Shown here in pieces: positions 1 to 64,000 of a stretch of DNA of 64,000 nt. This DNA is from Bdellovibrionota bacterium (lineage in GTDB: Bacteria > Bdellovibrionota > Bacteriovoracia > Bacteriovoracales > Bacteriovoracaceae): assembly GCA_040387275.1 (NCBI GenBank), contig JAZKDZ010000002.1:390480-454479 (forward strand). The letters run 5' to 3'. The position numbers were made by a program, and so were the translations under genes. The notes beneath the pieces were generated by a model that worked only from the letters and a program-made list of their open reading frames with translations, had not been told where the DNA came from and made no database searches. Each line of letters begins with the position of its first letter. Position 1 is the first letter of the stretch.

Positions 1-337
1 TCTGGATTTTCTTTTCGAGATTATGGTTTCCGGCAATGACATGGACTTTTTTGACAGTGGATTTGTGCCCTTTTTTCACGTGCAGAACACCCTCTTTCAC
101 TTCGAAATGGGGATTCAAATAGCCACGGGATTGCAGGAAACCTTTGAGGATAAACTGGGCCTCATAGGGAGGGATATACTTCCATGCGTGAGATTTTTTA
201 TCTCCGCAGATAAGGTTCAGTTCTGTGTCAGAAAAATCAATCTTTTTCCCGGTAATTTTCACCGTAGGACAATAAGTCGCATCAGCGAAAACGGCCGAGG
301 TGAAAGTCATCAGGAGTACGAGAAGAATCAACTTCAT
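1..337 (-). CDS. Partial CDS (N-terminus only; gene continues off the 5' edge of the window): secreted protein with signal peptide MKLILLVLLMTFTSAVFA
   Basis: The reverse complement of 1..337 translates without stops from an ATG at 335-337 as MKLILLVLLMTFTSAVFADATYCPTVKITGKK... The hydrophobic leader and AxA cleavage-like site are visible. It is absent from the ORF track because it is truncated by the window edge. Confidence 0.35.
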   Translation of the reverse strand, partial: MKLILLVLLMTFTSAVFADATYCPTVKITGKKIDFSDTELNLICGDKKSHAWKYIPPYEAQFILKGFLQSRGYLNPHFEVKEGVLHVKKGHKSTVKKVHVIAGNHNLEKKIQ

Positions 338-379
338 GACAGGAAAGGTGCAAAGTGAAGACCAATGCTCAGGAAGCGG

Positions 380-892
380 TCAGCTGATTTTCAGTTGATT
401 GATAATCTTATTAACACCGGGCACATTATGAATAAGATCCTCAGCGAGCCAGCGTGCATCACGTGACCTGACGTAACCCTCAAGATGCACTTCATCACCG
501 ATCACATTAACGTCGATGAATGAGGCATCCAGATTACGATCGGCAGTCAATCTCTGGCAGATATCTTCTTCAATCCTCTCAGAAGATCTCACGTAATTCT
601 TTGGACCTTTGCCGGAATATTTTCCGGTACCGTTAATGTCTTTCGGCGTGTAATCAGCGTAATCATCTTCGTCCAGTCGGGAACCATAACCATCTTTTCT
701 GATAATAGAAGATTTATTATAAAAGTCCCGGAGATGACCTCCTAGACTTCCTTCAAAAGATTCTTCGCTCAGATTGAAACGATTGGAACGAGTCCTGTTG
801 GGATACATGTCCCGGTTAAGATCACGATCGCTTTCGTCTATATCACCTCTGATGCCCATACTGACCTTTCGTAATGAATCTGCGGGAAACAT
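380..892 (-). CDS. BON domain-containing protein (OsmY-like), acidic/low-complexity N-terminal half
   Basis: The C-terminal ~60 aa (FIDVNVIGDEVHLEGYVRSRDARWLAEDLIHNVPGVNKIINQLKI) match the BON domain pattern. Confidence 0.55.
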   Translation of the reverse strand: MFPADSLRKVSMGIRGDIDESDRDLNRDMYPNRTRSNRFNLSEESFEGSLGGHLRDFYNKSSIIRKDGYGSRLDEDDYADYTPKDINGTGKYSGKGPKNYVRSSERIEEDICQRLTADRNLDASFIDVNVIGDEVHLEGYVRSRDARWLAEDLIHNVPGVNKIINQLKIS

Positions 893-955
893 AATTCATC
901 ACTTTTTTAAACACAGCGAGTTTCAAAATATTCAGGATGAAGTTCATATCAACTC

Positions 956-1369
956 CTAATGAAGATAGTTTTCAATCATTGCCAGATGTCGTTCCTGGCA
1001 AGGGATGAGTTCAGCACGAATGACTTCTTTCACTTCAGCTCTTACACCGTCATCCATCAGGGCTTCCTGATATTCATTCAAACCATGTTGCTCACCGATT
1101 TTTAAAGCATTGATAGCGGCCTTATCGCCAAAGACAGATGCTCCACCAGCAAAGGCAGTTGCAAATGTTCCCCACGGGCCTGACGTTTCCGTATTTCCTT
1201 CGAGAGTGGCGCCGGCAAATCTCTTGAGGGTTTCCACGGCATTCTGGTGATCCTGACGAATCTGAGAAAGCTCAGTCAGTTCACTCTGATCTTTCACCCG
1301 GTTGATAACCGTGTCGAAGCTTTCGACTGCAGAAATCTCACCCCGGATCAGTTCTTCAATATTTTTCAT
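956..1369 (-). CDS. DUF2383 / PA2169-family ferritin-like four-helix-bundle protein
   Basis: The 137-aa protein is predicted helical, and the motif pattern (TLEGNTETSGPWGTFATAFAGGAS...LKIGEQHG) is typical of this stress-associated family. Confidence 0.45.
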   Translation of the reverse strand: MKNIEELIRGEISAVESFDTVINRVKDQSELTELSQIRQDHQNAVETLKRFAGATLEGNTETSGPWGTFATAFAGGASVFGDKAAINALKIGEQHGLNEYQEALMDDGVRAEVKEVIRAELIPCQERHLAMIENYLH

Positions 1370-1455
1370 AAATCCCTCCTGGAATTATTATCCTGATGTA
1401 ATTTTTCCGGCCGCAGAGGATGCGGTAAATGAAGGTGAACCTAATTATAGATGAG

Positions 1456-1887
1456 CTATTTGATCAAAGGACAGGATTGAGACTGAAAGGCAGAAGCACA
1501 GGCACCTGGAGCGCAATGAATTTCCTGAACATTAAGAGAATCCTGACAGTGAAGGAAGATCACTTCAGTTGCTTTCCCCTGACAGTGTCCGACTTCATCT
1601 TTCTCATTCAGGAGAAAGTGGGAGATGAAAAAAATATTTCCCTGATTTTCAGTCAGCTTACCCTGAACATTTTTTGCCAGGCATGTAGCTGGCCACTTGG
1701 GAGTGCCGTAATAAGGATCATGCGATTGCTCGAAAAGAAAATGGATGTAATTCCATTTATTCCGCACATTGTTTCTGGCCTCTTTGGCAGAAGGAAAAGT
1801 CCTTGTCGTAACCTTTGCTTCAGTAGGAAGTGTCGAAACTTTATGAGCGCAGCTGAATAAAAACAGTAGCGAAAGAATTCTAATCAT
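1456..1887 (-). CDS. Cys-rich lipoprotein, hypothetical
   Basis: Signal peptide plus lipobox (LLFLFSCAHK). It overlaps by 8 nt the P460-family gene upstream on the same strand, which suggests an operon. The alternative +strand ORF 1429..1860 has no protein-like features. Confidence 0.4.
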   Translation of the reverse strand: MIRILSLLFLFSCAHKVSTLPTEAKVTTRTFPSAKEARNNVRNKWNYIHFLFEQSHDPYYGTPKWPATCLAKNVQGKLTENQGNIFFISHFLLNEKDEVGHCQGKATEVIFLHCQDSLNVQEIHCAPGACASAFQSQSCPLIK

Positions 1888-2752
1888 AAAGGCAGAATTT
1901 ATTTACGACTGGATTGCCACTTTGATCAGTGGAAATAGAAGTCATCTGAGTTGTGTCCATACAGTCATCACTCTTTCCCGGATAGACGAGAACAAAGCGT
2001 TTCTCATCTTTGGAAGCGAAGATCGCCGGAAGTTTTGATTTGAGAGATTCGTGCTCAAGAAGTGGTTTCATCTCATCGAGAGTTCCCTGGAAAACATGCT
2101 TCCGGAGAATTTCAATTTCCACCCAGCGCACTTCTTTTGCCCATGATGGGATCTGATTTCTGATCTGGGCGGGAAGAGCAGAAACGGCCTTCGTCACGTA
2201 ATTGATGGTGTTCACCTTCTTCTCATCCTGAGTGAAGATCGGTTTTACGTAACGGGTGGTAGAAAAATGCTGTGAGAAAACATCTCCGCGATTTTCAACG
2301 ATCGTGTGACAGGCGTAACAGGCATCCTGCGTGATTTTCGGGTCTTCGTTAAAGGTCTTACCTTCCGGATCGAAAAGCGCGTATCCCCAGCCATTGGTCG
2401 AAGCATAGGCCTTGCGATTTTTTACCATCAACTGATAACGGCGGATTCCTTTCGGCACAACAGAACTGATGAACTGAGGATCAACACCGGTATGAATTCC
2501 GGTTTTTGCGAAAACTGAACCTTCCGGATAATCCGTCTTCCCTTCTTTCAAGGCTTTCATCGCTATGGGATTAGCATAGGTAATCCGCATCTCTCCCGTG
2601 TCCTTACGAAAGCGAATGGTGACGAGTTCCCATTTCTCAGGAAAGTTTTTGAAAGATTTCCAAGCAATGCCATTTATCTCATCTTTGCCGGAAAAATCCG
2701 GTGACGCAAAAGACTGGCCTGCGATAACAAGGAGAAATAGAAGTGTTTTCAT
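1880..2752 (-). CDS. Cytochrome P460-family protein (secreted haem c protein)
   Basis: Signal peptide MKTLLFLLVIAGQSFA, and a single CxxCH haem-binding motif (CYACH) near the C-terminal third, as in cytochrome P460/c'-beta. The start is placed at the internal Met preceding the signal peptide. Confidence 0.5.
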   Translation of the reverse strand: MKTLLFLLVIAGQSFASPDFSGKDEINGIAWKSFKNFPEKWELVTIRFRKDTGEMRITYANPIAMKALKEGKTDYPEGSVFAKTGIHTGVDPQFISSVVPKGIRRYQLMVKNRKAYASTNGWGYALFDPEGKTFNEDPKITQDACYACHTIVENRGDVFSQHFSTTRYVKPIFTQDEKKVNTINYVTKAVSALPAQIRNQIPSWAKEVRWVEIEILRKHVFQGTLDEMKPLLEHESLKSKLPAIFASKDEKRFVLVYPGKSDDCMDTTQMTSISTDQSGNPVVNKFCLYD

Positions 2753-2869
2753 TGGGACAAGTATATTACGGACGCCGGCAGGAAAAGAAGGAAAGAATAC
2801 CTGTCTGTAACAGTCGGTAGAGTGACGAACTCTTTCTGTCATGAAATAGTTTTTGAAAACGGAGAAATA

Positions 2870-3274
2870 ATGAAAATTTTAACAACTTTGATGGTTCTCA
2901 TCAGTATTCCTGCCCTGGCCGGTGATCACATGGTCTGTTCTTATCAGAAAGGCCAGATCATCTCTCTCCGAACCGGTCTTCGGGTCGCACGTACCTTTCA
3001 ACCGAAAGTGATGGAAGTCTTGCGCATTGAAGGAAACATTGAGGGAAATAAAATTGCTCTTCACTCACTCATGGATAATTTCCACTCGGCCATTGGTCAG
3101 AGTGGCTGCATGGGTTCTGAAAGAGAGGGAATGAATTGTTTCTCACTCAGGATGATTCGTCCTCAAATGATGAACTTCACTATGTATCAGGCGAATAAGC
3201 AGATGGTTCTCGTTAAATCACTTCCTGTTCCAGGTGGAGCAATTCAGGAAGATGAGTATCTCTGCCAGTTCTAA
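2870..3274 (+). CDS. Secreted hypothetical protein
   Basis: A GGAG RBS sits 7 nt upstream of ATG 2870. Signal peptide MKILTTLMVLISIPALA. Confidence 0.4.
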   Translation: MKILTTLMVLISIPALAGDHMVCSYQKGQIISLRTGLRVARTFQPKVMEVLRIEGNIEGNKIALHSLMDNFHSAIGQSGCMGSEREGMNCFSLRMIRPQMMNFTMYQANKQMVLVKSLPVPGGAIQEDEYLCQF

Positions 3275-3756
3275 GAAATTAAGCCGATAAAAAACTGGAA
3301 CATCATCCAGCTGAGATAAATGACAGCAAAAAGAGTCATGAGGATCAGCAGGATGATCGCCAGCAGAATGACCCGTGAAGTGACCGACACTTTTTCGGGA
3401 TTTTTCATCTGGTCTTCAAGAATCTTCACATTCCGGTTATTCGACTGGAACCAGAAATCAAAAATACTTCCCAGGACAGGAATCATGTCGACCAGATTCT
3501 CGAAGAGAATATTCATACCCATTCTGATCAGTGTGGCGGGAGTCGCTCCTAACTGAGCAGCACTGACGAGAATAGAAAACGAAATAAGTGTAGTGATTAT
3601 ATCCCCGAGAAACGGCACGAATCCCAGAATACCATCCAGACCAAAACGGATACCAAATGGACCTTCAAATTTTGAGTCCATTAACTGGCCCAGCATTCTC
3701 ACACGTTGAAGAGTCTTCTGATCTTTTTCGTTCATCATACTTCCATCATACAACAA
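3271..3756 (-). CDS. DUF4112 family membrane protein
   Basis: The conserved core FGLDGILGFVPFLGDIITTLISFSIL plus a C-terminal TM helix are characteristic of DUF4112. Confidence 0.5.
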   Translation of the reverse strand: MLYDGSMMNEKDQKTLQRVRMLGQLMDSKFEGPFGIRFGLDGILGFVPFLGDIITTLISFSILVSAAQLGATPATLIRMGMNILFENLVDMIPVLGSIFDFWFQSNNRNVKILEDQMKNPEKVSVTSRVILLAIILLILMTLFAVIYLSWMMFQFFIGLIS

Positions 3757-3830
3757 ATTTATGTTGGTACATCAATTGCTTCTCTCACTGTAGTCATAGG
3801 ACCAGAAGGGTCTGTGAAAAGGAGCATTTT

Positions 3831-4328
3831 ATGAAACCAGTGAAGTCAATTGTCCTGCTTGCAGCGGGAGCACTCGCACTCAGTGCGTGTGACATGAAGA
3901 AAAAGGAAACGCAGACATCAACAGTGGGAACCGGAGCTGCTACGACGGAAGCAACGACAACCACGACGACAGCTGTTCCGGCAGCACCGGCAACTACTAC
4001 TGAACCAGTCGTTGCACCGGTGGGCGGAGCGGCCGTTCACAATCATTCAACTGAAGCAGGTTCCGGGGCCGTCAGTGATGAAGCCATGACCGAAGATAAT
4101 CTTTCTGCTGAACCGGAAAGTTATGATTCTATGAATGATGAAGTGGAAGAACAGGAAGCCTATCCTGATTCTGTCAGACAAGGTACCGGCGCCGGTGACA
4201 ACTACGAATACGTAGATGAAACCAGCTCAGAACCTGATGATGTCAGAGGTGGCAGAGATGCCCGTATGGTTCCGAGAAACAATGAGATTGATAATTCCTC
4301 ATCCGAACCGGATATGGAACGTCAGTAG
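3831..4328 (+). CDS. Lipoprotein with Thr/Ala-rich linker and highly acidic C-terminal region
   Basis: GGAG RBS, then MKPVKSIVLLAAGALALSAC (lipobox). A T/A-rich low-complexity stretch is followed by a D/E-rich tail. Confidence 0.5.
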   Translation: MKPVKSIVLLAAGALALSACDMKKKETQTSTVGTGAATTEATTTTTTAVPAAPATTTEPVVAPVGGAAVHNHSTEAGSGAVSDEAMTEDNLSAEPESYDSMNDEVEEQEAYPDSVRQGTGAGDNYEYVDETSSEPDDVRGGRDARMVPRNNEIDNSSSEPDMERQ

Positions 4329-5262
4329 TGCGATGAAAAAGCAGGGCATTGTCCCTGCTTTTTTTCTCTTCACTTTTTTCAGAGACAAGATTATTCAGAA
4401 CTCCGAGCGTGAACTGAAGTGAGAGCTGAATCGTTTCACTCACTTTATCAACTTGCGCGATATCGGGATTTATTTCCACAAGATCCATGGAGACTAATCG
4501 TCCTGTTTGTCCCAGAAGAGATCCGAGTTTAAGGATTTCATTCCGACGGGGACCGTTCATGACTCTCGTTCCCGTCGCCTCCACATCATTTCCATCAAAT
4601 ACGTCGACATCAAAGGAGAGATGGATTCTGCACTTCCTCTCCGGATCAGCAATTCTGAGTGCATGCTGAAGAAGAAGCTCAGATCCAAATTCATTGATAT
4701 CATCTGATGAATAATACTGAATGCCGGCATCTTCGATAATTGCCTTTTCTTCCGAATCCAGGTCACGAGGCCCCATATAAATAAGACGATTCGCTGGAAG
4801 TCTTTTCCTGAGCCACTGAAAATCTTCTCTCCCCTGACATCCATTCATAAGAAATGATAGTGGCATGCCATGAAAATTTCCGCTCGATGAACTAAGAGGA
4901 GTGTTGATATCCCCATGAGCATCAACCCAAACCACAATCAGATCAGGATAGTGATGAAGAAGTCCGTGAATCGTTCCGAGCGCAAGACCGTGATCTCCCC
5001 CGACATTCAGGAGGAAGGAATCTTTGAGATTTTCTCCTGCAATGACTTCCGAGATGAGGGCATTTCCGAGACCGCAGAGTTTTTCATTTTTAATGATGCC
5101 GGATGTATGTTCCCCACAGAGGGAGAAATCAAGATCGCCGAGATCATCAATTTCGAGTTCATCATTCCGGAGTTCATTCCTTAATATGTCTGGTGCATGC
5201 TCCACTCCGCAAAGAGGCTGACCGGCAGAAAAAGGAATACCTAAAAATTTAATGTGTTTCAT
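4243..5262 (-). CDS. rocF: Arginase (ureohydrolase family)
   Basis: Mn-binding motifs GGDHGLALGT, VDAHGDINTP (the arginase-type DAHxDINTP signature) and SFDVDVFD. The start is chosen at the internal Met (MKHIKFLGIP), 14 nt inside the upstream acyltransferase gene. Confidence 0.8.
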   Translation of the reverse strand: MKHIKFLGIPFSAGQPLCGVEHAPDILRNELRNDELEIDDLGDLDFSLCGEHTSGIIKNEKLCGLGNALISEVIAGENLKDSFLLNVGGDHGLALGTIHGLLHHYPDLIVVWVDAHGDINTPLSSSSGNFHGMPLSFLMNGCQGREDFQWLRKRLPANRLIYMGPRDLDSEEKAIIEDAGIQYYSSDDINEFGSELLLQHALRIADPERKCRIHLSFDVDVFDGNDVEATGTRVMNGPRRNEILKLGSLLGQTGRLVSMDLVEINPDIAQVDKVSETIQLSLQFTLGVLNNLVSEKSEEKKSRDNALLFHRTTDVPYPVRMRNYQSHCFSEPYGHLCHL

Positions 5263-6025
5263 ATGCTTTCCGGATTTTATCGTGGGCTTCATCTTTCATT
5301 TGAAAATGATCTTTCCCATCAGGTTGAATGTCGGAATGAGAAACCAGACTGACAGAGATATTTTTTAAGGAAGCGATTTCCATAAAATGAGACAGGAATC
5401 CCATCTCGCCATACCAGGGAATGAGAGAGCGACTCTCCCCCAGGTATTTGAGAACCAGAGGTTTCACAGCAACATTATTTTCAGTTGCGAGCTGAAAGAA
5501 ATGCGCCTTGAAAGGAAGAACACATTTTCCATCTGAGCTGGTGCCTTCAGGAAAAAGGAAAACATTGAATCCCTGTTCGATCCGCATTTTCATCGCACGA
5601 AGCTCCTGCTGAATATTATCAGGAGTTCGCAGGTGCTTCCTTCTTTCCACAAAAAAACAGCCCGCAAGATTTGTTATTTGTCCCAGGAAAGGAGTATTCC
5701 TGATCTCACGGGATGTAATGAAGAGAGATGGATAAAAAGCAAACAAAACCAGAACATCAATATAGGAAAGGTGATTACAAATGATAAGCCGGCCTTTCAG
5801 GAGTTCCGGCTTATCATCTGTAAAAATTTCGACACCAAGATATTTCAGAACCAAACGCGCGTGAAAAGCATTACTCCGAAGAATGACTTTGAGTCTTTTT
5901 CTGGAACTCCGGATAAGGAGAAAAATGACCGAGTGAAGAAAGAGGAAGATCATCACATGGATAAAGAAGAGGGAGGCTTTTCCCAGTGACCTGAAAGACA
6001 GGCCCCGCACATTGAAGTCAATCAT
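5249..6025 (-). CDS. olsA: Lysophospholipid acyltransferase (PlsC family); likely ornithine-lipid O-acyltransferase OlsA
   Basis: N-terminal TM segment, NHLSYIDVL (the HX4D catalytic motif) and FPEGTSS (the EGT motif). It lies immediately downstream of an OlsB-like gene. Confidence 0.65.
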   Translation of the reverse strand: MIDFNVRGLSFRSLGKASLFFIHVMIFLFLHSVIFLLIRSSRKRLKVILRSNAFHARLVLKYLGVEIFTDDKPELLKGRLIICNHLSYIDVLVLFAFYPSLFITSREIRNTPFLGQITNLAGCFFVERRKHLRTPDNIQQELRAMKMRIEQGFNVFLFPEGTSSDGKCVLPFKAHFFQLATENNVAVKPLVLKYLGESRSLIPWYGEMGFLSHFMEIASLKNISVSLVSHSDIQPDGKDHFQMKDEAHDKIRKAYETH

Positions 6026-6045
6026 TCCAGGTGCAAGGCCATCCT

Positions 6046-6870
6046 TCAGACAAACCTCCGTGCAAAAGATGCCGGAAGTTTTTTAAAATCAAGAACCGTA
6101 AAGAAATCGAGGCAATCCATTTCCTCGTCGTAAGCTAGCTGGTCACTCATTTTCGCTCCCGCCAGAAGATACATGTTCATGAGAGATGGCATGGAACGAA
6201 AATCCGGAGCAATCATCCGGGATAAATTAAGTTGAGGATGTGAGGAGAGAAGATAAGGCTTTCTCACTCTTACATCGTATTCGGAAAGAATCGCATCACG
6301 TTTTTCGAGCTGTTCGAAGACAAAGGGAAGAGCTTCAAACTCTTTCCGGGCGAGACTTGAACAACCGAACATATAACGGGTATCGCTTTTCGTAGCGTAC
6401 TGACAAAGACCTTTCCAGAGAAGACTTATGACAGAGCCCGTACGATATTCACGATGGACACAGGCACGCCCGAGCTCGAGTTTGTTCCCGCGGATTTCGT
6501 TAAACTGAGAGAGATCAAACTCCCCTTCCGTATAAAAATTTTTCTTCTCTCCCTCTGCCTGAAAAAGAAGTCTATAGGTGGCAACGATGCTGCCGGTAGT
6601 TTTATCTTTAACCACAAGGTGATCACAGACAAAATCGTGAAGGTCGATATCATAGGGAAAAAAAGCGAAGCGATCACCACGGCCGGCAAACTCTCTTAAG
6701 AAAATGTCGTAGCGAAGTTTGACGATTTCTTTTAATTCCTCTGGATCAGAAATTGTTTCCACCAGAAAAGAATCTGTTTCGATGTGAACTTTAATCCGAG
6801 GTTCCATCATCCGGATTTTTCCCATCCTGAGAACGAGGGGAAACTTAGTCAACGTTTCGACGGCACCCAT
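6046..6870 (-). CDS. olsB: GNAT-family N-acyltransferase, hemolysin-like / ornithine lipid N-acyltransferase OlsB
   Basis: The length (~270 aa) and the architecture LRYDIFLREF...LELGRACVHREYR resemble Acetyltransf_5 (OlsB) proteins. It sits directly upstream of a PlsC-family gene. Confidence 0.6.
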   Translation of the reverse strand: MGAVETLTKFPLVLRMGKIRMMEPRIKVHIETDSFLVETISDPEELKEIVKLRYDIFLREFAGRGDRFAFFPYDIDLHDFVCDHLVVKDKTTGSIVATYRLLFQAEGEKKNFYTEGEFDLSQFNEIRGNKLELGRACVHREYRTGSVISLLWKGLCQYATKSDTRYMFGCSSLARKEFEALPFVFEQLEKRDAILSEYDVRVRKPYLLSSHPQLNLSRMIAPDFRSMPSLMNMYLLAGAKMSDQLAYDEEMDCLDFFTVLDFKKLPASFARRFV

Positions 6871-6989
6871 TGTGAACTCCCTGATAAGAAAATTTTCCCA
6901 TCAAGGTCCCTTTGTGGCCTGTTAAGTTAAAGTGAGGGTCTGGTTAAGAGAGAAATCCATGCCCCTCAATAGGGGCATGGATAATGGAT

Positions 6990-7877
6990 CTAAACTTGTG
7001 AATCACTGCGGTAAGTTTCATTTTTACGGAAAGGACCGATATCAAAATTCGTGAATTTCCCTATGAGTTCGTCTTTCAGCATTTTTACAGACTGATTAAT
7101 GGCATCCTGAAATTCCGAACTGAAAGTACTCATCTGATTGCCCAATTTCTGATCAATCAGAGTCTGCTCTTTTTCAGAGACCGGTAGAGAGATACCAGTG
7201 AGTGCACCCAGCCCTGCACCAATAGCCGCGAAAGTCATCGGATCAAGATTTTTCACCGTATCCATTTTCGTAGAGACAGTTTGTTTTACCTGATCAATAT
7301 TTTCTGAGGCATTCGAGGTGAAATCTTCAAAATTATTTTTGATTGTATCCACTTTGGAAGTCAGTGTATCTGAAACACTTGTCGCACCCAGTTCTCCGCC
7401 TTCCTGAAGGTCATACTCACCTGTGAGGTGCGTTTCCTTGAAACCGGTAATCTTGTCCTTCAGACCAGTGATTTTCTCTCTTGATTGATCGAGTTTTTCT
7501 TTCGTGCGATCAACAGCTCCCTGGAGTTTCTGATTCACATCAGCGACTTTATTTTTGACGACATCCAGCTGATCTTTTGACTGCCGGATCGCTGAAGATG
7601 AACGACTCCGGAGTTGCGATTCATAAGTCACATGAGAATCATTTTCCATGAGAAGCAATGTCCCGAGACTTAAAAAGGCAGTCCCGATCGGATTTGCGAT
7701 CAGATGGTCGTAAACGACGCGGGGATTTCTTCCGACAGGTGTAAAAAGGGCGTCATCAATGAACTGTCCCGGAGTCATTCTTCCCTGAATACTGTCGAGA
7801 TCATTATTTACTTTATTTAACTCGTGGAGAACTTCCCGTTTGAGCTCTCCTGAGGATTTATTGTCTCTTAAATTCAT
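6990..7877 (-). CDS. Hypothetical coiled-coil protein (partner of YqjE-like gene)
   Basis: Long coiled-coil/low-complexity region (QLDVVKNKVADVNQKLQGAVDRTKEKLDQSREKITGLKDKITGFKE) with a C-terminal hydrophobic patch AAIGAGLGALTGISL. The start is ambiguous (7877 or 7955). Confidence 0.35.
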   Translation of the reverse strand: MNLRDNKSSGELKREVLHELNKVNNDLDSIQGRMTPGQFIDDALFTPVGRNPRVVYDHLIANPIGTAFLSLGTLLLMENDSHVTYESQLRSRSSSAIRQSKDQLDVVKNKVADVNQKLQGAVDRTKEKLDQSREKITGLKDKITGFKETHLTGEYDLQEGGELGATSVSDTLTSKVDTIKNNFEDFTSNASENIDQVKQTVSTKMDTVKNLDPMTFAAIGAGLGALTGISLPVSEKEQTLIDQKLGNQMSTFSSEFQDAINQSVKMLKDELIGKFTNFDIGPFRKNETYRSDSQV

Positions 7878-8331
7878 GGATTCTCTCCTGGAAAGTGTTT
7901 TTAATCTGACCAAGGGCCTCAATCGACTGAGTGGGTACGAGTCCGCGACCGGCAATTTTTTTCTGGGCCCCTTTCACCATCACAAATCCGACTGCAAAAA
8001 GAACAACAGTGACAATGGCAGCAGCGATCCACGGAGCGACAACTGTACACAGTCCGAGAATGGCTGTAGCGGCCAGACAGAATACACCGACAAACATCAA
8101 TGATCCACCGGCGGCCATGGCCCCTGAAGCGGCCTTAACGACTGTCGCTTTTTCACTCAGCTCGGTTGAGATGAGAACTGACTGTCGTTCCCAGAGATTA
8201 GTCATGTCGGTCGAAAGTTTTTCAAACATCACTCCCCATCCCTCTCTTTCTCCGATGGTATCGATGCCCGCTGTTCCACCCGGGTAAAGCTGGTGAACGT
8301 TATTGTTTTCCTGATAGATATTTGGTTCCAT
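7858..8331 (-). CDS. Phage-holin-family / DUF1469 (YqjE-like) inner membrane protein
   Basis: Two TM helices with the characteristic APWIAAAIVTVVLFAVGFVMVKGAQKKI segment, matching the PF07332 pattern. Confidence 0.55.
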   Translation of the reverse strand: MEPNIYQENNNVHQLYPGGTAGIDTIGEREGWGVMFEKLSTDMTNLWERQSVLISTELSEKATVVKAASGAMAAGGSLMFVGVFCLAATAILGLCTVVAPWIAAAIVTVVLFAVGFVMVKGAQKKIAGRGLVPTQSIEALGQIKNTFQERIHEFKRQ

Positions 8332-8344
8332 TCTATTCTCCTTG

Positions 8345-8803
8345 TTAGTGAATATTTTCTGAGCCTGTTCTCATTGTTTTTCCGAGATGGCGCCCGAATC
8401 TTCCCAGGATCACTCCTGCGAAGTATGAAGCGCCAAACAGGATTGCTGGTTTTTTCTGACCCTCTTCTTCCACAAAGTGCATAAATTGTTCCGGAGAACT
8501 GGATGAAAGTTTTTCTTTCCAGCGTCCGATCCATTCGGCCCCATCTGTAAAATACTGGGAGATAAATTTGTCTGCTTCTGATGCCTCTTCATTCTGAAGA
8601 GAGCCTGCACCCGACTTCAGTGCTTTAGTCAGGGCATCGAGATACGGTGAGAAATCACTTTTATGTTTTGTTAAAACACTTAGTAGTGGATCAAGACTTT
8701 TCCTGCCCAGTTCTTTGAACTGATCTCTCTTTGCCTCAAACGGGGAATTATTAACCTCGTCTGAGAAATTGGTGTTTTCGGTATTACCGGTTTCATTAAT
8801 CAT
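8345..8803 (-). CDS. YqjD/ElaB-like (DUF883-like) membrane-anchored stress protein, putative
   Basis: Hydrophilic helical N-terminus and a single C-terminal hydrophobic anchor KPAILFGASYFAGVILGRFGR. It lies immediately upstream of the YqjE-like gene, as in the E. coli yqjDE cluster. Confidence 0.35.
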   Translation of the reverse strand: MINETGNTENTNFSDEVNNSPFEAKRDQFKELGRKSLDPLLSVLTKHKSDFSPYLDALTKALKSGAGSLQNEEASEADKFISQYFTDGAEWIGRWKEKLSSSSPEQFMHFVEEEGQKKPAILFGASYFAGVILGRFGRHLGKTMRTGSENIH

Positions 8804-8890
8804 AGGAACCTCCTGTGTCTGCTTGCTGATATTTAAGCAAGACAGATACCAAGAGGTTAGAAGGCACTTAATCCGTATTGATTAGATGCT

Positions 8891-9613
8891 TCAGGAATAA
8901 CGGTGTGTTCTGATTCGGCTGATGAGACGGACAAGTTGAAATTTCTGAGTGATCGACGTCGGGAAAAACTGAACACCATAACCTGGCGTACTCGAGATCA
9001 CATGTCGGCTGATCACTTTCACCGGTACTTCCATCATGAGACCTTCGGATTCAAAGGATAGAGAGATCACATCTCCCGGCGCGAGAAGGTTGTTATCTTT
9101 AAGAAATGCACCTGTCTGGGAAATATTCAGAATTTCTGTCTGGAAGGTAATCTTATTGCCCGTCACTTTGGTAGGAATTGCGATACGGTAACGAGGCTTA
9201 CTCTCCCACCAGCGGATTTTCTTGTTAAAGAATGGCTCGCGGACTGTCGGAACGAGGAAATAAGCGATTGTGAGAAGTGTGATCGCAATGATGAAGTAGT
9301 GATAGAAAAGCGGCTTATCCGTGTTGTACGGCCATGTATATTTTTCGTAAGTCAGAATACTGAAGACGAGGTAACTCATGACTGCCAGAAAAGCAAAATA
9401 AGTCCACTTTCTTAATTTCCATAACATGATTCCCGCAATCGGAAACACGATCCAGAAATCAAATATCTCGCGAAAACTTGTACGCGATAAAATATTTTCA
9501 AAAACTGTGACGAAATCGAAATGGGTCGAAGCCTTGAAGTAGAGAATCTTGATGGCAGGCTCAAGAAGAAAAAGGATCGAAAGTAATTGAAAGATTAAGG
9601 GCTTGTTTCTCAT
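8891..9613 (-). CDS. Membrane protein with C-terminal PilZ (c-di-GMP-binding) domain
   Basis: Three to four N-terminal TM helices, then RxxxR (WWESKPRYR) and D/NxSxxG (NISQTGAFL) PilZ signature motifs. Confidence 0.6.
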   Translation of the reverse strand: MRNKPLIFQLLSILFLLEPAIKILYFKASTHFDFVTVFENILSRTSFREIFDFWIVFPIAGIMLWKLRKWTYFAFLAVMSYLVFSILTYEKYTWPYNTDKPLFYHYFIIAITLLTIAYFLVPTVREPFFNKKIRWWESKPRYRIAIPTKVTGNKITFQTEILNISQTGAFLKDNNLLAPGDVISLSFESEGLMMEVPVKVISRHVISSTPGYGVQFFPTSITQKFQLVRLISRIRTHRYS

Positions 9614-9633
9614 GTTAAAAATTTTAACATGAG
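9609..9633. promoter_or_regulatory. Perfect 25-bp AT-rich palindrome CTCATGTTAAAAATTTTAACATGAG overlapping the start codon of the PilZ membrane gene
   Basis: Read directly: the 12-nt arms are exact reverse complements around a central A. The ATG of the gene (complement of 9611-9613) lies inside the left arm. Confidence 0.35.
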
Positions 9634-9689
9634 TTCAAACCCTGTCTACAATCTTCCTTTCTTAGGCCATAGGGGCAAGCTTAGAGCTT

Positions 9690-9905
9690 CTAATCCCAGG
9701 GCTCGGAAGATTTTGGCGAGAAAATGTGGCTCTGACTCTGCTCATGGAAGCAGGAGTGGAAGGCATTCTCAAGGCCACCCAGTACTTCCGCAGCTGCCGT
9801 CATAAGTGCTTTCTCTTCTGTATCTTCGAGATGTCCGACATGATCGCGGCACATTTGTTTGATGTGACGGAGATGATTTTCAATTTCAACGATAGAATGT
9901 TCCAT
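9690..9905 (-). CDS. Small hypothetical protein (His/Cys-containing)
   Basis: A 72-79 aa ORF directly downstream of the PaaI gene on the same strand, with no recognisable domain. Confidence 0.3.
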   Translation of the reverse strand: MEHSIVEIENHLRHIKQMCRDHVGHLEDTEEKALMTAAAEVLGGLENAFHSCFHEQSQSHIFSPKSSEPWD

Positions 9906-9930
9906 GAACGCCCCCTTGCTAGGGCACATT

Positions 9931-10356
9931 CTAGCCTCTGAGAGGCGCTTCTGTTACGAGCATCGTGATTCTTCCGGAAGAAACAAGTTTCCCTTTCTGA
10001 TTACTGATATTCACATCCCAGACCTGTGTTGTCTTACCAATGTGGACGGATGTTGAGCGTGCAGTCAGAATGTCTCCCGGACGCGCAACAGAAAGATGAT
10101 TCGCATTCACCTGAATGCCAAAAGCATTATATTGAGAAGGATCAATGAAAAGACATGTGCTGACACTTCCAATGGTCTCGAGAAGCACGAGACTGACTCC
10201 CCCATTCATGATGTTACCCGGCCGAAGATGACGATGATCAACGGTCAAAGTTCCTGTAACCGAGTCTTTTTCTACAGCAGTAATGTTGATGCCAAATGAT
10301 TCGGGTAGCTGGCCCTTGATGAAAATATTCTGTGCAGTGGCAAGATCAAAACTCAT
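9931..10356 (-). CDS. PaaI-family (hotdog-fold) acyl-CoA thioesterase
   Basis: 141 aa. The NIMNGGVSLVLLETIGS and HLSVARPGDILTARSTSVHIGKTTQVWDVNI segments are typical of PaaI/YbgC hotdog thioesterases. Confidence 0.7.
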   Translation of the reverse strand: MSFDLATAQNIFIKGQLPESFGINITAVEKDSVTGTLTVDHRHLRPGNIMNGGVSLVLLETIGSVSTCLFIDPSQYNAFGIQVNANHLSVARPGDILTARSTSVHIGKTTQVWDVNISNQKGKLVSSGRITMLVTEAPLRG

Positions 10357-10444
10357 GGCAAATCCTTGGAAAGTTCTCCCTTAGCTTAGCATAGTGACTA
10401 AGGTGGAAGACAAGTCTTTCATAGTGTTTTACGGAGGAACTATC

Positions 10445-10702
10445 ATGAAAATAAATCAACTGTTCACACTCTTACTGACAGCGACCCTCGTGCAGGCAGT
10501 GGCCAGAGAAGGAATTCGCACGGGAGAAGAAGCGGGAATTCCTGATCGCGCCGACGTTAAGAAATCAATGAAGGAAGAAGATAAGAAAATAGAAAAAGCA
10601 GAAGAAGGACGTGAGGTCAGAGAGAATCAGGAAGAAACAGATCCTGTCTTTTACGACAGCACAACATCTCCCGAAGAGATGAATGGGAGCGGAACTCTTT
10701 AA
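10445..10702 (+). CDS. Small secreted acidic protein
   Basis: GGAGG RBS, then MKINQLFTLLLTATLVQAVA signal peptide. The mature part is E/K-rich. Confidence 0.4.
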   Translation: MKINQLFTLLLTATLVQAVAREGIRTGEEAGIPDRADVKKSMKEEDKKIEKAEEGREVRENQEETDPVFYDSTTSPEEMNGSGTL

Positions 10703-10953
10703 AATCCGTGCATGGAATTATCTGAAAAGCGGGAGATCCGGCGAATCTTGAGTTTATTCTCTACGTGCCGGATTCCTTCCATTCCGGAAAGACATTCATC
10801 CACGACTTTCTTGGCGTGACGGCCACTGACATCCCCTTCAAGTTTCACGACGCCTTCTTCGACTTCAATGCCAAAATTATGAGTATCCACTTCGCCATTC
10901 GAAAGTAATTTTTTCCGGACTTCTTCTTCAAGTGTTTTATCTGCTTCATTCAT
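10699..10953 (-). CDS. BON domain protein (single domain)
   Basis: The 84-aa sequence GIEVEEGVVKLEGDVSGRHAKKVVDECLSGMEGIRHVENKLKI fits the BON consensus. Confidence 0.55.
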   Translation of the reverse strand: MNEADKTLEEEVRKKLLSNGEVDTHNFGIEVEEGVVKLEGDVSGRHAKKVVDECLSGMEGIRHVENKLKIRRISRFSDNSMHGF

Positions 10954-10961
10954 GTTTCCTC

Positions 10962-12332
10962 CTAAAGTATCGGAGCGAGCAGATTGGCCGCCCGTTCAAC
11001 AATCTTCTTCGGTAATGATTTTCTCCGGAACGACTCCATTGTCACAACTTCAGATTCTTTAAGGTCATTCTCGAGCATTCTGGTGAGTGACTCAATGTAA
11101 TCGGAATCAGAGCTCACTGTGGTTATCTCAAAATTAATATACATACTCCGGAAATCCAGATTGGCCGAGCCAACGACTCCAAGCGTGTCGTCTACCACCA
11201 TCACTTTCTGATGGAGAAAGCCTGATTTATATTTGTAAATCTTGACTCCGTAATCCATCAGGCGTTGATAATAGATATCTGCAACCGCCATAATTAAAAA
11301 ATTATCGGAATAACTGGGAACTAATATTTTCACGTCCACGCCGCGAAGGGCGGCCATGGCAAGCGCATCGATTAAACTTTGTGGTGGGACGATATAAGGA
11401 TTCGCAATCCACAGTCTCTTGCGGGACAGATCAATCAGGGCAATGTGATGAAGTAGGCAGAAAGGTTTCTCTTCAATCGGGCCGGAGCTGAAAATGAGAA
11501 CATTCGCATCTCCGCTGGAAGGGCCATGTTTCCATTCTATATCAGGCGCGGATCCCTGCGAGCCCAACCAGTCTTTGCAGAAAGACATCTGGGCCGGAAT
11601 AATTGAAGGTCCTTCGATCCTGACGTTGGTATCCCGCCAATGACCAATCTTAGGATATTTTCCCACGTAATCATCGCCGATATTGATGCCGCCGAAAAAT
11701 CCTGCCTTGCCGTCAATGATCATGATCTTCCGGTGATTCCGGAAATTAAGATGCCATTTGTTGCGGGTAAAGGGTTTGAAGAGACCCGTATGAATTCCGG
11801 CATCATGCATTTCATCCAGAAGGGTTTTATCCATCTTGATGAGGACTTTTTCGTAGAGCACGTAAACCTTCACTCCCTCACGCGCCTTTCGCATGAGTAT
11901 CTCAGCAAATTTTCTTCCGGTATCATCTGTCCGGAAAATAAAAACCTGGAGGATGATGTACTCTCTGGCCTCATTGAGTTCTTTAAACATCGCGGGATAT
12001 ATCTGAGCAGCATCAATCAAAAGATCAATTTTGTTTTTTCCGGTGAAATAGAATCCGGTGTGATTGAGAAATCTTTCAAACTCACCCAGGAGTTCAGACC
12101 GATGTTTCACCACATCGTATTTGGGAAATGCCAGACTATCCCCGGGTTTTTCCTCATGATAACGGCGACGACCGCAAAGGATGAAAATGGGTATGGCCAC
12201 CAGGGGAAAACCAACCAGACCGATAAACCAGGCAAGAGCTCCCTGCGGAGTTCGTGACTGGAAAAGCGCATTCACTGCGAGGATGAAACCCACCACATGC
12301 GAAGCGATGACAAAAGTATCATTCATGGGCAA
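10962..12332 (-). CDS. cls: Cardiolipin synthase (phospholipase D family, two HKD motifs)
   Basis: Two N-terminal TM helices, then HRKIMIIDGKAGFFGGINIGDDY and HQKVMVVDDTLGVVGSANLDFRS (HxKx4Dx6G HKD motifs). Confidence 0.85.
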   Translation of the reverse strand: MPMNDTFVIASHVVGFILAVNALFQSRTPQGALAWFIGLVGFPLVAIPIFILCGRRRYHEEKPGDSLAFPKYDVVKHRSELLGEFERFLNHTGFYFTGKNKIDLLIDAAQIYPAMFKELNEAREYIILQVFIFRTDDTGRKFAEILMRKAREGVKVYVLYEKVLIKMDKTLLDEMHDAGIHTGLFKPFTRNKWHLNFRNHRKIMIIDGKAGFFGGINIGDDYVGKYPKIGHWRDTNVRIEGPSIIPAQMSFCKDWLGSQGSAPDIEWKHGPSSGDANVLIFSSGPIEEKPFCLLHHIALIDLSRKRLWIANPYIVPPQSLIDALAMAALRGVDVKILVPSYSDNFLIMAVADIYYQRLMDYGVKIYKYKSGFLHQKVMVVDDTLGVVGSANLDFRSMYINFEITTVSSDSDYIESLTRMLENDLKESEVVTMESFRRKSLPKKIVERAANLLAPIL

Positions 12333-13014
12333 GCCTTCCTGATTGATTTTTCATGACAAGTTTTATGAGCGGAGGAAGGAGACCCAGAACCGTTAAACCG
12401 AGAAGAATTTCCCATGAGAGAATTTCAGAAATCTTGTTGATGGTAGAAAGTTTTTTTCCTGCGAGGACATAAAGGAATGTCCCAGGCAACATCCCGAGAC
12501 AGGTGACCCACGCAAAATTCCATAGCCGCATCTCAGAGAGTCCCATCACTACATTAATCACGACATAGGGAGAAACCGGAATCATCCGGAGGGTGAACAG
12601 ATAAGAGATTCCCTCTTTCTTTATCCGATGATTCATTTTATGAAATTGATTCCGGAATTTATTCTGAAAATAAGAGCGGAACATGTAACGTGAAATGAGA
12701 AACGACAGACAAGCACCTACCGTTGTTGCGAACATGACCCAGAATAAACCCTTTCCGACACCAAGTACTGCACCTGCGAGGAGAGTCAGGACTATTGAGC
12801 CAGGAATAGAAAGCGTCGTGAGAAACAAAATGATTCCCACAAAGGCTGAAGTAAAAATAACCGGAGACTCATTCAGCATGGATCTTAACTTCTGCAGATT
12901 TTCCCGGACATATTCAAGTTCAAGGTATTGGCCTCCACCCAGCAGATAGAAGCCGATGATCGCACCCACCATCAGCATGAACAGTAAGGGTCGAGTCCAG
13001 GAATTCTTTTTCAA
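12319..13014 (-). CDS. TVP38/TMEM64 (DedA-related, VTT domain) membrane protein
   Basis: Multi-pass membrane protein with the VTT-domain pattern (LSIPGSIVLTLLAGAVLG...RMIPVSPYVVINVVMG). It overlaps cls by 14 nt, indicating an operon. Confidence 0.7.
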   Translation of the reverse strand: MKKNSWTRPLLFMLMVGAIIGFYLLGGGQYLELEYVRENLQKLRSMLNESPVIFTSAFVGIILFLTTLSIPGSIVLTLLAGAVLGVGKGLFWVMFATTVGACLSFLISRYMFRSYFQNKFRNQFHKMNHRIKKEGISYLFTLRMIPVSPYVVINVVMGLSEMRLWNFAWVTCLGMLPGTFLYVLAGKKLSTINKISEILSWEILLGLTVLGLLPPLIKLVMKNQSGRLAHE

Positions 13015-13023
13015 TGAGTCCTC

Positions 13024-13257
13024 TTACTCCGGTGTTTCCACCTGAAAGAAAGGCCGTTTATAAAAGCGGAGATTTTTCGGAGTCGTGTGACGATAGTTCT
13101 GCTTGAACCACGGCTTTTTAAAAGCCTTCACGTCTGCATGTAATCCCTCTTCACTTTCACCAAGATCAAGTTGAAGGTAGGAATCATCCAGATCATAGGG
13201 CCACAGCGGCTCACTCCATTCGGTCGAGATACTGGTCATCTGAAATACTCTGGACAT
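13024..13257 (-). CDS. Small hypothetical protein (77 aa) preceded by a strong G-rich RBS
   Basis: The minus-strand sequence AAGGGGGGTTTATG gives a good SD. Its stop overlaps the TVP38 start, so it is probably the first gene of the small-ORF/TVP38/cls operon. Confidence 0.3.
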   Translation of the reverse strand: MSRVFQMTSISTEWSEPLWPYDLDDSYLQLDLGESEEGLHADVKAFKKPWFKQNYRHTTPKNLRFYKRPFFQVETPE

Positions 13258-13593
13258 AAACCCCCCTTAGACATTAGGAAGACAGAGTCCAGAGTAGGCC
13301 CACAAGAAAATGATTGGAAAATGAAATTAATCTCGAGATTTTATCTGAGCATTCATGGGGCAAAATTCACCACACAAAACTGATTTAATATTGAGATTAT
13401 GAGCGGGATTTCGGAGGCTTTGCCATTCGCTCTTCATTGGCATTGAGCTTGCTTTTAATGAGGTCAGAGCAGGAGGGTGGAACTCCAAAAAAGTTCATCA
13501 AATTCCCCGGGAGAAAAGGTTAACCTCTTTATCTCCTTCCCCCACGACCCGCCACACCTATCAATGTTCCACTCTCCCTGCAGGTTACATTGA

Positions 13594-14751
13594 TTATTCT
13601 AAGGCACTCCGGAGATCCGCAATAAGATCTTCGGAGTGTTCTAATCCCACCGAAATTCTCAGCGTATAAGGATTCATTCCCAGTTGATTCAATTCTTCAG
13701 GCGATAAATCATCTCCAAAAAACATGGCCGTGGGACAGATGAGTGTTTCGGCAGAACCGACACTGGCCGTGAACTGAATAAGCTTCACACGATGGCAGAT
13801 TTCCAGGGCCGTTCCCAAGGAAGGATCAACTTCAAACGCGAGAATGCCACCCATGGAACTCATCTGCGAACGTGCGAGTTCATGCCCTGGATGGGAAGGA
13901 AGTCCGGGATAAAGAACCCGTTTTACTTTGGGAAACTTTTCCAGAAACTCAGCGAGAGTTTTTGCTGTTGCTGCCTGCCTTTCATAACGAAGATGATAAG
14001 TTTTCAACCCTCGTTGCACGAGATAAGCGGCGTGAGGATCGAGAGTGGCTCCAAGATTGATCGTCATCTGACGGATCTCATGAATCACAGCTTTTTTCCC
14101 GGCAATAGAACCTGCAATCACATCGCCATGTCCGTTAGCGTATTTCGTCAGACTCTGAAGGAAGACATCAACACCAAGATCGGTATGCTGATGAGGGCCT
14201 CCGAAAGTTGCATCCATCATGACAAGAACGTTATGTTTTTTTGCGATACTCACAATCTTTTTAATGTCGGCAATGTTCAGATGAGGGTTGGTGGGACTTT
14301 CAAAATAAATAATCTTCGTCTGAGGAGTGATGGCCGCTTCAAGCTTTGCCAGTTCAGAAAGTCCCAGAACAGTGGCCGTCATGCCGAATCTCTTCAATGT
14401 CGTGCGCGTGAAAATTCTCGCCGGACGGTAAGTCTCCATGAACGTGATGAGATGATCACCGGTTTTCATGAGACCAAGAATGGCGCCCGTAATAGCGGCC
14501 ATACCACTTCCTACAACAATACAATCTTCTGTCTTCTGAAGTTCAGCGAGTGAAAGCTCAAGCTGTCTCAGCGTGGGATTTGAGACACGGGTATAAGCAA
14601 ACTGAGAACTCAGAGGAACGTCCTCACTCAGCCGGAATTTTGCTGTCTGATAAATGGGAGAAAGGATGGGATAGTTGCCCTCAGGAAGTGGCACTTCCGG
14701 AGAATGATTAAGCCGGGTAACTGGATGAAGTTTGTTGCGGTCTGAATCCAT
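13594..14751 (-). CDS. PLP-dependent Cys/Met-metabolism enzyme (cystathionine gamma-synthase / beta-lyase / methionine gamma-lyase family)
   Basis: The family motifs DVIAGSIAGKK and SLTKYANGHGDV (PLP-lysine) are present. The start is placed at the internal MDSDRNK. Confidence 0.75.
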   Translation of the reverse strand: MDSDRNKLHPVTRLNHSPEVPLPEGNYPILSPIYQTAKFRLSEDVPLSSQFAYTRVSNPTLRQLELSLAELQKTEDCIVVGSGMAAITGAILGLMKTGDHLITFMETYRPARIFTRTTLKRFGMTATVLGLSELAKLEAAITPQTKIIYFESPTNPHLNIADIKKIVSIAKKHNVLVMMDATFGGPHQHTDLGVDVFLQSLTKYANGHGDVIAGSIAGKKAVIHEIRQMTINLGATLDPHAAYLVQRGLKTYHLRYERQAATAKTLAEFLEKFPKVKRVLYPGLPSHPGHELARSQMSSMGGILAFEVDPSLGTALEICHRVKLIQFTASVGSAETLICPTAMFFGDDLSPEELNQLGMNPYTLRISVGLEHSEDLIADLRSALE

Positions 14752-14899
14752 GAGCACCTCAAAAAAAATTAATGTCTCAATCTTAAGACGGGGCCAAATG
14801 CAAGGCAAGGAAATCAAAGACTCTTCAAGCTTCCTTCACAACCGGAACATCTTTTCGCAACATCCCGGGAGTATGATTTCCTTCACGAGAGAGGTTATC

Positions 14900-15310
14900 A
14901 TGCTATTGCATTGGGAAGATAATACCGAGAAAGAGTCAAAGGACAGCATGAAATCTGACGAGTTCAAAGTTCTTGTGATTGATGATGATGAAGACATTCT
15001 GAACTGGTTCAGAATGCTGGAAAAATCAGACAGTCCTTACCGCTTCACGTTCATGCAGGATGAGCTGGAAATTCTCAAGGCCATCGTTCATTTGAAGCCT
15101 AATTTGATTTTTCTCGATATCTGCCTTTCCCACATCAACGGCAAAAAGCTGAGTGAGATAATCCGGATCGCCAGTACCTACGAAATCCCGATTGTTCAGA
15201 TGTCGACCCGCGAAACGTACGCAACGGGTGTTCCCGAGCATCTTTTCATGAGAAAACCACTCGAACGCAAGGCAGTGGACGCAAAAATCCGCACTCTCCT
15301 CAAAATTTGA
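14900..15310 (+). CDS. Single-domain response regulator (CheY-like receiver)
   Basis: VLVIDDDEDIL...LIFLDICLSHINGKKL...MRKP has the receiver-domain acidic pocket, the phosphoacceptor D and the conserved K. ATG at 14900. Confidence 0.55.
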   Translation: MLLHWEDNTEKESKDSMKSDEFKVLVIDDDEDILNWFRMLEKSDSPYRFTFMQDELEILKAIVHLKPNLIFLDICLSHINGKKLSEIIRIASTYEIPIVQMSTRETYATGVPEHLFMRKPLERKAVDAKIRTLLKI

Positions 15311-15344
15311 TAGTTTTTAAGCAGTGATCGACTAAAATGTTTTA

Positions 15345-16040
15345 ATGAGTTCACCTGCTATCCTCATGATTGAGGACGATATCGAAATTTATAATCTGGT
15401 CAAAGGTTTCGCCAAGGAACTTCAGATTAACTATGCCTCCAGTCTCGCCGAAGCTTCGCGCTGGCTGGCCAACAATACGCCTGAACTGGTTCTTCTGGAT
15501 ATCGAGCTTCCCGATGGGAATGGCGTCGACTTTCTCATGAAAAACCGCGCGCTTTTTGAAGATTCGAGAATTGGTGTCATCATGCTCACCTCTCACGGTG
15601 AAATCGGAACGAAGCTCGAGAGTTTTGAGCTGGGTGTTCTGGATTATGTTCAGAAGCCTTTCATTCCGATGGAACTTATCGCCCGCATCCGCGCGAACCT
15701 CAGAAAAGTGAATCCAAGAAGCAAAGATCTCGTGAAAAAAGATATTGTCGTTAAGTTCAGTTCCAACCAGGTCTTCGTTGGCCCGAAAGATGAGCAGAAA
15801 TCTGTCGAGCTATCTCCCCTGGAATTCAAGCTTCTCGTTTTCTTCATGGAAAATGAAGATCACGTCTATACCCGTGAACAACTCATGGATATGGTCTGGG
15901 GAAATGAGTTTGAAGTGACTGACCGGAACGTTGATCAGCACATTTCAAAACTCCGGAAAAAAATCAATTCACAGTATTACCACGTCAAGACTGTCCACGG
16001 GACCGGTTATTCGTGGGTGAAGTACGATCGCCCGTCTTAA
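15345..16040 (+). CDS. OmpR/PhoB-family DNA-binding response regulator
   Basis: Receiver domain (ILMIEDD...LVLLDIELPDGNGVDF...VIMLTSHGE) plus a C-terminal winged-helix Trans_reg_C (LSPLEFKLLVFFMENEDHVYTREQLMDMVWG...VDQHISKLRKKI...VHGTGY). Confidence 0.85.
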   Translation: MSSPAILMIEDDIEIYNLVKGFAKELQINYASSLAEASRWLANNTPELVLLDIELPDGNGVDFLMKNRALFEDSRIGVIMLTSHGEIGTKLESFELGVLDYVQKPFIPMELIARIRANLRKVNPRSKDLVKKDIVVKFSSNQVFVGPKDEQKSVELSPLEFKLLVFFMENEDHVYTREQLMDMVWGNEFEVTDRNVDQHISKLRKKINSQYYHVKTVHGTGYSWVKYDRPS

Positions 16041-16332
16041 GTCCGGCGAGATAGAAAAAATCTTCCTGAAACTCATAGGCCTCTCTTTCAAAGCTGATGT
16101 TCCGGTAGGCCTCATCATGAGTGAGTCCTTCGCGCCTTCCTCTGAAATATTCAACGAGATACAGCAGATAAAATCGTGCCACCCCTTCACGTCTCAATTG
16201 CTCGAGGTGAATTTGTTCATGATTCATGACAATGGGATGGGGATCGCGGTCTGCGTAGAGTAAGAACGGCCACAGGACAATTCCGTTGATGCGGAAATAA
16301 CTCAGTGGCCGGATATTTTTAAGGACGATCAT
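15985..16332 (-). CDS. Small HExxH-motif protein (putative zincin-like), hypothetical
   Basis: 115 aa with an HEQIHLEQ motif. It overlaps convergently with the 3' end of the response-regulator gene, so the true extent is uncertain. Confidence 0.3.
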   Translation of the reverse strand: MIVLKNIRPLSYFRINGIVLWPFLLYADRDPHPIVMNHEQIHLEQLRREGVARFYLLYLVEYFRGRREGLTHDEAYRNISFEREAYEFQEDFFYLAGLKTGDRTSPTNNRSRGQS

Positions 16333-16338
16333 GCATCA

Positions 16339-16935
16339 TTATTCCCGGGTGAAAATAATGATAGAACGGGAAGCTTTACCCAGTCCTTCTTTTTTATCCC
16401 CTTTTTCGGGAATACCAGCTTCATCCAGTGATTCCTGAATGCGGGCGGCTTCATTCGGAACTATCCGCTTAAGACCAGAAGGTCTTTCGGCCATGCTGAT
16501 GGGATCAATATTGATATCTCTTTTCTTATCCTGAATGAATTTTGTCAGGACATCATTTCTTCTTTTCGCAAGCTCACGCTGGTCATCTGAGAGCTCCCCT
16601 TTTTTTTCATCCGGCATTTCACTATCGGCCCACGTAATAAGCTTCACAACTTTATCAGAACCTTCTTTCCCGGCCCTTTCCAGAACTTGTGCAAGTGAGC
16701 GACGGGCATCACTGTTCAGTTCGGTGGATCCCTTTTTAAAGCGGATTTCTGATACGTAATTGGATTCCATTTCGTTGGCCAGTTGTCTGGCATCGAAGCT
16801 TATTCCTGAAGCTTTTGTGGCCGATCCGATAATCTTCGGAGTTTTAGGAGGAGATTTCTTCGACGGATCTTCCGGTGCCTTGGTAGAGCATGCCGAGAGC
16901 GCCATGACGGCCGTAAGTGCTAATACGTATTTCAT
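16339..16935 (-). CDS. Lipoprotein, hypothetical
   Basis: MKYVLALTAVMALSAC lipobox. The start is set at the internal Met after a basic stretch in the longer ORF. Confidence 0.45.
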   Translation of the reverse strand: MKYVLALTAVMALSACSTKAPEDPSKKSPPKTPKIIGSATKASGISFDARQLANEMESNYVSEIRFKKGSTELNSDARRSLAQVLERAGKEGSDKVVKLITWADSEMPDEKKGELSDDQRELAKRRNDVLTKFIQDKKRDINIDPISMAERPSGLKRIVPNEAARIQESLDEAGIPEKGDKKEGLGKASRSIIIFTRE

Positions 16936-16936
16936 G

Positions 16937-18052
16937 TTAATCCTCTTTCTTATCTTCTTTTTTTTCATTGTCGCGTTCCGTTTCCTTGGCCTCATTCTTA
17001 GCTTCCTGCGCCTGCATGGACATGTTGCCATCCACTCCCGGTGAAAGTTCCTGGTCAAATCCATGCTCGATGACATTGCTCACGGCTGCACTCTGATCAA
17101 TGGCGAATTTTTTTCCGTCAAATGAGAATGGAACTTTCGTTGCTATTGTTCTGTCTCTCTTCGCCTCCAGAATCCAGTTTCCGACGGCTCCTGCCACCTC
17201 AATTAACCAGTGCTTTGCTCCCTTGAAATTCTCATCACGACGGATGAAATCGAGATCTTCCACAAATGGTTTCACGTAACCGCGGATTTTTCCTTCCTCT
17301 GACTTTACTTCGGAGTAAAGATCAAAAATTCCTTTGGTAAACGTGAGCGGAACTTTATTCAGAAGAAATCTGTTCATGGATGATAAGGTGAATCCCTGCA
17401 TCTGAGCATCGACATCCCATTCCAGAGGATCGGCCAGTAAGTTAGCACTTCCGATCGCCTTGAAACTTGATGTTCCACTACCCTTTCCCAGAACGTGAAA
17501 GAAAGATCTCGGTGTATCGGAATCAGCAAAAAGATTTGTCACACGACCTTCAATTCCTGAAAGACGAAAGGGCCCCTGATTCGTGTAGGCCTTGTCTGTA
17601 GGAAGAATAACATCCACATTTTTCCAGTCGAGCCGGGAAATTCTGAGTGGCGGTTGCTTCTTGGGTGCAGATTTATCTTCAGGGGGGAGAGACTTTTTAA
17701 TAGCGGCAGGAATTCTTTCATCAAATGTGAAAGTCACTCCATTCACCATTGCATCGGCCATGAGATTTCCCTTGAAAATCTCTCTCCAGGCCAGAGAGAC
17801 ATCGGCCTCTTTCACCTGCAGGAATTCCTTATCGTTTTTTTTAAGTTTCATGGTCATATCTTCCACGCCGAAAGCTCCGCGGAAGATCCCAATATTGAGC
17901 CCATCCACATGTCCCTCAATCTCAGGAGAGAAAGTCGCGAGTTTTTTATTGATAAAACCCAGAAGGAAGGGCTGGAGAGCAATTCTCAAAGCAACTAAAA
18001 AGAGTAGAACCCCGAGTGGGATGATGATTTTTTTCTTTTTAAACCACTTCAT
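16937..18052 (-). CDS. Membrane-anchored protein, DUF748/AsmA-like (putative), with KE-rich C-terminal tail
   Basis: An N-terminal TM helix (IIIPLGVLLFLVALRIAL) is followed by a ~300-aa periplasmic domain and a highly charged tail. The family assignment is tentative. Confidence 0.35.
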   Translation of the reverse strand: MKWFKKKKIIIPLGVLLFLVALRIALQPFLLGFINKKLATFSPEIEGHVDGLNIGIFRGAFGVEDMTMKLKKNDKEFLQVKEADVSLAWREIFKGNLMADAMVNGVTFTFDERIPAAIKKSLPPEDKSAPKKQPPLRISRLDWKNVDVILPTDKAYTNQGPFRLSGIEGRVTNLFADSDTPRSFFHVLGKGSGTSSFKAIGSANLLADPLEWDVDAQMQGFTLSSMNRFLLNKVPLTFTKGIFDLYSEVKSEEGKIRGYVKPFVEDLDFIRRDENFKGAKHWLIEVAGAVGNWILEAKRDRTIATKVPFSFDGKKFAIDQSAAVSNVIEHGFDQELSPGVDGNMSMQAQEAKNEAKETERDNEKKEDKKED

Positions 18053-18058
18053 AAAACC

Positions 18059-19036
18059 TCACGCATGCTCAAAATAGTAAACGGAAAACAACTGATCTTT
18101 ATCCTGCCAGGATTTTTTGAGAACAAGTCCTGCCTGCTCTCCCAGTTCGGTAAATTCCTTCACGCTGTATTTATAAGAATTTTCCGTATGAATCGACTCC
18201 CCTTCGTGGAAGCGGAACACTGTCTGATTCACACGAACAAGTTGTGGCATCCGGCTGATCAGGTGCATTTCGATTCTTCCCTTCTCTTCATTGTAAATAG
18301 CTTCATGGCGGAAATTTTCCGGAACGAAAGTGGCGTTTGCCTCACGATTCAGGCGATAAAGAAGATTGAGATTAAACGCAGCTGTTACTCCTTCCGGATC
18401 GTTGTAGGCCAGTCTCAGAATTTCCGGATCTTTTTTTAAATCCACACCAATGAGAATGCCTCCGCCTTTGGAAAGCGCAGCCGCTTCCTTCAGAAAATCT
18501 CTGGCTTCATCGGGATCGAGATTTCCGATCGTGGAGCCCGGAAAGAAAACAATCTTCTTCCCTGGACGCGACTCGACTGTGAGGGGAAGAGAGAGTGATT
18601 TTGTAAAATCCGCGCACACCGGGTAGAGATCCATTCCCGGAAATTCGTCAATGAGCTCGCGGCTTGTGCGAAGAAGAATCTCCCGGGAGATTTCTAAGGG
18701 AACATAACTTCTTTTTCCATGGAGCTCTTTCAGGAGTATCCGCACTTTCTCGGCCGATCCACTTCCCGGTTCAATGATCATGACATCCTCGCCAATCATG
18801 TCGGCCATCTCCCGGGCATTATCCCGGAGAATTTTTGTTTCGGTTCTCGTGGGGTAGTAGGAAGGAAGAAGACAGATCTCTTCAAAAATCTCTGAGCCGG
18901 TTTTGTCATAGAGAAATTTTGCGGGAAGTGTTTTCTGACTTTTTGAAAGTCCCATAATCACTTCCGAGACGAGATTTCTCGACGGAGGAATGTGATCAGC
19001 AGCTTCTAATGAAAAGACTTCTTCTGTTTCAGTCAT
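18059..19036 (-). CDS. egtD: L-histidine N-alpha-methyltransferase EgtD (ergothioneine biosynthesis)
   Basis: EgtD signatures FLYDKTGSEIFEEI, YYPTRTE, EPGSGS, FFPGSTIGN and ENSYKY. The start at 19036 overlaps the egtB stop as ATGA. Confidence 0.8.
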   Translation of the reverse strand: MTETEEVFSLEAADHIPPSRNLVSEVIMGLSKSQKTLPAKFLYDKTGSEIFEEICLLPSYYPTRTETKILRDNAREMADMIGEDVMIIEPGSGSAEKVRILLKELHGKRSYVPLEISREILLRTSRELIDEFPGMDLYPVCADFTKSLSLPLTVESRPGKKIVFFPGSTIGNLDPDEARDFLKEAAALSKGGGILIGVDLKKDPEILRLAYNDPEGVTAAFNLNLLYRLNREANATFVPENFRHEAIYNEEKGRIEMHLISRMPQLVRVNQTVFRFHEGESIHTENSYKYSVKEFTELGEQAGLVLKKSWQDKDQLFSVYYFEHA

Positions 19037-20304
19037 GTCAGATCCTTCGCAAGACGGACACCGCCGTATTGCCATCTCATATGTGGGTAATAAAAATTTC
19101 TGTAGGTATGCCGGTAATGGGAAGAATCTGTGAGGCACGATCCTCCACGGAGAACCATCTGGTTCACCATGAATTTTTCATTGTACTCAGCAAGGTCTCC
19201 CGGATAGTTTTCGTATCGTGGATAAGGAAGATAGGCACTTTGGGTCCACTCCCAGACTGTTCCGTGAATGCCGGCGAATTCTTCGCCATCGTCCACTATC
19301 ATGGGTTCATAGATACCGTTTTCAAGAAAGTTACCGGAAATCTTTTCGCGTTTTGAGGCCACTTCCCATTCAAATTCCGTTGGAAGTCTTGCTCCCCTGA
19401 ATCGGGCAAAGGCATCGGCTTCATAATAAGAAAGGTGGCAGACAGGTGCACTCATATCTAATGGCACCATTCCCCAGAGAGTAAAGTGCCACCACTCTCC
19501 ATCGCGCTCTTCCCAATAGAGTGGATTTTTCCAGCCTTCGCGATTGATGTGATCCCAACCATCAGACAGCCAGTACCTCGGATTCAAATATCCGCCTTCC
19601 TGAACGAATTGCAAAAACTCTTCGTTGGTTACAGGATGACTCATCAGCATGAAGCTATCGATCCATTTCTTATGTCCGTCACTTTCGTTATCGTAATGGA
19701 ATGATGGTTCTGAAAGAGAAACACCAATATTCACCAGTCCCGAAGGAATGTTGATCCACGAAGGTGAAACATGTTCATGGACAGTCGTGAGCGCGCGCGC
19801 TTTATATCTGGGTCTCATCGGGTTTTCGAAAAAATTCCGCTTGATGTCCATCAGAAGAAGTTCCTGATGTTGCTGTTCGTGATTGATACCCATTTCCATG
19901 ATTTTCCGGACGGGTTCAATCTGATCAGTTGTGAGATTGTCGAGAAACTCCACCACTCTTAATCGTATTTCCAGGCGCCATTCGCGGATTTCCATCACAC
20001 CCGGCCGGGAAATTGATCTCCGGGCAGTCTTGGGAATGTGATTACCGATTCCCTTGTAATAAGAATTGAACATGAATCCGAATTCCGGTGTGACTTCATA
20101 CTTTGTGAATTTCCCGAGGAGAAACTGGGCATAGAACCAGCTGGTATGTCCCAGATGCCACTTTGGTGGTGACGTATCTTCTGTCACCGAAAGAGCGCAA
20201 TCTTCCGGTGAAAGTGGATCGCACAAACCGTCAGTGATTTCCTGAGAACGGATGAACCTTTCTTTTAATTCCCCGACTTCGCGGGTGAGTCCGACGATTT
20301 CCAT
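19033..20304 (-). CDS. egtB: Hercynine oxygenase / sulfoxide synthase EgtB (DinB_2 + FGE-sulfatase domains)
   Basis: The N-terminal DinB-like part carries an iron-binding His motif (INHEQQHQELLL). The C-terminal FGE-like domain ends ...RGGSCLTDSSHYRHTYRNFYYPHMRWQYGGVRLAKD. Confidence 0.85.
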   Translation of the reverse strand: MEIVGLTREVGELKERFIRSQEITDGLCDPLSPEDCALSVTEDTSPPKWHLGHTSWFYAQFLLGKFTKYEVTPEFGFMFNSYYKGIGNHIPKTARRSISRPGVMEIREWRLEIRLRVVEFLDNLTTDQIEPVRKIMEMGINHEQQHQELLLMDIKRNFFENPMRPRYKARALTTVHEHVSPSWINIPSGLVNIGVSLSEPSFHYDNESDGHKKWIDSFMLMSHPVTNEEFLQFVQEGGYLNPRYWLSDGWDHINREGWKNPLYWEERDGEWWHFTLWGMVPLDMSAPVCHLSYYEADAFARFRGARLPTEFEWEVASKREKISGNFLENGIYEPMIVDDGEEFAGIHGTVWEWTQSAYLPYPRYENYPGDLAEYNEKFMVNQMVLRGGSCLTDSSHYRHTYRNFYYPHMRWQYGGVRLAKDLT

Positions 20305-21797
20305 TATGTCTCCGGCAATTCCGAAATAGCGGGACCTTCAATAGGTGTACCATGAGTGTTAAAACGTGATCCGTGTGCCGGGCAATCCCAGGTTTTCTCG
20401 ATGTCGTTCCAGTGAACAATTCCCCCGAGGTGAGTGCACACGGCAGATTTTCTTTCGAAGTTATCCCCCTGCTCGTGATAAACACATGCTTTCGTAAGTC
20501 CGTGTCTCATGAGACATCCTGTATCTTCAGGAATTTCATCTTCACTTTTCACTTCACTGCCGGTCATCCAGTCAGCGTATTGAATCGCCACATTCACATT
20601 CTCTTTCACAAACTCCGTCATGTTTCTGAGTGGAGGACGTTTCGGATCATATATATCAGCGAGAGGATGAAATCGTTTTTCAATCAGATTCGGAATAATG
20701 TGCGAGGCAATCACGGCACTCGTCATCCCGCTACCCGAGTATCCGGTCGCGATATAGATATTTCTGTCGGTGCCAGGATTTTTTCCGATGTAACCGATCA
20801 CATCTGCTGGTTCAAAAACCTGGCCGGACCAGCGGTCAGTCACAACTCCCACGCAATCAAAATTCTTTCTTGTCCAGCTTTCAAGTTTAGTGAAGGGATT
20901 TTCATCCGGAGTCTGACCCACTCGATGATCTGCGCCACCCACAATCAATTTATTCTCGTGGACGCGGACATAGTGGTAAGGGTCCTCAGTATCCCACAGG
21001 AGAACATTTTCCACTTCACGAGTGAGCTCAAGAGCAATGGAATAAGTTCTGTAAGCATGCTGTTTAGTATGGATATGGAATCTGGTATTGATTGGTGTAT
21101 CCGTTGCGACAACTACATAGTCGGCCTGAATATCAAAATTGTGCTCAGTCCGGATGCGGGAAAGATCCGGCGTGGGATTTTCAATTTCCGTCACACGGGT
21201 ATTTTCATGAATGGTCACTCCAAGATCCACCAGGCATTCGATCAGCCCTTTCATGTATTTCAGAGGATGAAACTGGGCCTGAGCAGAAAATCTGAGCCCT
21301 GCTTTTTGATTCTTTAACAGTGGTGTATGCAAAACGGGGTCGAGCATGATGCCGCATTTTTTTCCCGCCTCATGCTCTTTTGAAAGATAGTTGTCACTGA
21401 CATTTTCTCCGAGGAAGAGATAACCATCCACGCGTTTAAAATCGCAGTGAATGTCTTCCTGTCCGACAATGCCTTCAATCGAATCAATGGCCCCTCTGTG
21501 AGCTTCCAGAAACTTCCGGACAGTTTCGAGATCATGCATTTTCAGAAGATGTGAAAAATCCTCTTCCAGCTGACAGGATAAATGGGCGGTGGTCCTTCCA
21601 CTCTGACCAGAACCAAGGCGGAATGATTCGAGAAGTGTGACTTTTTTCCCGCGCTTGGCGAGTTCATAAGCAATGGAGACTCCCGAGAGTCCCCCGCCGA
21701 TAATACACACTTCCGTTCTCTCATCTTTTTTGATCTCAGAAAAAACAGGGAGACTCAAGGTCTCCCATACAGAATCTGTTCTGTCTTTTATGCTCAT
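20304..21797 (-). CDS. FAD-dependent oxidoreductase (DAO-like) fused to C-terminal Rieske [2Fe-2S] domain
   Basis: The N-terminus VCIIGGGLSGVSIAYELAKRGKKVTLLE is a GxGxxG FAD-binding fold. The C-terminus CTHLGGIVHW...CPAHGSRF is a Rieske CxH...CxxH motif. Its stop overlaps the egtB start by 1 nt (TAATG). Confidence 0.8.
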   Translation of the reverse strand: MSIKDRTDSVWETLSLPVFSEIKKDERTEVCIIGGGLSGVSIAYELAKRGKKVTLLESFRLGSGQSGRTTAHLSCQLEEDFSHLLKMHDLETVRKFLEAHRGAIDSIEGIVGQEDIHCDFKRVDGYLFLGENVSDNYLSKEHEAGKKCGIMLDPVLHTPLLKNQKAGLRFSAQAQFHPLKYMKGLIECLVDLGVTIHENTRVTEIENPTPDLSRIRTEHNFDIQADYVVVATDTPINTRFHIHTKQHAYRTYSIALELTREVENVLLWDTEDPYHYVRVHENKLIVGGADHRVGQTPDENPFTKLESWTRKNFDCVGVVTDRWSGQVFEPADVIGYIGKNPGTDRNIYIATGYSGSGMTSAVIASHIIPNLIEKRFHPLADIYDPKRPPLRNMTEFVKENVNVAIQYADWMTGSEVKSEDEIPEDTGCLMRHGLTKACVYHEQGDNFERKSAVCTHLGGIVHWNDIEKTWDCPAHGSRFNTHGTPIEGPAISELPET

Positions 21798-22453
21798 AGA
21801 TGTTTCTCGAGGTTTGCCCTTCTCTCCTGATCTCTGATCCGGCTGATATCGGATGCTCCCAGATCAGCTTTCGAAAGATCTGATGCTGAATCAGAAGAAT
21901 CGAACGTTTCAAAAGAAGTAATTGTTTCTTCGCCCAGAACACCGGGTTTCAGAGAACGTCTCTGAACATCCACGATCGAGCGGTCTGCTTCGAGATGATT
22001 TTTTTTCCAGACGTAAGCGGCACCGAGAAATGCTGCTGAAAGAATCAGGTGAATGGAGTGATCCATTGTTCCGAATTCGAGAATGTTGGGAATCACACGA
22101 AGAAGATTCTGATCAGCGGCCATGTGTCCGACTCCCGGATAGCCAGGTTGTCCGATCACAAATCCTGCGACACCCAGAAGTCCGTAAACCACACCAAAGG
22201 CAACGGCAAAGGTGTAGGCCTTGCGGGAGTCGTCAGCGTAACCAAAGCTCAATGCGAGAGCTCCTGAGACTAAGTGAATCAGGTTGTGCGCCCATGATAA
22301 GTGCATGGACATAAGTCCAGGCATGATGATGCCTGCTAAACCAACTAAGACGAAGCCAGCGCCAAGAACGATGCAGGCCTTCTGGATGCTTGAGCGCGTG
22401 GCAAAAGCGGCCCGCGTATGTCGATGTCCGGTAGATTTCATTGTGGTGGCCAT
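21794..22453 (-). CDS. DUF4383-family membrane protein with D/S-rich acidic C-terminal tail
   Basis: Four TM helices with conserved His residues (SWAHNLIHLVSG, the DUF4383 pattern). Its stop overlaps the start of the FAD/Rieske gene by 4 nt. Confidence 0.45.
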   Translation of the reverse strand: MATTMKSTGHRHTRAAFATRSSIQKACIVLGAGFVLVGLAGIIMPGLMSMHLSWAHNLIHLVSGALALSFGYADDSRKAYTFAVAFGVVYGLLGVAGFVIGQPGYPGVGHMAADQNLLRVIPNILEFGTMDHSIHLILSAAFLGAAYVWKKNHLEADRSIVDVQRRSLKPGVLGEETITSFETFDSSDSASDLSKADLGASDISRIRDQERRANLEKHL

Positions 22454-22565
22454 AAAAACACTCCTTGTTTTTAATCAGGTGTTTCATCCCCTTAAAAGCA
22501 AGGCCCGGGCCAAAGATCGTGAGGGAAAACCCCCTGAAGACGTTAAGGCCGTAGATTTGTGTGGA

Positions 22566-22595
22566 GGAATGCCCCGGCAAATCGAGGGGCATTCC
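22566..22595. promoter_or_regulatory. Strong hairpin (10-bp perfect arms GGAATGCCCC/GGGGCATTCC, 10-nt loop) in divergent promoter region
   Basis: Read directly. It lies between the divergently transcribed DUF4383 operon and the S8 protease gene, and neither strand has a T-run, so it is not a canonical terminator. Confidence 0.3.
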
Positions 22596-22669
22596 CGAGT
22601 GATGCGCTCAAGCGAACTTCCTTTAATAAATAACTTTTCTATTCCGATAGAGCATACAGGGAGATTTCT

Positions 22670-24595
22670 ATGCGTAGTTTCATCATGCTGTCTGTATTTC
22701 TGACTCTATACGCCTGCGTGCAGGACGAGGGGAAAATTGACAGTGGTTCAGTCAGCGACAGCGGAACAACAACTGGATCAACCAGTGGTGGTTCAACGAC
22801 TGGCGGAACAAGCGGTGGCGTACCGACCGATCCTCTTTATACAAGACAGTGGCATTTGAATAACACTGCTCAGGATGTGGGAAGTTTTGTCAGCGCAACA
22901 CTCAACATCGATTCCACTCCAACGAATAACATTGATGCAAACATTGAAGAAGTTCACGATGCAGGAATTCTCGGTTCGGGAATTAAAATTGCTGTCTCTG
23001 ATAGTGGTGTGGATTATTCACATGAAGATCTTGATGCCAACGATCTTCCCCTGGAACACAGAAACTATTCTTTCGTGGATCCTGCCAGATGGCGGAACTC
23101 TGAAGCCTATCCTTCTGCCAATGAAGCGCATGGTACTGCTGTAGCAGGAATTGTGGCCGCTGAAGGATGGAATGATCTTGGTGGACGTGGTGTCGCTCCG
23201 TCTGCAACATTTGGTGCTTTCAAATTCATTCTTTCTTCTACTCAGGCCGATCACCAGGCGTCTTACGTTGATAAGATCATCGATCAGACTGACGGTGACT
23301 TCGATATCTTCAACTATAGTTATGGTTATGATCAGACATATTTTTTGAATGATTACGACGATGTTGTTGATGCTTTCAAGTCTGGTGTTGAAGATCTTCG
23401 TGCATCTAAAGGTGCTATCTACGTTCAGTCAGCAGGAAATGAATATCTCCAGGCAGCGTATCTCAGTACATTTCAGTACGTCGCCTCAGCGGGAAATACC
23501 AACGCCACGGCCTCTTTAAGTTTACCTTATAAGATTATCACCGCAGCAGTCAGTGCAGACGGCGTTAAGTCCAGCTACTCCTCTCCTGGTTCAGGAGTCT
23601 GGATCAGCGGACTTGGTGGTGAAGGTTTGGTCAATGTTGGTAGCGGAAGACTCGAATACTTCCCGGCTATCTACACAACAGATATCCGCGATTGCAGTTC
23701 CGGTTTCAGTTTCCGGAAATTCATCTACAGAATAAAAAATCCATTTAACTATGGATACGATCTCGATCTGAATGCTCTTTGTGATTATACAAATGAGATG
23801 AACGGAACTTCTTCGGCCGCTCCAATTGTATCCGGTGTTGTCGCCCTTATGCTTGAGGCCAATCCTGCGCTCACCTGGCGGGATGTAAAATACATTCTTG
23901 CTAAAACGGCAAGAGTCATCGATTACGATCCTCTTGATAATGAACTGACTCACCCGGATCCATTCTTCACTTATGTCGGTTACGTTTATGACTATAAGTG
24001 GGTCCCGAATACGGCCGGAAACCTTTTCTCTAACTGGTACGGTTTCGGTCTGGTTGATGCTGATGCTGCAGTTGCCATGGCAGCGAGCTGGGTACCTGCA
24101 CCTCTGGGACCATTAGGGGTTTATGTCAGAACAGAAAACGGTGCCGGGGTATGGACTCATACCAGTGCAGTGACCGTTGCTATCCCTGAGGACATCACGA
24201 CTCCTGCAACTTCTACCATTGCCGGTGTTGCCAGTTACGTTATTGAAGGTGTTCAGGTCAGGCTCACAACAGATCATCCGAATCCTGAACAGCTCGCTGT
24301 TCACCTGACAAGTCCTTCAGGAACTGTTTCAAGATTAGTACTCGCCGATTCCGGAAATATTTCCAGCGGTGATGATACTTATTATTTCCAGACGAATGCG
24401 TTTCTGGAAGAAGACTCGGGCGGGGCCTGGATTCTTTCGGTCTATGATCCACAAGATATTCCCGCGGAAGATTCTAACGGCGATTCGGACACAACAGACG
24501 ACGGAACTGTAGCGCCAGACTTCTTTAAAGATTATTACGTTGATGACCAGGGAAGTATCACTGGTTGGGCCATTAACATTCATGGACATCTGTGA
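22670..24595 (+). CDS. Secreted subtilisin/kexin-like S8 serine protease lipoprotein with C-terminal proprotein-convertase P-domain
   Basis: Lipobox LTLYAC; the catalytic triad context D (IAVSDSGVDYSHEDL), H (HGTAVAGIVAA) and S (GTSSAAPIVSGVVALM); a P-domain-like C-terminus (VQVRLTTDHPNPEQLAVHLTSPSGT). Confidence 0.8.
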   Translation: MRSFIMLSVFLTLYACVQDEGKIDSGSVSDSGTTTGSTSGGSTTGGTSGGVPTDPLYTRQWHLNNTAQDVGSFVSATLNIDSTPTNNIDANIEEVHDAGILGSGIKIAVSDSGVDYSHEDLDANDLPLEHRNYSFVDPARWRNSEAYPSANEAHGTAVAGIVAAEGWNDLGGRGVAPSATFGAFKFILSSTQADHQASYVDKIIDQTDGDFDIFNYSYGYDQTYFLNDYDDVVDAFKSGVEDLRASKGAIYVQSAGNEYLQAAYLSTFQYVASAGNTNATASLSLPYKIITAAVSADGVKSSYSSPGSGVWISGLGGEGLVNVGSGRLEYFPAIYTTDIRDCSSGFSFRKFIYRIKNPFNYGYDLDLNALCDYTNEMNGTSSAAPIVSGVVALMLEANPALTWRDVKYILAKTARVIDYDPLDNELTHPDPFFTYVGYVYDYKWVPNTAGNLFSNWYGFGLVDADAAVAMAASWVPAPLGPLGVYVRTENGAGVWTHTSAVTVAIPEDITTPATSTIAGVASYVIEGVQVRLTTDHPNPEQLAVHLTSPSGTVSRLVLADSGNISSGDDTYYFQTNAFLEEDSGGAWILSVYDPQDIPAEDSNGDSDTTDDGTVAPDFFKDYYVDDQGSITGWAINIHGHL

Positions 24596-25251
24596 AGAAT
24601 AAAAAGTTTCTCCCCCTTCATCTTATTCCGGTGACCCTCGTGGCAGGAATTCTCTTTTTCATGAAAGAGGAAAAAACAATCCGTGAGCCTCGTCGGGAAC
24701 CGACATCCATTCAGAAACAAAAAAAATATCATCCTCAAAGGATGCCCGAAGCGCAAAGATCACATGTCTCCCGCGCTCCTGCTTCACGTTCCACCGCTTC
24801 TACAAAGCCCTACAATCTGAATGAGCTTGCAGGATTTGTTGTACCTCATCCGGAAGTTGAACTTTCCCGTGGAAACATTCTCGCTACAAATCTCGGGGCC
24901 ATTCCTCTCAAAGAATGGAAACCCGGCATGTCACCGCTTCTGTACGACGATGGCGTTTATGGTTACTACAAGAAAGCTTCTGGCGATAAGAAATCCATTC
25001 CCGTCGCCTTTAACCCGAGACTCAAAGGTCTCTACCCTGTTTCAAGTGTTCTGCACGTTAAAGGTGTGGATCAGGCGACACGTGAAAAAATCCTCGGTCA
25101 GGGCTTTCAGGAATATGTTTATTTCAAGAATATCCAGAAACTTTCCATTAAAAGCTCTCCCGGAGAAGTGGTGAGACTCTATCAGGAACTCGAAAAGCGC
25201 GGATATAGCGTCAAGCTGGAAGTCCTTCGAGATCGGGCCGTCTCTCACTGA
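24592..25251 (+). CDS. Membrane-anchored hypothetical protein translationally coupled to the S8 protease
   Basis: A GTG start overlaps the protease stop (GTGA). There is an N-terminal TM helix (LPLHLIPVTLVAGILFF) and no recognisable domain. Confidence 0.4.
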   Translation: MKNKKFLPLHLIPVTLVAGILFFMKEEKTIREPRREPTSIQKQKKYHPQRMPEAQRSHVSRAPASRSTASTKPYNLNELAGFVVPHPEVELSRGNILATNLGAIPLKEWKPGMSPLLYDDGVYGYYKKASGDKKSIPVAFNPRLKGLYPVSSVLHVKGVDQATREKILGQGFQEYVYFKNIQKLSIKSSPGEVVRLYQELEKRGYSVKLEVLRDRAVSH

Positions 25252-25351
25252 TTTTCTGCAGGGCATCCTACCCTCTCTTCCCTCGACAGATTGCCCCTTT
25301 TTCCCCACAATAGTACGACAATCCTAAAGAACGTATTCCCGGAGAATTCTC

Positions 25352-26578
25352 ATGCAAAAAATCAAAGTAGCTAATCCTGTCGTTGAACTCGACGGCGATG
25401 AGATGACACGAATCATCTGGTCATTCATCAAAGATAAACTCATTTCCCCTTATCTCGATCTCGAGATTAAGTATTTCGATCTCGGGATGGAAAATCGTGA
25501 CAAGACTGATGACAAGGTCACTGTTGATGCTGCCGAAGCGATCAAGAAATATAATGTTGGTATCAAGTGCGCGACCATCACTCCTGATGAACAGCGTGTG
25601 AAAGAATTTAATCTGAAGCAGATGTGGAAGTCTCCGAACGGAACAATCCGTAACATCCTCGACGGAACAGTTTTCCGCGAGCCGATTATCATTTCTAATA
25701 TCCCTCGCCTCGTTCCAGGCTGGACTCAGCCGATTGTTATCGGCCGTCACGCATTCGGAGATCAGTATCGCGCAACTGATACAGTGATTCCTGGTAAAGG
25801 AACGCTCAAGATGACTTTCACTGGTGAGGACGGAAAAACTCAGGAGTGGGAAGTTTATAAATTCCAGGGTCCGGGTGTTGCTCTTTCCATGTACAACACA
25901 GAAGAGTCGATCAAAGGTTTCGCTTACTCGTGCTTCAATATGGCACTCGTGAAAGGCTGGCCGCTTTATCTCTCGACAAAAAACACGATTCTCAAAAAAT
26001 ACGATGGCCGCTTTAAGGATATCTTCCAGGACATCTACGAAAAAGAGTACAAGAAGAAATTTGAGGCCAAAGGCATCGTGTACGAACACCGTCTCATCGA
26101 TGACATGGTTGCCGCTTGTATGAAGTGGTCAGGCGGATTCGTCTGGGCATGTAAGAACTACGATGGTGACGTTCAATCAGACACTGTTGCTCAGGGCTTC
26201 GGCTCGCTCGGTCTCATGACTTCTGTTCTTCTCACACCAGATGGGAAAACAATGGAAGCTGAAGCTGCTCATGGAACAGTGACAAGGCACTATCGCCTTC
26301 ACCAGCAAGGGAAGCCGACATCGACAAATCCGATGGCGTCAATTTTTGCCTGGACTCGTGGTCTTCATCACCGCGGGAAACTCGACGGAAACAAAGAACT
26401 CCAGACTTTCTGTGAAACTCTGGAAGCTGTTTGTATCAAGACAGTGGAAGAAGGAAAAATGACGAAAGATCTCGCGGCCTGCATTCACGGAGAGAAAGTC
26501 ACTGCTGACAAATATCTCACGACAGAGCAGTTCCTCGAAGCAATCAATCAGAATCTTCAGAAGAGACTTACTAAGTAA
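25352..26578 (+). CDS. icd: NADP-dependent isocitrate dehydrogenase, eukaryote-like homodimeric (type II) form
   Basis: 408 aa. ...[13 protein letters not shown]..., [13 protein letters not shown] and [19 protein letters not shown] are hallmarks of IDH1/IDH2-type enzymes. Confidence 0.9.
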
Positions 26579-26585
26579 TCAGCAA

Positions 26586-26610
26586 GGGGCCTTCGGGCCC
26601 CTTCTTTTTT
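26586..26610 (+). terminator. Rho-independent terminator after icd
   Basis: GGGGCC-TTCG-GGCCCC followed by TTCTTTTTT. Confidence 0.8.
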
Positions 26611-26618
26611 GAAACCGA

Positions 26619-27572
26619 ATGCCTCAATACCTAAAAAAACTTTTTCAAAAACAGACTACGTACGGTGCCATTGATCTGGGATCAAATGCCATGCGCTCAC
26701 TTATCGCCCGCAGAAACGGTGATGAGCTGACAGTGATAAAATCGTTCCGCGTGCCTCTTCGTTTAGGCGAAGATGTTTTCAACGGGGGCTTCCTCTCCCC
26801 TGCCAAGATGGAAGAGACGGAGAACGCCTTTATTGAGCTTTTCCACTCGTTTGCCGCCTATGGAGTGACTGAGGTCAGGGCGATGGCCACATCGGCCATG
26901 AGAGACGCTATAAACGGTCCTGAGCTCACGGAAAGAATCCTCAAATCGACCGGCATTCAGATCGAAATTATCCGTGGCAAAGAAGAAGCGCGATTTATCT
27001 GTGATGCCGTCAAGTCTCAGCTGAATTTTGGCAATTACGATGTGCTTCTGATGGATATCGGCGGAGGCTCAACTGAACTCACACTGATCAGTGAAGGAAA
27101 AATCGTCGGGGTGAAAAGTTTTAACGTCGGAACAGTCCGACTTCTTCATTACAAAAACCAGGTTGAGCTCGAGAAGAAAATCAATTTTGAGCTTGAACGG
27201 ATGCTGACCTTTATTAAAGAGAATTTCGGAAAAAGAAAGCCGCAATATTTCGTTGGTACGGGAGGAAATCTCCGCCGTATCGGAAAGATCAGAAAGAAAA
27301 CTCTGGGGAGACCAACCTCGCAGCTCGCGACGTACTCAGAGATCAGTCACATGGAAGATATTATTCTCTCCATGTCTTATGTTGAAAGGATTCGAGGACT
27401 CGAGCTCACGGAAAACCAGGCCGACGTGATCCTGCCCGCGACCATGCTCACTCAGAAACTCATGCAGAATTTGAAACTGACGGAAATTCTTCTTCCGAAG
27501 GTGGGCCTCAAGGAAGGAATTCTCCTTTCCATGCAGGAAGACCCACCGAAGAAATTTAATCTACTCGACTGA
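26619..27572 (+). CDS. Ppx/GppA-family phosphatase (exopolyphosphatase/guanosine pentaphosphatase N-terminal domains only)
   Basis: AIDLGSNAMRSLIAR...EVRAMATSAMRDA...LLMDIGGGSTEL, the actin-like ATPase fold of Ppx/GppA. At 317 aa it lacks the C-terminal HD domain. Confidence 0.8.
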   Translation: MPQYLKKLFQKQTTYGAIDLGSNAMRSLIARRNGDELTVIKSFRVPLRLGEDVFNGGFLSPAKMEETENAFIELFHSFAAYGVTEVRAMATSAMRDAINGPELTERILKSTGIQIEIIRGKEEARFICDAVKSQLNFGNYDVLLMDIGGGSTELTLISEGKIVGVKSFNVGTVRLLHYKNQVELEKKINFELERMLTFIKENFGKRKPQYFVGTGGNLRRIGKIRKKTLGRPTSQLATYSEISHMEDIILSMSYVERIRGLELTENQADVILPATMLTQKLMQNLKLTEILLPKVGLKEGILLSMQEDPPKKFNLLD

Positions 27573-27611
27573 TTAATAGGGACGCATGTCGTGCGCCCCA
27601 TGGAACATGAT

Positions 27612-28874
27612 TTATTCTTTGAAATAAGCGCGTTTCAGTTCTGTGAAGTGTGATTCCTTCAATTTCCCGCGACGGCTACACATCAGGTTTGTGACATCAA
27701 GCTGGTAAGAAACAAATGCTTCTTCCTCTTCGTCATAAAACTCATGATAACAATCCACGAAACCAATCACGTGACCGTACTCGTGACGGATGGTCCACTG
27801 TACATCGTATTCAGAAAGCGGAGTGTTGGCATCCATCGTGATCGTTGTTCCGGGAGCATTGTCCACGTGAGGAGTTGCACCCTCTTCCCACACAATATGA
27901 GTCATGGTGGGATCTTCTGAATCAACGAAATTGAGTTTTAACTGCCAGCCTTCCCACTTCCATTCATCTTCGATGTTATCGCGGAGGAAACTGAGAACAG
28001 CATCGTTTTTAGGATTGGCGAACGGGAAGATAAGGGAATTCGGATCGGCCGAAGTCCACACGCCATCCGGACGCGTTCCTGCAATCGTGAAGAAGTAATT
28101 GTAGAGACCTTCGCCTGCCGGCATATATTGATTCTTAAAATCCACCAGAGATTTATTGGCGAGAGCTGCGTTCAATTCCTTACGACAGTCTGGTCTTTTC
28201 TTTTCCGAGTTCATGCAGACCATGATGAGACTTCTCGTGAGACGGGATTGCTTGAGATCAGAAAGGTTTTCAAAATCAGAAAGTTTCGCATCGAGATTTT
28301 CTTCATCAGAAAGTTGAAGGTAACCGCGAACATCATAGGCAGCCTGCCCTTTCATTTCCTCGAGGTAAGGAAGCATGAGTTTATAGCGGGCAGCGATCTG
28401 ATAAGCGGAATCAATCTGGAAAAGCCATTCCATGAATTCTCTGTCAGTCACACCGAGATCAGTGGTGAATGGTTTTCCTTCAAGGACAACAGCTTTAAGT
28501 GATTTAGGGAGAAGGTCAGAGACGACTCCCCATTTTTCCTTGATCAGTTTAAAATTATAAAAGCGCGGGGCCGAAGGACCATTTCCATTCTGGGTAGCAG
28601 CTGAGGAAAGAGAAAGTTGTCTGTCCGCAGATCTTGAAGCATTAACGAAATCCACCCACTGAAGATTTCTTTTTCCGATCGCAAGCCAGCGCTCGATCTG
28701 AACTTCTTCTTCTGTCATGATTTTTTTATTGGTTGTCTTAGACGGTGTTTTCGAAAGAAGATCGAGATACTCACGACCCGTCAGCTCCAGATCAAGATGA
28801 TGTTTATGTGAAGGAAGGGCCAGGGCAGCTGTAGAAATAAAAAGAGTCCCGAGAATAAGTGTTGTCCGAAACAT
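27612..28874 (-). CDS. Secreted zinc metalloprotease-like protein (HExxHxxGxxD motif)
   Basis: Signal peptide MFRTTLILGTLFISTAALA. Near the C-terminus, HEYGHVIGFVD is a snapalysin-type zinc-binding motif. Confidence 0.45.
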   Translation of the reverse strand: MFRTTLILGTLFISTAALALPSHKHHLDLELTGREYLDLLSKTPSKTTNKKIMTEEEVQIERWLAIGKRNLQWVDFVNASRSADRQLSLSSAATQNGNGPSAPRFYNFKLIKEKWGVVSDLLPKSLKAVVLEGKPFTTDLGVTDREFMEWLFQIDSAYQIAARYKLMLPYLEEMKGQAAYDVRGYLQLSDEENLDAKLSDFENLSDLKQSRLTRSLIMVCMNSEKKRPDCRKELNAALANKSLVDFKNQYMPAGEGLYNYFFTIAGTRPDGVWTSADPNSLIFPFANPKNDAVLSFLRDNIEDEWKWEGWQLKLNFVDSEDPTMTHIVWEEGATPHVDNAPGTTITMDANTPLSEYDVQWTIRHEYGHVIGFVDCYHEFYDEEEEAFVSYQLDVTNLMCSRRGKLKESHFTELKRAYFKE

Positions 28875-28956
28875 GCGTGTTCCTTGAAGGAGTTTTGCTA
28901 CTCCTTACCAAGGGCATTTTGGAATCGCACCTAAATAACCTTTAATTGTAAACCTT

Positions 28957-29661
28957 TCAGAAAGTCTTATGGACAAGGATCATGCCCCCGTCGTCAACCG
29001 GAACGGGCATGAAGGAAACTTCGTCTGATTTCACGCCCTGGCTGACTAAGGCCCAATAGGTCCCTATAAAGGCCCCTCCGACGAGATCCCCTGCCCAATG
29101 TTTATTTTCATTGATCCGGGAAAGAGCGACCAGAAGGGCCGCCGAATAACCGGGAACAGCACCGGCCAGACCATAACTTCCGGCAAGACTTCCGGCGAGA
29201 GCAAACATGGAACTGGTATGACCGGAAGGCCACGAAGCCTTGTTACTATGATCGGGCCTTTCTCTTCGCACAACTGTTTTAAGAATGCCGGTTGAAAGGG
29301 AAGTAAAAATCAGGGCGCGACTCATTTTCACAGCTTCAGGAGAATCAAAATAAAGAAGTGTGGCGGCCGCGCCCACTTCGAGCCAGCCATTGGAAATCAA
29401 GCTGACGTTTCTTGAATCTTTCTTACCCATGAGTAAGTTTCCGTGTTCTTCGCGATAATTTCTGACTTTACGATCATAAGGTTGAATTGCGACCGTACCG
29501 AGAAAAGCTCCACCCAGGAGTGAGAGATGCGAGGGCTCCCCTGCTTCTTTGAACATGGGTTTAATCTGATCCTGCCAGCTCCATTTAAAAAATGGCTTAC
29601 CACCGGTTGGATCTTCGTAAGCGAATGCAAAATTCAAGAGGAAAAGTAATAGTATTGGCAT
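28957..29661 (-). CDS. PAP2-family lipid phosphatase (candidate lipid A / undecaprenyl-PP phosphatase)
   Basis: PAP2 motifs KVRNYREEH (KxxxxxxRP-like), SWPSGHTSS (PSGH) and SRINENKHWAGDLVGGA (SRxxxxxHxxxD). Multi-TM. Confidence 0.75.
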   Translation of the reverse strand: MPILLLFLLNFAFAYEDPTGGKPFFKWSWQDQIKPMFKEAGEPSHLSLLGGAFLGTVAIQPYDRKVRNYREEHGNLLMGKKDSRNVSLISNGWLEVGAAATLLYFDSPEAVKMSRALIFTSLSTGILKTVVRRERPDHSNKASWPSGHTSSMFALAGSLAGSYGLAGAVPGYSAALLVALSRINENKHWAGDLVGGAFIGTYWALVSQGVKSDEVSFMPVPVDDGGMILVHKTF

Positions 29662-30251
29662 CAGAAGACCATCATACCAAAAGTCACCGAGGCACTGAAA
29701 ATTTTCACACTGCTGAGATCCGTGCGGAAAACTTCCGTCGGAACAGAGCCATCATCGCGAATGCCGCGTGCTTTATCCAGCGACTGATAACTGAGAGAAG
29801 TTTCCCAGAACCATGTTTCGTGAAATTTCCCCAGTGAAAATCCAATCACAGGACCTGTGTAAATGACTCTGGAGGATTTCGTTTTCCGGTAAACGTCGGG
29901 AGTATCATCGGTATAAAAGACTGTAGGTGCTTGTCCGGCAAAAACACGGATGTAGTAATCATCCGGAAGTTTTCGTTTAAGTCCCAACGTGAGAGCTGTG
30001 TCCCAGATAAGAGTGTCGTGAATCTTGACAAATTTTACGAATGATCCCGCCTCAATCGCCCAGACTTTCTTGAATGAGTAACCAAAGTCCGTCTTGAAAT
30101 GAAGACCTGCGCCCAGACTGTCTCCACTCGTATGATAAACGGAAAGATTCGGTCCTCCCCCGACATACATATGAAGTCCTTCTTTCCAGGGATCATCCTG
30201 AGAAAGAACGGGAAGAGAAATGAAGAAAAGAAGGAGAAGAAGCTTTTTCAT
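29661..30251 (-). CDS. Small outer-membrane beta-barrel protein (OmpW/PagL-like fold, putative)
   Basis: Signal peptide, alternating amphipathic beta-strands and a C-terminal ...TFGMMVF aromatic terminus typical of OMPs. It overlaps the PAP2 gene start by 1 nt. Confidence 0.4.
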   Translation of the reverse strand: MKKLLLLLFFISLPVLSQDDPWKEGLHMYVGGGPNLSVYHTSGDSLGAGLHFKTDFGYSFKKVWAIEAGSFVKFVKIHDTLIWDTALTLGLKRKLPDDYYIRVFAGQAPTVFYTDDTPDVYRKTKSSRVIYTGPVIGFSLGKFHETWFWETSLSYQSLDKARGIRDDGSVPTEVFRTDLSSVKIFSASVTFGMMVF

Positions 30252-30844
30252 TCAAAGCTCCGTGAAACATAAAAGCCGCCACTCTTGCCATCAGTCCACG
30301 TAACGCCTTCTAACTCCGGATCGAGTTTTTTCAGGAGGCGGAAAGGATTTACGATAGTACCGAGAGTTTTTCCCCACCACGTATTTGTTTCATAAAGTTT
30401 GTCAGAAACTTTTTCCACACCGAGACCCAGAAGTGTTCCGTAAACAGGAGTTTGATAAATATCCTGCCAGCTCGGTCTTTCGGTCACCGTCTCAATCGTA
30501 AATTCGAATGCGAGTGAGGAAACAAAAGACCAGAGAAAGGCATCGACTTTGGTATAACCGCGGGCGCGATAAAATAAAAAATAAGAAGCACCGGAAAGAG
30601 AATGCTGGAAAATATTGTAATCGAAACTGTCGTTATCAAAATGCGGGCTGGTGGGATAGGAAATCCAGTTTTTGAGAGAGCCATGTTTTTCAATCGCTGG
30701 TCTCTGAGTAGCAAGATAGACCGTCCACTGCGTTCCATAAACCACGCCAAAATTCGCCATCCTCTCATAGGAGGAAACACGATGTTGGGCGAAGGCCGGA
30801 GTTGTCAGGAAAAAAACGAGGAGAATTCCCCGGAGAATTTTCAT
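30248..30844 (-). CDS. Secreted hypothetical protein (first gene of OMP/PAP2 operon)
   Basis: Signal peptide MKILRGILLVFFLTTPAFA. Its stop overlaps the downstream OMP gene start by 4 nt. Confidence 0.35.
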   Translation of the reverse strand: MKILRGILLVFFLTTPAFAQHRVSSYERMANFGVVYGTQWTVYLATQRPAIEKHGSLKNWISYPTSPHFDNDSFDYNIFQHSLSGASYFLFYRARGYTKVDAFLWSFVSSLAFEFTIETVTERPSWQDIYQTPVYGTLLGLGVEKVSDKLYETNTWWGKTLGTIVNPFRLLKKLDPELEGVTWTDGKSGGFYVSRSFE

Positions 30845-30924
30845 TCGAAGAAACTAAAGGAAGATTCGGCCTGCGACAAGGGTTGAGATATCTCTTATGA
30901 TTACGTTAAGGATAAAGTTTTGAG

Positions 30925-30952
30925 AGTAAAAGAAAGGGGCCTTTCGGCCCCC
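30925..30952 (-). terminator. Rho-independent terminator of flotillin gene
   Basis: The minus strand reads GGGGGCC-GAAA-GGCCCC-TTTCTTTT, immediately after the stop at 30957. Confidence 0.75.
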
Positions 30953-30956
30953 GTGT

Positions 30957-33044
30957 TTATGAAATTGTTTTTGACTGTATTGTTTTTGCCTGCTCAGGCG
31001 AAAGCATCTTCGCAAGAAGAAGGTTAATGAGCCCACTGCTTCCTTCGCCCTGATTGCCCTGAACAAGAACGTCCGGAGTGATTTTGAGACCCGCGGCCGC
31101 AATCTGTTTTGTGACTTCTACCGCCGTTACACCTTCAGCTGTGAGAGCAGCGACCTGTTCGCGATAAGCTTTGGCGATCGCTTCCCCTTTCGCGAGAACA
31201 ACTGAAGCCTCAGCATCACCAATCTGTTTTGTTTTTGTCGCTTCAGCTTCAGCTGACATTTTTACCCGGACCATATCACCGCGGGCGCGCTCTTCCATCT
31301 GGCGGGCCTCATGCTGGGCAACCTTGATTCCGGTTTCAGCTGTGATGATAGAAAGCTGGGCATCGGCTTCGGCTTTCGTCTTTTCAAATTCAATACGTCT
31401 TTGTTCAGCATCTTTCTTGGCATCGAACATGGATTTTTCCTGCTCAGCTAAGTTTTTCTGCTGAGTGGTTTTCATGAGCTGTTCCGGAAGATGAATATTC
31501 GTGATCATGACAGAAACGACTTCCACTCTGTACTTATTGAGATCGGCCTTGACTGCTTCTTCAGCGGCCTTCTGTTCTTCTGCTCGGTTCTGCTGATAAG
31601 AAATCGCTGGAGATCTGGAAACCTGAGCACGGAAAATCCCGTCAATCTGCGGATGAATCACGTTGGCCTCAAGTTCTTTGATAGAACCGAGTTTCTGAAC
31701 AACATAAGGAGCGTTTTCCGGAAGAATCCGGTACTGACAGCGGACTTCTACCTGCATAGGAAATCCGTCATGGGAGACAACCTGAAACGGATCGAATTTA
31801 TCTGACGGCGGAGTGATTTTATTGCTCCCCATTTTGACAGTGAGATTATCCTTGGCCGCTGGCTCTCTGTCGCCTTCTCCACTCCAGTCAACTGAACGAG
31901 TAGTTGTAGGAATAATAATGACAGCGTACGCGAGTGGATTGATGTTGTAGGCACCTGGGCCCAGAACATCACGCTGGATACCGCGGTAGCCACTCGGGAC
32001 TACGTGGCGCGGGTTCGATGCTTCAGCATTATTATCGCCGGCGAATTCAGCAGGATCTTTTCCGATGTTTGAAATAAGAACGGCAACCTGTCCCTGAGCA
32101 ACAATTGTCTGACTTCTTTTAGAAACTGAAAAGAGATAAGGATTGATATAGTACGTACCCGGAGTGAGAACTGTTTCCTGAGGTCCGCGCTTCCCTTTTC
32201 CGTCGAGAAACTTCTGACCGTTCTGGAAATTGTTATGGCCTTCAGGTGTCGCCACGACAACTTCATTTCTTTTCATCGATTCACCGTCTCTTGCTTCGAC
32301 GATTCCGATTTCATTTTCTGCAATCGCAACTGCAGGTTTTATCTCAACGACAAAAATCTCGGTATTGATGTTGTAAGTACCCGGACGAAGAAAGTCGATC
32401 TGAGGACCTTTCTGTCCGCCCTGCTGGAAAAATACATCGGCATTCTGGAAGTTATCATGTCCTTCAATCGAGCGACCAAGGAGCTGGCCTGCGGGAAGTG
32501 CCCCACCATCAGTTGCCGTGATGACACCGATTGAACCTTCAGAAATAAAAGTCTTTTTGATTTTGGTAACTTTAAAAAGGGCCGGATGAATCTTGAAAGT
32601 TCCGTTGGTGAGAAAGCGAAGCTGCTTCCCGCGGATTCCGCCGTTTTCAAGAAACGAAACAGGGTTCTGAAAATTATCATGAACTTTTCCGGCAGGATCA
32701 TCAGCGAAAATACGTCCGGGAGGTAGGGATTCTCCATCAGTCGCTTCTACGATTCCCAGCTCATCAGAATTAATGCTGACGAAGTAGTATTTATCTACGA
32801 GCTTAGTGACGGGCCAGAGAATGAAATGAAGTCCTGGGGCCAGATAAGAAGCTTTGAGACCCACTTCATTATTAAGAGCAAAGACTCTCCCCTTCTCGAG
32901 TTCTTTCCCCACGAACTGTCTTTCAACAATCGCGATCTCATTAGAGCCAACATTGACCAGGAATTTGAAAACGAGAAAAACCACCAGTCCCGCGAGAACA
33001 GCAAAGACAAGTAATCCACTCAGATTAGCGTTCAGAAATTCCAT
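30957..33044 (-). CDS. Flotillin/SPFH (band 7) family protein, YqiK-like, with internal tandem repeats
   Basis: An N-terminal TM helix is followed by an SPFH start (IAIVERQFVGKE...PGLHFILWPV). Three to four ~75-aa repeats each contain GHDNFQN...PGTYNIN. The C-terminus is a flotillin-type EA/K-rich coiled coil (AEQRRIEFEKTKAEADAQL...). Confidence 0.75.
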   Translation of the reverse strand: MEFLNANLSGLLVFAVLAGLVVFLVFKFLVNVGSNEIAIVERQFVGKELEKGRVFALNNEVGLKASYLAPGLHFILWPVTKLVDKYYFVSINSDELGIVEATDGESLPPGRIFADDPAGKVHDNFQNPVSFLENGGIRGKQLRFLTNGTFKIHPALFKVTKIKKTFISEGSIGVITATDGGALPAGQLLGRSIEGHDNFQNADVFFQQGGQKGPQIDFLRPGTYNINTEIFVVEIKPAVAIAENEIGIVEARDGESMKRNEVVVATPEGHNNFQNGQKFLDGKGKRGPQETVLTPGTYYINPYLFSVSKRSQTIVAQGQVAVLISNIGKDPAEFAGDNNAEASNPRHVVPSGYRGIQRDVLGPGAYNINPLAYAVIIIPTTTRSVDWSGEGDREPAAKDNLTVKMGSNKITPPSDKFDPFQVVSHDGFPMQVEVRCQYRILPENAPYVVQKLGSIKELEANVIHPQIDGIFRAQVSRSPAISYQQNRAEEQKAAEEAVKADLNKYRVEVVSVMITNIHLPEQLMKTTQQKNLAEQEKSMFDAKKDAEQRRIEFEKTKAEADAQLSIITAETGIKVAQHEARQMEERARGDMVRVKMSAEAEATKTKQIGDAEASVVLAKGEAIAKAYREQVAALTAEGVTAVEVTKQIAAAGLKITPDVLVQGNQGEGSSGLINLLLAKMLSPEQAKTIQSKTIS

Positions 33045-33117
33045 AGGCCTCCCATTAAATTAAAGATTATTTTAATGAGGAAGCGCGGGAATAGGAGGAG
33101 AGAAAATTACTCCCTAC

Positions 33118-33576
33118 TCAGCGCATAAGGAGCTCTTTACAGAGGGTATATTGGGCCTTCGACTTGATCGCGCTATCAGGACAATAAGTGTCTTTCATTT
33201 TTTTTCTGAGTGCCACGGGATCATAATCAGGTGGAGTGACACATTTAAAATAAGATTCAACGTAATAGGCCTCAGCGTGATTATTCACGGCCAGAGGTTG
33301 AGTCGCTGTACGCGAGCACCAGCTGAACTGACTGAGCTGAAGAATAGGAACAGCGATATCCATCGGCATTTTCTTCTGAAGTTTTTTGAAGTTCACAACA
33401 TAGCGATAAGTAAAATTCTGCTCTTCCTGACTGCGCTCAATTGGTACACCTTCCATCCCCTTCTCGAACTCCCTTTCCTCAATCACATTCCCATTCGGAA
33501 AACGCGGAAAAAAATCGGCTTTCGTCGCCTGGGCCAGGACTTCACCACAAAAGAAGATAAGAAGAAGTTGAATCAT
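33118..33576 (-). CDS. Secreted hypothetical protein with four Cys
   Basis: Signal peptide MIQLLLIFFCGEVLAQA. No recognisable domain. Confidence 0.4.
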   Translation of the reverse strand: MIQLLLIFFCGEVLAQATKADFFPRFPNGNVIEEREFEKGMEGVPIERSQEEQNFTYRYVVNFKKLQKKMPMDIAVPILQLSQFSWCSRTATQPLAVNNHAEAYYVESYFKCVTPPDYDPVALRKKMKDTYCPDSAIKSKAQYTLCKELLMR

Positions 33577-33679
33577 GCTGTGATTTTATCAGGGGGCAGT
33601 CACCCCCTGAGGAAAACACGACAATTCATGAAGATAGAGAGTGATTTACGCCGAAAAATGGCAATAAAAGTGGGAACTC

Positions 33680-34954
33680 TTACTGCTTTTTACGGTACAG
33701 CCGGAACTGAACCTTACGATTCTTCCATTCTTCCGGGTCCTGAATCGCATTGTCCCCATAACCCACCGTTGTCATGAGGGCGGCAGGGACCCCTTCACTC
33801 TGAAGAAGGAGAAGAACTGCCTGCGTGCGTTTCTGTGAGAGAAGTTCGTTGGCGACAGGATTCCCGCGGGTACTGGCGTAACCTTCGATCACAATCTTAG
33901 AGAGAAATTTTCCGATCTTTTTATACACGCGAACAATTTTTAAAACTTTCTCGCGCTCAACCGGAGTGACAGAGGATTTTCCGTTTTCAAAATAAATATT
34001 ATCCGTTTCAAAGAGAGATCCGAACTGAGCTTCCTGACTCCGGACCTGGGGTTTCGCTACAGGAGCAGGAGCTTCTTTTTTTACCGGTGGCTGAACCGGA
34101 GCTTTCACAACAACCGGAGCTGGTGGATTGGCATCTGACCATTTGAAACCAACAAAGACCGTGTATTGTCTGCGTTCTGCTTTTTCCGCTCCGGCAAGTC
34201 CTGCTCCTCCGTAGAGAGAAAGGCGTTCACTCATTTTATCTTTCAGAGTGAGATAATAATCTCCTTCATCCTGGCGATTATCAGAACTCAGGGTGAAGTT
34301 TCTCACCACTTCAAAATTTGCGTTCCAGTCAGTTGAGAGATCATACGAAATCCCAAGTTGAGTCAGAAGAAGGTTTCTCTGATCGACGATTTTGTATTTA
34401 TTTTCCGGCGCGTGTGAGTAACCGAGGGATCCCAGGAAGTGCCAGCTCTCAATTGCCTTCTCAAGCACGGCCCGCACTCCACCAGTCACACTACGGGCGG
34501 TCGTGTAATTTTCTTTTTTACCGGAAGGAAGTGTGAGGAAAGGATTCAGCGAAAGTCCGTAATGATTTCCACGATCAGTGAGAAGATATTTCGCCCGCAA
34601 ATTCGTATCTCCCATTGAGAGATAAGATTCTTCCAGCACTTTGTTCTGAACTGCGACTCCATCAATTCCCAGAGTGAGTGCATCGTTCACATAATGGGAG
34701 TAACCAAGAGTGAGGACGTTATTGTATTTAATAATGTCTTTGGTGACCTTGCTGACATTTTCATTCGTCGTATAGAAAGGACTTCTCACAAAAGCATAAC
34801 TTCCAAGAAAAATATTTGTCCCGCGAAACCGCTCAACCGAAGTGTCCTCAAGAAGTGAATACCGATAACTGTCGGTGAACTGATGCCCCTTGAGATCAAG
34901 GGCGAAAACAGTGCCGGGAAGAAGAAGGGCCAGAAGTGATAAGCGGGTTAACAT
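33680..34954 (-). CDS. OmpA-family outer membrane protein (N-terminal beta-barrel, P/A/V-rich linker, C-terminal OmpA_C peptidoglycan-binding domain)
   Basis: The C-terminal NIYFENGKSSVTPVEREKVLKIV...IVIEGYASTRGNPVANELLSQKRTQAV...GYGDN is the OmpA-like consensus. Confidence 0.75.
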   Translation of the reverse strand: MLTRLSLLALLLPGTVFALDLKGHQFTDSYRYSLLEDTSVERFRGTNIFLGSYAFVRSPFYTTNENVSKVTKDIIKYNNVLTLGYSHYVNDALTLGIDGVAVQNKVLEESYLSMGDTNLRAKYLLTDRGNHYGLSLNPFLTLPSGKKENYTTARSVTGGVRAVLEKAIESWHFLGSLGYSHAPENKYKIVDQRNLLLTQLGISYDLSTDWNANFEVVRNFTLSSDNRQDEGDYYLTLKDKMSERLSLYGGAGLAGAEKAERRQYTVFVGFKWSDANPPAPVVVKAPVQPPVKKEAPAPVAKPQVRSQEAQFGSLFETDNIYFENGKSSVTPVEREKVLKIVRVYKKIGKFLSKIVIEGYASTRGNPVANELLSQKRTQAVLLLLQSEGVPAALMTTVGYGDNAIQDPEEWKNRKVQFRLYRKKQ

Positions 34955-34961
34955 GAGATCT

Positions 34962-34991
34962 CCAAAAAAAAAGCCCCTCCGAAGAGGGGCC
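34962..34991 (-). terminator. Rho-independent terminator of the large lipoprotein gene, immediately followed by RBS/ATG of the OmpA gene
   Basis: The minus strand reads GCCCCTC-TTCG-GAGGGGC-TTTTTTTTT-GGAGA-TCTC-ATG. Confidence 0.8.
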
Positions 34992-35020
34992 GCAAGTTCT
35001 TGAGAATTATCTCTTGATGA

Positions 35021-37165
35021 CTAGTGACAAGCAACCGGCTTTTTCACCGAAAGCTTCATCTGAGGCATATTCCGGAGGCGCGTATCGTCTGAGAAGACGA
35101 AATTCACTGCTCCACCCATGAGAGACTGAACTTCAGGCTTCTCCATGGAGAAAAGAGCGCGGATGGAAAGTGAACGAACCATCGTAAAGCAAGTGTAGTT
35201 ACCGCATGAAGCTGAAGTCTTCTCGAATTCCTCTTCATAGAGTGTCGTTACCGGTGTCGGATGCTGATCCCAGAATTTCGGGTTACGTAGTTTCTGCCAG
35301 CTGGCGAGAGTAAAGCCACGTCCTGAGCACGTGCGGATTTTATTCGTTGTGAGACAAAGAGATTCAGTATCCTTGTAACCATCCTGGATAACTTTCGTCA
35401 CATCCAGAACAAGTTCAGCACCCATCAGTTCTTCTTTATTTCCCAGTGCCGGAACATCGAAGCTGACATAAACCTGGCCGTTTTTCACGGTGTAGCGGTT
35501 AAGGTCAGGAATGCGTGAGTTCGTTGCTGTTCCGTAGAGGATCGAAAGTTTCGCTGTCGTTCCCGCCGTTGCCGTGAGGTAAGGGAAAGCGATGCCTGCA
35601 GAATTGGCCCCCGGTCTTGCTGAAATCAATCTCTCTTCCACACGGAAACATCCCGTCGCTTCTTCTTTTCCATCGCCCACAAGAGCGAGGTTAAGAGGAG
35701 TGCTTCCGTTTCTTACGAGTGAAAGAACTCCGTTGAAATGACCTTTTTTCGCAGGAAGAAAAGAAAGCTCAATAGTACAGCTTCCCGGAAGAATGATTTT
35801 TCCGCACGTCCCCTTCGCTCCCGGATATGTTCCCCCGCTCATGGTGAAACCTTCTCCTGAGATAATTTCGTTATCGAGCTGAACCGGAGCCTCTCCGATA
35901 TTTTTTACTGTGACAAGTTTCCGTGATTCAGCACCGACTGCGATTGTACCGAAATTAAGACTCTCACCCTGAACACCTTCAAAAACAATCTGGCCTGGTG
36001 AAAGTGGTTTTTCTAAGGTCTCACCTTTCAGGGGAACTTTGATTACTTTGAGCGGACCAGTTGATGTGCCCGCCGAGATTTTCACAGTGTCCTTATGTTT
36101 GCCGACTGATGTTGAAGCATAAGATGTTTCGATTTCACACTTGGCACCCGGAGCAAGACTCGCAGGACAATTGTGGATGATAGCGAAAGGAGCTCCACCA
36201 ACAAGTTCCACTTTAATTGTTGAATCAGTTGCACCTTTATTTTCAACGATGATCTTGTCTTTTCTTACCGGTGAATCAATCACTGCTGATCCGAAATCAA
36301 TTTCACTGCTACCGCCGATACTTGTTGCCGTCACATCAGTAGCGGGTGGCGCCGGAGGAGCAAGACGCTCTCCGATCAGAGGAATACGGATTGTTTTTTC
36401 TTTTGCCGGATTAGATTTCGGAGCAAACGTCACAATGAGTTCGTCCTGGAATCGTCCCGGAACATCTGAGAAAAATTCGATATCAATTTCACATCCACTC
36501 TGACCCTGCTGGGATTCAGTACAGTTTCCGTTTGTTCCGGGGAAAGTGCCGCCGTTAAAGCGGAAGTGCTCACCTTTCGCAAAACGATAAGTAATAATCA
36601 TTTCATCCGGATTCGGATTGGTCTGAGTAACCTGGATATTTCCATTCGATCCAGTTATTGAAATTTCAATAACTGTTCCGCCATTTGATGGCTGAATAGT
36701 AGGTGGCTGAGAATCTCCTGAGAGACGCTTACCTTTCAGGGGAACAAGACGGGTTTTCTTGAGCTCTGGCTTACTCTTCATTGAACTTACGATCACTAAG
36801 TTGTCGTTATACTCACCAGGTTCAGTGGCGAAGAATTCAATATCAAGTACACAATTTTTTCCGGCCTCAAGATTCCCCGAACAACTTCCGCTCTTGAAGC
36901 GGAAATGCTCACCCTTCTGGATGGAATACTCAGTAAGGAGTTCATCCGGATTTTTATTAAGAACTGTCAGCTGACCGTTGATGGTATTTTCATTTGTTGT
37001 GACCGAGAGATATCCCCCACCATCAGGGTTGGTGACCGAAGGATCAGAAAAGGGATCCCCTGTGACGGCAGGTGAGAAACTTAGTCCCTTTGATGAGTCA
37101 GTGAGATGTGGGTTACCACAAGCAGTAAGCATCATTAGAGTAAGAAGAAAGGAAATAGCTTTCAC
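35021..37165 (-). CDS. Large surface lipoprotein with repeated Ig-like/beta-sandwich modules (choice-of-anchor-D-like)
   Basis: Lipobox LTLMMLTACGN. At least three ~90-aa repeats share a GEHFRF...CxxxxExxxC...IEFFxxxPG pattern, and the C-terminal region is Cys-containing. Confidence 0.45.
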   Translation of the reverse strand: MKAISFLLTLMMLTACGNPHLTDSSKGLSFSPAVTGDPFSDPSVTNPDGGGYLSVTTNENTINGQLTVLNKNPDELLTEYSIQKGEHFRFKSGSCSGNLEAGKNCVLDIEFFATEPGEYNDNLVIVSSMKSKPELKKTRLVPLKGKRLSGDSQPPTIQPSNGGTVIEISITGSNGNIQVTQTNPNPDEMIITYRFAKGEHFRFNGGTFPGTNGNCTESQQGQSGCEIDIEFFSDVPGRFQDELIVTFAPKSNPAKEKTIRIPLIGERLAPPAPPATDVTATSIGGSSEIDFGSAVIDSPVRKDKIIVENKGATDSTIKVELVGGAPFAIIHNCPASLAPGAKCEIETSYASTSVGKHKDTVKISAGTSTGPLKVIKVPLKGETLEKPLSPGQIVFEGVQGESLNFGTIAVGAESRKLVTVKNIGEAPVQLDNEIISGEGFTMSGGTYPGAKGTCGKIILPGSCTIELSFLPAKKGHFNGVLSLVRNGSTPLNLALVGDGKEEATGCFRVEERLISARPGANSAGIAFPYLTATAGTTAKLSILYGTATNSRIPDLNRYTVKNGQVYVSFDVPALGNKEELMGAELVLDVTKVIQDGYKDTESLCLTTNKIRTCSGRGFTLASWQKLRNPKFWDQHPTPVTTLYEEEFEKTSASCGNYTCFTMVRSLSIRALFSMEKPEVQSLMGGAVNFVFSDDTRLRNMPQMKLSVKKPVACH

Positions 37166-37260
37166 ATGGCCTCCGGAGAATAATTACGAACAGCTTAACA
37201 AAACTTAAGTTTCGGGCCGACCGGAATGTACTATTTACAAGGCCGTCTAGAGTTCAGACA

Positions 37261-37755
37261 TCAGGACTTAAGTCCCTTGATCGACTTAGGAGAGAAGAGA
37301 AGTTCGAGCGTAAAGCCATCCCACATGCCACCTTCCAGAACACAGATTCCGCCTTTTTTTAGACTGATGAAATCATGTTCAGGATGAAGAGACAGAATAC
37401 TCGCGATCGCGCGGGTGAGATGAGGATCATGTCCGACAAAAGCATAGGTGCCATCGTTCGGAAGAAAAGAGATGTATTCAACCAGATGGGCCGGGTCATC
37501 CAGAATATCGAGATCCGACATCATCTCGAGATTGGCCGCGGGATAGTGTTCCCATAAAATTTCCGCCGTCTGTACGGCACGGGCAAGCGGAGAAGTGAAA
37601 ATCACATCCACGCGCTTCTGGGTCTTACGAAAAGTCTTGAACGTGCGCCCGAGATCTTTGATCCCTTCGATCGTGAGTTCCCGCAGAAAATCCTTGTCCT
37701 GATTAAGATCGAAGTGACCTTCGGCCAGACCATGGCGGACAAAAATGAGTTTCAT
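37261..37755 (-). CDS. sixA: SixA-type phosphohistidine phosphatase (histidine phosphatase superfamily)
   Basis: The N-terminal MKLIFVRHGLAEGH (RHG catalytic motif) and the 164-aa size match SixA. The start overlaps the ppk1 stop by 4 nt. Confidence 0.7.
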   Translation of the reverse strand: MKLIFVRHGLAEGHFDLNQDKDFLRELTIEGIKDLGRTFKTFRKTQKRVDVIFTSPLARAVQTAEILWEHYPAANLEMMSDLDILDDPAHLVEYISFLPNDGTYAFVGHDPHLTRAIASILSLHPEHDFISLKKGGICVLEGGMWDGFTLELLFSPKSIKGLKS

Positions 37756-39875
37756 GTGACCTTCTCGCGGGCGATAGTCACTTTCATCATTTCCTGATGA
37801 GTCCCTTTTTCTTCCTCACCTTCGGCCGGAACTTTTTGCTTATAGGATCCGTCAGGGGAAAGAGTCCAGGCCAGGCGATTATCTTTCAGGATGATCTCGA
37901 GAAACTCCCCGAGTTTTTCCCTAAGCCGGACATCCATAATAGGAATGATAAGCTCAACCCGGTTATGCAGGTTTCTGTGCATCCAGTCCGCTGAACCAAT
38001 GTAGTAAGTGCCGCGATTGGCCTCTTCTTCTCCGCTTGCGAAGAAGAAGATCCGCGAATGCTCGAGGAAGCGTCCGATAATCGAAATCACTTCAATATTT
38101 TCTGATAAACCCGGAATCCCGGGCTTTAAGCAGCAGAACCCGCGGATGATAAGTGTGATTTTCACTCCGGCGGAACTTGCTTCATAAAGTAGCTCAGTAA
38201 TCACCTCATCTTCGAGCGAGTTCATCTTCGCGATGATGCGCGCTTTTTTTCCGGCCTTGGCATTACTAATTTCATCGCGGATTTTATTCATGAAAGTGGA
38301 TTTCATGTTAATCGGTGCCACGAGAATTTCTTTGTAATCAGTCTTAAGCGAAGATCCCGTGAGGTAATTGAAAACTTCCGCCACTTCTCCTGCCACTTTC
38401 TGATTACAGGTAAGAAGACCCAGATCGGTATAGAGATTTGAAGTCTGCGAGTGATAGTTACCTGTTCCCACGTGAACATAACTCATGATCTCGCCGTCAC
38501 TCTCCTGTCTGACAACAAGAGTGGTCTTCGTATGAGTCTTGAGACCCAGAATTCCGTACACAACGTGAACGCCGGCATCTTCGAGTTTTTGTGCCCACAC
38601 AATGTTTCTCTGTTCATCAAAACGTGCTTTGAGCTCAACCAGCGCCACAACCTGCTTTCCTTTCTCTGCTGCTTTAATCAGTGAGCGGATGAAAGGAGAA
38701 TTGTCGCCGGTACGATAGAGAGTCATCTTGATCGCGAGAACATGGGGATCTTCTGCGGCCGAGGAAACAAATTTTTCCACAGTTCCGGAAAAACTCTCAT
38801 ACGGATGGTGAACCAGAAGATCACCCTGCCGGATAAGTGAGAAGATCGACGTATTTTCTGCGAAGGCCTTCGGAATAATGGGAGACCATGGCTTGAATTT
38901 CAGCTGAGGGAGATCGAGATCAACAATCGGCTTCAGAATTCCGAAGTCGATCGGGAAATCCATTTCATAAACGTCTTCATCGATAATCTCGAGAGACTCT
39001 TTTAAAAAGTTAGTGAGATTGGGATCCGTATCACGGTGAATCTCAAGCCGTACACATTCAGCAAGACGACGCTCTTTAATTCCTTCTTCCACGAGGATCA
39101 GAAGATCCTGCGCCTCATCTTCACGATGATCGACGTCTGCGTTTCTTGAAACACGGAAAGGAACAGTCTGCTGGATTTCCATGCCGGGATAAAGAGTCGC
39201 GAGATTACTCCGCACGGTCGTAACGGTTGTGACGAAACGGTATTTCTTATCCCCATCTCCGCGCGGAAGTAGCATGAGTCCGGGAATGGCCTCAGGAATT
39301 TTTACCCGCGAGAAGAGAATTGTCTCAGTCTGAGGATTTTTGAGAATCATCCCGAGTGAGTAGGAAAGATTTGAGATAAAGGGAAACGGATGTCCGGGAT
39401 CAACTGAAAGTGGAGTAAGAACCGGATAAATCTTCCGGCGGAAAATTCCGTTACAAAACTCCTGGTCTTCAGCTCCCAGATCTTCGTAGTTATAAACGTA
39501 GATATCATTCCGCTGAAGTTCACCGATCAACTGGAGATAAATCGCCCGCTGAGTTTCGAGGTCTTCATTGATATGCTTTCTGATTCCTTCAAGCTGCTCA
39601 GTGACAGATAGCCCATCCACCGAACGGTGAGAAATCCCTGAACCCAGAAGATGCTTTAAGTATCCAATCCTCTTCATGACGAATTCATCGAGGTTCGATG
39701 AGAAGATAATCAGGAAGCGCAGGCGTTCGAGAAGCGGATTACGCTTATCTGCGGCCTCGTGGAGAACCCTGCGATTGAACTGAAGCCACGAGACATCCCG
39801 GTTCAGGAAGTGCGTGGGATCAACGTTAAAATTGATCTTCTTGGGGCTTCTATTGGGGTTTCTGCGTTTTCTCAT
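37752..39875 (-). CDS. ppk1: Polyphosphate kinase 1
   Basis: 707 aa with the PPK1 N-terminal motif ...FLNRDVSWLQFNRRVLHEA...NLDEFVMKR and two PLD-like C-terminal domains (HTKTTLVVR...). Confidence 0.9.
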   Translation of the reverse strand: MRKRRNPNRSPKKINFNVDPTHFLNRDVSWLQFNRRVLHEAADKRNPLLERLRFLIIFSSNLDEFVMKRIGYLKHLLGSGISHRSVDGLSVTEQLEGIRKHINEDLETQRAIYLQLIGELQRNDIYVYNYEDLGAEDQEFCNGIFRRKIYPVLTPLSVDPGHPFPFISNLSYSLGMILKNPQTETILFSRVKIPEAIPGLMLLPRGDGDKKYRFVTTVTTVRSNLATLYPGMEIQQTVPFRVSRNADVDHREDEAQDLLILVEEGIKERRLAECVRLEIHRDTDPNLTNFLKESLEIIDEDVYEMDFPIDFGILKPIVDLDLPQLKFKPWSPIIPKAFAENTSIFSLIRQGDLLVHHPYESFSGTVEKFVSSAAEDPHVLAIKMTLYRTGDNSPFIRSLIKAAEKGKQVVALVELKARFDEQRNIVWAQKLEDAGVHVVYGILGLKTHTKTTLVVRQESDGEIMSYVHVGTGNYHSQTSNLYTDLGLLTCNQKVAGEVAEVFNYLTGSSLKTDYKEILVAPINMKSTFMNKIRDEISNAKAGKKARIIAKMNSLEDEVITELLYEASSAGVKITLIIRGFCCLKPGIPGLSENIEVISIIGRFLEHSRIFFFASGEEEANRGTYYIGSADWMHRNLHNRVELIIPIMDVRLREKLGEFLEIILKDNRLAWTLSPDGSYKQKVPAEGEEEKGTHQEMMKVTIAREKVT

Positions 39876-39885
39876 ATTTCTCAGA

Positions 39886-39906
39886 AGTGTCTAAAGTTCA
39901 GACACT
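39886..39906. promoter_or_regulatory. Inverted repeat AGTGTCT-N7-AGACACT, 10 nt upstream of the ppk1 start codon
   Basis: Read directly. A near-identical 15-mer (TCTAgAGTTCAGACA vs TCTAaAGTTCAGACA) recurs at 37246-37260, just past the sixA stop. Confidence 0.3.
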
Positions 39907-39968
39907 TTCTAGTCAGGCCGTGAAAGTTTTAGTCGATATCTTGATCCAGTTTAAAAACCCTCCCCCTT

Positions 39969-40001
39969 CCTGACAAGGAAATAACCCTGTGGATTGTCAG
40001 G
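39969..40001. promoter_or_regulatory. Inverted repeat CCTGACAA-N17-TTGTCAGG in the ppk1 / Q-rich-gene divergent promoter
   Basis: Read directly: 8-bp perfect arms. Confidence 0.25.
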
Positions 40002-40100
40002 ATTCCGTGGGGGAATATCGTCAATTTTCTCAATCAGCTTTGTTTGGCATGGAACTTGGAGTCATAAGCTTACATTTTCTACGTTTCCTAGGGGGGAACT

Positions 40101-41324
40101 ATGTCACACAAAAAACACCAATTCTGGGTCATGATGCCCGTACTTGGAATTTTACTCATGTCACCAAAAGATGTTCAGACGAAATATGGTCGCCATATTG
40201 CTTCGGATGAACCAGCTCCGCAGGCAGAAGAAGCGAGACCCGCTTCTCAGACGCCTAAGCTTGATCAACTGATCACAACACTTACTGTTCCGGAAAGACA
40301 AAATCCCGTGAACCTGAATAGTGATAATTTAAAAGAAGAAATTTCCACAGCTCTTTCTAAAGTTTCCAAGGCCGAAGAATACTCACGCGACACCGTGCTG
40401 GTTCCTGCCCTGGATAAACATCTTGAAGAAATTAAAGATGCCGCGATTCATCTCGTCCAGGTTGAGAAATCCATTAAAGATCTCATCACTCCTGATGATG
40501 AAGGTGATATCCGCTCACGCATAAGCGAAGCAAAAATTATTCTCGAAGCCTCTTTAAAAGATCTCGATGAAACCAGAGTTGCCGTCGCAAAACGTGATGC
40601 TCCAGCCGCTGCCCCAGTGGTTGCCAGAGTTCCGGATGCACCAGCTCAGCAGACAACTCCGGCGGCCCGCGCTCCGGGTGTGGTAGCTGCAGAAACGACT
40701 GTCGCTGCTGATGAAAAGAAAGAAGAAAAAGATCCGATCCTTTGCGCTCTCGAAGAACAGAATAAACTTCTTCAACAGCAGCTTCAGGGATTTGTTCAAC
40801 AGCAGTCACTCATCATGCAACAGCTGATGCAAATGTCTCAGATGATGATGATGCAGAATATGTATCGTGTGCAGGATACATTTAATTACCGCGAAGCTTA
40901 TCAGTATCATCAGCCACAAACTGCTGGTAACTGGGTTTACTATCCGAATGGTCTTCAGCCGATTCAACCGGGCCAGCAGGTTCCGGGTCAGATGGATCAG
41001 TCGAATATTTTCGGTCTTAATCAACAGCCTCAGATGCAGCCACAAATGCAACCGCAGATGGGTGGTTATGGAATGGGCGGCATGATGGGCGGATACGGAA
41101 TGCCAATGCAGCCACAGATGCAGCAACCGGGAATGATGAATCAAGGTGGAGGATGGGGACTCGCTCCTCAGATGGGATCAGGACAAATGCCTGGTAACTT
41201 CGGCATGGACTCCATGAGCTTCAATATGAGTTCACCGGTGATGAACGCGCCTCAGATGGGAGCTCCTTCAGTAGGCGCACCTATGGGCGGAGGAATGTCG
41301 ATGAATCCCGGCACTTTCATGTAA
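40101..41324 (+). CDS. Secreted/membrane-anchored low-complexity protein: coiled-coil middle, Q/N-rich and Met/Gly-rich (MGGYGM, MxxM) C-terminal half
   Basis: GGGGGG RBS and an N-terminal hydrophobic segment VMMPVLGILLM. The C-terminal ~200 aa are dominated by Q, M, G and P (QPQMQPQMQPQMGGYGMGGMMGGYGMPMQPQMQQPGMM...). Confidence 0.5.
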   Translation: MSHKKHQFWVMMPVLGILLMSPKDVQTKYGRHIASDEPAPQAEEARPASQTPKLDQLITTLTVPERQNPVNLNSDNLKEEISTALSKVSKAEEYSRDTVLVPALDKHLEEIKDAAIHLVQVEKSIKDLITPDDEGDIRSRISEAKIILEASLKDLDETRVAVAKRDAPAAAPVVARVPDAPAQQTTPAARAPGVVAAETTVAADEKKEEKDPILCALEEQNKLLQQQLQGFVQQQSLIMQQLMQMSQMMMMQNMYRVQDTFNYREAYQYHQPQTAGNWVYYPNGLQPIQPGQQVPGQMDQSNIFGLNQQPQMQPQMQPQMGGYGMGGMMGGYGMPMQPQMQQPGMMNQGGGWGLAPQMGSGQMPGNFGMDSMSFNMSSPVMNAPQMGAPSVGAPMGGGMSMNPGTFM

Positions 41325-41349
41325 TTTACTCAACTACTCAGGGCCCTCT

Positions 41350-41643
41350 TTGCAAGAGGGTCCTTCTAAAGAAAACTTACAATCAAACGATAAGTTTTCT
41401 GTGAACGAAATAAGAAAAGACACTAAAGAAATATTGCTGATGAGGGTTTGTCACCGCTGTCAGCACATCAATGAATCCTCAGTGGAATTGGAACGCTGCA
41501 CTCAGTGCCAGAAATCCTTTCTACCTCTCCGATACTTCGAAAAAGTCCACTCTGCTCACGGTAAACAATGGAAAAACAATTTCTCCTCAACATCCGAAAT
41601 TGAGGAAGAAGATTTGATCAAGGGTCTCTTTGTTCTGTGGTGA
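41350..41643 (+). CDS. Small zinc-ribbon-like protein (two CxxC pairs)
   Basis: CHRCQH...17 aa...CTQCQ. Confidence 0.35.
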   Translation: MQEGPSKENLQSNDKFSVNEIRKDTKEILLMRVCHRCQHINESSVELERCTQCQKSFLPLRYFEKVHSAHGKQWKNNFSSTSEIEEEDLIKGLFVLW

Positions 41644-41672
41644 GTCCGCGACTATTTTGCTAGCTTAAAATC

Positions 41673-43379
41673 ATGAACCAACAAATAAGTCCTGTGAAAG
41701 AACTGAACCCAGTTCTTGTTCGTCTCTTTAAAAAAAGAGGCATTTCTCCTGCTGAAGTCGACAGCATTCTTTCCTGGAACTTAAAAGACATCACTCCCCT
41801 CACTGACATGATTGATCTGGCGAAAGCTTCTGAGCGCCTGATTCGCGCGATTGAAGATGGCGAGAAAATCGGTGTGTACGGCGACTACGATGTCGATGGC
41901 ACAACTTCCTGCGCACTTCTGTGGCACTTCTTTGCGATGACCGGAACAGAAGTGGAAGTCTTTCAGCCGAGTCGTTTTGTCGAAGGCTATGGCGTTCATC
42001 CTTCATCAATTGATGCAGCCATTGAGAAAAATGTAAAAGTCCTCATCACTGTGGATTGCGGAATTTCAAATACGGCGACGGCCGATTACGCCACGGAAAA
42101 AGGTGTTGATCTCATCATTACTGATCACCATAAGGACGCCGCTCCTCATATCCCGCGCGCGTACGCAGTTGTGAATCCTAACCGTCGTGATGAAAAAGAT
42201 TCTGATCTTAAAACTCTCGCTGGTGTGGGAGTGGCCTTTGCTCTTGCTCTCCAGATGAAAAATGATCTTGCTCTGAAGGGTATTGATCTTCCTTCTCTCT
42301 ATCCCCTTCTTCAATTCGTTGCGATCGGAACCATTTCCGATCTCGCGCGTATGAGTCCCATCAATCTTCGTCTCACAAGACACGGGTTAAAACAGATTCC
42401 CGGTTCGCAGTATCCGGGAGTCCGCGCGTTTTTCTCACCGGAAGAATTGAAAGGCACAACCGTTTCTTCAGAGCGAATAGCATTCCACGTGGGCCCGCAT
42501 ATTAATTCCAAGGGCCGACTTGATCATCCAGAGCGCGCGATGAAACTTCTCATCGCCGGCGATTCTCAGGAAGCTCACGAGCACTACACTCATCTTGAAG
42601 TCGCTAACCGCGATCGCCGTGTGATTCAGAATGAAGTTTTCACCCAGGCCAAAAAAGATGTGATCGCAGGTCTCTCGGGTTCTGAACTTCTGATCAACAT
42701 TATGTATCGTCCTGACTGGCACGAAGGTGTGATCGGGATTGTCGCTTCAAAACTCGTTGAGACCTTTGAAGTGCCTGCAGTCATTTTCACAGATGCAGAA
42801 GAAGAAGGTGTGATCAAGGCTTCGGCCCGCACTGCCGGTGAACTCAGCATCTTTGATCTTCTTGATAGCTGTAAAGATCTCTTCATTAAGTTCGGAGGTC
42901 ACAAGGCCGCTGCCGGACTTTCCATGAGAAAAGAAAATTTCCCTGCGTTTAAAGCACGGGCGATGGAATATCTGAAAGGCATCCCTGCTCCTCTTCGCAC
43001 GAAGACCAGAAGCTTTGATGTGGAAGTGAACATTGAAGAACTGAATGGCCATCTTGTGAAGGATCTCGATCTTCTCGAGCCATGGGGTCCGGGACATGAA
43101 CGTCCGGTTTTCCGTATGAAAAATGCCACGATCCAGTCTTATAAGATCATGAAAGATGCTCACGTTCGCTGGACTTTTTCGAATGCACCGAAAAAAGTTT
43201 CTCTTCAGGGAATCAGTTTCAATTACCTCGGCAAGTGGAATGAAATGTCGCCGGAAGAATTATTTGAGCTTCAGACGAAATCCGGACTCACCGTCCAGTT
43301 CACTCTGGGTGTGAATAAGTTTAACGGCAACGAAACGATCCAGCTCATGGTGGATAAGGTTATTCCGGGTCAGGTATGA
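41673..43379 (+). CDS. recJ: Single-stranded-DNA-specific exonuclease RecJ
   Basis: DHH motifs (IGVYGDYDVDGTTSCALL, ITDHH), a DHHA1 domain and a C-terminal OB-fold region. 568 aa. Confidence 0.85.
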   Translation: MNQQISPVKELNPVLVRLFKKRGISPAEVDSILSWNLKDITPLTDMIDLAKASERLIRAIEDGEKIGVYGDYDVDGTTSCALLWHFFAMTGTEVEVFQPSRFVEGYGVHPSSIDAAIEKNVKVLITVDCGISNTATADYATEKGVDLIITDHHKDAAPHIPRAYAVVNPNRRDEKDSDLKTLAGVGVAFALALQMKNDLALKGIDLPSLYPLLQFVAIGTISDLARMSPINLRLTRHGLKQIPGSQYPGVRAFFSPEELKGTTVSSERIAFHVGPHINSKGRLDHPERAMKLLIAGDSQEAHEHYTHLEVANRDRRVIQNEVFTQAKKDVIAGLSGSELLINIMYRPDWHEGVIGIVASKLVETFEVPAVIFTDAEEEGVIKASARTAGELSIFDLLDSCKDLFIKFGGHKAAAGLSMRKENFPAFKARAMEYLKGIPAPLRTKTRSFDVEVNIEELNGHLVKDLDLLEPWGPGHERPVFRMKNATIQSYKIMKDAHVRWTFSNAPKKVSLQGISFNYLGKWNEMSPEELFELQTKSGLTVQFTLGVNKFNGNETIQLMVDKVIPGQV

Positions 43380-44272
43380 AAGAGAAAATGGGTCGCAGAA
43401 AATTCGTTGCTGGATCCATTGCTGCCGGAGTTGTCGCTTCAACCGGTCTCAAAGCTGAAGAGAAAACTGAAATCACAAAACCACTTTCTGGCCAGACAGC
43501 ACTTGTCACAGGCGGAGCTCGCGGCATCGGTCGCGCTTGTGCTCTTGAGCTCGCTAAGCTTGGTGCTAACATTGTCATCTTCGATCTTCCGGGAACAATC
43601 AAGTCTCTTAAGTACAAACTCGCAACTCAAAAAGACATGGATGAGACACTCAGTCTCGTGAGAGCGGAAGGTGTGAAAGCGTCCGGATACAAAGTTGATA
43701 TCCGCGATCTCGCTTCAGTAAAAGAAAATTTTTCGGAAGCCCTTTCAACATACGGTAAAATTCAGATCGCTGTTGTGAACGCGGGTATCAAAGTTACAGA
43801 AGTCGTGACAAAAATTTCCGAAGAATCATGGAAAGATGTGATCGATGTGAATCTCACAGGATCCTTTCATACAATCCAGGTTGCGTCTCAGCACATGGTT
43901 CGTGAGAACTACGGAAGAATCGTGGCCATTGGTTCAAGCTCAGCACGCTCTGCTGTTCCTCAGGCCGGAAGTTATATCGCCGCGAAATGGGGACTCATAG
44001 GTCTCGTGAAAGCAACGGCCCTTGAACTCGGAAAATCCGGCGTCACCGTGAATGTCGTGAATCCCGCAATCACTCTCACTGATCTCTCAACCAGCGCTTA
44101 TCCACTGGAAGCGATGAAAGAGACGGCAAAAAAGATGAATGTCACAAATGCGGTTTTTCTCGAAACATCCGAGACAGCACGCATGGTGGGATTTCTCGCT
44201 ATGAAAGAATCCGCTAACATCAGTGGCGCCACCTTCGATGTAGCAGCCGGACAAAGTGCCCGCTGGCCTTAG
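43376..44272 (+). CDS. SDR-family oxidoreductase with twin-arginine (Tat) signal peptide
   Basis: MGRRKFVAGSIAAGVVAS is a Tat motif (RRxFxxG). TGGARGIGRA is the Rossmann TGxxxGxG motif, and SSARSAVPQAGSYIAAK is the YxxxK active site. The ATG overlaps the recJ stop (ATGA). Confidence 0.7.
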   Translation: MKEKMGRRKFVAGSIAAGVVASTGLKAEEKTEITKPLSGQTALVTGGARGIGRACALELAKLGANIVIFDLPGTIKSLKYKLATQKDMDETLSLVRAEGVKASGYKVDIRDLASVKENFSEALSTYGKIQIAVVNAGIKVTEVVTKISEESWKDVIDVNLTGSFHTIQVASQHMVRENYGRIVAIGSSSARSAVPQAGSYIAAKWGLIGLVKATALELGKSGVTVNVVNPAITLTDLSTSAYPLEAMKETAKKMNVTNAVFLETSETARMVGFLAMKESANISGATFDVAAGQSARWP

Positions 44273-44369
44273 TTTTCCCAAATGCACCTGTAATCTTTTC
44301 AAAAAATTCTTCCGCTATCCGGTCTCCGGCTATACTCCCGCCGCGTTTATCAATTAAAAGGAGTCCTTC

Positions 44370-44705
44370 ATGAAAACTTTGTTCGCAGCTCTTATGCTTG
44401 TCTCTTCAGTCGCTTTTGCAGCACCAATGGGCCAGGAAGCAGTAGAAATCGCAGGTGTGATTTCTCACTCTCAGGTTAAAGAGTGTCTGGCTGACGTGAA
44501 TATCGGTGAAATGGTTAATGTGACGATCGAGAAGAAAGTTGCCCGTTGTCCGATGTGCAACTCTTACGTCATCACTGGTCGCGAAATCGTTCAGGGAGAT
44601 ATCATCTCTTCTGAACTCACGACGATTTCAATCGTTGGTAAGGGTGTTCCGGGATTCGGCTTTGGTTTTGTTCAGACTTATAAATGTTCAGTCTCTAAGA
44701 AATAG
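44370..44705 (+). CDS. Small secreted Cys-containing protein
   Basis: AAAGGAG RBS and signal peptide MKTLFAALMLVSSVAFA. Four Cys. It is followed by a terminator. Confidence 0.45.
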   Translation: MKTLFAALMLVSSVAFAAPMGQEAVEIAGVISHSQVKECLADVNIGEMVNVTIEKKVARCPMCNSYVITGREIVQGDIISSELTTISIVGKGVPGFGFGFVQTYKCSVSKK

Positions 44706-44717
44706 TTTTGATAAAAA

Positions 44718-44750
44718 GGGGCCGGAGAAATCCGGCCCTTTTTAATTTTT
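44718..44750. terminator. Bidirectional Rho-independent terminator between convergent genes
   Basis: GGGCCGGA-GAAA-TCCGGCCC flanked by A-run (AAAAA upstream) and T-run (TTTTTAATTTTT downstream). Confidence 0.8.
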
Positions 44751-45348
44751 AGAATTTTTTGATGGCGCCCGGTGGACAGTTCACCGGAACTTTACGTGAA
44801 ACAACCGCTTTCACATAACTGTAAAAAGCACTTCTTCCTCCGCAAATCCAGGTCTGATCATCAGGAAAGGTTTCACCAAGGTCATACTTATAGGCCGTTG
44901 TAGTGACTCCATTTCGGTCAGTAACCGCTATGGTTCTCAGTTCACCAAAATCGACTTCCTCTTCAATTTCAATATCGCGCGAGCAAAACTTCAGGCGATT
45001 AGCGAGTCGTTCCACATTGTCGGCCTGAGATTCTGTGAGTGAGACCTGAAAGTCACACTGTTTTGTTTCTCCGACTGATCCCTCATCAGGTGAATCCTTG
45101 AAATTTCCTGTGACCAGAACAGGACGCCGCCCTAAATCCAGACGGAGACTGTGTTCATAATTTTTGACGTAGAGATCATCAGTTCCGAGGATGATGGAGG
45201 AATATTTCGAAGGAACGTTGTCCTCTTCCTCTTCTTCAGGTGTCGTGGGAGGAGTGACCGTCACATCATCGTCGTTATCATCATTGTCACTACCGCAGGA
45301 AATGATGAGTGAGAGAAAGAGAAAACAATATAAAAGGGATAATTTCAT
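44749..45348 (-). CDS. Lipoprotein with poly-Asp/Glu N-terminal linker, hypothetical
   Basis: Lipobox LSLIISCGSDNDDNDDD. Confidence 0.45.
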   Translation of the reverse strand: MKLSLLYCFLFLSLIISCGSDNDDNDDDVTVTPPTTPEEEEEDNVPSKYSSIILGTDDLYVKNYEHSLRLDLGRRPVLVTGNFKDSPDEGSVGETKQCDFQVSLTESQADNVERLANRLKFCSRDIEIEEEVDFGELRTIAVTDRNGVTTTAYKYDLGETFPDDQTWICGGRSAFYSYVKAVVSRKVPVNCPPGAIKKF

Positions 45349-45447
45349 AAAACCTCCGTCTACAGGAGAGATTATCGGAGATAAGGGGTGGATGCCTTGC
45401 GGGAAACTAAATCAAATTGGAGTGTGATCATCGGGATGCGGGGCGGT

Positions 45448-47793
45448 CTATTCAACGTATTGAACTTTCATTTCACGATTTACACTACGTCCGAGGTTAT
45501 CAATCGCCTTCACGACAAACTTCCCGGCACGTGCTTTCCAGAGGAGTGCTTTTCCTTCGGTCGATTTCCCGATGAACTCATTATTCACGAACCAGAATAG
45601 TTCATCGGCACTGGAATCGTAGTTTCCTTCAAAGGGAATCATTTTCGAGTTTTCGACCTGTGAGCGAAGAGAATAAATGGATCCTTCTCTCGGTGAGAGA
45701 ATTTCCGGGGCTATGCCGCGCCCGAAGCTTTCCTGATGGGCATATTTCCCACAGGAAGCACCTGTTTCAGGAACAGGTTTCCGTGGAAGACCGGCAGCGG
45801 AGAAAGTTTCGAGAATATCAGAAGGCCAGAATTCATGAACGCGGGCGATGTCTTTTGTGGGATCCGGTTTACAACTAAGTTTTCCGTCTGCTTTGGAAAT
45901 CCAGATCTGCCGATGAACATCACAAGTTGCAATGGGAGAAGTTCCGGGAATAAAAAAGACGTGCGATTGATGACGGCAATGAGGGCCTGGAAGTTTTCCT
46001 GAAGTTGCACATATATTCACTTTCTTCACTTTAGGCGGGGCCTGCCAGGCAAGAGTGGAAGAAGCATCAAGCTTCGCGTGAATTTTAACCGCATCGACAA
46101 GATCAAAAAATAATGGGGCAGCAACTTCCCGTCCGATGAACTGACGATTGGATTCTCCGGAAAAATTTCCGATCCACACACCCAGGGCATAAGGGCCGAA
46201 GACTCCCACCGTCCAGGCATCCCGAAAGCCGGATGAGGTCCCGGTTTTCCAGCTGACGGGGATCGCTCCCCTTCTCAGAAGGCGGTGAAATCTCCGCGAC
46301 TGAAATTCTGCATGAGAAAGCATATCGAGAACAAGAAAAGATGATTCGGCATCAAGGATACTTCTGCTTTCAGAAAGTTTTCTCAGTTCATCCTGAGAAA
46401 AAATGGCATCCCGTAAATATCCCTGACGGGGAAGAGCGCTGTAGAGATTCACGAGATCAAGAAGGGTCACTTCATAACCACCCAGAGCAAGCGAGTGACC
46501 ATAGAATTCGCGGCTTCTGGGATTTCCCACTTTCGTATTCATGAGGAATTGATAAAAGTCCGGCCGAGCGAGTTTCGTCATGAGCTCAACAGCAGGAAGA
46601 TTTCGGCTTTCGTTCAAGGCTTCTTCTGCTGAAAGAGGTCCTTTGAATTCCCCGTCAAAATTTTCCGGATCGTAAGAGCCGAAATAGCGGGGCGTATCCT
46701 TGAGGATTGTTCCCGGATGAATCAGTCCTTCCTGAAGGGCAAGACCATAGATAAAGGGCTTCAGGGCCGAGCCCGGAGAACGAAGAGAAGTCACTCCATC
46801 AACCTGACCTTTGATTTCAGGATCAAAAAAATCGGCCGAGCCAACCCAGGAGATAATTTCGGAAGTCTGCCAGTTAACCAGAAGAACAGACGCATTTTTA
46901 ATGCCATTCATCTTCTTGCCTGAAAGGTAGTCGCTGATTTTTTTCTCAAACGTTTTCTGAAGAGGAAGACTCAACGTCGTATTCACTTCATTTTTACCAG
47001 AAGAGCGATCAATGACTTTATTGGTAAAATGCGGAGATAAAAAAGGAAGTTGAGTAAGATTACCTGCCGTGAATTCCGGAGGAACACTTCCCTTCTCAGT
47101 ATCCGGGACCAGGTGAGAGATTTTTTCAAAAAGTCTCATACGCGCAGACTGAAGTCCTGCGGGAAAACCTTTCAGGAGGGTGCGCTTATTCGGATTCTGA
47201 GGAATCACAGCAAGAGTCAGGGCATGCGCCCATTTAAGCTCAGACGGTTTCTTTCCAAAGAAGATAAGAGACGCTGCTCCCACTCCTTCAATATTTCCGC
47301 CCATCGGAACGAGATTGAGATAGGCCTCGAGGATTTCTTCTTTGGTATAAAGATATTCCAGCCAGAAAGCAGAAGAGATCTGCTGGAATTTTCCGGAAAG
47401 TTTTTTGGAATCAATCGGTCCCAGCATGCGCGCGAGCTGCATGGTAATTGTCGATGCCCCACTTCTTCTTCCGCCGGTGAAATAAGTACTCCAGACGGCG
47501 CGTCCGAGAGAAACAGGATTGAGTCCCCAGTGAGAGTAAAAATACTTATCTTCTGAAACCAGAAAGCTATTGATGATAGCAGGTGAGATACTTTTGAGAC
47601 TCACCCACTGGCGGAATTTCTGATCGTTACTTAATGTAAGACGGAGAAGTTCCCCATTGCGGGCGTAAATTGCCTGAGAGGAACGATAGCGGCCGGATAA
47701 TGGCTCCCGGAGAAAAGGGCGGGCAAGAACAGCTGTGAGAATCACAGCTGTACAAACTCCCGCACCAATAATTGATCTCCGGAACTTCATCAT
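45448..47793 (-). CDS. pbpC: Penicillin-binding protein 1C (bifunctional GT51 transglycosylase/transpeptidase)
   Basis: N-terminal TM helix; a GT51 domain (EDKYFYSHWGLNP...GASTITMQLAR); a transpeptidase domain (SxxK region, SxN, KTGT: WKTGTSSGFRDAW); and a PBP1C-type C-terminal domain. The start overlaps the A2M stop. Confidence 0.85.
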   Translation of the reverse strand: MMKFRRSIIGAGVCTAVILTAVLARPFLREPLSGRYRSSQAIYARNGELLRLTLSNDQKFRQWVSLKSISPAIINSFLVSEDKYFYSHWGLNPVSLGRAVWSTYFTGGRRSGASTITMQLARMLGPIDSKKLSGKFQQISSAFWLEYLYTKEEILEAYLNLVPMGGNIEGVGAASLIFFGKKPSELKWAHALTLAVIPQNPNKRTLLKGFPAGLQSARMRLFEKISHLVPDTEKGSVPPEFTAGNLTQLPFLSPHFTNKVIDRSSGKNEVNTTLSLPLQKTFEKKISDYLSGKKMNGIKNASVLLVNWQTSEIISWVGSADFFDPEIKGQVDGVTSLRSPGSALKPFIYGLALQEGLIHPGTILKDTPRYFGSYDPENFDGEFKGPLSAEEALNESRNLPAVELMTKLARPDFYQFLMNTKVGNPRSREFYGHSLALGGYEVTLLDLVNLYSALPRQGYLRDAIFSQDELRKLSESRSILDAESSFLVLDMLSHAEFQSRRFHRLLRRGAIPVSWKTGTSSGFRDAWTVGVFGPYALGVWIGNFSGESNRQFIGREVAAPLFFDLVDAVKIHAKLDASSTLAWQAPPKVKKVNICATSGKLPGPHCRHQSHVFFIPGTSPIATCDVHRQIWISKADGKLSCKPDPTKDIARVHEFWPSDILETFSAAGLPRKPVPETGASCGKYAHQESFGRGIAPEILSPREGSIYSLRSQVENSKMIPFEGNYDSSADELFWFVNNEFIGKSTEGKALLWKARAGKFVVKAIDNLGRSVNREMKVQYVE

Positions 47794-50700
47794 GGTTTCG
47801 TGACCGTCATTTTCCCGGCGAGACCTCTGGACTTGATGTCCCGGTCATACATGGATTCTGCAAACGGAGGTGGCACAACAAAAGTACCAATGTTCGTTGC
47901 TTTAATCTTGTAGAGATATTCTTTCATCTCAGATCTCACAGTTCCGAAAATAACCACGCGGTCTTCGCGGATATCCACGGAACGAGGCAAGAATGTGGAA
48001 CCATTATTTTCTTCTGAGTTCCGGATTGAATCCATCACCACTTCAAATCCACCGGGAAGAAGATCAACCAGGGCGACGTTATCCACGTAATCCGTGTCTC
48101 TTGTCGTTCTCGTACGGATTCTCACCCAGAGTTCGTCGCCATTTTTGACAGTCGTCGCTGGCTTTTTCGCCATATCAAGATACTCACGCTGAATCTCCAT
48201 TTTGGATTCAATCGTTTTCACAGGAAGAGTATGATCGAAACCAGCTTCCGTCGTCTGCCAGAAGACGTTCAATTTTTTCGGATTTCTGATCGCAATGGCG
48301 TCCGCTTTATCCGTGAAAGGAGTCTTGAAGAACGTTTTCCCCGTAAGGGCGAGAAGCTTTTCCCCACCTTTCCAGGTCTCAAGGAATTTTGCGTCACTGA
48401 TAAGACTGCTTCCGGAAAGTTCACGCACTCTCACGTAAGCATCGAGAGCGAGGATCGCGTAAGAAGAGTTTGTCGTGGTGTACCCACCGTTCATCACGGG
48501 AGCAAGCATCGCCGAGAGATCTTCTGCACTCATATCCTTTAATACGTCCGGGAAGTGAAGACTTGCGAGATAGAGATATTGAGTTTCACGTACACCTGGC
48601 CCATAGAAAAAATTCCAGTCGAGATTATCTTTCGCTGTTTTCTTCCATGACTTCATCACAGCAGCACCTTCATCATTCTGCTTGAGAAGAGTGTAGGTTG
48701 CAGCTAGATAGGCGGCCGTGAGATCGCCTCTCCACACATCTTTATAGTTCACATTAAGAAGTCCACGAAGAGTCTCGAGACTCTTCTTAGGAACAATCCC
48801 GTTTCTCGCCTGAAGATAAAGCGAATACGCCCACAAACGTGCCTGGTGAATGGAGTCAGCTTTCTCAAGCCTTTCCGATCTCAGGTATTGAAGACTTCTG
48901 TCGAGAAGATCGCGACCTTCACTGAGCCCCATATCATTGGCCTCGGTGAGATAATGAACAGCATACAAAGTCGGGAAATCAAATTCTTCTTCCGTATTAT
49001 CCCAGAGTCCGAAGCCTCCGGTTTCTGTTGTTCTTCGTCTGAGAGTCTTTAAAGTCGTCGTATAACTTGTTCTCACAAAATCCTGAGAAATCTTGAAGTC
49101 TGAATTTTTAGAAAGAACGAGAGTCGGGAAAGCGATTGAGATGATCTGCTCGGTACAGCCATAAGGATATTTCTCAAGATATTTCATGAGACCATCGGCC
49201 AGTGAAATCGGAAGTTCTGAAGCAGCAAGAGTGAGAGTCCGGAATTCAGGATACATCTTTCTTGTCACCGGAAGGCCCGCATTCGCGTCGTGAGTAAGAC
49301 CCATATGAAGTTCTGTCATGAAAGGGACAGCAGGACGGAGCGAAAGGTCCGTTACGGATTTCGTCATCTTTCCTTTCCAGTTCACCACAAACTTGATCGA
49401 AGCCGATCCCAGTTTATTTTTAGCGCGCAGGCGGAAGGTTTGTGATTTCTCACTTCCCTCTTTAATTTCCAGAACACTCTCTTTACTAGAAAGAATTTCC
49501 AGATGCTCAGACGTATCGAGGGAAAGCTTGATATCTTTTCCTACTTTACTTCCAGCGGCCGTATTAGAAACACCGACACTCACTTCAAACTCATCACCCG
49601 GAGTGACAAAGAGTGGAACGTTTGGCGAAAGCACAACATCTCCACGAATCGTTGTCGCAATCGCGCGGTTACCAACAGCTGCATCTGCGGCCGCTACGGC
49701 CATGAGTCTCATGCTGCCGTTAAAATAATCCGGCACTTCGTAATGGAAGACCTGTTCTTTTTCAGAAGCTTTTATGACTCCCGACCAGAATACGACCGGC
49801 TTGTCGCGACGACGCTTGAATGGATTAAGGTTCAGTGCAACCGGATCACCGCCTTCATCTCCTCCTGAAGCAGAAAGAGATTCAAAAATTGAAAGTTCAG
49901 GCAAAAGAAGATCGAGAATCTGCGATGTCTGAACCTGAAGAGCACGTTTCGTGAAGAAGAAACTTAAAGGATCAGGAAGCTTGTATCCTGCGACCTGGAG
50001 AATTCCTTCATCCACACCATAGAGAACAAGTGAGGTCGGACGGTTGGCCGAATATTTAATATTGAGCTTATCACCCGGGCGGACAATTTCCGGAGCGTCG
50101 AGAGAAATTTCCGTCATCCGCGATTTTCTGGAAATAGTGAAAGGGGCCACACCGTAACTTAAAGGACTCGTATAAATTTCTTTGGAATCCAGAGAGCGGA
50201 GGAAGACAACAGAGACGTAACCATTTCCTTCCACTTCATCCGGAATTTTAATTTTCTGAACACTTGTTTCTGACGTTGTCTTGAACCAGATATGAGAATA
50301 GACCTGACCGCGCTCAATGGTGATTAATCCTGCTCCTGTATAAGGGGCACGGATCTGGAGTTCAATCTCCTCACCTTTTTCATAATCTGTTTTATTCAGA
50401 GCAATCTGGAGCTCAGCATTTTTCTCGAGTCCACGGGCAAGTCCTGAGGGAGCAATGACGGAGTAACCGATGCGGGCGTACTCAAGACCCTCATTATCGT
50501 AAATGACGTAAACGAAAGTTCCGTCTTTTGTCGTATCGATATCCATGTTGAGACCTGTGGCACCGATGTTCACAGTCCCCGGGCTTCCGACAGGAGTTTC
50601 TTTTTTAACAGATTGGTACTTATAGGTCCCATTCCCCTGCTGCGTGAGAACAGAAACATATTTCATCTCAATCAGTTTAGACTTGAGACCTTTGACTCCG

Positions 50701-53624
50701 ACTTTCTTCATGGAAGGATCAAGGGCCAGGATATGAACTTTTCTCTTATCACCGAGTCTCATGTAATTAAGATCACCATCTGCCTTATAACCAATCACAT
50801 GAGGGGCCGGAGAAATATACACGGATACGGAAGAGGAAACGGATCTTCCTCCCTCGGCCTCAAAACCCTGAGCGACAAATTCCAGCCGATAAGAAGCATC
50901 ATCAAATTTCTTGAGATCAAGATCAAACTCTGCTTCCCCTTCATCATTGGTTGAGCCGTCTTCCAGCCTTTCCGTATAAGAATTTTGGGCCTTTCTTGGA
51001 TTGATAAAGACATAATCAGAGAATGCTCTGGTACTCGGGAATCCAGGCACGAGTCTGAACTCTGCCGAAACTCTCCGATTCTGGGCCGCAGTCCCGAATA
51101 AATTCGTAAGAAGGACTTTTGCTTTCAGCTCTTCACTTCTTACCCAGCCCTGCGGACTTTCTTTGGAAAGAGTCGTGAGAATTTTCATTCTGTCTGGAAG
51201 GAATTCCTCGACCTTGAAATTCACCGAACCCAGCATCTCAGAAGTCTTATCTTTAATGACATAAACCTGGGCACTATAACTACCAGTCGGTGATTCTTCC
51301 GTGGTGGAGTAATTGAAATCTGTAAATCCATCATCTTTCAAATTGAACTTCTCACGCATGAGAACAGAGCCGGCGGGATTCGTTACAACAAATTCCAGTG
51401 GTAACCCTTTTGGTAAAGGATTCCATGAGAGATTTTTTGCAATCACACCGAAGTTGGTTGAGTCACCCGGGCGATAGATTCCGCGGTCGGTGAAGACGAA
51501 GGCCTGTATTCTGTCGGCGTCTCCGTAGGCCTGAAGTCCTGAAATATCAAAACGGCTGAGATCAATATTTCTCTCATAAGCGTTGAGGGGAAGGAAAGTG
51601 TAGTCGTTATCCATGCGGGCGACAAAAGCGATCGCGCGCTTTTCTCTTTCAAAGCTCGTGAGTTTCGGAAACGTTGCTGTTCCATTACCGTCAGTTGTTT
51701 CTGAGAGAATAACTGTTCCGTTTAAAGCAAGAACATCGACTTTGGCGCCAGAGACCGGGCGACCCGTGCTGAATGACTGAACGAAAACTTTCGTGTCACC
51801 TTTGGCATCCGTTTTCGTAATGAGACCGAGATCGGTGAGAACGATGAATCTCTGGGAAACAGTTCCCTCGTCGTTCTTATCCATGGCGGAGAAGAAGAAA
51901 ATACCGCGGGCACCACCGAGAGCTTGCGAGTTCAGGTATTTACTGAAATCGAAACTATGATAATTGGTTTTCGTCGGATCAGTGATGTCGACTTTGATCG
52001 TGTCAGTAAAAGTCTCAGAAATATTCTCTTCCGCAAACTTCCATGAATTCGCGAACTGAGGATTCTGAAATGATCCTGAAGTCTGAGAAACAAAATGGTG
52101 GAGATCATTCGGACGCATACGGCGGAGGGTATATGTAATTTCTCCTACGTTTCTTGAGAGTAACGGAATCTTTCTTTCACCCTGGAGGGAAAGGATTGAA
52201 CCATGATGCATGATCATGAGTTCTTTGGTGAAAGCAGGAATCAGGAAAACCTGCTCAAAAGTATCAGCGAGAATATAATCACCGAAAGACTTAAGACCTT
52301 TTTCAATCGTCACAAAGGCCCAGCGATTGACTTCCCCTTTATAGCGGAAAGTATGGATCGTGGAATTCTCAAATTCAGAAGGAATGAGTTCAAGAGAAAG
52401 CGGAGTCATTTTCTTCTTCACATCGCGAGAGACTTCACCTGCCGACTGCCACGGCTCAATCGGATTCGGATCATCTTCCTCGTTCCGTTCAAAGTCCGGG
52501 TTATCCATCGGAAGAGTCCAGCTTTTGATTTTTTTGGCGACATCTTCACTTCTTGCTCCGGCAGTCGTCGTGACAATCAGAACGTGCTCAGGAATGAATT
52601 TCTCGTTACGGATAACCTGAGAGGAAACTTCTGTAATCTTGAAATAATTGAACATACCGGGAACGTCGACAGAGGTTTTCATTTTATCTGTCGTGTTTCC
52701 ACCAAGAGTCGATTTCACACCGTCTTTGATATAAACGTGAAGCTTGGAATCTCTCTCCGGAACGGCCAGGAATTCAGAGTGAATATTGGCGGTCACCCCT
52801 TCTGGTCCATACTGAATGGTATAGCGGATGTTTTTTGAATTTCCTTTCTCGTCAACCATCTCAGAGCTCACGCGGTCACTAAAGCTTGACGCTTCAACCG
52901 GATAATTGAATCTGAGAGCAAAGACACCCTTCTTCTCTTTCGGGATCGTCGGATGCTGGTTGAATTCTGAACTTGTGACGGTAATGGCGAAAGGATGAGT
53001 CTTAAAAGTTCCTGAGTAATCAGTCAGCTCAGCGGATTTTTCAAAAATCGTTTTATCCATGCTGAAGGAATAAGTTGTTCCAGGTGTCCATTCTGCTTCA
53101 GGTTGAAACGCGAGAACGGAATCAGATTCAAAATACCAGCGGCCTTTATGGGCCGGAGACAGAGAGACTCCTTTTTCCAGAGTCGTATTGATGATCTTGA
53201 GATCAGCAGCGGATTTAGAAAACGTCACGCGCACAGGATTTGGTTTTGATCCTGGATAATAATACATCGGTGTCGGTTCAGTGACCGTCATCGTAATCCA
53301 TTCAGGATGTGGCATGTGATACTTGTAGTAGTACCAGCCACCCCATGAAGTGAGTGCCACGAAAGTGATTCCGTAGGCAGACCACATGATTCTTTTGTGA
53401 GCATTTTTCCAGGCGATAAAAAGCCCGAGATAATGACGGATTTTCAGACCGAGCTTACTCTCCCCGACATTTAACTTTTTCCACCATTCAGGAGACTGAT
53501 AAGAGAAAGATCCCAATCCTCTTCGCAAGAGAGTAAAGAGCATAAGAGTGAATGCGATAAGACGAGACTTTACCCGGCCCAACATGGCCGTGACTTTATT
53601 CATTGGGATCTCCTGATTTGGCAA
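47790..53624 (-). CDS. yfhM: Bacterial alpha-2-macroglobulin (YfhM-like), thioester-containing
   Basis: 1944 aa. N-terminal membrane anchor, multiple MG domains and a thioester motif GCTEQ (KYPYGCTEQIISIAFP). It sits immediately upstream of pbpC as in the canonical operon. Confidence 0.9.
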   Translation of the reverse strand: MPNQEIPMNKVTAMLGRVKSRLIAFTLMLFTLLRRGLGSFSYQSPEWWKKLNVGESKLGLKIRHYLGLFIAWKNAHKRIMWSAYGITFVALTSWGGWYYYKYHMPHPEWITMTVTEPTPMYYYPGSKPNPVRVTFSKSAADLKIINTTLEKGVSLSPAHKGRWYFESDSVLAFQPEAEWTPGTTYSFSMDKTIFEKSAELTDYSGTFKTHPFAITVTSSEFNQHPTIPKEKKGVFALRFNYPVEASSFSDRVSSEMVDEKGNSKNIRYTIQYGPEGVTANIHSEFLAVPERDSKLHVYIKDGVKSTLGGNTTDKMKTSVDVPGMFNYFKITEVSSQVIRNEKFIPEHVLIVTTTAGARSEDVAKKIKSWTLPMDNPDFERNEEDDPNPIEPWQSAGEVSRDVKKKMTPLSLELIPSEFENSTIHTFRYKGEVNRWAFVTIEKGLKSFGDYILADTFEQVFLIPAFTKELMIMHHGSILSLQGERKIPLLSRNVGEITYTLRRMRPNDLHHFVSQTSGSFQNPQFANSWKFAEENISETFTDTIKVDITDPTKTNYHSFDFSKYLNSQALGGARGIFFFSAMDKNDEGTVSQRFIVLTDLGLITKTDAKGDTKVFVQSFSTGRPVSGAKVDVLALNGTVILSETTDGNGTATFPKLTSFEREKRAIAFVARMDNDYTFLPLNAYERNIDLSRFDISGLQAYGDADRIQAFVFTDRGIYRPGDSTNFGVIAKNLSWNPLPKGLPLEFVVTNPAGSVLMREKFNLKDDGFTDFNYSTTEESPTGSYSAQVYVIKDKTSEMLGSVNFKVEEFLPDRMKILTTLSKESPQGWVRSEELKAKVLLTNLFGTAAQNRRVSAEFRLVPGFPSTRAFSDYVFINPRKAQNSYTERLEDGSTNDEGEAEFDLDLKKFDDASYRLEFVAQGFEAEGGRSVSSSVSVYISPAPHVIGYKADGDLNYMRLGDKRKVHILALDPSMKKVGVKGLKSKLIEMKYVSVLTQQGNGTYKYQSVKKETPVGSPGTVNIGATGLNMDIDTTKDGTFVYVIYDNEGLEYARIGYSVIAPSGLARGLEKNAELQIALNKTDYEKGEEIELQIRAPYTGAGLITIERGQVYSHIWFKTTSETSVQKIKIPDEVEGNGYVSVVFLRSLDSKEIYTSPLSYGVAPFTISRKSRMTEISLDAPEIVRPGDKLNIKYSANRPTSLVLYGVDEGILQVAGYKLPDPLSFFFTKRALQVQTSQILDLLLPELSIFESLSASGGDEGGDPVALNLNPFKRRRDKPVVFWSGVIKASEKEQVFHYEVPDYFNGSMRLMAVAAADAAVGNRAIATTIRGDVVLSPNVPLFVTPGDEFEVSVGVSNTAAGSKVGKDIKLSLDTSEHLEILSSKESVLEIKEGSEKSQTFRLRAKNKLGSASIKFVVNWKGKMTKSVTDLSLRPAVPFMTELHMGLTHDANAGLPVTRKMYPEFRTLTLAASELPISLADGLMKYLEKYPYGCTEQIISIAFPTLVLSKNSDFKISQDFVRTSYTTTLKTLRRRTTETGGFGLWDNTEEEFDFPTLYAVHYLTEANDMGLSEGRDLLDRSLQYLRSERLEKADSIHQARLWAYSLYLQARNGIVPKKSLETLRGLLNVNYKDVWRGDLTAAYLAATYTLLKQNDEGAAVMKSWKKTAKDNLDWNFFYGPGVRETQYLYLASLHFPDVLKDMSAEDLSAMLAPVMNGGYTTTNSSYAILALDAYVRVRELSGSSLISDAKFLETWKGGEKLLALTGKTFFKTPFTDKADAIAIRNPKKLNVFWQTTEAGFDHTLPVKTIESKMEIQREYLDMAKKPATTVKNGDELWVRIRTRTTRDTDYVDNVALVDLLPGGFEVVMDSIRNSEENNGSTFLPRSVDIREDRVVIFGTVRSEMKEYLYKIKATNIGTFVVPPPFAESMYDRDIKSRGLAGKMTVTKP

Positions 53625-53672
53625 AAATTGTATCAGGACGCAATGAAACTTAAATCTAAATTATAGGGAAAA

Positions 53673-53698
53673 GGCCTGATTCCCGGATGAGAATCAGG
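53673..53698 (-). terminator. Hairpin terminator downstream of the PPIase gene
   Basis: GCCTGATTC-N8-GAATCAGGC, followed on the minus strand by a T-rich run. Confidence 0.55.
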
Positions 53699-53710
53699 CA
53701 TGAGAGAGAA

Positions 53711-54250
53711 TTACTTACGGACGATTTCCACGTGATTGATCACAACATCAGTTCTTGGACGATCCATAGCTCCTGTCGGAGTGTCGCCGATCTTTTTCAC
53801 GACATCGAGACCTTTCACAACCTTACCAAAGACAGTGTGACGGCCATCAAGGTGCGGAGTTGCTCCGAGAGTGATGAAGAACTGAGAGCCATTTGTTCCC
53901 GGACCAGCGTTTGCCATAGAGAGAATGCCTTCTCCCGAGTGACGGAGATCGCGAACGAACTCATCATTGAATCTGTAACCCGGACCGCCGCGACCAGAAC
54001 CTTCAGGACAACCGCCCTGGATCATGAATCCACGGATCACACGGTGGAAAACCAGACCATCATAAAAAGGACCTTCTTTCGAAGTTTGTTGTCTTCCTTC
54101 AGCGAGATTCACGAAATTCCAAACAGTCTCAGGTGCTTCTTTCGCGAAAAGCTCGATTTCGAAATCACCCATGGTTGTCTTGAAGACGGCCGCGAGACCG
54201 TTCACTTCTTCTTTGTGTGATGATTTTTCATTTTTCATAGTGCCGAACAT
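53711..54250 (-). CDS. ppiB: Cyclophilin-type peptidyl-prolyl cis-trans isomerase
   Basis: FHRVIRGFMIQGGCP...GYRFNDEF...LSMANAGPGTNGSQFFIT are cyclophilin signatures. Confidence 0.85.
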   Translation of the reverse strand: MFGTMKNEKSSHKEEVNGLAAVFKTTMGDFEIELFAKEAPETVWNFVNLAEGRQQTSKEGPFYDGLVFHRVIRGFMIQGGCPEGSGRGGPGYRFNDEFVRDLRHSGEGILSMANAGPGTNGSQFFITLGATPHLDGRHTVFGKVVKGLDVVKKIGDTPTGAMDRPRTDVVINHVEIVRK

Positions 54251-54259
54251 AGTAACTCC

Positions 54260-54997
54260 TTATTCAGTGATAATTTCCGTGGGATAAAGGTCTGATGATC
54301 CGGAATGGATCACGTTGATCTTGATCTCACGATTGACAAGTTTTTTGATTTCCACTCTGAGACGGGGCTTTAAAGTCATCTGCGCAGAATAGGGATTCAA
54401 CCATTCTGCTGACAGGAGATAAAATCCAACCTGGTCGAGATTCTGCTCGGAAAGCCAGTTGGACAATGCCTGCTTCGAAAGACAGGCCGAAAAAAGAATC
54501 GGAAGATTTTTATCGAACTTTCCGGCCGCGGCCATTTTCTTAATTTCATTAATCTTGTTATCAGCGATGTAACCATCAACCCAGATCACATCCACTTCGT
54601 TCACATTAGGAAGCTTGAACTGACGAACGCCGCCTCTCACCTGCTCCATGGTATTAGCAAAGAAGCTTGCCTCTTCCACTGGCTTTAAAAAACGAACGGC
54701 GGTCGATCTGAAATAAGATTCCAGGCGATCGTTATACTGGGCCTGAAGCTCAATCATTTCCGGATACGTGAGCTGATAGCTCGCATTGATCTTGGCAAAA
54801 TCCATGTAGTGAAAAGAAGACGTTTTAAAACAACGGCCGGAAGGAGAACTATTCGCCCATGCCGGAAGTTCCGGGAGGAAAAATTGCTCCACACCGGAAG
54901 TCCGGTAGCTCGTGTCGTCGATGTTTCTTTTCACTTCGCCGCTGCCGCAGCTAATGAGTCCCAGCAGGGCTGAATAAAGTAAAAATTTCATTTTCAA
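54260..54997 (-). CDS. Lipoprotein, hypothetical
   Basis: Lipobox LLGLISCGSG. Confidence 0.4.
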   Translation of the reverse strand: MKMKFLLYSALLGLISCGSGEVKRNIDDTSYRTSGVEQFFLPELPAWANSSPSGRCFKTSSFHYMDFAKINASYQLTYPEMIELQAQYNDRLESYFRSTAVRFLKPVEEASFFANTMEQVRGGVRQFKLPNVNEVDVIWVDGYIADNKINEIKKMAAAGKFDKNLPILFSACLSKQALSNWLSEQNLDQVGFYLLSAEWLNPYSAQMTLKPRLRVEIKKLVNREIKINVIHSGSSDLYPTEIITE

Positions 54998-56213
54998 TAC
55001 CTTTCAAATTCTCAAGATCTTTTTCCCATGCGTTCGCGATATTCGGGAACGAGGGAGTCATATCAAAATAACCGCGCTCAAGAATCCGGAGACTCGGCGC
55101 AATTGTTTTCTTCACAGGATCAAGGGCCACAAAAATCCGGTCTACACCAACCGTCTTGAGATCAAGCATGTTGTTCATCGGATGCTTTTTTCCTTCACGG
55201 AATTCCGGATGCTCCAGAGTCATGAAGAGACGTTTTCTATCGATGAGTTCATCCACCGCCGAAACATTGTGACCGGAGAAAAAGTTGAGACGAGGAATCG
55301 GCTCAGCCGGCCGCGGGTACTTAGCACGGATGTAATCTTCCATCTCCTGCCACTCATGAAGTTTCTTTTCAAACTTTTCCACTTCGAGTTGAAAGTCAGT
55401 TTCCATCATCGCAAAAATTTCTTCTAACTTCTTTTTCCCAACGGGAGCTGAAGCTTCCAGGAAATTCTTAAACGGCTCAGACTCCGTACTCACGATAAAG
55501 AGATTCATGCGCGGATCTTTCAGCCAGTTTTCTAAATGCATGAGGACTTCGGCAGCAAGTGCGCCAGAACCCACGATCGCAATATCGCGGTCATTGTCCT
55601 GTGGCATCTTCTTCAAAGTCTCAAGACCGTAAAACACTTTCTCAGGATTGATTCTTTTTTCGCCGAGAGCGCGGCCATTCACGGCCATCGTTTTCGTTTC
55701 AACCGGAAAGCGGCCGTCGATCACGACATCGAAGTCTTCATACATCTCAAGAGTCGACTGGAGTGAGCCCATAAACTCTTCTGAGAGGCGCTGATAAACT
55801 TCAGGATTAGTTTCTTTCTGAAGCTGGATAAATTCATGCGGATTCATTTCATAGATCACGCGGAAGAGATCAAAGAAACGGGTCTTGCCCGGAATCTCTT
55901 CGTCATTACTTAAGAAACGCTTCGTCACCGAAACAACATCATAGTCTTTCACAACCTGATGCTGGCGAAGGAAGTTGATTAACGGCTTCTGATAATTTTC
56001 TTTCCACTGCTCCCAGCTGCCGGATTTTTTCGTCGTCACACCGGTTTCAATCAGCGTGCGCTTCCCTAAATGATCAGTAAAAGCGTCCTCGCCCTCACCC
56101 CATGCGATGGGTTCATCTGAACCAGCGAACAAAGTAATACTGGCCCCATGAAAATGGAAACGAAGTGCGGCCTCAAGGGCAATAGGAGAAGAACCCAGAA
56201 TGGCGAGCTTCAT
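54951..56213 (-). CDS. FAD/NAD(P)-binding oxidoreductase-like protein (two dinucleotide-binding motifs), function unknown
   Basis: MKLAILGSSPIALEAA and DIAIVGSGALAAEV GxGxxA-type motifs ~210 aa apart. The start is taken at the internal ATG 56213. Confidence 0.4.
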   Translation of the reverse strand: MKLAILGSSPIALEAALRFHFHGASITLFAGSDEPIAWGEGEDAFTDHLGKRTLIETGVTTKKSGSWEQWKENYQKPLINFLRQHQVVKDYDVVSVTKRFLSNDEEIPGKTRFFDLFRVIYEMNPHEFIQLQKETNPEVYQRLSEEFMGSLQSTLEMYEDFDVVIDGRFPVETKTMAVNGRALGEKRINPEKVFYGLETLKKMPQDNDRDIAIVGSGALAAEVLMHLENWLKDPRMNLFIVSTESEPFKNFLEASAPVGKKKLEEIFAMMETDFQLEVEKFEKKLHEWQEMEDYIRAKYPRPAEPIPRLNFFSGHNVSAVDELIDRKRLFMTLEHPEFREGKKHPMNNMLDLKTVGVDRIFVALDPVKKTIAPSLRILERGYFDMTPSFPNIANAWEKDLENLKGIENEIFTLFSPAGTH

Positions 56214-56220
56214 AACAAAA

Positions 56221-56245
56221 AAGGCCTCCAGTGGAGGCCTTGATT
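56221..56245 (-). terminator. Rho-independent terminator of the PilZ gene whose stem contains the GGAGG RBS of the next gene
   Basis: The minus strand reads GGCCTCCA-CT-GGAGGCC-TTTTTTGTT-ATG: perfect 8-bp stem, T-tail, then ATG at 56213. Confidence 0.7.
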
Positions 56246-56268
56246 GTAACAAAATTATTCAGGTAGGT

Positions 56269-56730
56269 TTAGAAGAAAAGGACTTTCTGTTCACCCTTAT
56301 CGACGCACGAGTACTCAGCGTACTGGTACATGAATTCTGTGAACGAAGCGAGGGCCTTATAGCTTGGAAGTGTCGTGTCGAAAACGCCACCCAGCTGCAG
56401 CCATGCGTTGCCATCACGATCGATATATTCAGAAGCGTGACGGATAGTCACAACTGCCGGGAGATATGTGCCCTTCGTGAAGAAGAGTTTCAATGTGATT
56501 TCTTTGCCTGAGACGAACTGGTTTTTCGCCTTAAGTGTAAATGGAAGCTGGAGCTTACAACCATCTTTGGAGATATCAATGAACTTGATCGGAAAGCCTG
56601 AGCCCTGATCGTCCACTACTGTTTCAACACCAAGAAAGTCCTGAAAAACTACGCGTTCAAAAGTTCTGCGCTTCTGCTCGATGCTCTTCTTTCTTACTTC
56701 ATTAAAATCGACGACTTTTTTGTCAGACAT
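56269..56730 (-). CDS. Stand-alone PilZ-domain protein
   Basis: GGAG RBS. RxxxR (KRRTFERV) and DxSxxG (DISKDGC) motifs. Confidence 0.55.
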   Translation of the reverse strand: MSDKKVVDFNEVRKKSIEQKRRTFERVVFQDFLGVETVVDDQGSGFPIKFIDISKDGCKLQLPFTLKAKNQFVSGKEITLKLFFTKGTYLPAVVTIRHASEYIDRDGNAWLQLGGVFDTTLPSYKALASFTEFMYQYAEYSCVDKGEQKVLFF

Positions 56731-56798
56731 GTGATTCTCCTTATCCCCAAACTTATCGGAGGAAGGATTGAATCCCTGAGACTTCTGTAGAGGTTTTT

Positions 56799-57572
56799 TT
56801 AGAGGATAACTTTTTCCAGGGGTCCAAGTGTTTCCGGGTACATCAGCTCTTTTGCCAGACGTTCGAAATGGTCTGTGACGTCCGTAATACACACGCGAAT
56901 CTGTCGGGTACCAGTGGATTGCGTAAGATTCAGCGCCTTGAGTTCCCTTGTCAGCACTTCCCCGCTTTCCACGAGGTTCACATTCCCCAGAAATTTCCGG
57001 ATATCGGCCGCCAGAACCGGATAGTGTGTACAACCCAGAATCACAGTCCCAATTTTGTCCGCTTTGACCTGCGAGAGGTAGCGCTTGATCACGAGATCGG
57101 TGATCTCATTTCCGACCACACCTTCTTCCACTAAAGGCACGAACAAAGGACATGCTATTTCTGTCACATTCGTTTTTGGATTCATTCCCTTGATTGTTTG
57201 AGCGTAAGCTCCTGAACGGATCGTGGCACTGGTTCCCAGAACGGCAATTTGAGATGTGCCCTTTTCAAGTGCGGCCTTAGATCCTGGCTCAATCACATTG
57301 AGAAGTGGGATGCCTTCAAAGGATTTCTCCCCAAGATAAACTGTGGAAGCTGAGTTACACGCGATGACCATCGCCTTCACGTCCTGATCTTTCAGGAAGC
57401 GAAGAATCTGATCGCCGTATTTGCGGATAGTTTCGGGAGATTTATTGCCGTAAGGAAGACGAGCGATGTCGCCCAGATAAACGAAAGACTCGTGTGGAAA
57501 GTTCTTCGCCAGCTCTTTAAGAACCGTGAGACCTCCGAGACCGGAATCGAAAATACCAATGGGCTTACTCAT
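56799..57572 (-). CDS. murI: Glutamate racemase
   Basis: IGIFDSGLGGLTVL, ...ACNSAST... and ...GCTHYP... are MurI signatures. Confidence 0.85.
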   Translation of the reverse strand: MSKPIGIFDSGLGGLTVLKELAKNFPHESFVYLGDIARLPYGNKSPETIRKYGDQILRFLKDQDVKAMVIACNSASTVYLGEKSFEGIPLLNVIEPGSKAALEKGTSQIAVLGTSATIRSGAYAQTIKGMNPKTNVTEIACPLFVPLVEEGVVGNEITDLVIKRYLSQVKADKIGTVILGCTHYPVLAADIRKFLGNVNLVESGEVLTRELKALNLTQSTGTRQIRVCITDVTDHFERLAKELMYPETLGPLEKVIL

Positions 57573-57640
57573 AAAGATATTTTTTCACTTTCGGATTCCC
57601 TTGGGAAGTTGAATCTGAAAACGTTCTCCGCTTAAATCCC

Positions 57641-58255
57641 ATGCAGTATATATGCCGGATTCAAGAAGGCGGCAAATGGGGTGGACTTCGGGAAAACGCT
57701 GGTCGGAGACGCAGGAAATCAAAAGGTGTGGCCCATCGAATGCGCGAAGTAGTGAAACGTCATCCTCTTCATGTGAATTTCAAGTACCGCCTGAACGTAA
57801 GAAATAAAGAGACGCTGAAACTCCTCAAGCGATCAATTCAGAATGCCCGCGGTCACGGTCTTCGGATTCTTCACTACTCATTTCAGAGCAATCACATTCA
57901 TCTGATTATTGAAGCTGATTCCAACAGGATTCTCACAAAAGGCATGCGCTCTCTCACCATCACATTTGCAAAAGGGCTGCAGAAAGGGCGTGTGCAAATG
58001 GAGAGATATCATCTGCATGTCCTGAAGACTCTACGGGAAGCAAAAAACGCCGTTCATTATGTTCTCTTTAATCAGCAAAAACATGAAAGAGGCACATATA
58101 GCGTGATCAACGAATATTCGTCAGTCCTGTCGCTGAAAAATGGACTGGAGCTCATTAGAAATTTTGCAAAAGAAAAGAAAATCACCATTACGATTCAGAA
58201 TGGTGGGCCCTGGATTCCGGATCAATCAATGTTTTCGGGAAAACATGTCTCTTAA
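57641..58255 (+). mobile_element. tnpA: IS200/IS605-family (HuH Y1) transposase-like gene, RAYT-like, apparently solo
   Basis: HuH motif SNHIHLIIE and a downstream catalytic Tyr region (AVHYVLFNQQKH). The basic N-terminal extension gives 204 aa. No flanking IS ends are evident; the 3' end overlaps a convergent gene. Confidence 0.55.
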
Positions 58256-59311
58256 CTTCCCTACTCTTTCCAGATTTCTCATGAGTTCAGGAGATAATAA
58301 TCCTGACTGAGTGAGAATTCTGTCGGAGAGAAGTTCTCTGAGAAAATCTTTTTCCCAAAGCGGAGAATAGGTCGTTTTAGAATCTTTGATTGCTGTCTTC
58401 ATCGCGTCTTTGGCACTTTGAGGGACGATCTCCGGAAACTCTTCGCGAGCCTTTAAACTTTTCACCACAGTCGGATGAATCAGGGATTCAGCAAGCTTTT
58501 TCCCGGCCTCTTTGTGTTCAGGAATGGAGTAATCGAGAGCTTTGAGAATCACTTTCGTTTCGACATCGGGAACCTTCACTCTCATACGGCGAAGACCTTT
58601 GATCTCCGCGTACATTTCCAGGAGTTCTCCGTAAGAAACAACATCGGGTCCACCGATCTCAAAAACTTCATGGCCCTTACTTTCGCGCGAAATGGTGGAC
58701 GTAAGATATTTCATGAGATCAGAAAGAGAAAGCGGCTGGCATGGTTGATTGAGAAGCTTCATCTCAGGAATGAACGGAAGACGCTCGACGATTGCTTTGA
58801 TCATTTCAAATGAAAGAGAACCTTCGCCGAGAACAATGCTTGCGCGGAACTCAAGCATCGAAAGTCCCGAGCTTCCGAGAATAGCACCAGTTAAATGACG
58901 ACTCCTGAGATGTGGAGAAAGACTCAGGTCTTCTTCACCCAGACCACCGAGATAAGTGATCGCCGCCCCCGTAGGACGGATCCAGTTAATGAAATTCACG
59001 GCGAGCATCGACTCGTTATACTCAAAGGCTTTTTTATCAGTCTTCAATCCATGCACGAGGAAAAATGCGCGATCAATGTCACGGAGTTTGGGAAGTGATG
59101 ATGGTTTTAACAGATCACCCGTGAGTTGAGTAACACCCGACGGAGCCACTGAACCTTCGCGTACGAGAGCAAAAACTTCGTGACCGTCTTTGAGCAATTG
59201 TTCAATCAGGTTTTTCCCGACGAAACCATTAGCACCGGTAACAAGTATTTTTAAACCAGAGTTTGCGGCTGGGGTGCTGCTGCTTCCGGTTTGCTTTTTA
59301 TGACGTGCCAT
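58226..59311 (-). CDS. NAD(P)H-binding atypical SDR/NmrA-like protein
   Basis: ILVTGANGFVGKNLIEQL Rossmann motif. It is a paralog of the upstream gene. Confidence 0.5.
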   Translation of the reverse strand: MARHKKQTGSSSTPAANSGLKILVTGANGFVGKNLIEQLLKDGHEVFALVREGSVAPSGVTQLTGDLLKPSSLPKLRDIDRAFFLVHGLKTDKKAFEYNESMLAVNFINWIRPTGAAITYLGGLGEEDLSLSPHLRSRHLTGAILGSSGLSMLEFRASIVLGEGSLSFEMIKAIVERLPFIPEMKLLNQPCQPLSLSDLMKYLTSTISRESKGHEVFEIGGPDVVSYGELLEMYAEIKGLRRMRVKVPDVETKVILKALDYSIPEHKEAGKKLAESLIHPTVVKSLKAREEFPEIVPQSAKDAMKTAIKDSKTTYSPLWEKDFLRELLSDRILTQSGLLSPELMRNLERVGKLRDMFSRKH

Positions 59312-60664
59312 TTGAGATGTTCTCCAAAGGCCTTCATCACGATTAAGTGAACGACGGCCTGACTGTATTTATATAACCACCACGGAAGGCTTGGTCTGAA
59401 TTCGTGAAGGGCCGCCATCACATAACGACGGTTGAGTACTTCGCGAAACTCAAGTCTTCCTCTATCCTGCTTGCCGGATAGTATGCCTCCGACAACGTAA
59501 AGTAACTGACGATCAGGTGAACTTCTTTCCACACTTCTCCGGAGGATCAGAATCTGAATTTCCGGATGAATAAGATAAAAAATACAAAGGTCCCCTTCAA
59601 TTTTCACCTTAATGAGTGTGGAGAAAAATTGCGGGAGCCAGTTGAAATATTCTAAGGCTACCCAGTTGGCATTCCGTCCTGGTGGTAAAACCAGACGCTG
59701 AATCGAGCGCACATCACGCTGTACCGGATTGTAAGCAGTGTATGCATGAGGAGTCATTTTAAGAAATGCATCCTTTAAAGTTATGTCGAGGCCTTTCGTC
59801 AGATCTTCCGGAAAGGGCCACTGCCGTGAAGAATCAGCAATCATTTCATGACGAAGACTTAACACAAGAGGATAAACGAGATTCTTTGGCACACCTGTGA
59901 CAAGTGACACCCAGAATCTCGAGAGAAAGAGTGGGATAATATTCAGAGTAATGATCGTGCGTGCTTTCTTCGCATGCGCCGCCGCTTTCTGCATGAGTCC
60001 CTGGTAAGTCACGATTTCCGGGCCACCAATATCATAAATTCCACTCACCACTTTCGGTTCAAATAAACTGCGCTCTAAAACTTTGAGCATGTCGGAAAGG
60101 GCGACCGGTTGCGAACGTGTGTTCGTCCACGCAGGACAAATCATCACCGGAAGTCTTTCGATCAATCGCTGGAGAATCGTAAATGATGAGCCGTGAGATC
60201 CGATAATGAGTCCCGCACGTAAAGCCGTTGTCGGAATACCAGACTCACGAAGAGTCGTCTCAACTTCGAGACGACTTCTCAAATGCCAGGAAAGTTCTGT
60301 GAACGGAGGAATCATTCCTCCGAGATAAATGATGTGCTTGAGTTTAAACTGCTGGGCCGCGCGGACAAAGTTATCCGCCATGATGAGATCGAAATCGTAA
60401 AATGTTCCCTGAGAAAGCGATGCCGAAGGAAGCATGGAATGAACAAGATAGTAAGCCGCTTCACACCCTTCCATCGCGAGCTGAATATCTTTTAATGAAA
60501 AGAGATCACACTGCTTCCACGTGAGTCTGGGATTGGTTGACGGGCGTGATTTGCGCGAGAGAGCAACGATCTCCACATCCTCGTGAGCGAGGAGTTTTTC
60601 GATTAACGCATGACCTATGAAACCACTGGCACCGGCAATAAGGATTTTTTTCATGGAATCCCTG
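59251..60664 (-). CDS. NAD(P)H-binding domain protein with C-terminal DUF2867-like domain
   Basis: The MKKILIAGASGFIGHALIEKL Rossmann motif is followed by a ~230-aa C-terminal domain. The start is set at the internal Met 60664. Confidence 0.5.
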
Positions 60665-60697
60665 TGAATGTTCCGCCCAGTGTAGCATAATGACTTT

Positions 60698-61468
60698 ATG
60701 ATCTTCATGCGAATTCTGCCTGGTGTATTGAAAGAGCTCATGAAACACGTTCCCACCGTGCTTTTCCAGACGGTGGAATGGTCTGAAATCGTGTCGGAAA
60801 TTCCTGTCATATCGCGCCGGATGATCAATAAGGAAGGTTACGCGGAACTCGCTGACCTCCAGAAAGAATACCTGAAAGACCTTCCCCTTTGCGTGCGCCA
60901 TGAACTGGTTAATGGTCCAGGCCTTCGACCTGGAGATGGTGCAACCATTCTCTCACTTTATTTTCGTCAGCTCTTTTCTCAGCACGGTGTTTTTCTCGAT
61001 CTTCGCTCCCTTCATTTCAATCACGAAAGCGATACGCTTCTGTGGAATCCGGGAACACTCTGGACAAAATTTTCGCCTGAATTCCGTGAAGGACTCGTGG
61101 AAGTTTATGACGGATTTTATCTCGGGAAAGATGATCTCTACAAAAACGGACTCGTAAAAATCGGACTGCTCGATCCTTCATGGCCCGCGGAAGATCAGAA
61201 AACGATCATGGATATTTTCCGGAAACATTTCGGGTCAGCTCAGACTGAGAACGTGGAATTTAAACTCGATCATTTGAGAGCTGGCATCATTGCGATGGCG
61301 CAGTTTCTTCTCGGGAAGAAAGCGCGGATCAAAAAAGATTTTCTCTATCTGGGAATTTATCTCGTCACGATGTACGGGACACTCGAAGAAACTGGCGAAT
61401 CACTTCCGGTAAAAGAAATCTACTTATCCAGCCGAGTCCACACAGGTCTTACTTCCGTAAAATCATGA
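60698..61468 (+). CDS. Hypothetical protein
   Basis: A 256-aa ORF divergent from the DUF2867 gene, with no recognisable motifs. Confidence 0.35.
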   Translation: MIFMRILPGVLKELMKHVPTVLFQTVEWSEIVSEIPVISRRMINKEGYAELADLQKEYLKDLPLCVRHELVNGPGLRPGDGATILSLYFRQLFSQHGVFLDLRSLHFNHESDTLLWNPGTLWTKFSPEFREGLVEVYDGFYLGKDDLYKNGLVKIGLLDPSWPAEDQKTIMDIFRKHFGSAQTENVEFKLDHLRAGIIAMAQFLLGKKARIKKDFLYLGIYLVTMYGTLEETGESLPVKEIYLSSRVHTGLTSVKS

Positions 61469-62073
61469 ATCACGTTTTCAGCTAAATCCTGAATCTCCCA
61501 GGCCTCATGAGAAGTGGCCATTCCCACAACCATGCATCCTGCTTCTTTTGCGGATTCCAGTCCTGCCCGTGAATCTTCGAACACAAGGCAATCACGGGGT
61601 TCGATCTCGAGCTTGTCACAAACCGTTCTGTAGATTTCAGGATCAGGCTTTCCGTTATCAACCATACTTCCGTCAACCACGACGTCAAAAACCGGGCGCA
61701 ATTGGAGATTATCCAGAACCCAGTCGACGTTTTCCGTTGGAGCAGAAGTAGCCAAAGCTATCGGAAGGCGCATTCTTTTGAGGTTCGCTAAGAAGTCTAA
61801 GAGACCTGTGTGAACAGCGAGTTCATCGTAATAAAGCTCGCGGTAAAGCGTCTCTTTTTCCTCGCTGTAGGTCTCGATTTCCTCGTCGGTTGGCTCATCA
61901 AAGATCATCTGGAAAATGTCACGGTTGGTCTTCCCGTTGAACTGTTCCTTATAGATCTCCTCATCGAGTTCGAAACTATAGCGTTCCGCAAACTCCATCC
62001 ACGCCTTGAAGTGATATTCGTGGTTATTCACAACCACACCGTCCATATCGAAGATAACTGCTTTAATTGTCAT
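61420..62073 (-). CDS. HAD-superfamily hydrolase (subfamily IA, beta-phosphoglucomutase-like)
   Basis: Motif I IKAVIFDMDGVVV; motif II/III ...ATSAPTE...K...; motif IV ...VFEDSRAGLESAKEAG. Confidence 0.7.
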   Translation of the reverse strand: MTIKAVIFDMDGVVVNNHEYHFKAWMEFAERYSFELDEEIYKEQFNGKTNRDIFQMIFDEPTDEEIETYSEEKETLYRELYYDELAVHTGLLDFLANLKRMRLPIALATSAPTENVDWVLDNLQLRPVFDVVVDGSMVDNGKPDPEIYRTVCDKLEIEPRDCLVFEDSRAGLESAKEAGCMVVGMATSHEAWEIQDLAENVIHDFTEVRPVWTRLDK

Positions 62074-62151
62074 AGGTGTCCAATAATAACACACAGGGGA
62101 GTTTTTTCTCAAGTTATTGACCCTACTAGGGGCCCGGGGTACCGTCGATTT

Positions 62152-63135
62152 ATGAACTTTTTGTTGATCTGCCTCTTAAGTTTGTCGGCCTTCGCGATTC
62201 CTGAAAGGAATTACGATTCCGTATGGAAGACCCAGGTTCTCGCCCCTTTAGATTCTGTTCCCGCAAAAGTTTTTACAAATAAACAGGGAAAAAAAGTCGC
62301 CTATCGCATCTACATCCGTGGCGCAGGACTTCCGAACATTGTGGTCTCTCCCGGTCGCACAGAACCGATGAAAAAATACTTCGAACTCGTGCATGATCTT
62401 CCGAATGCAAACTTCTACATGATCGATCACCAGGGTCAGGGCGAATCCGATCGCTCACTCGAAAGCCGCGACAAAGGTTACGTTCGTCGTTTTGAAGATT
62501 ACGTTTCTGACTTCACTCACTTCATGGAAAACATCGTTCTTCCTGAAACAAAAGATGAACCCCTTTATCTCATCGCTCACTCTATGGGTGGCGCAATTTC
62601 TACTCGCTTCATGGAAACGCATCCGGAAGCTTTTGATAAAGTCGCGTTCTCAGCTCCGATGTATGACATCTTCACGAAGCCTTATCCAAAAGCCGTTGCT
62701 CAATCCATCTCTGCTTTCTTAGTGGCCACTGGTCAGGGAGCAAAATACGCTCCAGGCAGAAAGCCATACAATCCAGCTGAAGACACACTCGAAGCAAGTG
62801 AGTTCAGTCACTCACTTGATCGCATTGAAATGAACAAGTTTCTTTTCATTGATCATGATCTCGTTGTCGGTGGACCAACTGTTCGTTGGGTACATGAAGC
62901 GTTCCGAGGAACAAAAAACATTCATCTTGTCGGAAAAAAACTCAAGATGCCGATCCTCCTCATGCAGGCGACAGAAGACACAACTGTGAAGCCGGAAAAG
63001 CATATTCAGTTCTGTAAGCTCGCTGTGAATTGCAGAATTGTTCGCATGGAAGGAGCCTTCCACGAGATCCTTCAGGAGAAAGACTCCATCCGGAACCATG
63101 CTCTGGGGCTAATTCGAAATCACTTAGGACTTTGA
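62152..63135 (+). CDS. Secreted alpha/beta hydrolase (lysophospholipase L2 / monoglyceride lipase-like)
   Basis: Signal peptide MNFLLICLLSLSAFA. GxSxG nucleophile elbow LIAHSMGGAIS, plus D and H (GAFHEI) of the triad. Confidence 0.7.
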   Translation: MNFLLICLLSLSAFAIPERNYDSVWKTQVLAPLDSVPAKVFTNKQGKKVAYRIYIRGAGLPNIVVSPGRTEPMKKYFELVHDLPNANFYMIDHQGQGESDRSLESRDKGYVRRFEDYVSDFTHFMENIVLPETKDEPLYLIAHSMGGAISTRFMETHPEAFDKVAFSAPMYDIFTKPYPKAVAQSISAFLVATGQGAKYAPGRKPYNPAEDTLEASEFSHSLDRIEMNKFLFIDHDLVVGGPTVRWVHEAFRGTKNIHLVGKKLKMPILLMQATEDTTVKPEKHIQFCKLAVNCRIVRMEGAFHEILQEKDSIRNHALGLIRNHLGL

Positions 63136-63926
63136 AGTTCCTCAATTCTCGCCTGATTCTCAGGTGAAAGAATATTTTTCCTAATCCCATTTTCAAGCGT
63201 CACATTCAGAATTCCATTCATCTTATTGGTAATCGCTTTATCATAAGTTTTCGAAATTCTGTTTTCCATCATATTAAGAAAGACTGCTTCTGAAAGTTCG
63301 ACTGGTGAAAAGATTAGAAGTGGAGAAAACCGAAAAATCAGTTGCGGTTGTGTCTGTAAAAGATTGTTCATGTATTTTGCCGATTCAAATAATTCCAAAG
63401 CGTAATCTATTGAAGCCGTCTTAGAATTCGATCGATTTTTCCGACTGAAGATATCTGTGGCCATTACAGCTGTGCCAAGGATGTGTCCCGTTGTAGTCAT
63501 TGTGACAATTTCATAATGCTTTTTATATTCATCCAAAAAAACTAGCTTTTCTTTCTCGATCCTCTCTTTGATACTGAATGCCCAGCCTGCTTCCGAAGAA
63601 ACAGAATTAAAATAATGTATGGTTGGTGGATTGATAACACGTGAAATGTGAAGAAGATGTGGATAATTATGAGTGAAGTAAAAGAATCCCAGCTGAAATG
63701 GAATCAAAGTCAAAAGTCCAAGTATCATTCCCCAATTTCGTCTGAAAGCTTTTGGCATATGTGAGAAATTTTCAAGATTCTTAAAACAGCGATTAAGTAA
63801 AAACAAGTTTGTTAAAGGAAAGAAAGCTAAACATGAAATTGAAAGCAAACTGACATTGCAAGAATCATTATAGATGAAAGCAAGTCTATCTGTATAAAGT
63901 CGACTGATTCGAAACAGAAAAATCAA
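63120..63926 (-). CDS. Membrane hypothetical protein in AT-rich segment
   Basis: A 268-aa ORF with several hydrophobic segments. The local base composition is visibly more AT-rich than the rest of the window. Confidence 0.3.
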   Translation of the reverse strand: MIFLFRISRLYTDRLAFIYNDSCNVSLLSISCLAFFPLTNLFLLNRCFKNLENFSHMPKAFRRNWGMILGLLTLIPFQLGFFYFTHNYPHLLHISRVINPPTIHYFNSVSSEAGWAFSIKERIEKEKLVFLDEYKKHYEIVTMTTTGHILGTAVMATDIFSRKNRSNSKTASIDYALELFESAKYMNNLLQTQPQLIFRFSPLLIFSPVELSEAVFLNMMENRISKTYDKAITNKMNGILNVTLENGIRKNILSPENQARIEELQSPK

Positions 63927-64000
63927 TGGAACAAATTGTAATATATAAGGAACTACGGCTTCTTCACCCAGGAAGTTTTTCTCTGAATAGAAAAAATTAA

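What the first reader, a model, noticed from the sequence alone, without database searches (positions are those of the whole stretch)
18059..22453. Four-gene translationally coupled operon: DUF4383 membrane protein, FAD-oxidase fused to Rieske domain, EgtB and EgtD
The ergothioneine genes egtB and egtD are unambiguous. They are fused into one operon with a DAO-type FAD oxidoreductase carrying a C-terminal Rieske [2Fe-2S] domain and with a His-rich DUF4383 membrane protein. The junctions all overlap: TAATG between the oxidase and egtB, ATGA between egtB and egtD, and a 4-nt overlap between the DUF4383 gene and the oxidase.

No egtA, egtC or egtE is present, which implies a cysteine-using EgtB route. 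To my knowledge the FAD/Rieske protein has no assigned role in ergothioneine metabolism. One hypothesis is that it replaces the PLP C-S lyase EgtE, by oxidative deamination of the cysteinyl moiety of hercynyl-cysteine sulfoxide. Another is that it makes or recycles an ergothioneine-derived redox product, with the DUF4383 protein as membrane partner or exporter.
Basis: partly seen in the sequence, partly recalled or inferred. Interest (0 to 1): 0.75.

Follow-up and report, generated by a model that had tools for sequence, protein, structure and literature searches.

The report
Ergothioneine operon with two accessory redox genes
A predatory-bacterium relative (Bacteriovoracaceae) carries the two core genes for the antioxidant ergothioneine in one tightly packed operon with a membrane protein and a flavin/iron-sulfur enzyme of unknown function, apparently driven by a sigma-54-type promoter; the extra enzyme is probably a dispensable add-on, not the missing pathway step.

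Summary
Four overlapping minus-strand genes encode a DUF4383 membrane protein, a DAO-type FAD enzyme with a C-terminal Rieske domain (FR), EgtB and EgtD.

- **EgtB type.** It is closest to the cysteine-using Chloracidobacterium enzyme (type II).
- **Missing pathway genes.** No EgtA, EgtC or EgtE homologue was found among the larger window ORFs scanned.
- **Conservation.** All 17 Bacteriovoracia genomes recovered through FR show the same gene order where their contigs reach, and the overlapping junctions recur across them. A sigma-54-type -24/-12 element lies in front of the operon in 21 of 22 loci.
- **Against FR replacing EgtE.**
  - Peredibacter sp. HCB2-198 and two metagenomic lineages have DUF4383-EgtB-EgtD without FR, and they nest inside the FR-bearing clade.
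  - Of 143 FR loci from other phyla, only one (a Verrucomicrobium) has adjacent egtBD.
  - The FR copies linked to egt share 63 family-wide near-invariant (≥95% conserved) residues with the unlinked ones.

Best reading: this is a sigma-54-controlled ergothioneine operon that has recruited a membrane protein and an optional amine dehydrogenase of unknown substrate. The C-S lyase step is supplied in trans. A direct ergothioneine-related role for FR or DUF4383 is not excluded.

The parts
22497..22512 (-). Sigma-54-type -24/-12 promoter element TGGCCCGGGCCTTGCT, 44 nt upstream of the DUF4383 ATG
   Evidence: The spacing of GG and GC matches the sigma-54 consensus TGGCAC-N5-TTGC. An exact TGGC-N7-TTGCT occurs once upstream of the first operon gene in 21 of 22 Bacteriovoracia loci. 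L164 has a one-mismatch version. Function is inferred, not shown.
21794..22453 (-). DUF4383-like membrane protein, 219 aa, with a conserved C-terminal hydrophilic tail
   Evidence: Pfam DUF4383, 32.4 bits. The AF2 model shows long helices at 22-43, 54-71, 76-100 and 129-168. H51, H56, H60 and H132 are invariant in 51 homologues. It sits directly upstream of FR or EgtB in 15 of the 17 FR-seeded loci (L003 lacks it, L008 is cut off) and in all 7 contigs recovered through DUF4383 itself. AAGGAG lies upstream of the ATG.
20304..21797 (-). FR: DAO-family FAD oxidoreductase (residues ~26-375) fused to a Rieske [2Fe-2S] domain (residues ~416-495)
   Evidence: Pfam DAO 172 bits and Rieske 31.5 bits. 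GxGxxG lies at 34-39, with CTHLGG at 454-459 and CPAHGS at 472-477. AF2 mean pLDDT is 91. The closest folds are sarcosine oxidase beta, glycine oxidase ThiO, L-proline dehydrogenase beta, MSOX and DMGDH at 13-19% identity. All specific NCBIfam enzyme models score far below their cut-offs.
19033..20304 (-). EgtB, type II (cysteine-dependent) hercynine sulfoxide synthase
   Evidence: TIGR03440 scores 495 bits against a cut-off of 360. The best PDB relatives are 8QF6, 6QKI and 6O6L (C. thermophilum EgtB) at 377 bits. WHLGH 49-53, FNSYY 79-83 and HEQQH 142-146 are conserved.
18059..19036 (-). EgtD, histidine N-alpha-methyltransferase (325 aa from ATG 19036)
   Evidence: TIGR03438 scores 384 bits against a cut-off of 291, and Pfam Methyltransf_33 scores 359 bits. 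The ATGA overlap with egtB is also found in egtBD pairs of other phyla.
16937..18052 (-). DUF748-like protein starting 6 nt after the egtD stop; probable variable tail of the transcription unit
   Evidence: Pfam DUF748 scores 49.7 bits, just under its cut-off of 50. It is present after egtD in the close relatives L001, L002, L004, L005, L165 and L166. More distant ones have a SOUL-domain gene, or a different order, in its place.
13594..14817 (-). Cys/Met-metabolism PLP enzyme (gamma-lyase / beta-lyase family): candidate in-trans C-S lyase, not part of the operon
   Evidence: Pfam Cys_Met_Meta_PP scores 361 bits. The best NCBIfam models are methionine gamma-lyase and cystathionine lyases, all below cut-off. 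It lies near the cluster only in L001, L002 and L004, so linkage is weak.

Best explanation
The region is a single transcription unit of a Bacteriovoracaceae (Bdellovibrionota) genome, apparently started by a sigma-54-type promoter. Its catalytic core is the oxygen-dependent, cysteine-type ergothioneine pathway.

Core pathway.
- EgtD trimethylates histidine to hercynine.
- The type II EgtB couples hercynine to free cysteine, giving hercynylcysteine sulfoxide.
- The final C-S cleavage is not encoded in the operon. It is most likely done in trans by a PLP lyase encoded elsewhere, as in other egtBD-only bacteria.

Accessory genes. Two genes were recruited in this lineage and are translationally coupled to the core.
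- The first is a DUF4383 membrane protein with conserved histidines. It is the more constant partner of egtBD.
- The second is FR, a glycine/sarcosine-oxidase-like flavoenzyme fused to a Rieske cluster. It probably oxidises a C-N bond of a still unknown amine and passes electrons one at a time through the [2Fe-2S] centre to an external acceptor, possibly a membrane one.
- FR is an optional module. It has been lost from the operon in the Peredibacter branch, and its family mostly lives elsewhere in other phyla, sometimes beside general-stress proteins. It therefore most likely shares regulation and physiological context (oxidative or general stress) with ergothioneine synthesis. It probably does not catalyse a step of it.

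Shown: gene identities, overlaps, conservation, the promoter motif, and the presence/absence pattern. Inferred: sigma-54 dependence, direction of electron flow, trans lyase, stress context.
For: - **Identities.**
- **Type II EgtB.** It scores 377 bits to C. thermophilum EgtB against 120 to the mycobacterial enzyme, and keeps the Tyr-Tyr and His motifs. CthEgtB uses L-Cys (PMC13645936).
- **Gene order.** All 17 FR-seeded Bacteriovoracia loci show the same order where the contig reaches. L003 lacks DUF4383; L008 is cut off at the start of FR, so its upstream gene is unknown.
- **Junctions.** DUF4383>FR overlaps by 4 nt in 17 of 18 loci, counting the window. FR>EgtB overlaps by 1 nt in 16 of 20.
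- **Variable flanks.** The upstream neighbour is an S8 protease in some loci and hemerythrin/Usp in others. The downstream neighbour is DUF748, SOUL or malate synthase.
- **Promoter.** The sigma-54 element is conserved in 21 of 22 loci and moves with whichever gene is first.
- **FR is dispensable in the cluster.** L164 (Peredibacter sp. HCB2-198, complete genome CP174607.1), L167/168/169 and L170 have DUF4383-EgtB-EgtD with 15-54 nt between DUF4383 and EgtB, and no FR within 6-8 kb. They nest inside the FR-bearing clade in an EgtB NJ tree.
- **Other phyla.** egtBD pairs in other phyla lack FR.
- **FR family mostly unlinked.** Only L059 has adjacent egtBD, and L162 has an EgtB 5.4 kb away, among 143 loci.
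- **No clade-specific pocket change.** There are 63 family-wide near-invariant (≥95% conserved) residues and only 9 clade-specific, mostly conservative differences.
- **Stress-type neighbours of FR elsewhere.** DUF892, YflT or Pyrid_ox_like occur in 12 of 143 loci, and 21 of 143 when Iron_permease, DUF326 and hemerythrin are added.
- **DUF4383 in the literature.** The only mention is a hypoxia-induced M. avium gene (PMC11876180).
Against: - The FR>EgtB 1-nt overlap persists down to about 52% protein identity. An independent FR-EgtB-EgtD juxtaposition with a 22-nt gap occurs in a Verrucomicrobium (L059) whose FR nests among Opitutaceae copies that lack egt. Both are what one expects of genes working on the same process, not only of co-regulation.
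- The 17/17 figure is conditioned on FR being present, because the scan was seeded with FR.
- Whether FR sits elsewhere in the Peredibacter genome could not be checked.
- Absence of adjacency in other phyla does not show that those organisms lack egtBD elsewhere.
- The stress-neighbour association is modest (8-15% of loci) and rests on family names.
- The sigma-54 reading rests on a motif. No enhancer-binding protein was found in the window.
- NJ trees carry no support values.
Confidence: 0.5

Rival explanations
1. FR, perhaps with DUF4383 as membrane anchor, acts on ergothioneine itself or on an oxidised form of it. It could link ergothioneine redox cycling to the respiratory chain, or oxidatively demethylate partly methylated histidines made by EgtD. 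On this view it is a true but non-essential pathway accessory.
For: - Translational coupling with EgtB is conserved.
- An independent FR-EgtB-EgtD juxtaposition occurs in L059, and looser linkage occurs in L162.
- The closest folds are N-methyl amino-acid and glycine oxidases.
- FR-containing phyla overlap with phyla that own type II EgtB: Verrucomicrobiota, Planctomycetota, Nitrospirota.
Against: - FR has been lost from the operon in the Peredibacter-like lineages.
- 141 of 143 FR loci in other phyla have no egtB within 6-8 kb.
- DAO-family enzymes are not known to reduce disulfides or sulfoxides (background knowledge).
- The same FAD + Rieske architecture is reported for B. subtilis YhfW (PMC7317962). 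To my knowledge that organism does not make ergothioneine. Family identity between YhfW and FR was not tested.
Confidence: 0.2
2. FR replaces the PLP C-S lyase EgtE by oxidatively deaminating the cysteinyl part of hercynylcysteine sulfoxide, so that the operon encodes a complete lyase-free route.
For: - No EgtE homologue was found in the operon or among the window ORFs scanned.
- FR belongs to the amino-acid-oxidising DAO superfamily.
- FR is tightly coupled to EgtB.
Against: - Intact DUF4383-EgtB-EgtD clusters without FR occur in the same lineage.
- egtBD-only pairs are seen in the three other-phylum loci sampled.
- The residues conserved across the FR family are the same in egt-linked and unlinked members.
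- Chemically, oxidising C-alpha removes the proton needed for beta-elimination of the sulfoxide. This is my inference, not a test.
- A Rieske centre has no obvious role in such a reaction.
Confidence: 0.08
3. FR supports EgtB indirectly. It would use its flavin and Rieske cluster to keep the non-haem iron of EgtB reduced, or to handle oxygen or iron together with the hemerythrin-like and SOUL-domain proteins found in the same cluster in relatives.
For: - In relatives the operon combines hemerythrin, DUF4383, FR, EgtB, EgtD and a SOUL haem-binding protein.
- EgtB is an Fe(II)/O2 enzyme (PMC13645936).
- The FR>EgtB overlap is conserved.
Against: - EgtB needs no external electrons for turnover (background knowledge of sulfoxide synthases).
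- DAO-family flavoenzymes are reduced by amine substrates, not by NAD(P)H.
- FR has been lost in lineages that keep EgtB.
- Most FR genes have no EgtB neighbour.
Confidence: 0.1
4. There is no functional relation. FR and DUF4383 are simply neighbours inherited vertically in a lineage with well-preserved local synteny.
For: The wider neighbourhood is also syntenic across the clade: isocitrate dehydrogenase, Ppx and the 115-aa HExxH protein. The association is essentially confined to one lineage.
Against: - The flanking genes are reshuffled while the core stays contiguous with conserved overlapping stop/start codons.
- A single conserved promoter precedes the block.
- An independent juxtaposition occurs in L059.
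Confidence: 0.1

Closest known systems
Type II (cysteine-dependent) EgtB + EgtD ergothioneine route, as in Chloracidobacterium thermophilum (PDB 6QKI, 6O6L, 8QF6)
   Same: EgtB aligns end to end with CthEgtB at 377 bits. It keeps the His ligand motifs and the FNSYY Tyr pair. egtB and egtD overlap by ATGA, as in egtBD pairs of other phyla. No egtA or egtC is present, and no egtE is in the cluster.
   Different: Here the pair is embedded behind two extra translationally coupled genes (DUF4383 and FAD/Rieske). It is preceded by a sigma-54-type promoter. The host is a Bdellovibrionota lineage for which the searchable literature reports no ergothioneine work.
Mycobacterial egtABCDE cluster
   Same: It has the same end product and the same EgtD step.
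   Different: Mycobacterial EgtB (type I) uses gamma-glutamylcysteine and needs EgtA, EgtC and EgtE. The window EgtB scores only 120 bits against it. No EgtA, EgtC or EgtE homologue was found among the window ORFs scanned.
Bacillus subtilis YhfW (FAD-linked oxidoreductase with C-terminal Rieske domain, function unknown; PMC7317962)
   Same: It has the same two-domain architecture as described in that paper, and its biochemical function is also unassigned.
   Different: YhfW is linked to competence in B. subtilis and is not next to ergothioneine genes.
DAO-family amine oxidases and dehydrogenases: glycine oxidase ThiO, sarcosine oxidase beta subunit, monomeric sarcosine oxidase, Pyrococcus L-proline dehydrogenase beta subunit, dimethylglycine dehydrogenase
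   Same: They share the fold (Foldseek E about 1e-20, TM to target up to 0.83), the GxGxxG motif, and a 'GRTTAH' segment that resembles (from memory) the ThiO GGRTTS region near the flavin.
   Different: Identity is only 13-19%. All specific NCBIfam enzyme models score far below their cut-offs. None of the solved relatives carries a fused Rieske domain. The substrate is unknown.
Sigma-54 (RpoN) dependent promoters
   Same: The element has TGGC-N7-TTGC with GG and GC ten bases apart, at a fixed short distance upstream of the first gene, and it is conserved across relatives.
   Different: No enhancer-binding activator was identified in the window, and there is no experimental start site.

Membership tests
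EgtD (L-histidine N-alpha-methyltransferase, TIGR03438) | Full-length match above the curated equivalog cut-off | tested here: met
   384.5 bits against a cut-off of 290.9; Pfam Methyltransf_33 scores 358.8 bits
EgtB (sulfoxide synthase, TIGR03440) | Full-length match above the curated cut-off, and better than the sister families SenA and OvoA | tested here: met
   495.5 bits against a cut-off of 360. SenA scores 309.9 (cut-off 420) and OvoA N-terminal 127 (cut-off 400)
EgtB type II (cysteine-using) | Closer to C. thermophilum EgtB than to mycobacterial EgtB; adjacent Tyr pair (FNSYY) and His iron-ligand motifs conserved | tested here: met
   377 bits to 6QKI/6O6L/8QF6 against 120 bits to 4X8B. 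WHLGH 49-53, FNSYY 79-83 and HEQQH 142-146 align with identical residues
EgtB type II (cysteine-using) | Uses free L-cysteine and hercynine to make hercynylcysteine sulfoxide | not testable with these tools
   Needs an enzyme assay; inferred from homology to CthEgtB (PMC13645936)
Complete ergothioneine pathway | A C-S lyase (EgtE/Egt2-type class-V PLP enzyme) encoded with the other genes | tested here: not met
   No protein with Aminotran_5 as its best family among the window ORFs scanned. Only a Cys_Met_Meta_PP enzyme lies 3.2 kb away, and it is linked in just 3 close relatives
DAO superfamily (PF01266) | N-terminal GxGxxG FAD-binding fold and full-length DAO domain | tested here: met
   172 bits over profile positions 2-349 of 353. 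G34, G36 and G39 are invariant. The fold matches ThiO/SoxB/MSOX
Any characterised DAO-family enzyme (ThiO, PuuB-like, pipecolate oxidase, DadA, SoxB, MnmC, and others) | Score above the curated equivalog cut-off | tested here: not met
The best is pipecolate oxidase at 73 bits against 600, then ThiO at 59 against 251.
Rieske [2Fe-2S] domain (PF00355) | CxH ... CxxH ligand boxes | tested here: met
   C454-T-H456 and C472-P-A-H475 are conserved at ≥95% family-wide. Pfam scores 31.5 bits against a cut-off of 20.3
bc1/b6f-type high-potential Rieske | Second cysteine in each box forming the disulfide (CTHLGC ... CPCHGS) | tested here: not met
   The first box is CTHLGG (or CTHLGA). The second is CPAHGS here and CPCHGS in many relatives. 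No disulfide pair is possible
DUF4383 (PF14325) | Match above the gathering score; small multi-helix membrane protein | tested here: met
   32.4 bits against 27. Long hydrophobic helices are predicted at high confidence. No solved structural relative was found
Sigma-54 promoter | -24 GG and -12 GC elements with canonical spacing, upstream of the first gene | tested here: met
   TGGCCCGGGCCTTGCT at 22512..22497. It is conserved in 21 of 22 related loci and moves with the first gene
Sigma-54 promoter | Dependence on RpoN and an enhancer-binding activator | not testable with these tools
   No Sigma54_activat protein among the scanned window ORFs. Needs transcript mapping and genetics

The most novel reading that the evidence does not exclude
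DUF4383 and the FAD/Rieske protein form a membrane-associated redox module that acts directly on ergothioneine or on a pathway intermediate. It might couple oxidation and re-formation of ergothioneine to the respiratory chain, or process hercynylcysteine sulfoxide without PLP. That would give two large uncharacterised families (DUF4383 and YhfW-like FAD-Rieske proteins) their first biochemical function. It would also add a new enzyme type to thiohistidine metabolism.
Probability: 0.2. Interest if true: 0.8.

Novelty: new variant of a known kind. Interest (0 to 1): 0.45.

Why it matters
- **Distribution.** Ergothioneine biosynthesis is well understood, but its regulation and accessory functions in bacteria outside actinomycetes are not. 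This locus places the cysteine-type pathway in predatory Bacteriovoracaceae.
- **Regulation.** It sits behind a conserved sigma-54-type promoter.
- **Leads for two unknown families.** The pathway is physically tied to two protein families with no known function. The natural presence/absence series gives ready-made genetic controls: both accessory genes present, FR missing in Peredibacter, DUF4383 missing in one MAG. These can test whether either protein affects ergothioneine production, export or recycling.
- **If there is no biochemical link.** The operon still marks FR and DUF4383 as members of an oxidative or general-stress programme.

Tried and rejected
- **Sequence search of the PDB with FR.** It found only separate DAO or Rieske proteins and no fused relative.
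- **Literature.** Searches for ergothioneine + Rieske, ergothioneine + Bdellovibrio, and DUF4383 gave nothing relevant, apart from the YhfW paper and one hypoxia table. One search was badly framed and returned unrelated flavoenzyme papers.
- **Is the Verrucomicrobial FR-egtBD link recurrent?**
  - A metagenome scan seeded with L059's FR found none of 48 loci with enough downstream sequence carrying an adjacent EgtB.
  - The three nearest EgtB relatives examined have plain egtBD.
- **DUF4383 as a constant partner of FR in other phyla.** A profile of the Bacteriovoracia DUF4383 proteins found none there.
- **Subfamily-specific active-site changes in egt-linked FR.** Only 9 mostly conservative differences were found.
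- **Inferring absence of FR from the whole Peredibacter genome via the 'longest contig' column.** Rejected. The window's own FR cluster lists a 2,976-bp contig, while its DUF4383 cluster lists 1.74 Mb. That column therefore does not cover all cluster members.
- **The Cys/Met PLP gene as a conserved operon neighbour.** Rejected. It is near the cluster in only 3 close relatives.

Full report
**1. Observation**

- DUF4383-like: 22453..21794.
- FAD/Rieske (FR): 21797..20304.
- EgtB: 20304..19033.
- EgtD: 19036..18059.

The junctions, read from the sequence, are ATGA, TAATG and ATGA. The mechanical ORF list begins EgtD at a GTG (19138). The ATG at 19036 gives the overlap and a 325-aa protein, which matches the 323-325 aa EgtD genes called in relatives.

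Pfam and NCBIfam confirm every assignment.

| Protein | Model | Score (bits) | Cut-off (bits) |
|---|---|---|---|
| DUF4383-like | Pfam DUF4383 | 32.4 | 27 |
| FR | Pfam DAO | 172 | 27.9 |
| FR | Pfam Rieske | 31.5 | 20.3 |
| EgtB | TIGR03440 | 495 | 360 |
| EgtD | TIGR03438 | 384 | 291 |

The selenoneine and ovothiol synthase models score below their cut-offs for EgtB. A fifth gene (DUF748-like, 18052..16937) starts 6 nt after the egtD stop.

The organism is a Bdellovibrionota/Bacteriovoracaceae MAG. The DUF4383 protein is 100% identical to one on a 1.74-Mb contig named that way, and the closest FR homologues carry Bacteriovoracaceae names.

**2. The ergothioneine core**

The window EgtB aligns over its full length with the Chloracidobacterium thermophilum enzyme (8QF6, 6QKI, 6O6L) at 377 bits. 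It scores 120 bits against the mycobacterial type I enzyme. WHLGH (49-53), FNSYY (79-83) and HEQQH (142-146) are identical to the C. thermophilum residues. CthEgtB couples hercynine to free L-cysteine (PMC13645936).

Pfam scans of 34 larger ORFs across the window found no glutamate-cysteine ligase, no class-II amidotransferase, and no protein whose best family is class-V aminotransferase. Several ORFs of 200 aa or more were not scanned.

The only PLP enzyme found is a Cys/Met-metabolism family protein at 14817..13594. It lies 3.2 kb from egtD and is near the cluster only in the three closest relatives.

egtBD pairs with the same ATGA overlap and no lyase gene next to them also occur in other phyla.

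**3. The FAD/Rieske protein**

- It has the GxGxxG motif (residues 34-39), a full DAO domain, and a C-terminal Rieske domain with CTHLGG (454-459) and CPAHGS (472-477).
- The boxes lack the cysteine pair that forms the disulfide of bc1/b6f Rieske proteins.
- The AF2 model is confident (mean pLDDT 91).
- Its nearest solved folds are sarcosine oxidase beta, glycine oxidase ThiO, Pyrococcus L-proline dehydrogenase beta, monomeric sarcosine oxidase and dimethylglycine dehydrogenase, at 13-19% identity.
- No solved protein has both domains.
- No curated enzyme model comes near its cut-off.

It is therefore an amine-oxidising flavoenzyme of unknown substrate. The fused one-electron centre argues for a dehydrogenase that hands electrons to a partner, not an oxidase. 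That last step is inference. The same architecture is described for B. subtilis YhfW, whose function is also unknown (PMC7317962).

**4. Conservation of the linkage**

*Scan seeded with FR.* A scan of one genome per species returned 80 loci.

- All 17 from Bacteriovoracaceae, Halobacteriovoraceae or Bacteriovoracia carry FR followed by EgtB, and EgtD wherever the contig reaches (FR 52-86% identical).
- DUF4383 lies upstream in 15 of them. L003 lacks it, and L008 is cut off at the start of FR.
- The overlaps are conserved. Counting the window, DUF4383>FR is -4 in 17 of 18 loci, FR>EgtB is -1 in 16 of 20, and EgtB>EgtD is -4 almost everywhere.
- The flanks vary. Upstream is an S8 protease in some loci and hemerythrin plus Usp in others. 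Downstream is DUF748, a SOUL-domain gene or malate synthase.

This survey was seeded with FR, so it cannot show clusters that lack FR.

*Search seeded with DUF4383.* This search found such clusters.

- Peredibacter sp. HCB2-198 (complete genome CP174607.1) has hemerythrin-DUF4383-EgtB-EgtD-SOUL with no FR.
- Two metagenomic lineages (L167-169 and L170) have Usp (divergent)-DUF4383-EgtB-EgtD-SOUL with no hemerythrin gene called, also with no FR.
- In these loci the gaps between DUF4383 and EgtB are 15-54 nt, and there is no FR within 6-8 kb.
- In an EgtB NJ tree these loci nest inside the FR-bearing clade. That suggests secondary loss. The tree has no support values.

**5. Outside the lineage**

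- Of the other 63 genome loci, only L059 (a Verrucomicrobiia MAG) has FR followed by EgtB (22-nt gap) and EgtD. A DUF326 gene sits upstream in place of DUF4383.
- L059's FR groups with Opitutaceae copies that lack egt genes.
- The three nearest relatives of its EgtB that were examined are plain egtBD pairs.
- A metagenome scan seeded with L059's FR gave 80 more loci. None of the 48 with enough downstream sequence has an adjacent EgtB, and one (L162) has an EgtB 5.4 kb away.
- The egt-linked FR proteins form one clade. They differ from the rest at only 9 mostly conservative positions and share 63 near-invariant (≥95% conserved) residues with them. There is no sign of a changed substrate pocket.
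- Recurrent neighbours of FR elsewhere are small proteins of the DUF892, YflT, Pyrid_ox_like, low-affinity iron permease and DUF326 families. The first three occur in 12 of 143 loci. That is a modest association.

**6. Promoter**

Aligning the regions upstream of DUF4383 revealed TGGCCCGGGCCTTGCT at 22512..22497. The GG and GC spacing is that of the sigma-54 consensus, and the element lies 44 nt before the ATG.

- The exact pattern TGGC-N7-TTGCT occurs once upstream of the first operon gene in 21 of 22 Bacteriovoracia loci.
- It lies before DUF4383 when that gene is first.
- It lies before the hemerythrin gene when that gene precedes DUF4383.
- It lies 133 nt before FR in L003, which has no DUF4383.
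- Peredibacter has a one-mismatch version.
- The pattern is expected 0.48 times per window by chance.
- It also precedes some non-egt FR genes, for example at -84 in two Bdellovibrio loci.

This defines the transcription unit and points to control by an enhancer-binding activator. None was found in the window.

**7. DUF4383**

The protein has four or five long helices. Histidines H51, H56, H60 and H132 are invariant, and the C-terminal tail is conserved. No solved structure resembles it. The only literature mention is a hypoxia-induced M. avium gene. It is the more constant companion of egtBD in this lineage.

**8. Interpretation**

The best-supported account is a sigma-54-controlled ergothioneine operon (type II EgtB + EgtD) with a trans-acting lyase.

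- DUF4383 and, optionally, FR have been added to it and are held there by translational coupling.
- FR most likely shares regulation and physiological context with ergothioneine synthesis and does not perform a pathway step.
- The EgtE-replacement idea is disfavoured by the natural FR-less clusters, by the family's distribution, by the unchanged conserved residues, and by chemistry. Oxidising C-alpha removes the proton needed for beta-elimination (my inference).
- A direct ergothioneine-related role is not excluded. The conserved FR>EgtB overlap and the independent Verrucomicrobial juxtaposition keep it alive, at roughly one chance in four when the EgtE-replacement and redox-accessory readings are summed.

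**9. Comparison and novelty**

The core is a new member of the known type II egtBD pathway in a new host lineage. The new variant consists of the accessory genes and the promoter. Interest is moderate. The locus does not reveal a new pathway step, but it offers a clean, naturally controlled system for assigning a function to two uncharacterised families.

Noticed in passing
window 13438-13453 (+): A second exact TGGC-N7-TTGCT match (TGGCATTGAGCTTGCT) lies in the intergenic region between the VTT-domain gene and the 3' end of the Cys/Met PLP gene. It points into the antisense of that gene. It may be chance, since 0.48 matches are expected per window.
   Followed up: partly
window 15985-16332 (-): A 115-aa protein contains an HExxH-like motif (HEQIH) and has no Pfam or NCBIfam match. 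It is conserved just downstream of the egt cluster in 14 of the 17 FR-seeded loci, and a gene of the same size is called at the same position in L165 and L166.
   Followed up: partly
window 16339-17076 (-) and 16937-18052 (-): The ORF list makes these two genes overlap by 140 nt. The lipoprotein-like sequence MKYVLALTAVMALSAC begins further in, so the true start of the downstream gene is probably near 16930. Relatives call a 198-aa gene here.
   Followed up: no
L006-L017, L164, L167, L170 (relatives): In more distant relatives the operon is preceded by a hemerythrin-domain gene and a divergent universal stress protein, and it is followed by a SOUL haem-binding-domain gene. The window has a divergent S8 protease and a DUF748 gene in those places.
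   Followed up: partly
L020, L059, L065, L099: A DUF326 (cysteine-rich) gene lies next to FR in four loci from other phyla: on the same strand just upstream in L020 and L059 (85 and 31 nt away), on the opposite strand 114 nt away in L065, and somewhere within L099 (position not determined). It is a second recurrent small partner of this enzyme family.
   Followed up: partly
window 1880-2842 (-), 37752-39875 (-), 26619-27572 (+): The window also encodes a cytochrome P460-domain protein, a 707-aa ORF that was not scanned against any library (possibly polyphosphate kinase; a guess from its size and position only), and a Ppx/GppA phosphatase.
   Followed up: no
window 47790-53624 (-): A very large ORF (1944 aa) was not analysed.
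   Followed up: no
window 62001-64000: GC content drops to 0.41 at the end of the window, against about 0.46 elsewhere.
   Followed up: no
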